A stretch of DNA of 64,000 nucleotides from an uncultured bacterium (GTDB lineage: Bacteria > Chlamydiota > Chlamydiia > Chlamydiales > JAAKFR01): contig CAYGJC010000003.1 in assembly GCA_964350245.1 (NCBI GenBank), positions 97,180 to 161,179 of the forward strand, read 5' to 3'. This document shows positions 1-64,000 of this stretch, in pieces. The notes under the pieces are model-generated. The model was given only the letters and a program-made list of their open reading frames with translations. It was not told the origin of the DNA and made no database searches. Numbering within the stretch: position 1 is the stretch's first letter; each line of letters opens with the position of its first letter. A program made the translations under genes and the position numbers.

Positions 1-728
1 ACCACCTCTTCACGCGTTGCATCAGCATAGACACTATGTTCGATTTCGCGCATGACCTGGCGTAGAGGCAGATGGGGTGGATTGACGATCAAATTACGAG
101 CTGGGACAAATCCCTGAAGCTCTCCTTTCTGATCGAGTACAAAAATCCGCCGCGTCATGTCGATACCGGGGTTGTCTCGAATAAAAGAGGCAGCCTCGGA
201 AATCGTCGTCTCCATGGGAAAGGCAAAAAACTCGTTCGTCATCAATCTTCCAGCACTATTGCGGCTGTGCTTTTGCAACTCCCGAATTTGCATCGCTTTT
301 TTGGTGTCAACGAGTTCAAGTACACGGCGATACCGCCTGCCGGGGATATCATCGAGTACCCAAACCGCTTCATCGGCTGGCATTTTATCGATCACTTGCT
401 TCACTTCCACATCACTAAGAGAGCGAAAAATGGCAGCACGAGTTGCCCCATCCGTATTAATCAAAAAACGCGCCTTTGCGGAGAGGTCAGGAAGATTTTC
501 ATAGAGAACGGGACGCGCATGTGGAGGAAGACGAGAAGCAGCGTAGGCAAGGTCGATGGGATTGTACTCACTGGCAATTTTGGCTACGTCATGCAGGTGA
601 ATATTGAATGTTGTTTTATGAAAAGCCTCTTCTAGACGTTCATTCAACTCATCGTCCAAAAGGCTGGTTTTTGAATCCATGAGGTTTCCTGCACTGACAT
701 GCTCTTCCGGATCTCTTGACTCAACCAT
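1..728 (-). CDS. mgtE: Magnesium transporter MgtE, N-terminal and CBS domains; 3' end runs off the window
   Basis: Hand translation of the minus strand from ATG 728 (alternative ATG 680): MVESRDPEE...MDSKTSLLDDEL...YNPIDLAYA...MPADEAVWVLDDIP...SAGRLMTNEFFAF...DATREEVV, typical of chlamydial MgtE. Not in the ORF track because it has no stop in the window. Confidence 0.92.
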   Translation of the reverse strand, partial: MVESRDPEEHVSAGNLMDSKTSLLDDELNERLEEAFHKTTFNIHLHDVAKIASEYNPIDLAYAASRLPPHARPVLYENLPDLSAKARFLINTDGATRAAIFRSLSDVEVKQVIDKMPADEAVWVLDDIPGRRYRRVLELVDTKKAMQIRELQKHSRNSAGRLMTNEFFAFPMETTISEAASFIRDNPGIDMTRRIFVLDQKGELQGFVPARNLIVNPPHLPLRQVMREIEHSVYADATREEV

Positions 729-730
729 GG

Positions 731-2662
731 CTACCGCTCGATAAATTCTTTAAACAAATCTGTATTGCGCACATTGGCAAGCCACTCATCATGCTCAAGA
801 TCCTCGCGAGGTGGAAGCACATCGGCCTCTTCCGCTCGCTTCAAAAAGTGCAACGAGATCTCAAGTAGGCCGGCAAGTGAATACAGGCAAGCCAAGTGAT
901 AGTTGGCATCCCCATTACCCGCCTCAGCTGCGTGAAGTAAGCGCTTCTCAGCTTCCCGCCTAAGAGCCTCTCCCTTTTCAACAGAGAGAGGATCATAGAG
1001 CAGTTCGGCAAGATTCAAAAGAGTATAGCCAAAATCACCCCAGAGTGTGGCATCTTCGGGATCTGCATCAGCGAGAGTTTCAAACAGTTCTACCGATTGA
1101 TACAGGCTCTCAACATGAGAGCTGAGCTCACCAAAATGCGAGAGCGTCAGGGCAAGATGGTAACAAACCTGAGGATCCTGGGGACGATTTGTGTAGACCT
1201 GCGAGAGAATGCCGATCGCTTTCTCATAGTCCTCTTCATCTCCAGTTAGGTCACCCAACTGATCAAGTGCACACCCTAAGTTGAAAAGAGTCTCAAGATC
1301 CTCATGGAGGCCATAGGCTTGTTTGAATTTCACAATCGCCTCTTCCACCAATGCTTGCTGAATATCCAAATCCACTTCCAAGTCTTTCAACTGAAGAAGC
1401 GCGATCCCCCATTCTGTACTATGAATCGGAGAGTGAGGACGAAGCTCACAAAGACGGGCAATGGCATGCACCCCTTTACGAGCAAGTGAGGGATCTTCGG
1501 ATAAAATTCCCCAGCTCAGATAGGTCTGAAACAGACCGTGCCAATTTTCCACAGAGGTTGCGTCATTTTCGACCCCTTCTTCAAATATATGAACAGCTTG
1601 TGCATACGCTTTTTCATCTGAAAAGTAGGCACCAAACACATACTCAGCCAGGGCGGATGCTGTCAAAAGTTCGGGATGCCTAGGAGCAATTTCTCCTGCA
1701 GCATTCACGCGTTCGCGCCCCTCTTGGATGAGTTTTAAATCCTCAATGAAAAGCCCCAAAAGAAGCAACCCTCTACCTAGAAGCGCGGAAACCCGCAACG
1801 GATCACCCTCTTTTACTTTTGATGAGGTTAACTTGTCGAGTCCCACTTCGATCGCCTTTAGATCCCGCCGCAACCACCCAGTATAAAGGTAGAGCTCTCC
1901 CCATTCTAGCCACAAATCGACGTGCGTCGGTACGGAGAGAATGGCCTCCCTGAAGGTTGTATCAGCCTCTACAAAGTGAGATTGCAGATGTGTGAGCAGG
2001 TAGCGGCGCTTCATGGCTGAGGCGTACGCAATCCAGGCGCGGGCATGGGCCGCTGTGACTTCCCCATCTGGATCATAGGTATCGGCAATAACGCCTTGAA
2101 GAAGAGAGAGCGCCTGTTCCAAGAAAGAGGGATCACCTAAATGCGTTCCGTAGATTGTGTAGGCCACCGCATAATCAATCCGAAAAAGAGGCGATGCACA
2201 CCCTCTTGAAGCTGCCTCTTGGAACTTTTCCAATGCCTGCTTAAGGTCGCAGATTTCAGCTGAATGGACTCCGAGCAAAAGCCACGCTTCAGCCCAATCC
2301 CAGTAAAGCTCACTCTTTGCATCAGATGCCTTAGCAGCGGTAGTAAAATGTTTAAGAGCTTTTTCGACAAAGCTCACATCGTGGGCCAATCGGCTCAAGT
2401 GAACGAGTGTTTTACCCCAAAGATGACGCCAAGCAAAGGTCGAGTTAAAATGTGAGGGGTCCAGTTCTTGCGCTCTAATGAGTTTATCCAAGGCAACCAG
2501 CAGCGCGCGTCCCTTTTGTTGCTGCCTGCCGTATTTGTATAGGATCGAGGCAGCTTGGCAGAGACGCTTCGCATCTTCATGAGAAGGCTCATTACCAGAG
2601 AGAAGCTCTTCTGCAGCACTTTCCAGTTCGTCTTCCGAATAGATGGGGGGATATTCCTTCAT
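731..2662 (-). CDS. Tetratricopeptide-repeat (TPR-like) protein
   Basis: 643 aa, all-helical, with recurring W/G/A/P TPR-like patterns (e.g. ETLFNLGCALDQLG, NYHLACLYSLAG). 2-nt gaps to both neighbours. Confidence 0.8.
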   Translation of the reverse strand: MKEYPPIYSEDELESAAEELLSGNEPSHEDAKRLCQAASILYKYGRQQQKGRALLVALDKLIRAQELDPSHFNSTFAWRHLWGKTLVHLSRLAHDVSFVEKALKHFTTAAKASDAKSELYWDWAEAWLLLGVHSAEICDLKQALEKFQEAASRGCASPLFRIDYAVAYTIYGTHLGDPSFLEQALSLLQGVIADTYDPDGEVTAAHARAWIAYASAMKRRYLLTHLQSHFVEADTTFREAILSVPTHVDLWLEWGELYLYTGWLRRDLKAIEVGLDKLTSSKVKEGDPLRVSALLGRGLLLLGLFIEDLKLIQEGRERVNAAGEIAPRHPELLTASALAEYVFGAYFSDEKAYAQAVHIFEEGVENDATSVENWHGLFQTYLSWGILSEDPSLARKGVHAIARLCELRPHSPIHSTEWGIALLQLKDLEVDLDIQQALVEEAIVKFKQAYGLHEDLETLFNLGCALDQLGDLTGDEEDYEKAIGILSQVYTNRPQDPQVCYHLALTLSHFGELSSHVESLYQSVELFETLADADPEDATLWGDFGYTLLNLAELLYDPLSVEKGEALRREAEKRLLHAAEAGNGDANYHLACLYSLAGLLEISLHFLKRAEEADVLPPREDLEHDEWLANVRNTDLFKEFIER

Positions 2663-2664
2663 AA

Positions 2665-5600
2665 TCAGAGAGTGTACCCCGAGATATCCTTTTTCTCAAG
2701 AGATCCTCTGCTTTGCTCGATCGCCTCTTTATCACGTTTAATTTCTACCTTAAACGCTTCCCAAGTCATCAGATGTGAGGCTCTCAAACGCGCGTGCATG
2801 TAAGTATCTGGCGTACTCTTAATAAGCTGTGTGATCAGTTTGCTCATTTTTTCCCTACTGGCTTCTGTTTTTGTTCCAGAGTCCCACTCATCTATTGCTT
2901 TTTGAATAGAGTCAAGAAGAAGAGAGCTTGTATACACAGCAATGGCATACTGATATTGAGCCAGCCTTTCTGCTCCTATTTCCAAATTCGCTTTATAAGC
3001 CTCCAACTCGGCTTGCAAACGCTCTGGGTTGTCCTTTTGCAGAACTTTGACTGCTTGTTCGTGTAGATAATGCTGAGCTCGCACATCTTGAAGCACGCGT
3101 TGTTTTTGAGCCAGGGTTCTCAAAAGCTCTGTTTTTCTTTCCCCGTTAGCCAGCAGAGCGATTGTCTGTTTAAGCGTATCACATTCATACTCGATCGTGG
3201 TCATGACGAAGCTGAAAAACAATTGAGTGTTTTCCCGGCTCACTTGTTTACGTCGATAATGAAAGGTCAAATAGGCTTGCGTCTGTTTAAATGCTTCTAA
3301 TACGGATAGCAGCTCAACTTTTTTAGCTGCAAGCGCTTCAACTGGAAAACCGCCCAAACGGTTCCATTCTCGATTCGCAATGATAGAGCTGAGATCACCC
3401 TCCTCTCTTCTTTCTCCACCTCCTCTCATAGCATGGTCTAGTGCTTCAATGCGTTTTTCAGTGGCCTCTTGCTCTTGTTCAAAATGAACTAGAAGCGCTC
3501 TTTTTTTCTCCACTAAGACCTCAACTGGAAATTGCCGGAGAGTGTCCTGATCTGCTTCTCGATTAAGTACCCTTGTAAGAGCTTGCTCCAGATCACCTGT
3601 TGCATCCCGATCTGTTTCCCCTTCCATGGCCCCATCTAAAAGGGTGATCATGACGATAAAGTCGTTTTTCTGAGCCTTGATCTTATCCTCTGCCTGGACC
3701 TGAATTTGGCGCTCAATTTCCTTTCTTGTTTGCTCAGCCTTTTCAACAGTCTCGCTTACTAGTACGGTCCATCTCATGTTGTCTTCTTCTTTTTCGATGG
3801 CATGCTCTAAACGTTGACGCTGTTTAACAACAAAGTCCCTTTTCTCTGAATCTGTGGGCTCCTGTCTATTGGGAACAGAACGACGAGGAGGAAACACGGC
3901 CCTGCGCAACCCCGCCACCCGCTCTTCTTGTTCAGGCGTTCTTGCAGGAAGACTTAACAACCGTATCAACTCATTTCTGCACACAGGAAGAGCCATTGCA
4001 TTTCCTTCATGCACGAGCGCGCGTATCATTTGTTTGGCTTCCTCTTTAGTGCGGGGATTCAGCACTACCTCATTGCCCTCAGCAATGGTGCGAGACCACG
4101 TTCGCGTCACACCGGATAGATCATATCTCTGTTGAGTCGCCTGCAAGTACTGCAAACCGGGACGATTGCCAGGCAGACGCGATAGGGTGGGATGCTTGCT
4201 CAACACCCGATGCATTTTATACCCCTGCTTCTGCTTATCTAGCTTGCGCAAGTGGAAGCCAAGGTAGTACCATCCTCCTTTGATTAGGAAGGAAAGAATT
4301 GCCCCTCCCCAAACCACCCATGGATTGGACCAAAAAATCGCCTCAATGACCAGAAAGCCCGCAAGGATTCCCCACTCCAGCACGTGCTGTCCAAAAATGT
4401 TTGTAAAATACCTTTGACGATCGACCTTCATCAACTGGTTGTGTATGTCTCGCTCTTCAATCGTAGCCGCTTTAAATGGAGGTTGAAAGCGGCTGGTGGT
4501 GAGATCCGCCCAAAGCTTTGCCCGCTTAGATGCGTACCCTTTTAAGTGCATTTTCTTACGCAATCGTACCATCACCAAAGCTTCAAAAATATCGACATTG
4601 TCTTCGTTTAGCTCAGGGAATCTTGCCTGCGCCTCCGCTAGATGCTTCCTTAACTCAATCGAGTGCTCGTAAACTTCTAATAATGAATCGCCTAAAACCT
4701 CTTCATTAGCGACCAACCAGACACAGATTTCTTCGCCAAGGTGTTTCCTGACCTCTCCAATTTGACAATTGATTCGATCCGGATGCTGGTTAAGCCAGGC
4801 CCCAAGCCTTTCGATTAACTTATCCGAAAGCAGGCTCTTGTCAAACTGATCTATTTCAAGCCGGAAAGCGGCGATGCGATTCTGTGGTAGGGCCTTAACC
4901 TCAACTCGAGCTCTCCCTGTTAAGATCTGGGCACGCTGGGTTAAAAGGGCTACCAAACGCTCACCCTCAGATGGGTGGCGTGCAGCCAACCACTCTTTTA
5001 AATCCTCGATGATGAGTTGATCGGCATTTCTTTCTTTCGAAAAAGGAGTCCCTTCAATCAAAAGAGCATCGAGTGGATCTGTCTCCTTCCCTAGCTGAGC
5101 GTAAAGCGTAATCAGCTCTTTGTATAGGTGCGCTAAATGTTTAAAGTGGATTGCAAGAGCTTCTCTTTTAGCCTCCTCTGTTTGACCTTGAAAGGCCCCA
5201 GATCTTAATCCCTCACCTCCTTGCAGGAGAGCTAACTCTCTTGCAGTAGCAAGAAGCTTCTCGTACTCTTCAAACTCACCTACATATAAGTGCTTCTTCG
5301 CTTTGCTTACAAGCGCGCGCACCTGATTCCATTTTTCGGTCTGATCAGGAACTTGTGCAAGCGCCGAGCTCACTTGGGTTTGAAGAATAGGGGTAACCTC
5401 CAAATCTAATCCGTGTACAAGCTTGGCGATGCGTGCAGCCGACTTTGGATGCTTTGCTTCCAACTCCTTTTGCATCACCCGATCCGAACGTAACTGAGGA
5501 TCCACAGCTGGAAGGTCCCACTCACCGTGGGGCTGATGCACCAAAAGAGTGTTTTGAGAGAGCTGACCTCTTAGTAGCAAAGTGGCATCATAAAATTTTC

Positions 5601-5883
5601 GCTCCGCGTCTGCCTTTTCTTGGAACTTGCTGCTAGTTATACCGAGAAGTAAAGAGAGTGGAAAACAGACTCCAAAAGGAACCCAAACAGGAAGATAGAG
5701 CATCGCTCCAGAAGCTAAAACAAGCAAAAGCGCCGTTACCACCTGCATTACCTTTGCTGTCGTTTCCAACCTTTGGATCTTAGCCGGCAGAACAACACTA
5801 GACTCATTCAACGTTTGCTCAACGTTTTGAATCGATTGATGCTGGTGCAACCAACGACGGTTATTATGATAGATAGCAGCCAT
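2665..5883 (-). CDS. Large hypothetical membrane/coiled-coil protein, Inc-like or T3SS effector candidate
   Basis: 1072-aa ORF with an N-terminal bilobed hydrophobic segment (VVTALLLVLASGAMLYLPVWVPFGVCFPLSLLLGIT), a second hydrophobic hairpin mid-protein and a coiled-coil C-terminal half. Confidence 0.7.
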   Translation of the reverse strand: MAAIYHNNRRWLHQHQSIQNVEQTLNESSVVLPAKIQRLETTAKVMQVVTALLLVLASGAMLYLPVWVPFGVCFPLSLLLGITSSKFQEKADAERKFYDATLLLRGQLSQNTLLVHQPHGEWDLPAVDPQLRSDRVMQKELEAKHPKSAARIAKLVHGLDLEVTPILQTQVSSALAQVPDQTEKWNQVRALVSKAKKHLYVGEFEEYEKLLATARELALLQGGEGLRSGAFQGQTEEAKREALAIHFKHLAHLYKELITLYAQLGKETDPLDALLIEGTPFSKERNADQLIIEDLKEWLAARHPSEGERLVALLTQRAQILTGRARVEVKALPQNRIAAFRLEIDQFDKSLLSDKLIERLGAWLNQHPDRINCQIGEVRKHLGEEICVWLVANEEVLGDSLLEVYEHSIELRKHLAEAQARFPELNEDNVDIFEALVMVRLRKKMHLKGYASKRAKLWADLTTSRFQPPFKAATIEERDIHNQLMKVDRQRYFTNIFGQHVLEWGILAGFLVIEAIFWSNPWVVWGGAILSFLIKGGWYYLGFHLRKLDKQKQGYKMHRVLSKHPTLSRLPGNRPGLQYLQATQQRYDLSGVTRTWSRTIAEGNEVVLNPRTKEEAKQMIRALVHEGNAMALPVCRNELIRLLSLPARTPEQEERVAGLRRAVFPPRRSVPNRQEPTDSEKRDFVVKQRQRLEHAIEKEEDNMRWTVLVSETVEKAEQTRKEIERQIQVQAEDKIKAQKNDFIVMITLLDGAMEGETDRDATGDLEQALTRVLNREADQDTLRQFPVEVLVEKKRALLVHFEQEQEATEKRIEALDHAMRGGGERREEGDLSSIIANREWNRLGGFPVEALAAKKVELLSVLEAFKQTQAYLTFHYRRKQVSRENTQLFFSFVMTTIEYECDTLKQTIALLANGERKTELLRTLAQKQRVLQDVRAQHYLHEQAVKVLQKDNPERLQAELEAYKANLEIGAERLAQYQYAIAVYTSSLLLDSIQKAIDEWDSGTKTEASREKMSKLITQLIKSTPDTYMHARLRASHLMTWEAFKVEIKRDKEAIEQSRGSLEKKDISGYTL

Positions 5884-5954
5884 AGTAGCACCAATTATAG
5901 CATAAAATCATTATTAGATCCTTGATATAAAATAATTTAAATATCAAATTCAAA

Positions 5955-7310
5955 TTATGATTTTACTAATGCAAGCTTCGAGCGCAGGGGTTTTAGCACT
6001 TTGCCCACTAGATCATACCCTGCCGCATCGGTCACTTCTACGAGATAACGCTCCCCAAAGGCTTGAACGTGCTGCCAGTCATTGAGAATCACTTGCCCAT
6101 CAATTTCGGGAGCTTGCCCAAAATAGCGCCCTACCAGCAGATATTCCGACTCAGGATGGTAGCCCTCGACAACCACCTCAATCTGCTGACCGATCATCTT
6201 CGCATTTAAGCCTTCTGTCACCTCGTGTTGCGCGGCAGCTAAACGATTCAAACGCGCCTCTTTTACCTCCTGAGGCACCTGATCTTCCATGCGGCCAGCC
6301 GGCGTTCCTTCTTCTTGAGAGTAGGTAAAAATGCCCACATGATTCAACGGGTATTGCTGCACAAAGGCAAGAAGCTCTTCAAACTGCTCTTCAGTCTCAC
6401 CCGGAAAACCCACAATCAGGCTGGTGCGAATATGCATCTGGGGGATGCGGGCACGTAAACGGGTAATGGTCTCTTTAATTTGAGCTCCGTTGGTATGACG
6501 ACGCATCCGCTTTAAAATGTCATCGTTGATGTGCTGTATGGGCATGTCGATGTAGGGCAAAATGCGCTTATCTCTGTGCATCAGCTCAATGAGAGCATCG
6601 TCTATCTCATCCGGATATAGGTACAAAAGACGAATCCAGTACGTGCCCTTTTCTTTGAGAAGCTCTTTCAAAAGATCCGTTAGGCGCTCTTCTCCCTGAT
6701 CTTTTCCATAATCCCCTAGATCCTGAGCAATGAGAATAACCTCTTCAACCCCTTGAGAAAGTAGGGCTCGAAATTCCTTCACAATCTGATCTTTGGACTT
6801 ACTACGCAGCGGCCCTTTGATTTTGGGAATGATGCAGTAGGCGCATTTTTTGCGACACCCTTCCGCAATCTTTAAATAAGCATAGTGCTCGGGTGTGGAG
6901 AGTTGGCGAGGGACCTCTCCAGCCTCTAAATAGCTGCGCGCTGAGCCGACCACTTCACCCTTCAAATCAGAGCGCACGGCACGTAAAATGCCCTCTACAT
7001 CTCCAGATCCCAACAGGTAATGAACTCCGGGAAAGGTCTCTTCGATCTCCTTCCTGTGCTTAGTGACCATACAGCCGGTCACAATCAGCTTGGCACTTTC
7101 TTTTTTGACAGAGAGAAGCTCAGCGATCGCCTCTTTCGATTCCGCTCGAGAAGACTCAAGAAAAGCGCACGTGTTGATCACTAGGTAATCAGCCTCTTCA
7201 AGCTCTTCTGTGATCTCATAACCAGCTCTTAGTAGGATGCCGAGCATCACTTCGCTATCCACAAGGTTACGGGGACAGCCTAGGCTTGTAAAATTGATTT
7301 TATTGCTCAT
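5955..7310 (-). CDS. rimO: Ribosomal protein S12 methylthiotransferase RimO
   Basis: SLGCPRNLVDSE UPF0004 domain, radical-SAM CRKKCAYC motif, C-terminal TRAM domain with APEIDG. Likely start MSNKINF at 7310. Confidence 0.95.
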   Translation of the reverse strand: MSNKINFTSLGCPRNLVDSEVMLGILLRAGYEITEELEEADYLVINTCAFLESSRAESKEAIAELLSVKKESAKLIVTGCMVTKHRKEIEETFPGVHYLLGSGDVEGILRAVRSDLKGEVVGSARSYLEAGEVPRQLSTPEHYAYLKIAEGCRKKCAYCIIPKIKGPLRSKSKDQIVKEFRALLSQGVEEVILIAQDLGDYGKDQGEERLTDLLKELLKEKGTYWIRLLYLYPDEIDDALIELMHRDKRILPYIDMPIQHINDDILKRMRRHTNGAQIKETITRLRARIPQMHIRTSLIVGFPGETEEQFEELLAFVQQYPLNHVGIFTYSQEEGTPAGRMEDQVPQEVKEARLNRLAAAQHEVTEGLNAKMIGQQIEVVVEGYHPESEYLLVGRYFGQAPEIDGQVILNDWQHVQAFGERYLVEVTDAAGYDLVGKVLKPLRSKLALVKS

Positions 7311-7412
7311 GGGCCCAACAGTGTACACGGACCACGCTTTTTGATCAAAATACTTGAATAATATGCTGTCATCGGCTACCTTTTTGGGTCATATTTAATA
7401 GAGGAGTGAACC

Positions 7413-7571
7413 ATGGCTAGTAAGCAACGTGAAATCATTAAATTGAAAAGCACCGAGAGTAAAGAGGTCTACTGGACAACTAAAAACAAAAAGAAAACAA
7501 CTGGCCGTTTAGAGCTAAAAAAATATGATCCAGTTCTAAGACGGCATGTTATCTTCAAAGAGGCGAAATAA
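7413..7571 (+). CDS. rpmG: 50S ribosomal protein L33 (Zn-free type)
   Basis: Hand-translated [52 protein letters not shown] (52 aa), GAGGAG RBS upstream; below the ORF-track length cutoff. Confidence 0.97.
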
Positions 7572-7574
7572 TCG

Positions 7575-9608
7575 GTGCGTTTTGAACTAACTGTCGCGTT
7601 AAAATATCTATTGCCCAGATGGCGACAGCTTTCGGTTTCGATTATTTCTCTCATTTCTGTTCTTGTAATCTCGCTGGTTGTCTGGTTGGTCGTTCTATTT
7701 TTGTCTGTCACAGATGGAATAGAGAAAAAATGGGTCGAACAGCTTGTTGCCCTCAATGCCCCCGTGCGCATGGCCCCCACAGAAGCCTACTATAATTCCT
7801 ATTATTATCAAGTAGACAACCTAAGTCTTGAGTCTAACTATAGTCCTAAAACAATTGGGGAAAAACTAGCGGCTCTCAAATCCGATCCCTATGATGCCGA
7901 AATAGATGTTGAGCTTCCTTATGATTTTCCCACTCCCGATCGAAGGGAGAACCGTTTGCTAAAAGATCCTGTAAAAGAGGGATGGGAAGCGATCACGTCT
8001 CTTAATGAAAAGGGTCTCCGTGCTCAGGAATATGAAGTCTCGTATGGAAACCTGCATCTGACCCTTCTCCGTGGCACCGACAATCAACAAACAACAATCA
8101 ATCAAATCACCTATATCGCCTCTCACGACTCAGAGAACACGCGTCTGCGACAAATGCTTCTCCCACCGGAAAGCGACGACTACAACAACCTTTTGACCTC
8201 TCTATCGCAAGGTGATGGAACGACCTCTTATCTCCAAAACTTTTTTGACCATGTTGCCGTTAAGCAACTTCAGACAACGGATGGGGGTTTTGTGCTTCCT
8301 CCTTCTTTTTTTCCGGAAAGTGGAACCCTCGAGGGAATAGGCATTGTTAAGCGTAACGAAATCGGCCGTGTTGTGATTCCCCAATCGACGCAAGAACTTT
8401 CTGCTTTAGAGACCAAGCTAGAGGCCTTTGGTTTTGAAACAACACCGGTTAAGGTGATTTTTGATCAGACACAGGTCCATTTTGTAAGTGATAAAAACAC
8501 AGCAACAGGTGTCCAACTGGTTCTCAGTGAGAAAATCCCTTTTCATGCTGAGCTTGTGGATGAAACGCTCGTGCATGCAGCAGCCCTCTCTTCTTTGAAA
8601 TTTCATCTCGAAGGTTCTGTTCAAAACATCCCTCTTGCGGGGACAAGTTATTTTGATCACCTAGAAATTGCGACCGCAGAGGCTCGCCAGCCCCAGAGTT
8701 CTGCTTCACCTCCTTGGATCCATTCAGATGAAAAAGGATGCTCTACAATCCCCTGTGACCAACCTTTCGGTGATGGAGTTCTCGTTGCTAAACATTTTAA
8801 AAACACTGGGGTACGCATCGGAGACCGCGGCTATCTCGCTTACTACACACCCACAGCAAGTTCCACACAAGAGCAAAGACTCCCCATTTATGTTGCTGGA
8901 TTTTACGACCCCGGCATGATGCCTGTTGGAAACAAATTGATCTTTGCCGACCCTCAGGTTGTCTCTGTCTTGCGCGGCAATCTTACGGTTTCCGACAGTA
9001 TGTTAGGTAATGGCTTTAACATTTGGCTAAATGATATCACACGCGCCGAATCAGTGAAAAATGCCTTAGTTCGTTCTCTTGAATCACGTGGAATCGACAA
9101 ATACTGGAATGTTCAGTCCTACCAAGACTACGACTTTGCCCGTCCCATCCTACAGCAGCTCCAAAGTGATAAACACCTCTTTACTCTCATCGCTTTGATC
9201 ATCTTGATTGTTGCCTGTTCAAACATCATTTCGATGCTCATTCTTCTTGTGAACGACAAAAAAAGGGAAATTGGAATTTTGCAGGCCATGGGAGCCTCAC
9301 CGAGGCGCATTGCAACCATCTTTGGACTGTGCGGCTTTGTCATGGGCATTTTAAGCTGCATTATCGGAACGCTTGCTGCGGTCTTTACCTTAAGTCACCT
9401 TCAATCTCTTGTGAATTTTCTAAGCTTTATGCAGGGTCATGAAGCGTTTCAGACGGCCTTTTATGGCAGTTCTCTTCCCAACGAATTAAGCTTCACCTCC
9501 CTACTGTTTGTCATTGTAGCGACCATGGTGATCTCTCTCATTGCGGGGATTGTTCCGGCAATTAAGGCGGCGCGCGTTCGCCCCACTGAAATTTTAAGAG
9601 CGGAGTAA
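7575..9608 (+). CDS. lolC: LolC/LolE-family (FtsX-like) ABC permease, lipoprotein release
   Basis: N-terminal FELTVALKYL plus TM, large periplasmic region, C-terminal FtsX domain (KKREIGILQAMGAS ... AARVRPTEILRAE); followed by a LolD-like ATPase. Confidence 0.85.
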   Translation: MRFELTVALKYLLPRWRQLSVSIISLISVLVISLVVWLVVLFLSVTDGIEKKWVEQLVALNAPVRMAPTEAYYNSYYYQVDNLSLESNYSPKTIGEKLAALKSDPYDAEIDVELPYDFPTPDRRENRLLKDPVKEGWEAITSLNEKGLRAQEYEVSYGNLHLTLLRGTDNQQTTINQITYIASHDSENTRLRQMLLPPESDDYNNLLTSLSQGDGTTSYLQNFFDHVAVKQLQTTDGGFVLPPSFFPESGTLEGIGIVKRNEIGRVVIPQSTQELSALETKLEAFGFETTPVKVIFDQTQVHFVSDKNTATGVQLVLSEKIPFHAELVDETLVHAAALSSLKFHLEGSVQNIPLAGTSYFDHLEIATAEARQPQSSASPPWIHSDEKGCSTIPCDQPFGDGVLVAKHFKNTGVRIGDRGYLAYYTPTASSTQEQRLPIYVAGFYDPGMMPVGNKLIFADPQVVSVLRGNLTVSDSMLGNGFNIWLNDITRAESVKNALVRSLESRGIDKYWNVQSYQDYDFARPILQQLQSDKHLFTLIALIILIVACSNIISMLILLVNDKKREIGILQAMGASPRRIATIFGLCGFVMGILSCIIGTLAAVFTLSHLQSLVNFLSFMQGHEAFQTAFYGSSLPNELSFTSLLFVIVATMVISLIAGIVPAIKAARVRPTEILRAE

Positions 9609-10288
9609 TGTTGAAGCCGATTTTATCTGCAAAAAAGATCCGTAAGACCTTCACACACCCGGTTTCGGTCGAGGTACTAAAAGGCGTATCATTAGAGGTT
9701 TTTCCAGGCCAGAGCATTGCGATTATGGGGGCCTCGGGCGAAGGAAAGAGTACCCTTTTACAGATTTTGGGCACCCTTGAAGAGCCTTCGGCAGGAGAGC
9801 TGGTCATAGCGGATAAGTCCATCACGCATCACCCACCCCCTGTTTTACGTAATCAGCACATTGGCTTTGTATTTCAAGGCTATAATCTTCTTGAAGACTA
9901 CTCGGTGCTACAAAATGTGCTCATGCCTGCGTTGATCGCGGGCAAGCCCACCCACAAACATAGCCACGCCTACACACACGCCTTCTCTCTTCTAGACAGA
10001 GTCGGTCTCTCCCACCGGATCCACTTTACAACTAAGCTACTTTCAGGTGGTGAAAAACAACGGGTTGCCCTAGCGCGCGCACTTTGTAATGATCCCGAAC
10101 TGCTACTGGCCGATGAGCCCTCCGGCAATCTCGATCATGAAACTTCTTCCCGCATTCATGAGCTCCTTTTCCATTCAGTGAGGGAGCTGAACAAATCACT
10201 GATTGTGGTCACACACGACCAAAGCTTGGCTGAGCTATGCGACCAAAAACTCATTCTCTGTGACGGAAAGCTACAGAGAGAAAAGTAA
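9608..10288 (+). CDS. lolD: LolD-like ABC transporter ATP-binding protein
   Basis: Walker A GASGEGKST, LSGGEKQRVALARAL, LLADEPSGNLD; translationally coupled to lolC. Confidence 0.9.
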   Translation: MLKPILSAKKIRKTFTHPVSVEVLKGVSLEVFPGQSIAIMGASGEGKSTLLQILGTLEEPSAGELVIADKSITHHPPPVLRNQHIGFVFQGYNLLEDYSVLQNVLMPALIAGKPTHKHSHAYTHAFSLLDRVGLSHRIHFTTKLLSGGEKQRVALARALCNDPELLLADEPSGNLDHETSSRIHELLFHSVRELNKSLIVVTHDQSLAELCDQKLILCDGKLQREK

Positions 10289-10300
10289 GGATAAGTCACT

Positions 10301-29609: not shown

Positions 29610-31340
29610 ATGTCAAAAAACGCAGAATACACCTGGTCAGCAAAAAATATCCTTGATGATGTCGATTATCAAGAGTCTGATGCTGAGCTTTTTAAACAAC
29701 TTCTTCACGGTTCAAAAGCCAACGAAGAAGATCAAACAGTGAAGATGGCTCCCGGAACCATTCTCAAAGGTACAATCGTTGAAATCGGAAAGGATTATGT
29801 TGTTGTAGATGTAGGACTTAAATCCGAAGGCCTAGTTCCTGTCTCAGAGTTCTACGACACCTCAGAGCTCGCCTTAGATAATGAGGTAGAGGTCTACCTT
29901 GATCGTGCAGAAGACGAGAATGGCCAAATTGTGCTTTCTCGAGAGAAAGCCTCACGCCAAAGACAGTGGGAGCACATTCTGGAGCACTGTGAAGAAGGAT
30001 CTATCGTTAAGGGTAAGATCATCCGTAAGGTGAAAGGTGGCTTGATGGTAGACATCGGCATGGAAGCCTTCCTCCCCGGCTCTCAAATCGATAATAAGCG
30101 CATTAAGAATTTGGATGAGTATCTAGGTAAAACCTGCGAATTTAAGATTCTTAAGATTAACATCGAAAGAAAAAATGTTGTCGTCTCTAGACGAGAGCTT
30201 CTCGAAGCAGAGCGAATCTCGAAAAAGGCTGAACTCCTTGAGGAAATCCAAGTGGGTGATGTCCGAAAAGGTCAGGTTAAAAACATCACTGATTTCGGTG
30301 TTTTCCTTGATCTAGATGGCATTGATGGCTTGCTACATATTACGGACATGACATGGAAGCGGATCAAACATCCTTCTGAGATGGTTGACCTTGGTGAAGA
30401 GCTTGAGGTGATGATCTTGAGCATCGACAAAGAAAAAGGTCGTGTGGCTCTTGGCTTGAAACAAAAAGAGCACAATCCGTGGGATGATATCGAAAAGAAA
30501 TACCCACCAGGTACACGAGTCAGCGGGAAAATTGTCAAGCTACTCCCCTACGGCGCTTTTATTGAGATTGAGCCCGGAATTGAGGGGCTGATTCACGTCT
30601 CTGAAATGTCATGGGTGAAAAATGTAACCGATCCCAACGAAGTGGTCAATAAGGGCGATGAGGTCAATGCGATCGTTCTTTCTGTCCAAAAAGAGGAAGG
30701 AAAGATCTCTTTGGGAATTAAGCAAACCGAGCACAACCCTTGGGATGACATTGACCAAAAGTATCCGATTGAGTCCAGTGTCAAGGCTGAGGTAAAGAGC
30801 TTAACCAACTACGGCGCCTTTGTTGAGCTAGAGCCGGGTATCGAGGGTTTGATCCACATCTCAGACATGAGCTGGATTAAAAAAGTCTCGCACCCCTCAG
30901 AGCTGTTTAAGAAAGGTGATCAGGTTGAGGCTGTCATCCTATCAGTGGATAAAGAGAGTAAGAAAATCACACTGGGCGTAAAACAGTTAAGCACAAATCC
31001 TTGGGAACAAATTGAAAAAACGATTCCTGTTGGCACACTTGTCAAAGGAACCGTCACGAAAATCACAGCTTTTGGCGCTTTTGTAGAGTTAGACAATGGA
31101 ATTGAAGGATTGATTCATGTGACAGAGCTTTCTGACCAAGCGTTTGCTAAGGTCGAAGATGTGATTGCTGTGGGTGATCCTGTTTCAGCAAAAGTGATTA
31201 AACTCGATCCTGAGCATAAAAAAGTCTCTCTATCAGTTAAAGAATATCAAATTGAACATACGCAAGTGAATCATGATGATATTGTGATTGCTGGTGACGA
31301 TGCTGAAGAGGAGAGTACTGCTGCCGAGGCGCGTGAGTGA
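29610..31340 (+). CDS. rpsA: 30S ribosomal protein S1
   Basis: Six S1 domains ([55 protein letters not shown]). Confidence 0.98.
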
Positions 31341-31373
31341 GGCTTGCCTCCGGTTAGGTAGCGTTTACCTCTG

Positions 31374-31406
31374 AACCGAAGGAAACATACCTCCTTCGGT
31401 TTTTTT
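31374..31406 (+). terminator. Intrinsic terminator between rpsA and nusA
   Basis: Stem AACCGAAGGA / TCCTTCGGTT with 8-nt loop followed by a T run. Confidence 0.75.
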
Positions 31407-31434
31407 AAGTTTTAAAAAGTGAGATGAAACCATA

Positions 31435-32709
31435 ATGAATAAAGATCTCGTAGCCATTTTTGAATACATGGAGCGTGAAAAGGGCATCAAGCGCGATGTG
31501 GTGATTACTGCTATTGAAACAGCCCTAAGAGCTGCTGCCCGTAAAAGCATTAAAGAAGAAGCCAATGTTGCCGTTCAGATCAACCCGAAATCCGGCAATA
31601 TCGAAGTTTTCTGCGAGAAAGAAATTGTCGACTCTGTTGAGCATCCAGCAAAAGAGATTTCCTTAACTGCAGCGCAAGAGCTCGATCCAGACTGCGAATT
31701 GGGGCAATTTATCGATGTGCCTGTCACTCCTAAAAACTTTGGCCGAATTGCCGCGCAAACCGCGCGTCAAATCATCTCTCAAAAGCTACGTGGAGCCGAA
31801 AGAGATGTGATCTACGAGGAGTATCGTCATCGTGCCAATGAAATCATCTCAGGGGTTGTGAAACGGTTTGCCAGAGGCGCTAATCTTGTTGTGGACTTGG
31901 GCAAAGTCGAGGCGCTCCTTCCTGCACGTAATTATCCTAAGACAGAGAAATACAAAGTGGGCGATCGCATCTATGCCTTGTTACAAGGTGTGCAAGACTT
32001 AGAGAACGGAGGTGCCGAGGTTATTTTATCGCGTAGTCATCCTGAGTTTGTCAGACAGCTTTTCCTGCAAGAGGTGCCGGAGTTAGACGATAACACAATT
32101 GAGATGGTCAAAATTGTACGCGACGCCGGTTACCGCACAAAGCTTACCGTGCGCTCTTCAGATTCTAGAGTGGACCCTGTAGGAGCGTGCGTCGGAATGC
32201 GAGGTAATCGAGTGAAAAATGTCATCCGAGAACTCAACAATGAGAAAATTGACATTATTCCTTTCAGCACAGATCCGGTCGAGCTGCTTCAAAACATCCT
32301 CTCCCCTATCGAAATCCGAAAAATCGGGGTGAACGAAGAAGAAAATGTCGTGGCCATCGTGGTAGATGATGCCGACTATGCGGCGGTCATCGGTAAGCGG
32401 GGGATGAATGCCAGGCTGACTGGAGAATTAATTGGCTATGAGCTTGAAGTACAACGGATGAGCGAGTACAATAAGCTGCTTGAAATCCAGCGTTTCCAAC
32501 TCGCGGAAAGTGACGATCCTGTATTGGATCAACCTCTAAAAATAGAGGGTATCAATAGGCTGATCGTAGAAAACTTAGTGCAAGCAGGTTTTGATACGAT
32601 GAGGAAGGTCTTAGCGGCTAATGTCGATGCGCTCATCGATGTTCCGGGGATCAGTCTTGAAATGGCCTATAAAATTTTAGAAGAAGTGAGCAAAGCACGG
32701 AGTGAGTAA
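31435..32709 (+). CDS. nusA: Transcription termination factor NusA
   Basis: [12 protein letters not shown]1 and KH domains, [22 protein letters not shown]. Confidence 0.98.
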
Positions 32710-32711
32710 AC

Positions 32712-35189
32712 TTGGCTAAAAACCTTAAACTCAAAATCAAAAACACCCAACTTGCCAAAGCAGCCGGGCTTGATAAGCTCAAGGCAAAGCTTTCGGGCGA
32801 GTCGAAAAAAGAGAAAGAGGCCAAGCCGAAAGCGAAAAAAGCTAAGGAAAAGCCCCCTGAGGCTTCTCCTGAAACAGAAGAGCAGGCACCTCGTCGTATT
32901 CGGGCAAAATCAAAATCAGCTTTTGCCAAAGAGGAAGCGCCTCCTCCAGCTGAAGAGAAAACGGAAACCATTCCTCCTCCAGAAGAGCCTGAGCCTTTAG
33001 AAGAGGAGGTTGTCGAAGAAGCCCCTCCCCCAGTTGAGACAGCTGCAGAGAAGCCTGAAATCGTAGAAGAAAAAAAAGCTCCTCCTCAAACTCCTGTGGA
33101 AAAATTAGGGCCCACAGGAAGGCATATTAAGGATCTCCTACCTCCCAAACGTGAGCCTTCCCAAAAGAGTGAAACTGCTGCCGCTAAGGAAAAGCCTAAA
33201 TCGACTCCGAATCGACCTCAAGAAACCACTTCTCCGGCAAAAAAAGGGAAGAAAGTACGCGATTTCAAAGATCTAAAACCGGCTAAACGTACAGCACCCA
33301 AATCCTTCGATTCGCGAGACCGAAAAGGTTTGTCTGAGCGAGACGATGGACGGTGGAGGAAAAAACGTCCCGCTAAATCACAATACCGCCGCACAGAAGA
33401 ACAAGAGATTATTCGTCCGACAGAGCTTTCGGTGCGTCTCCCCATTACTTTAAAAGACCTTGCATCGGCTATGAAGCTTAAAGTGGGCGAGATGATCCAA
33501 AAACTCTTTCTCCATGGCATGGCCTATACGTTAAACCAAGTGATTGAGGATGAAACGACCGCTCAGTTTATCGGCGCTGAATTTGGCTGTGAGATCACCG
33601 TCGACACCTCTGAAGACGAGCGCATTCAAATCACCAGTCAATCTATCCGGGAAGAAATCGCACAAAGCCCTCCTGAAGACTTGGAGTACCGTCCTCCGGT
33701 TGTCGCTTTTATGGGTCACGTAGACCACGGAAAAACAAGTCTCATTGACACGATCCGTACCAGTAATATTGTAGCAGGTGAAGCAGGTGCAATCACGCAG
33801 CATATTGGCGCATTCCGCTGTAAAACAGCCGTAGGTGACCTCACGATTCTGGATACTCCCGGTCACGAAGCCTTTTCGGCTATGCGAGCCCGTGGAGCGG
33901 AGGTAACCGACATTGTTGTGCTCGTCGTCGCCGGTGATGAGGGGTTGCGCGCCCAGACAACCGAGGCCATCCAGCATGCAAAAGAAGCGGGTGTGACCAT
34001 TGTGGTTGCTATCAACAAGTGCGACAAGCCCAACTTCAATGCGGAAAATGTCTACCGTGAGCTCTCTGAAATTGAATTGCTTCCTGAAGCTTGGGGTGGA
34101 ACGACGATTACGGTCAACACCTCGGCTATAACCAAAGAAGGAATTCCGGAACTTTTAGAAATGTTAGCTCTTCAAGCGGAAGTTTTGGAACTCAAAGCCA
34201 ATCCAAAAGCCAGAGCGCGTGGAACGGTTCTTGAATCCGAGCTCCATAAGGGTCTGGGCAATGTTACAACTGTTTTGATTCAAAATGGGACACTTAACCA
34301 GGGCGATGCTCTTGTTTTTGAACGGGATTGGGGGCGTGTCAAAACCATGCATGACGAGCATGGAGCGTTGCTTAAACAGGCAACTCCCTCGACCCCTGTT
34401 GAAATTACAGGACTTTCAGGACTCCCCTCTGCAGGTGATCCATTTATTGTTGTGAAGAGTGAAAAAGAGGCAAAACACATTGTTGAATCGCGTCAAATAG
34501 GCCGAGAACAGCGCGCACTTCAACAAAGGCAGCTCCCAACGCTCGAGAAATTCTTACAAGACGGTGAGGGAGCCAAAAAGGTCTTAAAACTCATTCTTCG
34601 TGCGGATGTTCAAGGATCTGCTGAGGCGCTTAAAACCTCTATTTTAAAAATCGAGTCTGACAAAGCCGAAGCAGACGTTATTTTCATGGGTGTAGGAGAG
34701 ATTTCAGAATCTGATGTACAGCTTGCGGCTGCTTCTAACGCAATTATTTTTGGCTTCCATACCGCTATTGAGAGCCATGCCGAGCCCCTGATTAAAGAGC
34801 TTGGAGTGACAGTTCGTATGTTCGATGTCATCTATCATGCCATTGATGAGGTCAAAGCACTCATGCTCGGTCTACTCGATAAGATTGCTGAGGAAAAAGA
34901 GACAGGGACAGCCCAGGTAAAAGCCACCTTCAAGTCATCGCAAATTGGAGTGATTGCCGGCTGTTTGATTTCTGATGGAATCATCAAGCGTAACCATCGT
35001 GTCCGTGTTTTGCGTGACGGGCAAGAAGTTTGGAAGGGGGCTATTGCCTCTATTAAGCGAGAGAAAGACGACGTCAAGGAGATCAAGAAAGGGTTTGAAT
35101 GCGGAATCGTACTGGATGGTTTCAATGACATTAAGGAAGAAGATGTGATTCAAGCCTTTGAAATTGTTTACCGATCACAAGAGCTATAA
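32712..35189 (+). CDS. infB: Translation initiation factor IF-2
   Basis: TTG start; [44 protein letters not shown]. Confidence 0.98.
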
Positions 35190-35191
35190 AA

Positions 35192-35560
35192 ATGAGTGAG
35201 AGGCGCATAGAGAAAATGAACTCGCTTCTCAAAGAAGTGATTTCGGATGTAATACGGACCGAGGTCAAAAATCCTCATCTACACGAGTTGATTACGATCA
35301 CACATGTTGAGATCACAAAAGATCTTCGTCATGCTAAAGTCTATGTCAGTGTGATCGGAGAGGAAAAAGAGAAAAGTGAGGCCATGGGTGTACTCCGTTC
35401 TGCCGCTGGCTTCATCGCTGTTCAGGCTTCTAAACAAGTGACGATGCGCTACTTTCCGGAGCTGAAGTTTATTTTGGATGATTCGGTTGATCAGCAAATG
35501 CAAATTGATAAGCTCCTATCGGATATCCAAGCAGAGCGGGAGTCACGTGAGCATGAATGA
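35192..35560 (+). CDS. rbfA: Ribosome-binding factor A
   Basis: [28 protein letters not shown]; position after infB. Confidence 0.95.
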
Positions 35561-36263
35561 GGCCACCACTTTACTGGAGGGGATTTTATTAGTAGATAAG
35601 CCACAAGGTCGCACTTCTTTTAGCCTAATTAGAGCCCTACGTAAACTGACCGGCATTCGTAAAATTGGGCATTCGGGCACCTTAGATCCGTTTGCAACCG
35701 GTGTGATGGTGATGCTGATCGGTCGCGCCTATACGCGTCTTTCTGACCAGCTTTTGTGCCAAGACAAGGAATATCTTGCTGAGGTCAACCTGGGTGTGAA
35801 CACAGACACTTATGACTGCGATGGCAAAGTGGTGGCGCGTTCTAAGAAAGTGCCCACACTTGAGCAAATTCAAGAAGCTTTGACCTACTTCCAGGGTGAG
35901 ATCGAACAGATCCCTCCGATGTATTCGGCCAAAAAAATAGGCGGAAAAAAGTTATATGAGCTCGCTCGAAGCGGTATCGAGGTTGAACGCCTACCAGCCA
36001 AGGTGAGCGTTGAGACCGAGCTTGTCACCTACGCCTATCCCCACCTATCGTTGAAGGTAGCCTGCTCTAAGGGAACCTACATTCGCAGCATTGCCTATGA
36101 GCTAGGTAAACGATTAGGATGTGGAGCTCATCTCTCCCAACTCCAGCGTACCCGTAGTGGAGTGTATAGAATTGACGACTGCTTGGATGGTAATCTGCTG
36201 GATCAAACCGATTTTGATATCACGCCTTATTTGAAAGTCCATGAAAACAGTTTATCAACTTGA
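35553..36263 (+). CDS. truB: tRNA pseudouridine(55) synthase TruB
   Basis: [39 protein letters not shown]. Likely ATG 35553. Confidence 0.96.
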
Positions 36264-37155
36264 GGATTTTGAGCCCTCTCAAACTCCCCTCTCCTTAACA
36301 ATTGGGAATTTTGATGGTGTTCATTTGGGGCATCAGGCGGTCTTAGCGAGACTCCAAAACCAAAAAGTTGTCTTTACTTTCTCCAACCATCCCCTTGAAG
36401 TACTGAAACAGCAACCTTTTTACTCCCTGATTACCCCCTTACATCGACTTTACCTTTTTGAAAAGCTCGGCATAGACACCACAATCTTACTTCCCTTCAC
36501 AGAAGCCTTTTCAAAACAGAGCCCCGAGGATTTTTTGTTGAAGTTACGCGCCTCAGTTCCTTTCACTCATCTTGTTCTCGGCTATGATGCGGTGCTCGGA
36601 CATGATCGGAAGGGAGATCCTTTTTTAGTAAGGGCTCTTGCTCAAAAGCATGGATTTTCTCTCGACTACATTGACCCCATCTCCACTGACGGCAACATTG
36701 TCTCCAGCAGCGCGATTCGCACACACATCCAAGAGGGAAACTTTGCCCAAGCTAGCACCCTTTTGGGACGTCCCTATTCCATCATGACACAAGTAGAGCC
36801 CGGAGAGCAGAAGGGACGGGTCCTGGGTTTTCAAACAGCTAATTTGAAAGTACACTCTCTTTGTTTACCTCCACTTGGCGTCTATGTTGTGCGTGTGGCC
36901 CTTGAAGGAAAACCCTATTATGGCGTGGCCAATTTAGGCAATGCCCCTACCCTACACGCCAACCGCCCCCCCATTCTTGAGGTCCATCTCATTGACTTTG
37001 AGGGAGAACTCTATCAACGCACACTAGAGGTCGTCTTTCTTAAGTTTTTGCGCCCTGAGAAAAAGTTTGCTTCCATCGAAGAGCTTAAAGCCCAGATTGC
37101 GCACGATGTCCAGCTAGCTCTTGCGTACCGCAAAGAAGCGGGTGATGAGTTCTAA
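36241..37155 (+). CDS. ribF: Riboflavin kinase / FAD synthetase
   Basis: [42 protein letters not shown]. Confidence 0.95.
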
Positions 37156-37866
37156 TAACGCCCAAATTCCACTTCCTGCACACACAATAATGGCCAACCA
37201 AAGGTAAGTAGGAACCACCGCAACAGGTGTGGGCTCTCTAAGTAAGCTCAAAAGGGGACCAATTAATAGTGCGTCATAAGCCAAAAGGGCATAGAGAAGC
37301 GGGTAGCCATTCTCCCAGATCGGCTGCACCAAACTCCAGCCGAAAAAAAGCGTGCCGCCAATCAAGACCCATCCATAAATCACTGATAGCTCATTGTTTA
37401 GCAACCAAGGAAAGTGACCCGGAATCGGCACGAGCAGATAGAGTCCTTCTAAAAGGGCAATGGAGAGCACTAGTGCAAAAAGAAGTTGAGTCGTGAAAGG
37501 GAGGCGGTCTATTTTGCGCTTAGGCCTTTTCAGCCCAAGAAAGAGAAACCAAAGAGCAAGCACGGCAATGTAGAGGGCATACTCTCCCGCCGGCATAAGG
37601 CCGGAGATTTGAGAAGAGAGGCGAAGGAGATAAAACCCAGCAGCGCCAAAGGTCAGCATGACACTCAAACTCCCCCCAACAAGCGCACGGTATGTACCGG
37701 TGATTCCAATCCATAGAGTGGGAATCGCATAAGCGGTCAGAGTGGCCCCGATCAGATAGAGGTTCAGCCAGAAAGTAGGAATTTTTGGAGTTCCCCACAT
37801 TAGCAGCATGCCGACTAGTAAAAAAAACAGGCCGGCAATCATCACAATCCATCGCACAATCTGCAT
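37114..37866 (-). CDS. Hypothetical polytopic membrane protein
   Basis: About 250 aa from ATG 37866 with 7-8 hydrophobic segments; convergent overlap with ribF. Confidence 0.65.
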   Translation of the reverse strand: MQIVRWIVMIAGLFFLLVGMLLMWGTPKIPTFWLNLYLIGATLTAYAIPTLWIGITGTYRALVGGSLSVMLTFGAAGFYLLRLSSQISGLMPAGEYALYIAVLALWFLFLGLKRPKRKIDRLPFTTQLLFALVLSIALLEGLYLLVPIPGHFPWLLNNELSVIYGWVLIGGTLFFGWSLVQPIWENGYPLLYALLAYDALLIGPLLSLLREPTPVAVVPTYLWLAIIVCAGSGIWALLELITRFFAVRKS

Positions 37867-37985
37867 GACAACACCCCAGTTTGGTTTAAACACTAGCCAT
37901 ACCACTTCTGAAACAAAGTGGCAAGGGGTTGCCAAAATATTAAGATTAAGTTAATTTGTTTTTTTTCTATAAATCGAGAGGCTCT

Positions 37986-38318
37986 ATGACTACTACCCCC
38001 ATTCCCTCGCCACCACTGCCTCGCATGGATGCTCTAAAGGCTGTTTTTAATCAGACGGGGCGTCTTGCCTCGTTAGTGAGTCAGTTTTATCAAAGCTATC
38101 ACCGAATCTGCACGTTTTATTGCCTTTTCGAAGATCGACAGCTACCGCCTCGCGTCATGAAAATGGAACGTGATTTTCAATTGCTAATAGAGGCTGCCTA
38201 TGCAGATGTAGGTGCTCTTGAGCTCGAGAAGCTGCTCAACCATATTGCACAGCTGGAAAAAAGTGCAGAAAAGTGTCACCTCATTGCGCTCAATCTTCAA
38301 AAAATCTTCGGGATTTAA
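37986..38318 (+). CDS. Small hypothetical protein
   Basis: ATG 37986 after GAGAGG; Thr/Pro-rich N-terminus (MTTTPIPSPPLP), helical remainder; fills the gap before ychF. Confidence 0.55.
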   Translation: MTTTPIPSPPLPRMDALKAVFNQTGRLASLVSQFYQSYHRICTFYCLFEDRQLPPRVMKMERDFQLLIEAAYADVGALELEKLLNHIAQLEKSAEKCHLIALNLQKIFGI

Positions 38319-39409
38319 TTATGAAGAAATAAGATCACATCGCCATCTTTGACGATATAGTCACGCCCTTCAGCGCGGAGCTTGCCTGCTTCTTTCGCGC
38401 CACTTCTACCATGATATGTCACCATGTCGGCATAGGAGACCACCTCAGCACGGATAAATCCTTTTTGAATATCGGTGTGAATTTTACCCGCAGCCTCCAT
38501 GGCACTCATTCCTCGCTCAATTGTCCACGCGCGTGTTTCTTTTTCCCCAGTCGTCAAATAGGTGATCAGCCCCAACATGTCAAATGAAGTGTGAATCAAA
38601 CGGTTGAGTCCGGTCTCTTCAAGTCCTAGGGAGGCAAGAAAATCCTGCTGTTCCTCCTCTTCGAGCTCGCATATCTCCGATTCGATTTTGGCGCAGATTG
38701 GAATCACTGAATTCCCCTCTTTTTCCGCATACTCACGCACCTGCTGCACGTACGCGTTTTCCATGGTGGGTAAATCATTTTCCGAAACATTTGCCGCATA
38801 CAGCACTTTCTTCTGTGTCAAGAAAGAGTAGGGTCGCAAAAGCACTCTCTCCTCATCTGCGAGTTGAAGTGTACGAACCGGTAGATCCTGGTCGAGATGG
38901 GCGCGCACTTTTTCCATGACCTGCAAGGTGGGAAGTAGCTCTTTTTTTCCCTTTACCTGCTTTTCTAAGCGGCTGATAATGTTTTGCGTCGACTGCAAAT
39001 CTGCCAAAGCAAGCTCAAGGTTGATGGTTTCAATATCATCAATGGGATGGACTTTTCCCCCCACATGGATGATGTCTTCGCTATCAAAGCAACGCACCAC
39101 ATGGACAATCGCATCGGTTTCCCTGATATGGGTGAGAAACTGGTTGCCAAGCCCCTCTCCTTGAGAAGCGCCCTTCACCAAACCGGCGATGTCTACAAAG
39201 CGCATGGTGGCATAAATAATTTGTTCACTACCTGATAAGTTAGAGAGAACCCCTAATCTTGGATCGGTTACATTCACCACTCCAACATTGGGATCAATCG
39301 TACAAAAGGGATAATTCGAAGAAGCCGCCCCAGCACGAGTAAGCGCGTTAAATAGAGTGGATTTACCCACATTAGGCAATCCTACGATTCCACAAGCTAA
39401 TTCAGACAT
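38315..39409 (-). CDS. ychF: Redox-regulated ATPase YchF
   Basis: GIVGLPNVGKSTLFNALT, YPFCTIDPN, DIAGLVKGASQGEGLGNQFL, IHTDIQKGFIRAE. True start MSELACG at 39409. Confidence 0.97.
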   Translation of the reverse strand: MSELACGIVGLPNVGKSTLFNALTRAGAASSNYPFCTIDPNVGVVNVTDPRLGVLSNLSGSEQIIYATMRFVDIAGLVKGASQGEGLGNQFLTHIRETDAIVHVVRCFDSEDIIHVGGKVHPIDDIETINLELALADLQSTQNIISRLEKQVKGKKELLPTLQVMEKVRAHLDQDLPVRTLQLADEERVLLRPYSFLTQKKVLYAANVSENDLPTMENAYVQQVREYAEKEGNSVIPICAKIESEICELEEEEQQDFLASLGLEETGLNRLIHTSFDMLGLITYLTTGEKETRAWTIERGMSAMEAAGKIHTDIQKGFIRAEVVSYADMVTYHGRSGAKEAGKLRAEGRDYIVKDGDVILFLHN

Positions 39410-39472
39410 AGTGGAAGTATTGTAAGACATGAAGATGTTTTCTGGAAAGAAGGTATCTCTTATAGTGGAGAA

Positions 39473-40525
39473 ATGGCTGAAAAAACCGAAAAGGCAACCC
39501 CGAAGAAGCTGAAAGATGCCCGGAAAAAAGGGCAGGTCGCCAAGTCTCAAGACTTCCCTTCTGCCATGACCTTCGTCACCGCAGTGGCTCTTACTCTCTA
39601 TATGGGCACCTACCTGTACAATCAGATTGGTGGGTTTATGATTGAGCTCTTCACAGCCGCCCCTCAAACAGATCTACTTGTGACAGCTCCCTTCTATCTC
39701 CAAGAGATGATCTCTGTTATTTTAAAGGCGTCGCTTCCCATTGCAGGCATCGTCTCGCTTGTGGGACTGATCGTCGGCTTTTTGGTGGTCGGCCCCACCT
39801 TTGCTGTTGAAGTCTTCAAGCCGAATCCTAAGAAATTCAACCCGGTAGACAATCTTAAACAGAAATTTAAGATGAAAACATTGGTGGAATTGATTAAATC
39901 GGTTCTAAAGATTTTTGGCGCAGCCCTTTTGATTTTTCTCGCTGTACGCCACAGTATTCGGGATCTGGTGGCAACGATCGCACTGCCCCCTGAAGCTTCG
40001 TTGATTATCTTTAAAAAGATCATTTATAAGGTGGTCGTTTGGATCGGGATTTACTTTATTTTGATCGCTCTTGCCGACTTACTCTATCAACGCTATAACT
40101 TCGGCAAAGAGATGAAGATGGAAAAGTTTGAGGTGAAACAGGAGTATAAGGATACGGAAGGAAATCCTGAGATTAAGGGAAAAAGACGGCAACTGGCTCA
40201 AGAGATTGCCTACGATGAGGGAACGACCAACATTCGAAGAGCTAAAGCCGTTGTCACAAACCCAAGAGACGTGGCTGTGGCCATTGGATATGAACCAGAA
40301 AAATATAAAGCCCCGTGGATCATTGCGATGGGGACAGAAAAGCGGGCTCTCAGTATGATAGCCCAAGCGGAGAAGTACCAAATTCCGATTATGCGCAACG
40401 TTCCGCTGGCACACCAATTGCTTGATGAGGGTGAGGTGAATAAGTTTGTTCCCGAGACGACCTACGATGCAGTTGGGGAAATTTTACTCTATGTGATCTC
40501 TTTGCGCGTAGAAGAAGGCGAATAG
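39473..40525 (+). CDS. sctU: T3SS export apparatus switch protein SctU (CdsU/YscU)
   Basis: EKTEKATPKKL.DARKKGQVAKS, 4 TMs, EVKQEYKDTEGNPEIK, autocleavage-site NP in TNPRD. Confidence 0.95.
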   Translation: MAEKTEKATPKKLKDARKKGQVAKSQDFPSAMTFVTAVALTLYMGTYLYNQIGGFMIELFTAAPQTDLLVTAPFYLQEMISVILKASLPIAGIVSLVGLIVGFLVVGPTFAVEVFKPNPKKFNPVDNLKQKFKMKTLVELIKSVLKIFGAALLIFLAVRHSIRDLVATIALPPEASLIIFKKIIYKVVVWIGIYFILIALADLLYQRYNFGKEMKMEKFEVKQEYKDTEGNPEIKGKRRQLAQEIAYDEGTTNIRRAKAVVTNPRDVAVAIGYEPEKYKAPWIIAMGTEKRALSMIAQAEKYQIPIMRNVPLAHQLLDEGEVNKFVPETTYDAVGEILLYVISLRVEEGE

Positions 40526-42661
40526 ATGAAGCGAATTACGAATTTTTTTGTTAGAGCCTTTAGTGGGGAAGCTGCTCTTTCGGCGATCAATCGCTCTAGC
40601 GATTTGATCTTAGCAGCTTGGATCATCGCAGTTATGGTGATGATCGTCCTTCCTGTGCCCCCTGCGGTCATTGACCTTCTGATTACCTTCAACCTAACGG
40701 CTGCTGTTGGCTTGTTGATGGTTGCTCTGTATATTCCGAGTGCCATCCACCTCTCTATGTTTCCAACGATGCTTCTTGTCACCACCTTGTTCCGTTTAGG
40801 TGTCAATATCTGTACTACCCGGCAAATTCTCCTACATGCTTACGCCGGAGATATCATCGGAGCCTTTGGTAATTTTGTGGTTGGTGGAAACTATGTCGTT
40901 GGTTTCGTGATCTTTTTGATCATCACCATTGTACAATTTATCGTTGTCACCAAAGGTGCTGAGCGAGTTGCTGAGGTAGCGGCGCGCTTCCGGTTGGACG
41001 CGATGCCCGGTAAGCAAATGGCGATTGATGCTGATATGCGCGCAGGAGTGATCGATAATAACCAGGCCAGAGACAAGCGCGCGCTTATTCAAAGGGAGAG
41101 TGAACTGTATGGAGCCATGGATGGTGCCATGAAGTTCGTCAAAGGAGACGTGATTGCCGGGATGGTGATCGCCTTCATTAACATTGTCGGTGGATTGATC
41201 ATCGGGGTGGCCCAGCACGGCATGACCCTAGCGCAAGCGGCCAAGGTCTACACCCTGCTTTCTATCGGGGATGGCCTTGTCTCTCAAATCCCCTCTCTTT
41301 TAATCTGCCTAACTGCAGGTATTGTGACTACTCGTGTCTCCAGCGACCGAAAAGACTCCAATATCGGTAAAGAGATCTCTATCCAACTTCTCCGTGAACC
41401 ACGCGCTTTGATCATTGCCGCAGCAGCCATTTTTGGTATTGGATTTTTAAAGGGATTTCCAGCTTGGCCTTTTGCGATCTTAGGCTTTATCTTAGCCACC
41501 AGTGGGATTGCCGTTTGGAGACGTCAGAAGAAGGAGGCCGCTCGGGTAGCTGCCGGTGGAGCTCCCGGAGCGATTGAAACCGATATCGAAGGACATGCGA
41601 TTGTCGGAAGTGGAAGTGAAGATTATGCGCTCACCCTGCCGGTCATCTTAGAGGCGGGAGACAATCTCTCTGCATTAATCGAGAAAAAAACCAAAGGTGC
41701 TCTCAATCTTGTCGAAGAGCTCATGCCACGCATGCGCCAGGCTCTTTATCAAGATCTGGGGATCCGCTTTCCCGGGGTCCATATACGGACTAAATCCCCC
41801 TCTTTGGAAAAAGACGAATACGCCATTTTACTTAATGAAGTTCCCGTCATTCGCGGAAAAATTCCTGACCACTACCTCCTTACCAATGAACTAGAAGAAA
41901 ATTTACGGCGCTACAATCTCCCCTTTATTGCCTATAAAAACGCCTCAGGCCTCCCCTCGTTATGGGTAGAAGATCAGTACAAAGAAATTATGGAAAAAGC
42001 AGGCATCAAGTACTGGACTTCTCTTGAGGTAGTCATTCTGCACCTCTCTTATTTCTTCCGTCAAAATGCTCAGGAGTTTCTTGGAATTCAAGAAGTACGC
42101 TCAATGTTAGAGTTTATGGAGCGCTCCTTCCCCGATCTTGTGAAAGAGGTCACCCGCCTGATTCCGCTGCAAAAACTCACTGAAATTTTCAAAAGGATCA
42201 CGCAGGAACAGATTTCGGTTAAGGATCTCCGTACGATTATGGAAGCTTTGAGTGAGTGGGCTCAGTCTGAAAAAGATACCGTCTTGCTGACTGAGTATGT
42301 CCGTGCATCCCTTAAACGATATATTAGTTATAAATACTCTCAGGGACAATCGACCCTTTCGGTCTATTTACTCGATCCTGAGATCGAGGAGATAGTGCGT
42401 GGAGCCATTAAACAGACATCGGCAGGCTCTTACCTCGCTTTGGATCCGGACTCTGTTAATTTGATTTTGAAAGGGATGCGTAATACTGTGACGCCTACAC
42501 CCCCTGGAGGACAGCCGCCTGTTCTTTTGACTGCTATCGATGTTCGTCGCTTCGTACGCAAATTGATTGAAACAGAGTATCCGGATGTTTCTGTTGTATC
42601 GTATCAAGAGATTCTTCCTGAGATTCGGATTCAACCTTTGGGAAGGGTTCAGCTAGCATAA
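40526..42661 (+). CDS. sctV: T3SS major export gate SctV (CdsV/LcrD)
   Basis: FHIPEP motifs KGAERVAEVAARFRLDAMPGKQMAIDAD, YGAMDGAMKFVKGD, GDGLVSQIP. Confidence 0.97.
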   Translation: MKRITNFFVRAFSGEAALSAINRSSDLILAAWIIAVMVMIVLPVPPAVIDLLITFNLTAAVGLLMVALYIPSAIHLSMFPTMLLVTTLFRLGVNICTTRQILLHAYAGDIIGAFGNFVVGGNYVVGFVIFLIITIVQFIVVTKGAERVAEVAARFRLDAMPGKQMAIDADMRAGVIDNNQARDKRALIQRESELYGAMDGAMKFVKGDVIAGMVIAFINIVGGLIIGVAQHGMTLAQAAKVYTLLSIGDGLVSQIPSLLICLTAGIVTTRVSSDRKDSNIGKEISIQLLREPRALIIAAAAIFGIGFLKGFPAWPFAILGFILATSGIAVWRRQKKEAARVAAGGAPGAIETDIEGHAIVGSGSEDYALTLPVILEAGDNLSALIEKKTKGALNLVEELMPRMRQALYQDLGIRFPGVHIRTKSPSLEKDEYAILLNEVPVIRGKIPDHYLLTNELEENLRRYNLPFIAYKNASGLPSLWVEDQYKEIMEKAGIKYWTSLEVVILHLSYFFRQNAQEFLGIQEVRSMLEFMERSFPDLVKEVTRLIPLQKLTEIFKRITQEQISVKDLRTIMEALSEWAQSEKDTVLLTEYVRASLKRYISYKYSQGQSTLSVYLLDPEIEEIVRGAIKQTSAGSYLALDPDSVNLILKGMRNTVTPTPPGGQPPVLLTAIDVRRFVRKLIETEYPDVSVVSYQEILPEIRIQPLGRVQLA

Positions 42662-42678
42662 AGGAGATTTAGGGGGGG

Positions 42679-43815
42679 ATGACAGATCCGATACCAATCA
42701 ACTTAGCCGCAATTGAGGCGCGTGCGACTCAAAAAGAAGCGACTCAAATTACTGCCTTTCAAGATGCTGCTAAATCTCGCTTTGTCGAAGAAATTGAAAG
42801 AGGATTTAATCCCGGCGCGGTTGAGCGAGAACAAGCGCGCAACAGCCGCTTTAAAACACTTGAGAGCCGGAAAAAAAATCCTACTTCTGAATCAAAACGA
42901 GTCGAAGGTGTCAAGGCAAAATCAGAAGAAGATCTCGCTCAAGACTACAATCGCCGTAATCCAGAGCTGCCCCCGGACCGTCTTCGTTCTTTAAAAGAAT
43001 CGCTGAAAGAAGGGCAGAGCGCCGAGGACATTCTATCCGACGTAAGCAAAGAGTTCCCTGATGCCACTCTGGCTGATGAAGCGCTGGAGTATCTGGAAAA
43101 AGAGACTGAAGGCAATTTGAACGCGTCGGTTCAAAAAGCACGCTCTCTACTCAACGAGCTTAAAGGGCGTGAGGTGATTGCGGGACGTAATGTGGATACT
43201 GTCGCCAAGTCCTATCACAAGCGAGGGGTCGGGGATAGCGCTACGGAGCTACGAGAACTCTATCGTGATATTACGGGCAACCCACGAAATCATAACACCC
43301 TATTCTCAGAGCTTGCCAATCGATATCCCTTCAACCAACTGAAACTAGTTGTGGCCTTCTTGTTGAAAGGGCTTGCCTACGACCTTAAATCAAAAGGCCC
43401 TTCGATCCCTCAGCCTGAACTCATGCGCTTAATGACTGAGACGCGTAATTTACAATCCATTCTGTGGGTTTACCTCTTTTTCAAATCTCGTATGAAGATG
43501 ATCGCCTCGCTATACAAATCCTACGGCCTCACCTTCACGCACCAGCTCGCTTTTGAAGCTTTAGCAAAAGAGTTCATTCGCCTGGTTGAAGAGCGCTACC
43601 CTTCTGTACTCAAACTGTTAAAGCAACTAGAGAAATTTGGTCCTTTAGATGAACTCGAACAAATTATTGTCTTGATGCAATATCGGGATGCCATTAGGCA
43701 ACTCTCCCCTCGCCTCTATAAATCGGTCAAGCACAGGCAGGACTTGCTGCTTGTGATCTTGGAATCATTAGAAGAGCTTGAAGAGAGAGTGATAGAAGAG
43801 GAAGATGAGGAGTAA
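42679..43815 (+). CDS. copN: T3SS gatekeeper CopN (SctW/LcrE)
   Basis: Position between sctV and scc1; HrpJ/YopN-like LRELYR and C-terminal TyeA-like region (AIRQLSPRLY...RQDLL) with acidic tail. Confidence 0.85.
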   Translation: MTDPIPINLAAIEARATQKEATQITAFQDAAKSRFVEEIERGFNPGAVEREQARNSRFKTLESRKKNPTSESKRVEGVKAKSEEDLAQDYNRRNPELPPDRLRSLKESLKEGQSAEDILSDVSKEFPDATLADEALEYLEKETEGNLNASVQKARSLLNELKGREVIAGRNVDTVAKSYHKRGVGDSATELRELYRDITGNPRNHNTLFSELANRYPFNQLKLVVAFLLKGLAYDLKSKGPSIPQPELMRLMTETRNLQSILWVYLFFKSRMKMIASLYKSYGLTFTHQLAFEALAKEFIRLVEERYPSVLKLLKQLEKFGPLDELEQIIVLMQYRDAIRQLSPRLYKSVKHRQDLLLVILESLEELEERVIEEEDEE

Positions 43816-43817
43816 CC

Positions 43818-44276
43818 ATGACCCCCTTTGAAGATTTGATTCGCGCGCTTGGAAAAGAAATGGACATTACCCTAGAGCCCGACTCACACCAGTCTTGTCT
43901 GCTCACTTTTCCTAAAGAAAACCTTTCGATCCAGATCGATCTAGATACGAGCGCCGAGCAAATTTTAATCGGATCACAGTTAGGAGAGGTGCCTCCAGGA
44001 TCCTATCGAGAACGTGTATTTACACAAGCCATGCGTGTGAATGGAACTTCGACGACCCCAAGAGGCATTCTCGCCTACAGTGAAATGAATGGAACCCTTA
44101 TTCTCTTTCAGTTTCTCTCTCTCGCCGCCCTTGATGGCCCTAAATTAAACGGCTTTGTACAGCTTTTCCGCGAGCACGCCAAAGCGTGGAAAGAGGCGCT
44201 GGACAAAGGAGAGCTCCCTCCTCTAGAGGAGGATGTAGTTCCTCCTGGAGATCCCATGTTTGGGATGAAGAGATGA
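43818..44276 (+). CDS. scc1: Class I T3SS chaperone Scc1 (SycE/CesT family)
   Basis: 152-aa acidic protein with CesT-like layout (LGEVPPG..RE, FREHAKAWKEAL); directly after copN. Confidence 0.82.
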   Translation: MTPFEDLIRALGKEMDITLEPDSHQSCLLTFPKENLSIQIDLDTSAEQILIGSQLGEVPPGSYRERVFTQAMRVNGTSTTPRGILAYSEMNGTLILFQFLSLAALDGPKLNGFVQLFREHAKAWKEALDKGELPPLEEDVVPPGDPMFGMKR

Positions 44277-45880
44277 AAGAGACGCTCAAACAAAAACTCC
44301 TACAGACCCCTGCAGGTCCGCAGTGGAGCCAAATTGGTGTGCGCCATCATCACGGCATCTGCGTTCCCCTTTTTTCTCTTCTCTCAGAGAGAAGTTGTGG
44401 CATAGGCGAGTTTCTTGACCTGATTCCCCTGATCGGCTGGTGCCAAGACTTGAAAATGGACGTGATTCAACTTTTGCCTCTCAATGACATCGGTCTTGGA
44501 ACCAGCCCCTATAGCGCTCTTTCTGCCAACGCATTGACTCCTATTCATCTCTCTCTTTTTGCCCTGCCCGACCTGGATCGAGTCCCTGACTACCAAGTCA
44601 AGCTGGCCAAAATACGGTATTGGAATCGAACCAGCCGCGTCAAGTATCACATTGTACGCGAGTTAAAATTTGCCTTTCTGCGTGAATATTTCCGTTGTGT
44701 CTACGATGACTTTTCAAGATCTGTCGATTACCGCTCCTTTATGGAGCAAAATCCGTGGCTCGTCCCCTACTCTCTTTTTAAAGCGCTTAAAGAAGATCAA
44801 ATGTGGAAAACCTGGGAAGAGTGGCCCACACACTTAAAGAGCCCCTCTGAAAAAGGTTATCATGAGCTACTCGAGCAGCACAAAGAGCGGTGCAATTTCC
44901 ACACCTTTCTCCAGTATCTCTGCTATAAGCAGCTTGAAGAGGTGAAAAAAATTGCCAACGAAAAAGGTGTCTACATCAAAGGAGATATACCGATCTTAAT
45001 TAGCCGCGATAGTGCGGATGTGTGGCACAAGCGACACCTTTTTTTTCTCCATCAGGCTGTTGGCGCTCCTCCGGACATGTATTCTCGTGATGGACAAGAT
45101 TGGGGCTTTCCGGTTTATGATTGGGAGGAGCTAGAGAAGCGTGACTACGACTGGTGGCGTGAAAGACTGCAGATCGCCTCGCACCTCTATAACCTCTATC
45201 GGATTGATCATGTGGTCGGATTTTTTCGTCTATGGACCATCCCACTTGGTAAAACAGCCAAAGAAGGACTGTTCACCCCTGCAAATCCGGAAGAGTGGAT
45301 TCCGCATGGAAAAAAACTCATGGAAATGATGATCAAAACAGCCCCCATTCTTCCTATCGGCGAAGATCTGGGGCTGGTTCCCGATTCGGTCAAACAGTGT
45401 CTCTATGATCTAGGCATTTGCGGAACTAAGATGATGCGCTGGGAGCGCAACTATGAGGCGGGAGGAAGCTTTATTCCAATTCAGGATTACCAGCCGATGA
45501 CCATGTCGACTGTATCGACGCATGACTCAGACACACTCCAACTATGGTGGCGTCATTTTCCCAAAGAAGCAAAGCTTTTCTCGGAATTTAAAGGGTGGGA
45601 TTATAAGCCCTTCTTAACCTTGGAACGGCATAAAGAGATTTTGTGTGACTCTCACCGCTCAGCAAGCCTTTTCCATATTAATTTACTGCAGGAGTACTTG
45701 GCTCTTTTCCCCGATCTTGTGTCCAAAAATGCCAACAACGAGCGTATCAACATTCCGGGTAAAATCCTCGATACCAACTGGACGTATCGTTTTCGCCTTC
45801 CGGTCGAAAAAATCGTGGCACATATCCCCTTACGCCATGCGATGAACGACATCATCCCTTCACAGCCAATGCCCCCTTAA
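44273..45880 (+). CDS. malQ: 4-alpha-glucanotransferase (amylomaltase, GH77)
   Basis: QLLPLND, SPYSALS, KGDIPI, GAPPDMYS..GQDWGFP, RIDHVVG, GEDLG, STHD, RINIPG. ATG 44273 overlaps the scc1 stop. Confidence 0.95.
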   Translation: MKETLKQKLLQTPAGPQWSQIGVRHHHGICVPLFSLLSERSCGIGEFLDLIPLIGWCQDLKMDVIQLLPLNDIGLGTSPYSALSANALTPIHLSLFALPDLDRVPDYQVKLAKIRYWNRTSRVKYHIVRELKFAFLREYFRCVYDDFSRSVDYRSFMEQNPWLVPYSLFKALKEDQMWKTWEEWPTHLKSPSEKGYHELLEQHKERCNFHTFLQYLCYKQLEEVKKIANEKGVYIKGDIPILISRDSADVWHKRHLFFLHQAVGAPPDMYSRDGQDWGFPVYDWEELEKRDYDWWRERLQIASHLYNLYRIDHVVGFFRLWTIPLGKTAKEGLFTPANPEEWIPHGKKLMEMMIKTAPILPIGEDLGLVPDSVKQCLYDLGICGTKMMRWERNYEAGGSFIPIQDYQPMTMSTVSTHDSDTLQLWWRHFPKEAKLFSEFKGWDYKPFLTLERHKEILCDSHRSASLFHINLLQEYLALFPDLVSKNANNERINIPGKILDTNWTYRFRLPVEKIVAHIPLRHAMNDIIPSQPMPP

Positions 45881-45963
45881 CTAGATCTCGAAAAAACGTG
45901 TTTGTATAAATTCTCCTCATAATGTTATGTCGACTATAAAACTGAAAATGTATAGGAATTGAG

Positions 45964-47025
45964 ATGATGCATTTAAAAAAAGCCCTATTCACAGCAATTC
46001 TTCTATTGAGTAGCCCTCTATTATGTGCGGATGTCTTCTATAATGACTTCCCTGATGAATGCTGCTATGACTGCTGCTCCAATGGCTATACGTTTGCAGT
46101 TTGGTTTGATCCCATGGCAGTGAAACCGTGTCAATCTAACCTACGCTTTGTCACCATTAGAGAAGAAGATGCAACCGTATCGGATACGCTCACTGACTAC
46201 TCTTTACACCCTGATTGGGACTTTGGGTTTCGGCTAGGCGGCGGCATCAAATCACAATGTAAACCTTGGTCGTTCCGCGCCGATTATACTCACTGGGAGA
46301 ATCGCTCCAGTGGTTCTGCAATCGCAACAAGTCTTGGCGCGGGGGTGGAGATGGTTCCCATTGATGGAACCCTACGCCCTGCTCTGGGCCCCAACGTATC
46401 TGTAGAAGACGGCTTTACAGCGACTACATCCATATCTTTAAACTATGAGTATTCTTTATTTGATCTAACAGCTGCTTGGTCTTGTTGTGTTTGCCGTAAT
46501 CTTAAGCTAACTCCTTACGGGGGATTGAGAGGGTTTTGGTTCAAAACAAATGCCAAGCAAATCAACGCAAATGAAGCAAACTTCATCTATTCTCCTTCAG
46601 GAGACCTCTCAACAGCAACAAACGACTACACGGCATATGGCATTGTAGGAGGACTACGATTTAACTATAGGCTTTGCGGCTGTTTCCATTTCTATGGTTC
46701 CTTTGGAGGCTCGATTTTGGCGGGAGAAAACACGTTCTTCCTTTCAGAATATGCGTCTCAAAACCCTATACCTCTTGTGATCAACGAGGAAAAGCTCTGT
46801 CTGTATAATCACAGTTTGGAAGGGGCTTGGGGAATCACGTACGACACCTGTTTTTGTGGACTGAACACACACATAGGTGTGGGTTACGAAGTCACGCAAT
46901 GGAATGAAACCTTACCAAGTCCTCTTGGATATAACATATCGGGAATTTCTTCAGTGGACGATGTTCCGTCACCTCGAGGACTTTTTGTTCAGGCAATCAC
47001 AGCGCGCCTTGGGATCGCGTACTAA
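45964..47025 (+). CDS. Cysteine-rich outer-membrane beta-barrel protein, MOMP-like/Lpg1974 family
   Basis: Signal peptide, PDWDFGFRLG, LTPYGGLRG, FGGSILAG, VGYEVTQW, C-terminal aromatic (ARLGIAY); many Cys. Confidence 0.78.
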   Translation: MMHLKKALFTAILLLSSPLLCADVFYNDFPDECCYDCCSNGYTFAVWFDPMAVKPCQSNLRFVTIREEDATVSDTLTDYSLHPDWDFGFRLGGGIKSQCKPWSFRADYTHWENRSSGSAIATSLGAGVEMVPIDGTLRPALGPNVSVEDGFTATTSISLNYEYSLFDLTAAWSCCVCRNLKLTPYGGLRGFWFKTNAKQINANEANFIYSPSGDLSTATNDYTAYGIVGGLRFNYRLCGCFHFYGSFGGSILAGENTFFLSEYASQNPIPLVINEEKLCLYNHSLEGAWGITYDTCFCGLNTHIGVGYEVTQWNETLPSPLGYNISGISSVDDVPSPRGLFVQAITARLGIAY

Positions 47026-47034
47026 CCGAGCCCA

Positions 47035-49608
47035 TCAGAAGCACATTCTTCCGTCTTTAACGGTTAGTTTGACCTCTTTATTGGGAACAATGCGGCCTTC
47101 TAAGAGCGCTTTGGAAAGAGGATTGACCACCTCATGCTGAATCAATCGTTTCAGCGGCCTGGCCCCAAACGCAGGATCATACCCCTCCTTGGCCAAATGC
47201 TGGATCACCTCATTGCCCCAGCTAAGGGTAATATGTCTTTCTGCCAAGCGCCTCACTACACGATCCATCTGGATCTCCACAATCTGCGCCATCTGCTCCT
47301 CCTGTAGAGGGAGAAAAGGGAGAATCTCATCCAATCGATTTAAAAATTCAGGGCGAAAATGCTGCCGCAATACAGGTTCGACCGTCTCTAAAACGCGCTC
47401 TTTGGTTAGGTTCTCTTTTTTGATCGCCTCCATCAACTGATCTGAACCTAAGTTTGAGGTCATGATAAACAGAGCGTTTTTACAGTTTACTTTACGTCCC
47501 TTACTATCAGTTAATCTTCCATCATCAAAGACTTGTAGAAGAATGTTAAAGACATCGTGATGTGCCTTTTCAATTTCATCGAGCAAAACAACCGCGTAAG
47601 GGCGACGCCGGAGTGCTTCAGAGAGCTGCCCTCCTTCATCGTAGCCTACATAGCCCGGAGGCGAACCGATCAACTTAGAAACGGTATGTTTCTCCATATA
47701 CTCAGACATATCTAAGCGGATCATGGCCTCTTCATTATCAAAGAGCTGCTCAGCCAATGCCTTGGCAAGCTCGGTTTTTCCAACACCCGTTGGACCCAAG
47801 AAAAGAAAAGCACCTGTGGGACGATTAGGATCGTTGAGGCCTGCTCGCGCTGCACGAATGGCATCGCTCACTGCTGTGATCGCAAACTCCTGCCCTACTA
47901 CACGCTCCCCAAGAGCTTTTTCTAAAAGCAACAGTTTTTCTGCTTCACCTTCCATCATTTTCTGCACCGGGATCCCAGTCCATTTAGCGACAATCTGCGC
48001 GACTAAATACTCATCCACCTCTTCTTGCAAAAGGCGATTTTCCTTTTTCGATAGCTTCTCTTCAGCCTCTTCAATCTCTTTTTTCAATGCGGGAAGTTCA
48101 TTATAGCGAATCTGCGCCACACGATTGTAGTCGGCTACTCTTTCAGCCTCTTCTTCTTGAAAGCGAAGCTGTTCGAGTTGGTTTTTCTTTTCTTTGACCG
48201 AAACAAGAATTGTCTTTTCGTTATCCCATCTCTGTTTGAGTAGAGCGAGCTCTTCTTTAAGCTGAGCAATCTTTTTATCGAGATCCGTACTCTCCTCTTT
48301 GGCAACAGGAGTCTCTTCACGCTTGAGTCCCTCTTGTTTCACAATAAGCGAGGCAAGCTCACGTTCCTTAATGTCGATTGGAAGCGGACGTGAGCCTAAC
48401 TGCATCCGAATTAAGCTCGCTGCTTCGTCTATGAGGTCAATTGCTTTGTCCGGCAAAAAGCGATCGGAGATGTAACGGTGTGAGAGCATCACAGCTGCAT
48501 GGAGCGCCCCTTCGGTGATCCGCACCCCGTGATAAATTTCATACCGTTCACGCAGACCGCGGAGAATCGCAATGGCATCTTCCAATGAGGGCTCTGAGAT
48601 GGTGACAGGCTGAAAACGCCGTTCGAGAGCCGCATCTTTTTCAATGTACTTTTGATACTCGTTTAAAGTTGTGGCTCCCACACAGTGGAGGGTGCCTCGC
48701 GCCAGAGCGGGTTTTAATAAGTTGGCTGCATCCATTGCTCCCTCAGCAGCTCCGGCTCCGACAAGAGTGTGCACCTCATCAATAAAGAGGATCACCTTTC
48801 CCTCACTCTGCTCAACTTCTTGTAAAATGCCTTTAAGCCGCTCTTCAAACTCCCCTCTAAATTTGGTGCCCGCAATCAAGCTGCCCATATCAAGAGAGAC
48901 CAGCTCTTTGTCTAAGAGTGAATCAGGCACATCTTTTTGAATAATTCTTTGTGCAAGCCCCTCAGCAATGGCTGTTTTTCCCACGCCCGGCTCCCCAATG
49001 AGCATCGGGTTGTTTTTGGTCCGACGGCTCAAAACCTGGATGGTCCGACGGATCTCCTCATCGCGTCCAATCACAGGATCAAGCTTTCCCTCACGGGCCA
49101 GGGCCGTGTAGTTTTTACAAAACTTCTCCAAACTCTTCATACTTGTTTCTGCTGTTGGCGAATCCATATGGCGATCTCCTCGCACTTTTCTAATTGATGA
49201 TTGAATCTGCTTAAGTGAAATTCCACTTCTCTCTCTCCAAGCAGCAAAAGGTTCTCCACCCCCCTTCCAGTAGCTTAGCAGAAAATGATCTCCTGAGATG
49301 TAGGTGTCTTCCCACTGTTTGGCAAACTGCTGCGCATCGTGAATGCGCGCCTGCAAATTACGTGCGGGTTTAGGCGGCTCTCCCTCCCCCGAATAGGTGG
49401 GCAGGTGGTTAAGCGCATCCACAACAGAACGGGTTAAATCTTCTGCGCCGCCGACTGTCTCTTCAATAAGCGAGTAGAAATACCCTTGGGCCTCTTCTAA
49501 AAAAGCCAGAAGAAGATGATTTTCCGTCACCTCGGGATTATGCAACTGCTCAGCTTTCTGAAAAGCGCTTTGCAATGCGCTCTGCGTGGCATCTGAGAAA
49601 TTTTCCAT
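47035..49608 (-). CDS. clpB: ATP-dependent chaperone ClpB
   Basis: Two AAA+ modules ([17 protein letters not shown]), [10 protein letters not shown], coiled-coil middle domain, GARPLKR. Confidence 0.96.
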
Positions 49609-49649
49609 GCACTAAATTTAGACAAAAAACGGGTAAAATTCAAGTCGAT

Positions 49650-51077
49650 TTATTCTGGACAGTGCTGAAGTAAAGTCCGTCTTAACTCTTTAAGCGCTTT
49701 GGGAGAAAAATCTCTCTCAGCCGTAATTGCTTCGGCTTGTTTCAGATAACGCCAACAGTTTTTGTAGTCGTGCCGCTCTCCATGCAACACGGCCAAGTAA
49801 TAGGCTGTGACAGGATTATCGGGATCAAGTGCATCATACTGTTTAAGTACAGCAATGGCTTCCTTGGCTCGATTCAGCTGTATCCAACTCACCGCAAGCT
49901 GATGAATTCCTTCTCGAAACTCGGGATAGGTTTTTAAAATCTCTTGGATCTCTTTCTGCTTTTTTAAAATCGATTCACGAGTTTCATCGACCCGCGAAAA
50001 AATAGCCTGAATCCCTGCTAAATCAACTTTGCCTGCTAAGTAATCACTCGCAATCCCGTTTTTCACCACAGCCTCGTCCGGAATCACCTCGGCAACCTCT
50101 TTTAGCAAAGCCTCACCCTCAGCGGTTTTCCCGGTGAAGAGATAACTATAACCTAGCAGCTCTTTGACCAATGGATCAGCTTGCATGTAGGGGCGTGCTT
50201 TTTCATAGGCTGCAACGGCTTGGTCAAACTGATGGGCATGCAGATAGGTCGAGGCTTGGTTCACATGTGTCATTCCAATAACCTCTTTGAGCGTCCGCTC
50301 TTGCAAGCAACGGGTATTGACACTCAAGTAGGCTTCGCTTGGATGATCCACTCCGCGCGCGGTTGTCTCAATGTTGGTGATTTGATCACCTTCCCGATAC
50401 CGAATGTAGATGTGGCCGGGTGGCGTGATGATCTCTAGTGGAAGTTCAATCCTCTGTGCGACAGCCAAATAAAGAGCCGTTACACCCAAACAGACCCCCA
50501 AATGATTATCCATCACAGAGGGAAGAAAGGTGTAGAGATCAATTTTTTCGGCATAAACCGAATGAGGAGGGAACCGAAAGTGCATCTCATCGAAAATCAA
50601 ACGATTCGTCTCCCGAATCTTGTCTAAAGGCGTAGCCCCTTCAGGTAATCGAGATAAGATCTGCAAAGCCATCAAGTCCAACATCGCCGAGTAGCAACGT
50701 GCCTGGTAGTAGGCATCTTCCTTTCCCTCCAGTTGAGAGAGTAGCAAAGCCATCCCTAAATCGATCTCCTCAGAGGGACAGGCGATCACCTCAGCCTCAG
50801 TGCAGGCACCATATCCCTTTAAGGCACGATTCGGCAAATGAGAAGCCAGGTTCTCAATCACACAAATTTCATGCTCGCTCAGTTGTTCAGATGCTCTGTG
50901 TAGCGCAGAGGCGACCACATCAATCTCTTCTTTGGAGGAGGCATTGAGTAGGGAAAAAGCCCGGTTTAAAGCACGATCCTGCTCAGGATAAAGCTCATAA
51001 AAAGCAAGAGTTTGGGAAACAGACTGAGGATCCAGGCTGTTAAAAAGGGCCAAGGTGGCAATAAGGAGCGATTTCAT
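49650..51077 (-). CDS. Transglutaminase-like (SirB1-type) TPR protein
   Basis: GVCLGVTALYLAVAQR...PPGHIYIRY...NIETT core with C-terminal TPRs; same strand directly upstream of clpB. Confidence 0.75.
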   Translation of the reverse strand: MKSLLIATLALFNSLDPQSVSQTLAFYELYPEQDRALNRAFSLLNASSKEEIDVVASALHRASEQLSEHEICVIENLASHLPNRALKGYGACTEAEVIACPSEEIDLGMALLLSQLEGKEDAYYQARCYSAMLDLMALQILSRLPEGATPLDKIRETNRLIFDEMHFRFPPHSVYAEKIDLYTFLPSVMDNHLGVCLGVTALYLAVAQRIELPLEIITPPGHIYIRYREGDQITNIETTARGVDHPSEAYLSVNTRCLQERTLKEVIGMTHVNQASTYLHAHQFDQAVAAYEKARPYMQADPLVKELLGYSYLFTGKTAEGEALLKEVAEVIPDEAVVKNGIASDYLAGKVDLAGIQAIFSRVDETRESILKKQKEIQEILKTYPEFREGIHQLAVSWIQLNRAKEAIAVLKQYDALDPDNPVTAYYLAVLHGERHDYKNCWRYLKQAEAITAERDFSPKALKELRRTLLQHCPE

Positions 51078-52465
51078 GACTCAATTTTGTTCAGTCCATT
51101 TAGCGCAGCAATGCGGTACCCTTCGGCAAAGGTGGGGTAATTGAAAACCTGGTCAACAAAGTAGTCAATCTTAGCCCCAAAGGACATCGCAACCTGCCCT
51201 GTGTGGATCACCTCAGTCGCATTTCTACCCACAATGTGCACCCCCAGCACCTCTCGAGTCTCTCGATGAAAGAGAATCTTGAACATGCCCAAATGGCTAG
51301 AACCGGCTATGTGACTGCGGGCAATTTCATAATAGTAAGCCCGCCCCACTTCATACGCGACATTCTTTTGCTGTAGCTCCTCTTCAGTATAGCCACAGCA
51401 AGATATTTCGGGAATCGTATAGATGCCCAGAGGAAAAAAGGTAGGGAAAAGATGCGTTGGAGCCCCAAAGGCGTGGCGAGCAGCTAGGCGTCCCTGCTCC
51501 ATACTAGTTGAGGCCAGGGCCGGATATCCAATGACATCACCACCTGCATAAATGTGAGGCGCTGAGGTTTGAAAGTGCTCATTGACCGGAATGTAACCTC
51601 TTTCATTGAGTTCAATCGCCGTTCGTTCAATCTGCATCCCTTGCACATTCGCCTCTCGTCCAAGTGCATATAAAAGAACCTCAGCTTCATAAATCGTTTC
51701 GTCTTCACACTCTACCCGCGCATGATTCCCCACTCTTTTAATCGTCTTAGGTACTTTGAGTGGAAGGAAATCGAGTCCAAATTCTTTCAAGCCCACTTGT
51801 AGATGAATGCCAATCTCAGCATCTAGACCGGGAAGGAGGCGCTCGCGCTTGTCAAGGACGGTCACCTCCGTGCCTAGCGTGGCAAAAAAACTGGCGTATT
51901 CGGCACCGATTACACCCCCACCCAGTACCAACATGGTTTTGGGGACACTGTTGATTGTCAAAAGCCGAGTTGAGTCTAAAATGACGTCCTCATCGAAGGG
52001 AACATGCAGCGGATTGCGCGGTTCAGATCCAGTTGCAATTAAAAATTTTTCTGCTTCCACTTCCCAAGCTGGCTCCCCTCTATAATTGGTCACTAGGAGT
52101 TTATTGGGGGTTTCAAATTGCGCCCTTCCCTGTAAAAAACGAATCTTGTTTTTCTTAAAATGCCGAAGTAAAATAGCCCTCTCCCCTTCTAAAACAGTCG
52201 AGAGTCGGTAGTTCAAATCAAAAATTGTCACCTCGCGGAGGCAACTGGAACCGTAAAAACTTCTTTCATTATAGCGAGTAAGATCTATAATGGCTTCTCT
52301 CAATGACTTGGAAGGGATTGTTCCCGAATTGAGACAGTTACCTCCCGGAACAATATCGCGTTCTATCAATGCGACCGATTTTCCTAGCTTTGAGGCTTGA
52401 ATCGCACTTGTTTGTCCAGCAGGGCCTGAACCGATAACAGCAAAGTCAACTTTTATTTTTTCCAT
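51074..52465 (-). CDS. sthA: Soluble (Si-specific) NAD(P)+ transhydrogenase
   Basis: [20 protein letters not shown] (Cys-X4-Thr instead of a redox disulfide), [30 protein letters not shown]. Confidence 0.9.
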
Positions 52466-52481
52466 GGATTTCACTGTAGAC

Positions 52482-52510
52482 TTGCAAGATACATGCCAGG
52501 GTGCTATAGT
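52482..52510 (+). promoter_or_regulatory. Putative sigma66/sigma70 promoter of rpmB
   Basis: TTGCAA-N17-TATAGT ending 30 nt before the rpmB ATG. Confidence 0.6.
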
Positions 52511-52540
52511 CTTTTCTCAATTCAAGTTTGGAGTTTTACA

Positions 52541-52816
52541 ATGTCTAGGAAGTGTCAAGTTACAGGCAAGAAACCGAAGCCGGGATTTAGCTATACCATT
52601 CGTGGAATCGCTAAAAAGAAGAAAGGAATCGGACTCAACATTACAGGAAAAAACAAACGCCGTTTTCTTCCAAACCTAGTGACTAAGCGTTTTTGGTTTC
52701 CTGAAGAGAACCGTTTTGTGACCCTTCGTCTTTCCACATCCGCGATGCGCACCATCGATAAGCGCGGTTTAGCGACTGTTGTAAAAGAAATGCGTGCACA
52801 AGGTCAGAAAATCTAA
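52541..52816 (+). CDS. rpmB: 50S ribosomal protein L28
   Basis: [12 protein letters not shown]...[12 protein letters not shown]...RRFLPNL...TIDKRG, the chlamydial long form; GGAG RBS. Confidence 0.96.
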
Positions 52817-54577
52817 ATGTTGAACCTCAGACAATTTCTTCAGGCTCTGCGGGAATCTGGAGAAGTTGTTAATGTTCACCACGAAGTAGACACCGATCTT
52901 GAACTCGCTGAAATTCATAGACGTGTGGCCGCAGCAGACGGCCCCGCACTTTTTTTTCACCGCGTTAAAAACTCTCCTTTTCCTGTTGTTACCAACCTTT
53001 TTGGCTCACGCAAGCGGGTCCATCTCGCCTTCCCTCATCATCCGGAAAAGATTATTGCTGATCTAATCAAGCTCATGACACAAGATTTTCCTCCGACTCC
53101 CAAAATTCTGTGGGAGCATCGGAAAACCTTGAAAAGCTTGTTACATATGGGAACCAAAAAGCGTGGATCGGGTCCCATTCAGCAAAACTGTGTCTCCCCG
53201 CCGGACTTGGAGAAGCTCCCTCTACTTAAAACATGGCCCTTGGACGGAGGCCATTTTGTCACCTTACCTCTTGTCTATACAGAACCACCGGAAGGCGGCC
53301 CGCCTAATCTAGGGATGTACCGTATTCAGCGCTATAATGCGCGGGAAACAGGGCTCCATTTTCAGATCCAAAAGGGGGGTGGCTTTCACTATCACCAAGC
53401 AGAGGCTCTCAATCAAGCTCTGCCCGTTTCGATTTTTATTGGAGGCCCACCCGCTCTAATCTTAAGCGCCATCACGCCTCTGCCTGAAAACGTGCCTGAG
53501 CTCCTCATCTGCGGTTTGATGCAAGGGAAAAAGCTTGACACCTGCTCCTCTACCCACACTCCCCACCCCTTGATTTCCGAATGTGAGTTTGCTCTTGTGG
53601 GCAAAGCGCGCCCCCATATCCGTCGCGATGAAGGGCCGTTTGGGGATCACTATGGTTACTACAGCTGGGCACATGAGTTTCCGGTCTTTGAGTGCGACGC
53701 TCTTTATCACAGAAAAGATGCGATTTATCCCGCAACGATTGTGGGCAAACCCAGGCAGGAAGATTTCTACATCGGTGATTATCTCCAAGAGCTTCTCTCA
53801 CCTCTTTTTCCCATTGTCATGCCTGGCGTCAAAGATCTATGGAGTTATGGAGAGACCGGCTTTCACTCTTTGTCCGCTGCTGTTGTAAAAGAACGCTATT
53901 ACCGCGAGTGTATGGCCTCCGCTTTCCGCATTTTGGGTGAAGGACAGCTCTCTTTGACCAAATTTTTGCTCGTAACCGACCAGCCCGTTAACCTGCGTAA
54001 CTTCCGTGAGCTCCTCACCACTGTTCTAGAGAGATTCACACCCGAAACGGATCTATTTATATTTGCAAACCTCTCCCTAGACACCCTTGATTATACCGGC
54101 CCCGAACTTAACAAAGGATCCCGCGGAGTGATGCTCGGTGTGGGTGAGAAAAAGCGCGATCTGCCCCTCTCTTATGTAGGAGGACTTCCCCCAGGCATCT
54201 CTAAAGTTGGTGTCTATCTGCCAGGATGCCTTCTGATCGAAGGTGAGATGAATGAAGCTCTATTGGATTTTTCGGGATTTAAGCAGTGGCCTCTTGTGAT
54301 TCTTGTCGATAGTGTGGATAAGACACTCCACTCGGATACAGCATTTTTGTGGACTGTATTCACTCGCTTTGAGCCAGCCGCTGATATCCATGCAAAAGCA
54401 CATATTGTGCGGAATCACATTGCCTATTCGGGATCTATTTTGATTGACGCACGGATGAAAGAGACGTATCCTCCCGTAGTGACGTGCGCGCCGGATACCG
54501 CGCAGTTAGTTACCCAGAATTGGAACCACTATTTTCCGGATGGAATGGAAATGGGGGAAAGTGAAGGTGATTTATAA
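52817..54577 (+). CDS. UbiD-family decarboxylase (futalosine menaquinone pathway MqnL-like)
   Basis: NLFGS, NLGMYRIQ, EGPFGDHYGYY, IVGKPRQED, TLDYTGP, WTVFTRFEPAAD. Confidence 0.88.
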   Translation: MLNLRQFLQALRESGEVVNVHHEVDTDLELAEIHRRVAAADGPALFFHRVKNSPFPVVTNLFGSRKRVHLAFPHHPEKIIADLIKLMTQDFPPTPKILWEHRKTLKSLLHMGTKKRGSGPIQQNCVSPPDLEKLPLLKTWPLDGGHFVTLPLVYTEPPEGGPPNLGMYRIQRYNARETGLHFQIQKGGGFHYHQAEALNQALPVSIFIGGPPALILSAITPLPENVPELLICGLMQGKKLDTCSSTHTPHPLISECEFALVGKARPHIRRDEGPFGDHYGYYSWAHEFPVFECDALYHRKDAIYPATIVGKPRQEDFYIGDYLQELLSPLFPIVMPGVKDLWSYGETGFHSLSAAVVKERYYRECMASAFRILGEGQLSLTKFLLVTDQPVNLRNFRELLTTVLERFTPETDLFIFANLSLDTLDYTGPELNKGSRGVMLGVGEKKRDLPLSYVGGLPPGISKVGVYLPGCLLIEGEMNEALLDFSGFKQWPLVILVDSVDKTLHSDTAFLWTVFTRFEPAADIHAKAHIVRNHIAYSGSILIDARMKETYPPVVTCAPDTAQLVTQNWNHYFPDGMEMGESEGDL

Positions 54578-55412
54578 CATCTATGCTAATATCTGCTACG
54601 CGATTACAGGTCCTTTCAGTGCTCAGGCCTCTGGAAGCAATTTGCACAGACTCATTGACGAGCAAAAAGAGTATGTCCTTTACTACAGATTTGATGGACT
54701 TCACCCTCTTGCCTACGCCGTGAAAATTGGAGATCAACCGGCTGTGGCTAGTCTACTTAGATACAGCGCACTGGACGACTACCACAAAGAGAATCAAGAG
54801 ACCATCATACACACTTATGTCCGCACCCTTTGTGAGACTCAACCTCCCAATATGCAGCTTTTAAGGCTTCTTTTTAACCACATGCCTGCAGAGTACTACC
54901 GCGGGAGCCTCATGTCGTGCACATTAGATCATGTCAAGCAGTTCGAGATCATCCCTTGGAATGTCATCCAAGAGCTTCTTCGGAGAGGGATCGGTACAAC
55001 AACTAAGCCAGACACAGATCTCTCTCCCACGAATAAAATCATTTATCTATGCCTTCAACAGAAACCTCCCGCTCGGGCTCAAGTTGAGAGAGTTCTTTCG
55101 GATCAAGTCAATCAATTGCGCACGGATTGTGAAACGTGGGCACGCACACATACATTAACGCGCTCTCAAACAAAAACGTTCTCACCTCTTCTTAACGAAC
55201 AAATCAAAAAGACAAAAGCAGCTCTACTGCACACGATTCCACAACGTGCCGTCGCTGTTGCCTCCCTTACAAAGGCCTATGGATCTGCTATTATTCAACC
55301 CGAAGCCCTGGCAGCCATAGCTGAGCTCTCAGAAGAGTGCAAGCAGCTCATTAGTAGTCTTGCCAGCGAAACATCTCAGGGTTCATCGTCGTCAGGTAAT
55401 AAATCTCCCTAA
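54540..55412 (+). CDS. Hypothetical protein with a possible degenerate ankyrin-like repeat
   Basis: 290 aa; GLHPLAYAVKIGDQPAVASLLRYSA resembles one ankyrin repeat; Ser-rich tail; start uncertain. Confidence 0.5.
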   Translation: MEWKWGKVKVIYNIYANICYAITGPFSAQASGSNLHRLIDEQKEYVLYYRFDGLHPLAYAVKIGDQPAVASLLRYSALDDYHKENQETIIHTYVRTLCETQPPNMQLLRLLFNHMPAEYYRGSLMSCTLDHVKQFEIIPWNVIQELLRRGIGTTTKPDTDLSPTNKIIYLCLQQKPPARAQVERVLSDQVNQLRTDCETWARTHTLTRSQTKTFSPLLNEQIKKTKAALLHTIPQRAVAVASLTKAYGSAIIQPEALAAIAELSEECKQLISSLASETSQGSSSSGNKSP

Positions 55413-55599
55413 ACGCCTGTTGAAACTCGGCATCCTCTAGACGGATGCACTCTTTACCATTGTAGATCCCCCGCATCCCATGTGGAACAGGAATGCCGAT
55501 TGAGCGCATCTCTTTTTCCAGATACTTATTATAAAAAATAGTGCGGTCTCCCTCAAATTCCACCAAGGATTGAGAGGTTTTTGTGTTGATCAGTCTCAT
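55351..55599 (-). CDS. Small hypothetical protein (82 aa)
   Basis: GGGGA RBS before ATG 55599, protein-like composition; overlaps the 3' end of the kinase gene on the same strand. Confidence 0.6.
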   Translation of the reverse strand: MRLINTKTSQSLVEFEGDRTIFYNKYLEKEMRSIGIPVPHGMRGIYNGKECIRLEDAEFQQAFREIYYLTTMNPEMFRWQDY

Positions 55600-56521
55600 A
55601 TTCCCCTAAAATACGTTCTATCTCTTCATTGACATATTGGGTAAATGTTGTCCAGTTTTCAGCTCCTCGCTCAAGCAATCGTTTGATCAAAAGCTCAAAT
55701 TTGGAGTCAGGAGCGCTTCTGCTATAGGTTTTAGACAACATGTCTCCAATGTTGTGCGGGTAAAGCCCCCGCATTACCCCCATTTTTAAAAGCATTGTAG
55801 CTACATAGAGGCGGTTGGCAACCCCCTCAGCTAGCCCCGTCTCTTCAATCAAAAGGGCACGGTCTTTTTCCGGATCAATCCATGAAATATAGCTCTGCTC
55901 CTCTTCAGAAAAGGGAGTCGCGGCTTGATTCCAACACATCCACACAAAGTGGACACTACCCAGCTCGCTTGGAAGTGCGAAACCGTGATCAATGGGCACC
56001 GCTTCTGTCTCATTGCAGATTAAAATATTCGAGCTGTGGCGATCTGCATTGATTACGCGAATGTCAAGCTGAGCAATTCGACGAATGGGGGCTGGCGAAA
56101 AGCCCCCATAAGCCTGATCTGCCAGCTCTACTGCTGAGATGCTATCTTCCACATAAAGCTGGCATGAACCTGTCGCCTCTCCTCCAAAAAGAGGATGCGT
56201 GAAAGCGGCAATCACAGTCGGTGGCACTCCTGCAAACCTTTTGTGATCTAATCGATAAGTTGCATACTCCTGCAGGTAGTGCTCTTGCTTGAAAACGGCA
56301 AGGGGCCTGCCATCCTCGTCTTTTAAAAAATACGTCTGCGAGGTGCCCTGAGCACTCTTTTCAGGGGCAATCCCTTTCTTAAGAGCACGCTTTACCTCCC
56401 AAATCACATCACTCATCTCAGGCGCATGCCGGAGCGTACGTAATTGATAGGCCGGATCATTAACAAAGACCTCTGGATGATAGGCCAGAAATCGAGACAC
56501 TTTTTGAACTGTTGGACGCAT
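55553..56521 (-). CDS. PI3/PI4-kinase-family protein resembling type II PI4K
   Basis: Gly-loop GTSQTYF, AVFK, E..TY.LD...AGVPPT, GSCQLYV, catalytic LDIRVINADRHSSNILI, PIDHGFALP, W..WNQAATPFS; GAGGGG RBS. Confidence 0.85.
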   Translation of the reverse strand: MRPTVQKVSRFLAYHPEVFVNDPAYQLRTLRHAPEMSDVIWEVKRALKKGIAPEKSAQGTSQTYFLKDEDGRPLAVFKQEHYLQEYATYRLDHKRFAGVPPTVIAAFTHPLFGGEATGSCQLYVEDSISAVELADQAYGGFSPAPIRRIAQLDIRVINADRHSSNILICNETEAVPIDHGFALPSELGSVHFVWMCWNQAATPFSEEEQSYISWIDPEKDRALLIEETGLAEGVANRLYVATMLLKMGVMRGLYPHNIGDMLSKTYSRSAPDSKFELLIKRLLERGAENWTTFTQYVNEEIERILGEYETDQHKNLSILGGI

Positions 56522-56567
56522 TTACCCCTCTTGCCCTATTATGAATTATTTTTAAAATAAAGGAAAC

Positions 56568-57596
56568 ATGCTCAAACGTCTGATCAAACCCGCCCGCTTT
56601 CTCTTTACCCTTCTCATCCTACTTCTGTTCTTTTACTTAGAAGAGAGACCCTCCCTCTCTTCCAATGAACCTGTTCAACTCTACGCCTCAGCTTGTCATG
56701 ACGATCTGCGCAAAGTCGTCCTGAATGCCATTCAAGAAGCTTCTGATTCTATCTATTTGGTCATGTATTCGTTAAATGAAGATAAGGTGATTAAAGCTCT
56801 GAATCAAAAAGCCAAAGAGGGTGTGGATATCACCGTCGTCTATGATCCCACAACCCCGCAGGATGGATACGAGAAACTCATTGGAATCAAGCGTCTCCCG
56901 GTCAAAATCAGTGGGCTGATGCACAAAAAAATCTTAATCGTGGATCAGGAAAAGGTTCTGGTGGGCTCTGCGAATTTCACACGTGGATCTCTTCGCTCGC
57001 ATGACAATCTAATTGTCGGTGCCACAAGCACCGAGCTTTCTCGCGTAATCCAAAACGAAGAAGCTGAGAAAAAATTCATTGTAGGGGGTCAACGCCTTGA
57101 ATTCTGGTCTCTTCCCCGCGACCGAAAAGAGGGATTGGCCCGCTTAATCGGACTGATTGAAGGGGCTCAGAAGACCATTCAGGTGGCGATGTATACGTGG
57201 ACCCATCCCGGGCTGACCGAAGCGATTGTAAGTGCCCATCTACGTGGTGTTCGTGTTGAGGTGATTTTAGATCGTGGACAGGCCAATGGTGTGGGACAAA
57301 AGGCGCTCAACAATCTCGTCAATTCCGGTGTGCCCGTTTGGTTAAGTACAGGGCGGAAGCTTCTTCATCACAAATGCCTAGTTGTAGACAGTGCAATCTT
57401 AGTGAATGGGTCTGCGAACTGGACAAAAGCTGCCTTTTCGCGCAACCACGATTGCTTTTTTGTCCTACAGGACTTATCTGAGGAGCAAAAAGAGAAGCTG
57501 GCCACCCTTTGGAAGCGCACCCGCACACTTTCAACCCGTAAAACACCTTCTAAGATTGTGCAGCTGCCTCGTCACTTTCATAGGCAGGCGGCTTGA
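56568..57596 (+). CDS. Phospholipase D superfamily protein (two HKD motifs)
   Basis: N-terminal TM/signal; MHKKILIVD...GSANFT and LHHKCLVVD...GSANWT. Confidence 0.92.
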   Translation: MLKRLIKPARFLFTLLILLLFFYLEERPSLSSNEPVQLYASACHDDLRKVVLNAIQEASDSIYLVMYSLNEDKVIKALNQKAKEGVDITVVYDPTTPQDGYEKLIGIKRLPVKISGLMHKKILIVDQEKVLVGSANFTRGSLRSHDNLIVGATSTELSRVIQNEEAEKKFIVGGQRLEFWSLPRDRKEGLARLIGLIEGAQKTIQVAMYTWTHPGLTEAIVSAHLRGVRVEVILDRGQANGVGQKALNNLVNSGVPVWLSTGRKLLHHKCLVVDSAILVNGSANWTKAAFSRNHDCFFVLQDLSEEQKEKLATLWKRTRTLSTRKTPSKIVQLPRHFHRQAA

Positions 57597-57613
57597 AAAA
57601 TAGATAGAAGACA

Positions 57614-58466
57614 CTATTCTTCAATAATCCCCTTTTGTAGCCAAGCATTTATATTTTTGATGATCACCCCTAGATCTGATGATAGGGTATGTCCTTGTGA
57701 AAGACCTCTTATATGAGCTGTCCAATAGCGCTGCAACCTGTCTAATTCTACTTCAGTGAAATAGATTGGGAGTCGTTTTTGGGTCTTGCGGTGTGCAAGA
57801 ACCAAATCAATCACTTTCTTTGTCCGTTTGAAATCGAGCACACCAGAACGAATCATGACACTCAAGTCATGAAAGTCCTTCATGCGGCTATTGCCCGCTC
57901 CTCGATAGATGATCGTCTCCAGTTTTTCAGCAAAAATGAATTCTTTAGGGTAGCAGGTGACTTTTACTTTACTTTCCAAAAGTGCCCCCTTACTTCCACT
58001 GGTTAGTGGAATTGTCATGGCAGTGGGTGCGACAACATCTCCAAATCCAAGGTCTATGTTTACTGGAAATCGTGTTTTACCAAAAAAGGAGAACATACTC
58101 GCTCGCACACCAGGGTACTTCATATGGGGATGAGGTAGATCATTGATTCTAAGATCTGTGAATCGAAATCTATCATCAATTGAAACAGTGATAACTTCAG
58201 CTAGTACTTTTTCCAAGGTTTCTATTTCATTGCTGAGCCTTTGTACAAGAAAATCCAAATCCCGCGTGTAGCGATTTAGTTGCACATAGTGAGACAAAAG
58301 CACTCCACCCTTCAGAAACAAAATGAGAGGAATGGTTAGAATGACTGAGTCGAACCAGAAATCGTTCCAAAACAAGATTTTGCCACAGCTGAGCAGGATC
58401 AAGACGCTTTTCTCGAGCAATATTGCGGAGGCGGGATTTAAAAGAATTTTCAAGTGCTGTAGTCAT
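57614..58466 (-). pseudogene. AbiEii/AbiGii-family nucleotidyltransferase toxin, split by a 1-nt frameshift
   Basis: ORF 58227-58466 gives the N-terminus (MTTALENSFKSRLRN...LERFLVRLSHSNHSSHFV); ORF 57614-58453 gives LKGGVLL...RYTRDLDF...IDLGFGD...AEKLETI...NSRMKDFHD. Removing one T from GTTT at 58316-58319 fuses them into HFVLKGG. Confidence 0.85.
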
Positions 58467-59059
58467 GTCGTCAATGCTAAGATATAGGGTGTTAGGTTTA
58501 CTCTGAGTTTTTTTGCGTACACTTGGAGCTTGCGCAGGTCAGGCTTAGGGTCTTTTGCTTGGAGGTAGGCCTGCAAAGCTTTAATCGCAATTTCAGGGCT
58601 GAGATATCTAAAAGCATCGACAATACTACGCTCCCGATCAAAAATAGCCAATTCATACTCGCCAACTTGGATGGTTGTCTTCCCAAGTGTCGTATTTCGC
58701 ATACGGACGGCTCTTAAGCAACTGCGTATAGGTACTTTTTTAGAGTGTGGAATCGCCAGCCAGTGTTCACGGGGGATTTGATCTGTTAAACCATACAAAT
58801 CAAGAGCAGAAATCAGACAAATAACCGCATTTGGAGTAGTAAAGGCTGTCAAAGCAAGGCCTTCTAATGCAATTCCTGCTTCTCCTTCGTAGCTGGGATT
58901 ATGGTATATTCCCTTTGCAAGGCGCTCTATTAACCCAATCTTTTCGAAATAAGCCAAACCATGCCTGGGAATACCCAACTCTAACGCTTCAGCAGTTGTA
59001 AACGCGGGCTTCCTCAGTAGCCTTCTAAGTAGGGGGTAATATTTGGATCTCGAACGCAT
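58463..59059 (-). CDS. Type IV toxin-antitoxin AbiEi-family antitoxin
   Basis: N-terminal wHTH (LIERLAKGIY), ICLISALDLYGLTDQIP, IFDRERSIVDAFRY; ATGA overlap with the toxin start. Confidence 0.9.
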   Translation of the reverse strand: MRSRSKYYPLLRRLLRKPAFTTAEALELGIPRHGLAYFEKIGLIERLAKGIYHNPSYEGEAGIALEGLALTAFTTPNAVICLISALDLYGLTDQIPREHWLAIPHSKKVPIRSCLRAVRMRNTTLGKTTIQVGEYELAIFDRERSIVDAFRYLSPEIAIKALQAYLQAKDPKPDLRKLQVYAKKLRVNLTPYILALTT

Positions 59060-59065
59060 ACCTAA

Positions 59066-59114
59066 ATTCTATATAAAGCACCCAGAAAAGTGAATCGGGT
59101 ACCTAATATAGAAT
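59066..59114. promoter_or_regulatory. Imperfect 18-bp inverted repeat upstream of abiEi, probable autoregulatory operator
   Basis: ATTCTATATAAAGCACCC (59066-59083) versus reverse complement of 59097-59114, ATTCTATATTAGGTACCC: 15/18 match, 13-bp spacer. Confidence 0.6.
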
Positions 59115-59149
59115 AGGAGCGTTGCACCCGCACACTTTCAACACAGCCC

Positions 59150-61285
59150 TTAACGGATAAAGAGCATCTCCCGATATTTGGGTAATGGCCAAAGTTTGTC
59201 TGAAATTATTAATTCCAAAGCATCTACATGAGATCGCAAAGTAGCCATAGTAGGTAAAACCCGATCACGTAGAAAGAGAGCTCCTTCGCCCAACTCCTCC
59301 ATCGGAACGCGATGGATCAGATCATCTAGTGTCTTTAAAGCCTTTCGCACACCCGAAAACTCTTTAACAACCCCTTTCAACAGCTCCTGATCTCCCTTAT
59401 GTAAATGAACAAGAGCATCCCCTAATTCTTTTACATACAAAATAGTAGCAGGAACAATCATGGTGTGTGCTAGATGTGAAGCGGTACGCGCTTCGATTAA
59501 AACCTTTTTCACATATTTGCTCAGTGTGATCTCTTGCCGGCTCACCAGCTCGCGCCGGCTAAACACTTTATATTTAGTAAAAAGAGACAAGGATTCGCTT
59601 GATGTGTAGGCTTGAGCTGCCTCAACGGTATCATGAATGTGAGGAAGCCCACGCTTCTCTGCCTCTTTGCTCCACGCAGCATCATAGTTATCTCCTTCAA
59701 AAAGGATCGGCTGGAATTCTTTGGCTTCTACAGCCAAAAGCTTTTGGAGCGCTTGGTTAAAGTCGTCCGCTTTTTCCAGTTTAGAAGCAAAATGATCGAG
59801 CGATTCAGCAACAATTGTATTGATCACAGTGGTGGGTTTAGCGATATTTTCCGTTGATCCGACGGCTCGAAATTCAAATTTGTTTCCCGTAAAGGCAAAA
59901 GGACTGGTCCGATTTCGGTCGCTCGAATGGCGTGGAATACGCGGGAGTAGTGAGACTCCTAAGGTTAAATCTCCCCCTGATTGACCCTCCTGGGCTTCTC
60001 CTTTGATCAGCCGTTGAAAAATAGCAAAAAGATGCTCGCCCAAAAAGACACTCATAATCCCAGGAGGCGCTTCGTGCTGCCCGAGTCGATGATCATTTCC
60101 AGCCGATGCCACGCTCATACGCAACAAAGGCGCATGTGTATACACAGCGCGCACCACTGCCGCACAAAAGAGTAAAAAGCGCGCATTCTCGTGGGGTGTA
60201 TGTCCTGGTTCGAGCAAATTCTCTCCCCTGTCTGTGGCCAATGACCAGTTGTTGTGTTTTCCCGATCCATTCATTCCTGCAAACGGCTTTTCGTGTAGTA
60301 AGCACGTGAGCCCGTGTCGATTAGCAACTTTCTTTAAAATTTCCATCACGAGCATATGGTGATCGGAGGAGAGATTGGCGCGCTGGAAGGAAACGGCGAG
60401 CTCATACTGTGCCGGAGCGACCTCATTATGGCGTGTCTTAACTGGGACTCCCAGTTGGAGAAGCTGAAATTCCGCCTCTTCCATAAAGCGAATGATTCGC
60501 TCAGGAACAGCTCCAAGATACTGATCTTCTAGTTCTTGACCCCTTGGTGGGCGCGCTCCAAACAACGTGCGTCCACAGGTAAGCAAATCAGGACGCAGGT
60601 GATAAAAATGGGTGTCGATTAAGAAATATTCCTGCTCTGCACCCAAGGTAGGAACCACACACTGCGTCTCTTGATCCCCAAAGAGACGTAAGACGCGTAG
60701 AGCCTGCTTATTCAGCGCTTCCATCGAGCGTAGAAGAGGAGTCTTTTTATCTAGAGCATCCCCTACCCAACTCACAAAAAATGAGGGAATAACCAGTGTT
60801 CTACCTAAGATAAAAGCAGGACTGCTTGGATCCCAGGCGGTGTAGCCACGCGCTTCGAAAGTCGTCCGCAGCCCTCCTGAAGGGAAGCTACTCGCATCAG
60901 GCTCTCCTTGGATTAACATTTTGCCACTAAACTCAGCAACAACTGATCCATCATGCGTGGGGTTAAAAAAGCTGTCATGCTTTTCGGCAGTCAGATCGGT
61001 CAGAGGCTGGAACCAGTGGCAGTAGTGGGTGACTCCTTTGGCCAGAGCCCACTCTTTCATCGCAGAGGCAACCGGATCGGCAAGTGCGGGATCAAGAGCC
61101 TCACTCTTTTTTGCTGTCCTTTGCAAAGCGTGAAACACTTCATCGGAGAGAAGTTCTTTTTGCACTGATTCGTTAAAAACTTGATTACCAAAAGAATCAA
61201 AAAGATGGCGCTCTTTGATTGGATGTTTTTTCTCTACTTTGTGATCGCTTGTAATCGATCGAATGGCATGCTCACGACTATTCAT
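59150..61285 (-). CDS. Glutamine synthetase type III
   Basis: 711 aa; THYCHWFQPLT, AEKHDSF, GEPDASSFPSGGLRTTFEARGYTAWD, HNEVAPAQYE, HEKPFAGMNGSGKHNNWS, DRNRTSPFAFTGNKFEFRAVGS, WPLPKYREMLF. Confidence 0.95.
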   Translation of the reverse strand: MNSREHAIRSITSDHKVEKKHPIKERHLFDSFGNQVFNESVQKELLSDEVFHALQRTAKKSEALDPALADPVASAMKEWALAKGVTHYCHWFQPLTDLTAEKHDSFFNPTHDGSVVAEFSGKMLIQGEPDASSFPSGGLRTTFEARGYTAWDPSSPAFILGRTLVIPSFFVSWVGDALDKKTPLLRSMEALNKQALRVLRLFGDQETQCVVPTLGAEQEYFLIDTHFYHLRPDLLTCGRTLFGARPPRGQELEDQYLGAVPERIIRFMEEAEFQLLQLGVPVKTRHNEVAPAQYELAVSFQRANLSSDHHMLVMEILKKVANRHGLTCLLHEKPFAGMNGSGKHNNWSLATDRGENLLEPGHTPHENARFLLFCAAVVRAVYTHAPLLRMSVASAGNDHRLGQHEAPPGIMSVFLGEHLFAIFQRLIKGEAQEGQSGGDLTLGVSLLPRIPRHSSDRNRTSPFAFTGNKFEFRAVGSTENIAKPTTVINTIVAESLDHFASKLEKADDFNQALQKLLAVEAKEFQPILFEGDNYDAAWSKEAEKRGLPHIHDTVEAAQAYTSSESLSLFTKYKVFSRRELVSRQEITLSKYVKKVLIEARTASHLAHTMIVPATILYVKELGDALVHLHKGDQELLKGVVKEFSGVRKALKTLDDLIHRVPMEELGEGALFLRDRVLPTMATLRSHVDALELIISDKLWPLPKYREMLFIR

Positions 61286-61344
61286 GTTTCCTCCCGATCA
61301 GCAGAGTTTATAAAAATAGACTCTTTCCGTATACTCCCATTGCA

Positions 61345-61980
61345 ATGAAGATTTCTCTTTTTGGATTTGGAAAAATGGGTACGATGGTGGCACGTCTTGC
61401 AGAAGAGCGTGGGCATCAAGTTGTTGGGGTTCTGGATGAGGCGGATGTCTGCATCGACTTCTCATCTGCCTCCTGTGTAGTGCAACACATCCGAGAGGCG
61501 TGTGAAGCTGCTGTTCCGATTGTGGTGGGAACTACTGGCTGGGAAGCGGATCTTCCGGTTGTCCAAACTTTAGTCGAAAAGAGTGGAATCGCCGCTCTTT
61601 ATGCTCCCAATTTCTCTCTTGGCATCGCTTTTTTTCGCAAGCTCCTGAAAGTGGCACGCGCGCAACTTGCCGACTATGAAATCGCCGGAATTGAATGGCA
61701 TCATCAGCAGAAAAAAGATGCTCCCTCAGGCACTGCATGCGCTATTGCCAAAGAACTGGACATGCCTACACCCTTTTCTAGCGTGCGGTGCGGCTCGATT
61801 GTCGGCAAGCACTCAGTCTATTTTGACTCACCAAGCGACACGATCACGCTCACTCACGAGGCTAAAAATCGAGAAGGATTTGCTCTAGGTGCCCTAAAGG
61901 CTGCAGAATGGATTTTAGATCAAAAAGGATGGTTGACACTCGATGACATGCTACACAGCTCTGATTACGCCATTCGATGA
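61345..61980 (+). CDS. dapB: 4-hydroxy-tetrahydrodipicolinate reductase
   Basis: GFGKMG, IDFS, VGTTG, APNFSLG, EWHHQQKKDAPSGTA, FALGALKAA. Confidence 0.93.
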   Translation: MKISLFGFGKMGTMVARLAEERGHQVVGVLDEADVCIDFSSASCVVQHIREACEAAVPIVVGTTGWEADLPVVQTLVEKSGIAALYAPNFSLGIAFFRKLLKVARAQLADYEIAGIEWHHQQKKDAPSGTACAIAKELDMPTPFSSVRCGSIVGKHSVYFDSPSDTITLTHEAKNREGFALGALKAAEWILDQKGWLTLDDMLHSSDYAIR

Positions 61981-62797
61981 AGAAGGCTGTCTTGATGAAG
62001 AAGGCTTACGTAAAAACTTGTTTCGCCAACAGACGGTCGACGGGATCGCCGCGCTTGGTACGACCGGAGAAATGCCCACACTTTCTTTAGAAGAGAAAAA
62101 ACGCTTTCTCTCTATTGCCCGGGAAACAGATCTGGCTCTTATGGTGGGATGTGGAGCAAACTCAACTTCTCAAACAATTGAAAATTTAAATCTTGCAGCC
62201 GATCATGGAGCCGATTCGGCTCTGGTTGTCACCCCTTACTATAACAAACCGACTCAAGAGGGACTCTTCTGCCATTTTGAAACCTTAGCGCGCACTTCTC
62301 CACTCCCTATTATTCTCTACAACATCCAAGGAAGAACCTCTGTCAACCTTGCTTCAGAAACCCTAAAGCGGCTGATAGCATTTCCGCAAATTATTGGTAT
62401 TAAAGAGGCTTCGGGTAGCATTGAGCAGATTACAGAAGCGATTGCCCTAAAAAAAGAGCGCCCTGATTTCCTTGTTTATGCCGGGGACGATCTTATGACC
62501 CTCCCTACTATGGCACTTGGAGGAGATGGAGTGATCTCAGTGGCGAGTAATCTGGTCCCCATGCTGATGAAAGAGCTGGTAGATGCGTGCCAAGCGGGTA
62601 GCTATGCCCATGCGCAACAAGTCAATGCGCTGCTTCTCCCTCTTTTCAAGGCCTCCAATTGGGAGACCAATCCGATTCCGATCAAGGCCGCAATGGAAAT
62701 TGCCGGTTTTGCCGCAGGCTCTCCCCGTCTCCCGCTCACTTCTCTTCACAAAGCATACCTGGCCCCTCTCCAGAAAGTGGTGAAAGATCTAATATGA
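61943..62797 (+). CDS. dapA: 4-hydroxy-tetrahydrodipicolinate synthase
   Basis: ALITPF, GTTGE, VTPYYNKPTQEG, LYNIQGRT, GIKEASG, ETNPIPIK. Confidence 0.95.
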   Translation: MTCYTALITPFDEEGCLDEEGLRKNLFRQQTVDGIAALGTTGEMPTLSLEEKKRFLSIARETDLALMVGCGANSTSQTIENLNLAADHGADSALVVTPYYNKPTQEGLFCHFETLARTSPLPIILYNIQGRTSVNLASETLKRLIAFPQIIGIKEASGSIEQITEAIALKKERPDFLVYAGDDLMTLPTMALGGDGVISVASNLVPMLMKELVDACQAGSYAHAQQVNALLLPLFKASNWETNPIPIKAAMEIAGFAAGSPRLPLTSLHKAYLAPLQKVVKDLI

Positions 62798-63750
62798 AAA
62801 TTCCGGTAGGCATCTTAGGTGCAACAGGTGTGATCGGGCAACAATATGTTGCTTTGTTGCACAACCACCCTTGGTTTGAGATCAAAAGTTTAGTTGCTTC
62901 ACATGCCTCCTCTTCATATACAGAGACTGTGCGCACTAAATGGCATGTTTCCACACCGATCCCTGAAGGCTATTCTCTTTGTTCTCTTGAAGATTTTGCC
63001 CCCTGTCCTCTTGTCTTTTCAGCACTTCCTAATGCTCTGGCCGCCACGTATGAACCTCAGCTCGTTAAGGCTGGATGTACCGTCATTTCAAGCGCCTCGT
63101 GTCACCGTGAGAGCTCTCCTGTGATCATCCCTGAAATCAACCCCCATCACCTCACAGGCAAACTGATTACCAAACCCAACTGCGCCCTCCAATCGTTTCT
63201 TCTTCCGTTAGCTCCCCTCCATCGGAAGGCAAATATCTGCGGCCTTTCTGTCACGACTATGCAAGCCATGAGCGGAGCAGGACATAGGGGACTTCTTTCG
63301 CAGGCGATTCAGGACAATGTGATTCCTTTGATTGAGGGCGAGGAAGAAAAACTCGAAAACGAGCCCTTGAAAATCTTAGAAGCCCGTTTTCCCATTTCTG
63401 CCCACTGCAACCGCGTTCCTGTGCTTCATGGCCACCTTGCCTGCATCTCTGTTGCCTTTGAGTACCCTCTCTCTTACGAAGACATTCTTGCTGAGTGGAA
63501 TCAGCCGAATGCCCTCTCTCTCCCTTCCGCGCCGCGCTACCCTGTCATTTATTGTGATGAGCCTGCGCGTCCTCAAACCCGTTTAGACCGAGATGCCGGG
63601 GGAGGCATGAGTGTTTCTGTCGGTCGGCTCCGTCCCTGCCCTCTTCTGGAGTGGCGTTTTGTCGCGCTCTCTCACAATACCGTGCGTGGAGGTGCCGGAG
63701 GCGGCGTTTTAATTGCTGAATTACTCAAACAGAAGGGACATCTTGATTAA
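62794..63750 (+). CDS. asd: Aspartate-semialdehyde dehydrogenase
   Basis: GILGATGVIGQ, IPEINP, KPNC catalytic Cys, TMQAMSGAG, RVPVLHGH, SHNTVRGGAGG. ATG 62794 overlaps the dapA stop. Confidence 0.93.
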   Translation: MKIPVGILGATGVIGQQYVALLHNHPWFEIKSLVASHASSSYTETVRTKWHVSTPIPEGYSLCSLEDFAPCPLVFSALPNALAATYEPQLVKAGCTVISSASCHRESSPVIIPEINPHHLTGKLITKPNCALQSFLLPLAPLHRKANICGLSVTTMQAMSGAGHRGLLSQAIQDNVIPLIEGEEEKLENEPLKILEARFPISAHCNRVPVLHGHLACISVAFEYPLSYEDILAEWNQPNALSLPSAPRYPVIYCDEPARPQTRLDRDAGGGMSVSVGRLRPCPLLEWRFVALSHNTVRGGAGGGVLIAELLKQKGHLD

Positions 63751-64000
63751 GCGCAACCCCCACTTCTCTCGCCTCAACCCCAGCTATCTCTTCCCTGAAG
63801 TGATGCGTAGGGCCGCTCCCTTTTCAAACCTGATTAGCTTGAGTGTGGGTGACACCTCAGAGCCCATTCCCCTTCCGATTGTGGAGGCACTTGAAAAAGC
63901 CTCGCGCGATCTAGGCACGCGATCCGGATACCGAGGCTATGGAGCAGAGCAAGGTGATCCAAGCCTCCGAGAAAAAATTGCCAATCACCTCTACCAAGGA
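63743..64000 (+). CDS. dapL: LL-diaminopimelate aminotransferase, partial (runs off the window)
   Basis: Hand translation from TTG 63743: MIKRNPHFSRLNPSYLFPEV...LISLSVGDTSEP...YRGYGAEQG..SLREKIA, the DapL N-terminus. Not in the ORF track. Confidence 0.88.
   Translation, partial: MIKRNPHFSRLNPSYLFPEVMRRAAPFSNLISLSVGDTSEPIPLPIVEALEKASRDLGTRSGYRGYGAEQGDPSLREKIANHLYQG

What the first reader, a model, noticed from the sequence alone, without database searches (positions are those of the whole stretch)
55553..56521. Eukaryote-type II PI4-kinase-like gene: candidate phosphoinositide-editing effector
Seen: a full set of PI3/4-kinase motifs (AVFK, AGVPPT, GSCQ, LDIRVINADRHSSN, PIDHG). It also carries the C-terminal pattern W..W.QA..PFSEEE..YI..IDP..D...L and the TMLLK..G...IG.M helix, which from memory match plant/protist type II (gamma) PI4Ks rather than HipA. 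The loop after VFK is short and there are no ubiquitin-like domains, so this looks like a minimal kinase. Known: Legionella LepB/MavQ and Francisella OpiA are bacterial PI kinases that remodel the vacuole, and chlamydial inclusions are decorated with PI4P. Inference: a host-derived kinase used to write phosphoinositides on the inclusion membrane.
Basis: partly seen in the sequence, partly recalled or inferred. Interest (0 to 1): 0.75.

Follow-up and report, generated by a model that had tools for sequence, protein, structure and literature searches.

The report
Minimal PI4K-like kinase in a chlamydia
An uncultured environmental chlamydia carries a small, probably active kinase related to eukaryotic type II PI 4-kinases, but it has lost the loop those enzymes use to hold the membrane and the lipid, so it may phosphorylate proteins rather than write lipid signals.

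Summary
Window 55553..56521 (-) is an intact 322-aa gene that scores above Pfam's PI3_PI4_kinase cut-off. Its high-confidence model matches human PI4KII-alpha/beta best. All catalytic residues are kept and it is under strong purifying selection.

Named relatives outside chlamydiae are plant and protist PI4K-gamma proteins. HipA and CtkA do not appear.

- **A chlamydia-only "short" clade.** It turned up in 9 of 401 sampled genomes of the phylum, all in one family. The clade is defined by loss of insertion I1, which in human PI4KII-alpha carries the membrane anchor and half of the putative PI pocket.
- **Nearest eukaryotic relatives.** Plant gamma-type enzymes are reported as protein kinases with no detectable lipid kinase activity.
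- **"Host-derived" is unresolved.** Chlamydiae hold several PI4KII-like clades. The short clade is only a moderately supported sister of the eukaryotic clade.
- **Secretion is untested.**

New points:
- The kinase is followed by a conserved 82-aa orphan gene, which recurs beside other chlamydial PI4K-like kinases.
- A 507-aa paralog elsewhere in the genome keeps I1 and I2, resembles human PI4KII-alpha more, and sits in a type III secretion chaperone/effector locus. It is the better candidate for a PI4P writer.

The parts
55553..56521 (-). 322-aa minimal type II PI4K-like kinase ('short clade'). Key residues: ATP-binding K78, alphaC E85, catalytic loop D160-R-H-S-S-N165, metal-binding D178 in PIDHG, activation-loop W194/W197. 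No I1 insertion.
55351..55599 (-). 82-aa orphan gene (orf82) on the same strand, overlapping the kinase 3' end by 47 nt. Conserved core GIP.PHG.RG.Y.GK...L.D..FQQAF.EIYY. A chlamydia-only family with no Pfam or NCBIfam match.
56525..56532 (-). Shine-Dalgarno-like AAGAGGGG 3 nt upstream of the kinase ATG, inside the 46-bp divergent intergenic region shared with the PLD gene
   Evidence: sequence read; promoter-like hexamers are consensus matches only
56568..57596 (+). Divergently transcribed phospholipase-D-family gene: two PLDc_2/HKD domains and an N-terminal hydrophobic segment. It is a conserved neighbour, but it stays in place in relatives that lack the kinase, so it is probably family-level synteny rather than a functional partner.

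Best explanation
The gene encodes a soluble, catalytically competent, stripped-down member of the type II PI4K fold family. It belongs to a 'short' clade found only in one family of environmental Chlamydiales. That clade arose from a longer PI4KII-like ancestor by deleting insertion I1 (the membrane anchor and PI-pocket insertion of PI4KII-alpha) and shortening I2. It is followed on the same strand by a conserved 82-aa orphan gene, probably as one transcript, and that protein is its likely partner, regulator or substrate.

Shown: the fold, the intact ATP-binding and phosphotransfer residues, the loss of I1, purifying selection, the conserved gene pair, and a patchy (accessory) distribution.

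Inferred: because it lacks the lipid- and membrane-binding parts, and its nearest eukaryotic relatives behave as protein kinases, it most likely phosphorylates protein (Ser/Thr) rather than making PI4P. Whether it acts inside the bacterium or in the host after type III secretion is open; I lean slightly to the host.
For: Family and fold:
- PF00454 scores 58.5 bits against a cut-off of 27.1.
- The only PDB sequence hits are human PI4KII-alpha/beta.
- The AF2 model has pLDDT 90.9 and pTM 0.87. Foldseek's top 12 rows are all PI4KII-alpha/beta (E 1.9e-13, TMq 0.62). PI3K and Vps34 follow at about 1e-5.

Catalytic residues:
- K78, E85, D160, R161, N165, D178 and H179 are invariant across 35 aligned short, long and eukaryotic sequences.
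- K78, E85, D160, N165 and D178 are kept in 25 of 25 short-clade rows.

Loss of the insertions:
- K78..E85 spacing is 6 residues here. The short-clade median is 9 (range 6-17, n=25). Medians elsewhere: clade X 34 (n=12), long clade 38 (n=10), named eukaryotes 36 (n=9).
- I2 is 15 residues against 22-28 elsewhere.
- In PI4KII-alpha, I1 (157-190) holds the amphipathic helix and CCPCC. The putative PI pocket is lined by E157, Y159, R181, L184, T307, D308 and L349. The E157/Y159 and L184/L349 mutants are dead (PMC3974213, passages and section 5).

Relatives' activity: wheat TaPI4KII-gamma and Arabidopsis UbDK-gamma4/7 have protein kinase but no lipid kinase activity (PMC3741686, passages).

Selection: dN/dS against the 88%-identical ortholog is 0.076 for the kinase and 0.034 for orf82.

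Gene pair:
- orf82 directly follows the kinase in 8 of 9 relatives with a short kinase.
- 13 of 23 orf82-like places in 41 genomes lie next to a PI4K-like gene, covering at least four kinase lineages.

Solubility: no signal peptide or TM segment; maximum KD19 is 1.05 and pI is 5.5.
Against: - No activity, substrate or localisation data exist.
- PI3Ks phosphorylate PI without an I1, so losing I1 does not exclude lipid kinase activity.
- The activation-loop aromatics that face the membrane in PI4KII-alpha (Y365/W368 region) are kept as W194/W197.
- orf82 persists next to the PLD gene in 4 of 4 examined relatives that lack the short kinase, so it does not strictly depend on this kinase.
- The plant result is a negative in vitro result on a different clade.
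Confidence: 0.45

Rival explanations
1. One reading: a secreted (T3SS) PI 4-kinase that writes PI4P on the inclusion membrane. It would replace the host PI4KII-alpha that Chlamydia trachomatis has to recruit.
For: - Genuine type II PI4K fold with all catalytic residues.
- Activation-loop W194/W197 and the PFSEE motif are shared with human PI4KII.
- The window holds a T3SS: sctU, sctV, copN and a CesT-type chaperone at 39473-44276.
- No signal peptide, and a patchy, accessory distribution as is typical of effectors.
- Depleting host PI4KII-alpha impairs C. trachomatis vacuoles (review PMC13573033, passages).
- The long paralog sits in a T3S chaperone/effector locus.
Against: - I1 is deleted, and with it the equivalents of E157, Y159, R181 and L184 and the membrane anchor. 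I2 is shortened.
- Gamma-type relatives lack detectable lipid kinase activity.
- The gene has no adjacent chaperone and lies among housekeeping genes (UbiD, rpmB, PLD).
- The I1/I2-bearing paralog is the more natural PI4P writer. It scores 62.6 bits to human PI4KII-alpha, against 29 for this protein.
Confidence: 0.25
2. A bacterium-internal two-gene module, kinase plus small partner, acting on a bacterial protein, small molecule or lipid and never secreted. This would parallel other prokaryotic minimal PI4KII/SCO1664-like kinases that travel with a small partner gene.
For: - A tight kinase-to-orf82 pair with a 47-nt overlap. orf82 is more conserved than the kinase: 96/74/75/55-59% identity where the kinase has 88/66/65/50%.
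- The pairing recurs with other chlamydial kinase lineages, and the kinase comes first in 12 of 13 adjacent pairs.
- Strong purifying selection.
- Weak match to TIGR03843 (SCO1664 family), E 2.6e-6.
- Housekeeping neighbourhood, conserved next to a membrane PLD.
- Earlier notes of this scan describe minimal PI4K-like kinases with 85-86-aa partners in Patescibacteria and SCO1664+DUF3090 in Actinobacteria. These are leads only.
Against: - The TIGR03843 score is 27 bits against a cut-off of 172.4.
- orf82 shows no DUF3090 or other family match in 16 of 16 members.
- The nearest named non-chlamydial relatives are eukaryotic, not bacterial.
- The organism is an obligate intracellular bacterium, where eukaryote-like signalling enzymes are usually effectors (established knowledge).
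- The kinase is dispensable in close relatives.
Confidence: 0.22
3. A catalytically silent scaffold or pseudokinase kept for binding only.
For: Loss of I1 and a shortened I2 could reflect decay of the original function.
Against: Every catalytic residue is invariant in 25 of 25 short-clade rows. dN/dS is 0.076. The ATP-site geometry is modelled with pLDDT above 90.
Confidence: 0.04

Closest known systems
Human PI4KII-alpha / PI4KII-beta (PDB 4HND, 4HNE, 4PLA, 4WTV)
   Same: Best structural match (Foldseek E 1.9e-13, TMq 0.62) and the only PDB sequence hits. Shared features: helical hairpin plus G-loop, VFK lysine, DRxxxN catalytic loop, IDxG, activation-loop aromatics and the PFSEE motif.
   Different: About 22% identity. 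It lacks I1 (palmitoylation insertion, CCPCC, amphipathic helix, half of the putative PI pocket), has a short I2, and has no Pro-rich N-terminus.
Plant/protist type II PI4K-gamma (Arabidopsis UbDK-gamma4/7, wheat TaPI4KII-gamma; hits from Genlisea, Brassica, Digitaria and Diplonema)
   Same: Closest named non-chlamydial sequences (E about 1e-34, 32-36% identity). Shares the DRH..N and PIDHG variants and the C-lobe helices. Sister clade in the careful tree at 88/80.
   Different: They keep the FKPxDEEP...NP I1 loop (25-37 residues) and often carry N-terminal ubiquitin-like domains; this protein has neither. It is not nested inside their clade. They are reported as protein kinases without lipid kinase activity.
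Chlamydial long PI4KII-like paralog (own genome C11, 507 aa) and other chlamydial clades (X clade; G033, G079/G226 types)
   Same: Same Pfam family, the same invariant catalytic residues and the same phylum. Some are also followed by an orf82-like gene.
   Different: 23% identity to the long paralog. The long form keeps I1 (38 residues) and an RK-rich I2, scores 62.6 bits to human PI4KII-alpha, is near-universal in the family, and lies between a TPR T3S chaperone and a PF04518 effector-family gene.
Bacterial phosphoinositide-kinase effectors: Legionella LepB and MavQ, Francisella OpiA / Legionella LegA5, Rickettsia Risk1
   Same: The concept of an intracellular bacterium encoding its own PI kinase (titles and abstracts; details recalled).
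   Different: To my recollection these are PI3K-like or atypical kinases, not type II PI4K relatives. I did not compare them by sequence here. None has a described I1-less type II form or an 82-aa partner.
SCO1664 family (TIGR03843) with DUF3090, and Patescibacterial minimal PI4K-like kinases with an 85-86-aa partner
   Same: A small PI4KII-like kinase encoded with a small conserved partner gene.
   Different: TIGR03843 scores 27 bits against a cut-off of 172.4. orf82 has no DUF3090 match. Homology of the partners could not be tested, because no sequences were available.

Membership tests
Type II PI4K / PF00454 PI3_PI4_kinase | Profile match above the curated cut-off | tested here: met
   58.5 bits against 27.1, E 1.2e-15
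Type II PI4K / PF00454 PI3_PI4_kinase | PI4KII fold as the best structural match | tested here: met
   Model pLDDT 90.9. The top 12 Foldseek rows are PI4KII-alpha/beta; PI3K and Vps34 are eight orders of magnitude weaker.
Type II PI4K / PF00454 PI3_PI4_kinase | ATP-binding Lys (K152 in human), catalytic loop Asp/Asn (308-315), metal-binding Asp of IDxG | tested here: met
   K78, D160, R161, N165 and D178 are invariant. Human numbering for K152 and the loop comes from PMC3974213. The D346 equivalence is recalled.
Lipid-kinase-competent PI4KII (alpha/beta type) | I1 palmitoylation insertion with the amphipathic helix, CCPCC and pocket residues E157, Y159, R181, L184 | tested here: not met
   Six residues lie between K78 and E85, against 30-38 in other clades. 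There is no Cys motif (definition).
Lipid-kinase-competent PI4KII (alpha/beta type) | I2 RK-rich membrane-binding insertion | tested here: not met
   15 residues (PLFGGEAT...) against 22-28 elsewhere; not Arg/Lys-rich
Lipid-kinase-competent PI4KII (alpha/beta type) | PI to PI4P activity | not testable with these tools
   Needs a biochemical assay
Plant/protist PI4K-gamma clade | Branches inside the clade | tested here: not met
   Sister to the clade (88/80), not inside it. The eukaryotic clade itself is supported at 96/90. The alternative joining the short clade to X is not rejected under LG+G4.
Plant/protist PI4K-gamma clade | DRH..N / IDHG motif variants | tested here: met
   NADRHSSN and PIDHG
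Type III secretion effector | The organism has a T3SS | tested here: met
   sctU, sctV, copN and a CesT-type chaperone in the window
Type III secretion effector | Secretion signal, dedicated chaperone, or demonstrated translocation | not testable with these tools
   No predictor or assay was available. There is no adjacent chaperone gene. The N-terminal 28 residues precede the kinase core.
HipA / CtkA-type bacterial protein kinases | HipA_C profile or best structural match | tested here: not met
   No HipA_C hit at E <= 0.1. Neither HipA nor CtkA is among the 50 Foldseek rows shown.
SCO1664 family (TIGR03843) | Score above the equivalog cut-off | tested here: not met
   27 bits against 172.4, covering residues 146-209 only

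The most novel reading that the evidence does not exclude
Chlamydiae carry an old, diversified toolkit of type II PI4K-like kinases. The long form would be a T3SS-delivered PI 4-kinase that makes the inclusion's PI4P without host PI4KII-alpha. The short form plus its 82-aa partner would be a new two-protein, host-directed protein-kinase module. The plant/protist PI4K-gamma family would be the specific sister of a chlamydial clade, which would record an ancient chlamydia-eukaryote gene transfer whose direction is still open.
Probability: 0.12. Interest if true: 0.8.

Novelty: new variant of a known kind. Interest (0 to 1): 0.55.

Why it matters
Pathogenic Chlamydia depend on PI4P and on recruited host PI4KII-alpha (review passages). 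Finding that environmental chlamydiae encode their own PI4KII-like kinases, in several forms, would give a direct handle on how the inclusion's lipid identity evolved.

The short form is a natural deletion experiment. It keeps the catalytic core of a type II PI4K but lacks the I1 insertion that the human enzyme needs for membrane and PI binding. Its activity would therefore show whether this fold is a lipid kinase or a protein kinase by default, which is also an open question for plant PI4K-gamma.

The recurring 82-aa partner is an uncharacterised protein family. My literature searches found no paper describing chlamydial PI4KII-like kinases. Subscription journals and supplements were not covered.

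Tried and rejected
- **Kinase-orf82 complex.** Complex prediction with kinase alignment A2 and orf82 alignment A4 scored 0.00. The tool gives no verdict either way.
- **Expression.** No RNA holder is listed. The 4 runs are DNA runs of one biofilm-metagenome study and may be the source of the assembly. I laid no reads.
- **Atlas search with orf82.** No usable hit.
- **Family scans of orf82.** Pfam and NCBIfam scans of 16 orf82 members at E <= 10 gave only single chance hits, and no DUF3090.
- **Viral contigs.** A scan with short-clade patterns returned 0 relatives among 67 pattern matches.
- **AU test.** Under the PMSF model it did not finish. I ran it under LG+G4 instead.
- **The search for related loci.** Alignments A1 and A2 were too divergent. 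The smaller A3 worked.
- **HipA/YjjJ or CtkA kinship.** Considered and rejected.
- **PLD as a dedicated partner.** Considered and rejected. It keeps its place next to orf82 and UbiD where the kinase is missing and is not next to the kinase lineages of other families.
- **Earlier-findings look-ups.** By place and by sequence they returned nothing relevant.
Full report
**1. The observation**

Window 55553..56521 (-) is an uninterrupted 322-aa ORF with an ATG start. A Shine-Dalgarno-like AAGAGGGG lies 3 nt upstream. Pfam gives PF00454 PI3_PI4_kinase at 58.5 bits against a cut-off of 27.1 (E 1.2e-15). It is the only family above its cut-off, and no HipA_C or ubiquitin domain appears.

A phmmer search of all PDB sequences finds only human PI4KII-beta and PI4KII-alpha (E 7e-7 to 6e-6). 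The matches cover the helical hairpin/G-loop/VFK block and the IDxG..W..W..QA..PFSEE block. An AlphaFold2 model built on a 35-row alignment has mean pLDDT 90.9 and pTM 0.87. Foldseek against the PDB puts PI4KII-alpha/beta in the first 12 rows (best E 1.9e-13, TMq 0.62). Vps34 and PI3Ks follow near 1e-5, and neither HipA nor CtkA is among the 50 rows shown.

**2. The organism and the neighbourhood**

The closest protein (88% identity) is annotated "Chlamydiales bacterium". The window lies in a 1.88-Mb, 99%-complete genome. It carries the chlamydial arrangement sctU-sctV-copN-CesT-type chaperone-malQ at 39473-45880. The runs that hold this DNA are from a biofilm metagenome.

Around the kinase lie:
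- rpmB and UbiD (52493-54577, +);
- a 290-aa orphan (54540-55412, +);
- an 82-aa ORF (55351-55599, -);
- the kinase;
- a divergent PLD-family gene (56568-57596, +) with two HKD domains and an N-terminal hydrophobic segment;
- an AbiEii/AbiEi pair (57614-59059, -).

**3. Relatives and distribution**

The word-indexed search gave 72 hits among 2336 candidates. Rows P0002 to P0039 are 308-368-aa proteins at 88-38% identity. Where they carry a source name, it is a Chlamydiales or Chlamydiae MAG hypothetical protein. The next hits (E about 1e-34, 32-36% identity) include PI4K-gamma-type proteins of Genlisea, Brassica and Digitaria and "PI4K gamma 7" of Diplonema, several with ubiquitin domains.

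The exhaustive representative search found 2093 proteins at E <= 1e-3 and 56 at E <= 1e-30. The Atlas look-up lists Streptophyta PI4K clusters first (0.88), then a Nematoda PI4K type 2 cluster and a Chlamydiota cluster (0.87). All are below 0.9, so these are leads only.

In whole genomes the short form (E <= 1e-38, ORFs of 261-357 aa) is present in 9 of 41 relatives including the window's own genome. It is present in 9 of 401 genomes sampled across the phylum, all in the window's family. It is missing from two genomes of the same genus (G001, G004). It is therefore an accessory gene of one family of environmental chlamydiae.

**4. A family of chlamydial PI4KII-like kinases**

The window's genome has a second PF00454 gene, a 507-aa "long" paralog on contig C11 with only 23% identity to the short form. 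A search with it returned 86 proteins. All that carry a name are chlamydial. A weak match of this long type occurs in most genomes of the family; 20 of 24 have some PF00454-like match.

Other families of the phylum carry further forms of 407-809 aa.

Trees:
- A FastTree of 256 rows used every second long-form hit, 43 of 86.
- An IQ-TREE "quick" tree of 111 rows followed.
- A "careful" tree of 68 rows by 356 columns used LG+C20+F+G4 PMSF. I dropped the four long-branch rows G036, G323, G013b and G009, and 39 others, for run time.

All three agree on these points:
- The short clade is monophyletic (100/100).
- A second clade, "X", is chlamydial. Genome-derived ORFs of G325, G333, G387, G295 and G384 fall in it (100/100).
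- The long forms make a third clade (100/99).
- All nine rows with a eukaryotic label, a ubiquitin domain or an unnamed NCBI source fall in one clade of 30 rows (96/90).

P0085, one of the best-scoring unlabelled members of that clade, has no close match in 401 chlamydial genomes; the best is 37% identity. That is consistent with the clade being non-chlamydial.

The short clade is sister to this presumed eukaryotic clade at UFBoot 88 / SH-aLRT 80. That is moderate support and is not starred. Under LG+G4, the best tree with the short clade and X held together had a higher likelihood than the quick free tree and was not rejected (p-AU 0.948). The same test under the mixture model did not finish. 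The simple model is known to pull long branches together.

The tree has no outgroup, because I could not obtain animal or fungal PI4KII sequences as tool objects. The eukaryotic clade is one side of a single branch, so the topology fits transfer in either direction.

One further hint comes from phmmer bit scores against human PI4KII-alpha / PI4KII-beta:

| Query | alpha | beta |
|---|---|---|
| Long paralog | 62.6 | 52.6 |
| Short form | 29 | 31.8 |
| Brassica gamma | 26.4 | 28.9 |
| Diplonema | 27.3 | 29.7 |
| Clade X | 19.1 | 23.1 |

The long form thus resembles the animal type and the short form the gamma type. This hints at more than one interdomain event, but it is a crude measure. "Host-derived" is neither shown nor refuted.

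**5. What the short form has lost**

The alignment shows invariant P53, K78, E85, D92, P100, Q121, D153, N158, D160, R161, N165, D178 and H179 across short, long and eukaryotic sequences. The catalytic machinery is therefore intact.

The loop after VFK is almost gone. The table gives median loop lengths in residues.

| Clade | n | I1 (K78..E85) | I2 (T102..G118) |
|---|---|---|---|
| This protein | 1 | 6 | 15 |
| Short clade | 25 | 9 (range 6-17) | 15 |
| X | 12 | 34 | 22 |
| Long | 10 | 38 | 28 |
| Named eukaryotes | 9 | 36 | 24 |
| Unlabelled rows | 39 | 35 | 21 |

The structure paper on human PI4KII-alpha (PMC3974213; I read section 5 and matched passages) defines this loop as insertion I1 (157-190). 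It holds an amphipathic helix and the palmitoylated CCPCC motif. I2 (217-255) is an RK-rich membrane-binding insertion.

The paper's putative PI pocket is lined by E157, Y159, R181 and L184 (all in I1) together with T307, D308 and L349. The E157/Y159 and L184/L349 double mutants are inactive. The authors also note that the nearest structural analogues of PI4KII-alpha are protein kinases that lack I1-I3.

The short chlamydial clade has thus returned to a bare core. The conserved FKPxDEEP start of I1 is kept in the plant, Diplonema and long chlamydial sequences (X has a variant of it) and is absent here. Because every other clade has I1, its absence in the short clade is most simply a derived deletion.

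**6. Lipid kinase or protein kinase?**

For the gamma-type relatives, the wheat paper reports threonine autophosphorylation and no in vitro PI kinase activity for TaPI4KII-gamma. It cites the same result for Arabidopsis UbDK-gamma4/7 (PMC3741686, abstract and passages).

Together with the loss of I1 and I2, this makes PI4P synthesis in the PI4KII-alpha manner unlikely, though not excluded. PI3Ks lack I1 as well, and the activation-loop aromatics W194/W197 remain.

I put the substrate at roughly 50% protein, 25% PI lipid and 25% something else. An inactive scaffold is unlikely. All catalytic residues are kept in 25 of 25 short-clade rows, and dN/dS against the 88%-identical ortholog is 0.076.

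**7. The 82-aa partner gene**

ORF 55351..55599 (-) overlaps the kinase 3' end by 47 nt and has its own purine-rich site. It directly follows the kinase in 8 of 9 relatives that have a short kinase. It is more conserved than the kinase: 96/74/75/55-59% identity where the kinase has 88/66/65/50%. Its dN/dS is 0.034.

Its family has 27 members. All that carry a name are chlamydial hypothetical proteins, and none has a Pfam domain. Scans of 16 members against Pfam and NCBIfam found nothing consistent.

Of 23 orf82-like places in 41 genomes, 13 lie beside a PI4K-like gene. Eight are beside short kinases. The others are beside the G033 type, the G013b/G007/G015 type and the G036 type. The kinase comes first in 12 of the 13. 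This recurrence across kinase lineages argues for a functional pair.

Against a strict dependence, four examined relatives without the short kinase (G001, G004, G006, G016) keep orf82 directly beside the PLD gene. In G001 the gap is only 65 nt and shows no kinase remnant.

Earlier notes of this scan describe similar "minimal PI4K-like kinase plus 85-86-aa partner" pairs in Patescibacteria and SCO1664+DUF3090 in Actinobacteria. They are unchecked leads. Here the kinase scores only 27 bits on TIGR03843 against a cut-off of 172.4.

**8. Effector or not?**

For an effector role:
- A T3SS is present.
- The protein has no signal peptide or TM segment.
- The gene is accessory.
- Its nearest named outside relatives are eukaryotic signalling kinases.

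Against:
- It has no adjacent chaperone.
- It lies among housekeeping genes.
- It forms a tight pair with a small, highly conserved protein.

By contrast, the long paralog lies between a TPR (PF07720-type) chaperone gene and a PF04518 "Effector from type III secretion system" gene in the window's genome. The same chaperone flanks it in 6 of 6 further genomes examined, and the effector-family gene in 5 of 6. If one of the two kinases writes PI4P on the inclusion, the long one is the better candidate.

**9. Verdict**

The sequence observation is right, and the family assignment (eukaryote-like type II PI4K, gamma-like, minimal) is right. The functional story of a host-derived, secreted PI4P writer is plausible but unsupported, and it is weakened by the loss of I1.

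The most likely reading is an active, I1-less kinase that works with its 82-aa partner on a protein substrate. Its site of action is unknown.

I found no description of chlamydial PI4KII-like kinases in the searched literature. The searches were made; a 2025 review on PI4Ks and pathogens, read in passages, does not mention bacterial PI4KII genes. I rate it a new variant of a known kind, of moderate interest.

Noticed in passing
Own genome contig C11, locus L001 1390..2913 (-); not in the window: A 507-aa paralogous PI4KII-like kinase that keeps I1 (38 residues, FKPFDEE...) and an RK-rich I2. It scores 62.6 bits to human PI4KII-alpha. It lies between a TPR class-II-type T3S chaperone gene and a PF04518 effector-family gene. 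The chaperone flank is conserved in 6 of 6 further genomes and the effector flank in 5 of 6. It is a better candidate for a secreted PI 4-kinase than the gene in the finding.
   Followed up: partly
window 55351-55599 (-), and loci L025, L026, L027: The 82-aa orphan family (27 members, chlamydiae only, no Pfam match) recurs next to at least four different lineages of chlamydial PI4K-like kinases. It also persists beside the PLD gene where the short kinase is absent.
   Followed up: partly
window 57614-59059 (-): An AbiEii toxin / AbiEi antitoxin pair (type IV TA or abortive-infection type) lies right after the PLD gene. tblastn found no trace of it within 6 kb in the closest relative's locus (L015), so it looks like a recent insertion.
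   Followed up: partly
window 54540-55412 (+): A 290-aa orphan ORF overlaps the end of UbiD and converges on orf82. It has no Pfam or NCBIfam hit. Identity to the closest relative is only 63%, where the neighbouring genes have 88-96%, and it was not found in more distant relatives' loci. It is either a fast-evolving lineage-specific protein or a spurious ORF.
   Followed up: partly
window 39473-45880 (+): A type III secretion gene block: sctU (Bac_export_2), sctV (FHIPEP), copN (HrpJ/CopN) and a CesT-family chaperone, followed by malQ. This is the typical chlamydial arrangement.
   Followed up: no
window 2665-5883 (-) and 25931-29413 (-): Two very large ORFs (1072 and 1160 aa) have no Pfam match at E <= 1e-5. 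They could be lineage-specific surface or effector proteins.
   Followed up: no
Loci L029-L036 and L025 (other chlamydial families): Further chlamydial PI4KII-like kinases of 406-790 aa. Clade X is found in families f5, f20, f21 and f24; there are also the G079/G226 type and a 790-aa G033 protein followed by an orf82-like gene. The phylum holds a diversified kinase family that I did not find described in the literature searched.
   Followed up: partly
window 56568-57596 (+): A PLD-superfamily protein with two HKD domains, an N-terminal hydrophobic anchor and pI 9.7. Its best NCBIfam similarities are NucT-like nuclease and cardiolipin synthase models, all below their cut-offs. It keeps its place next to orf82 and UbiD across the family, with or without the kinase.
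   Followed up: partly
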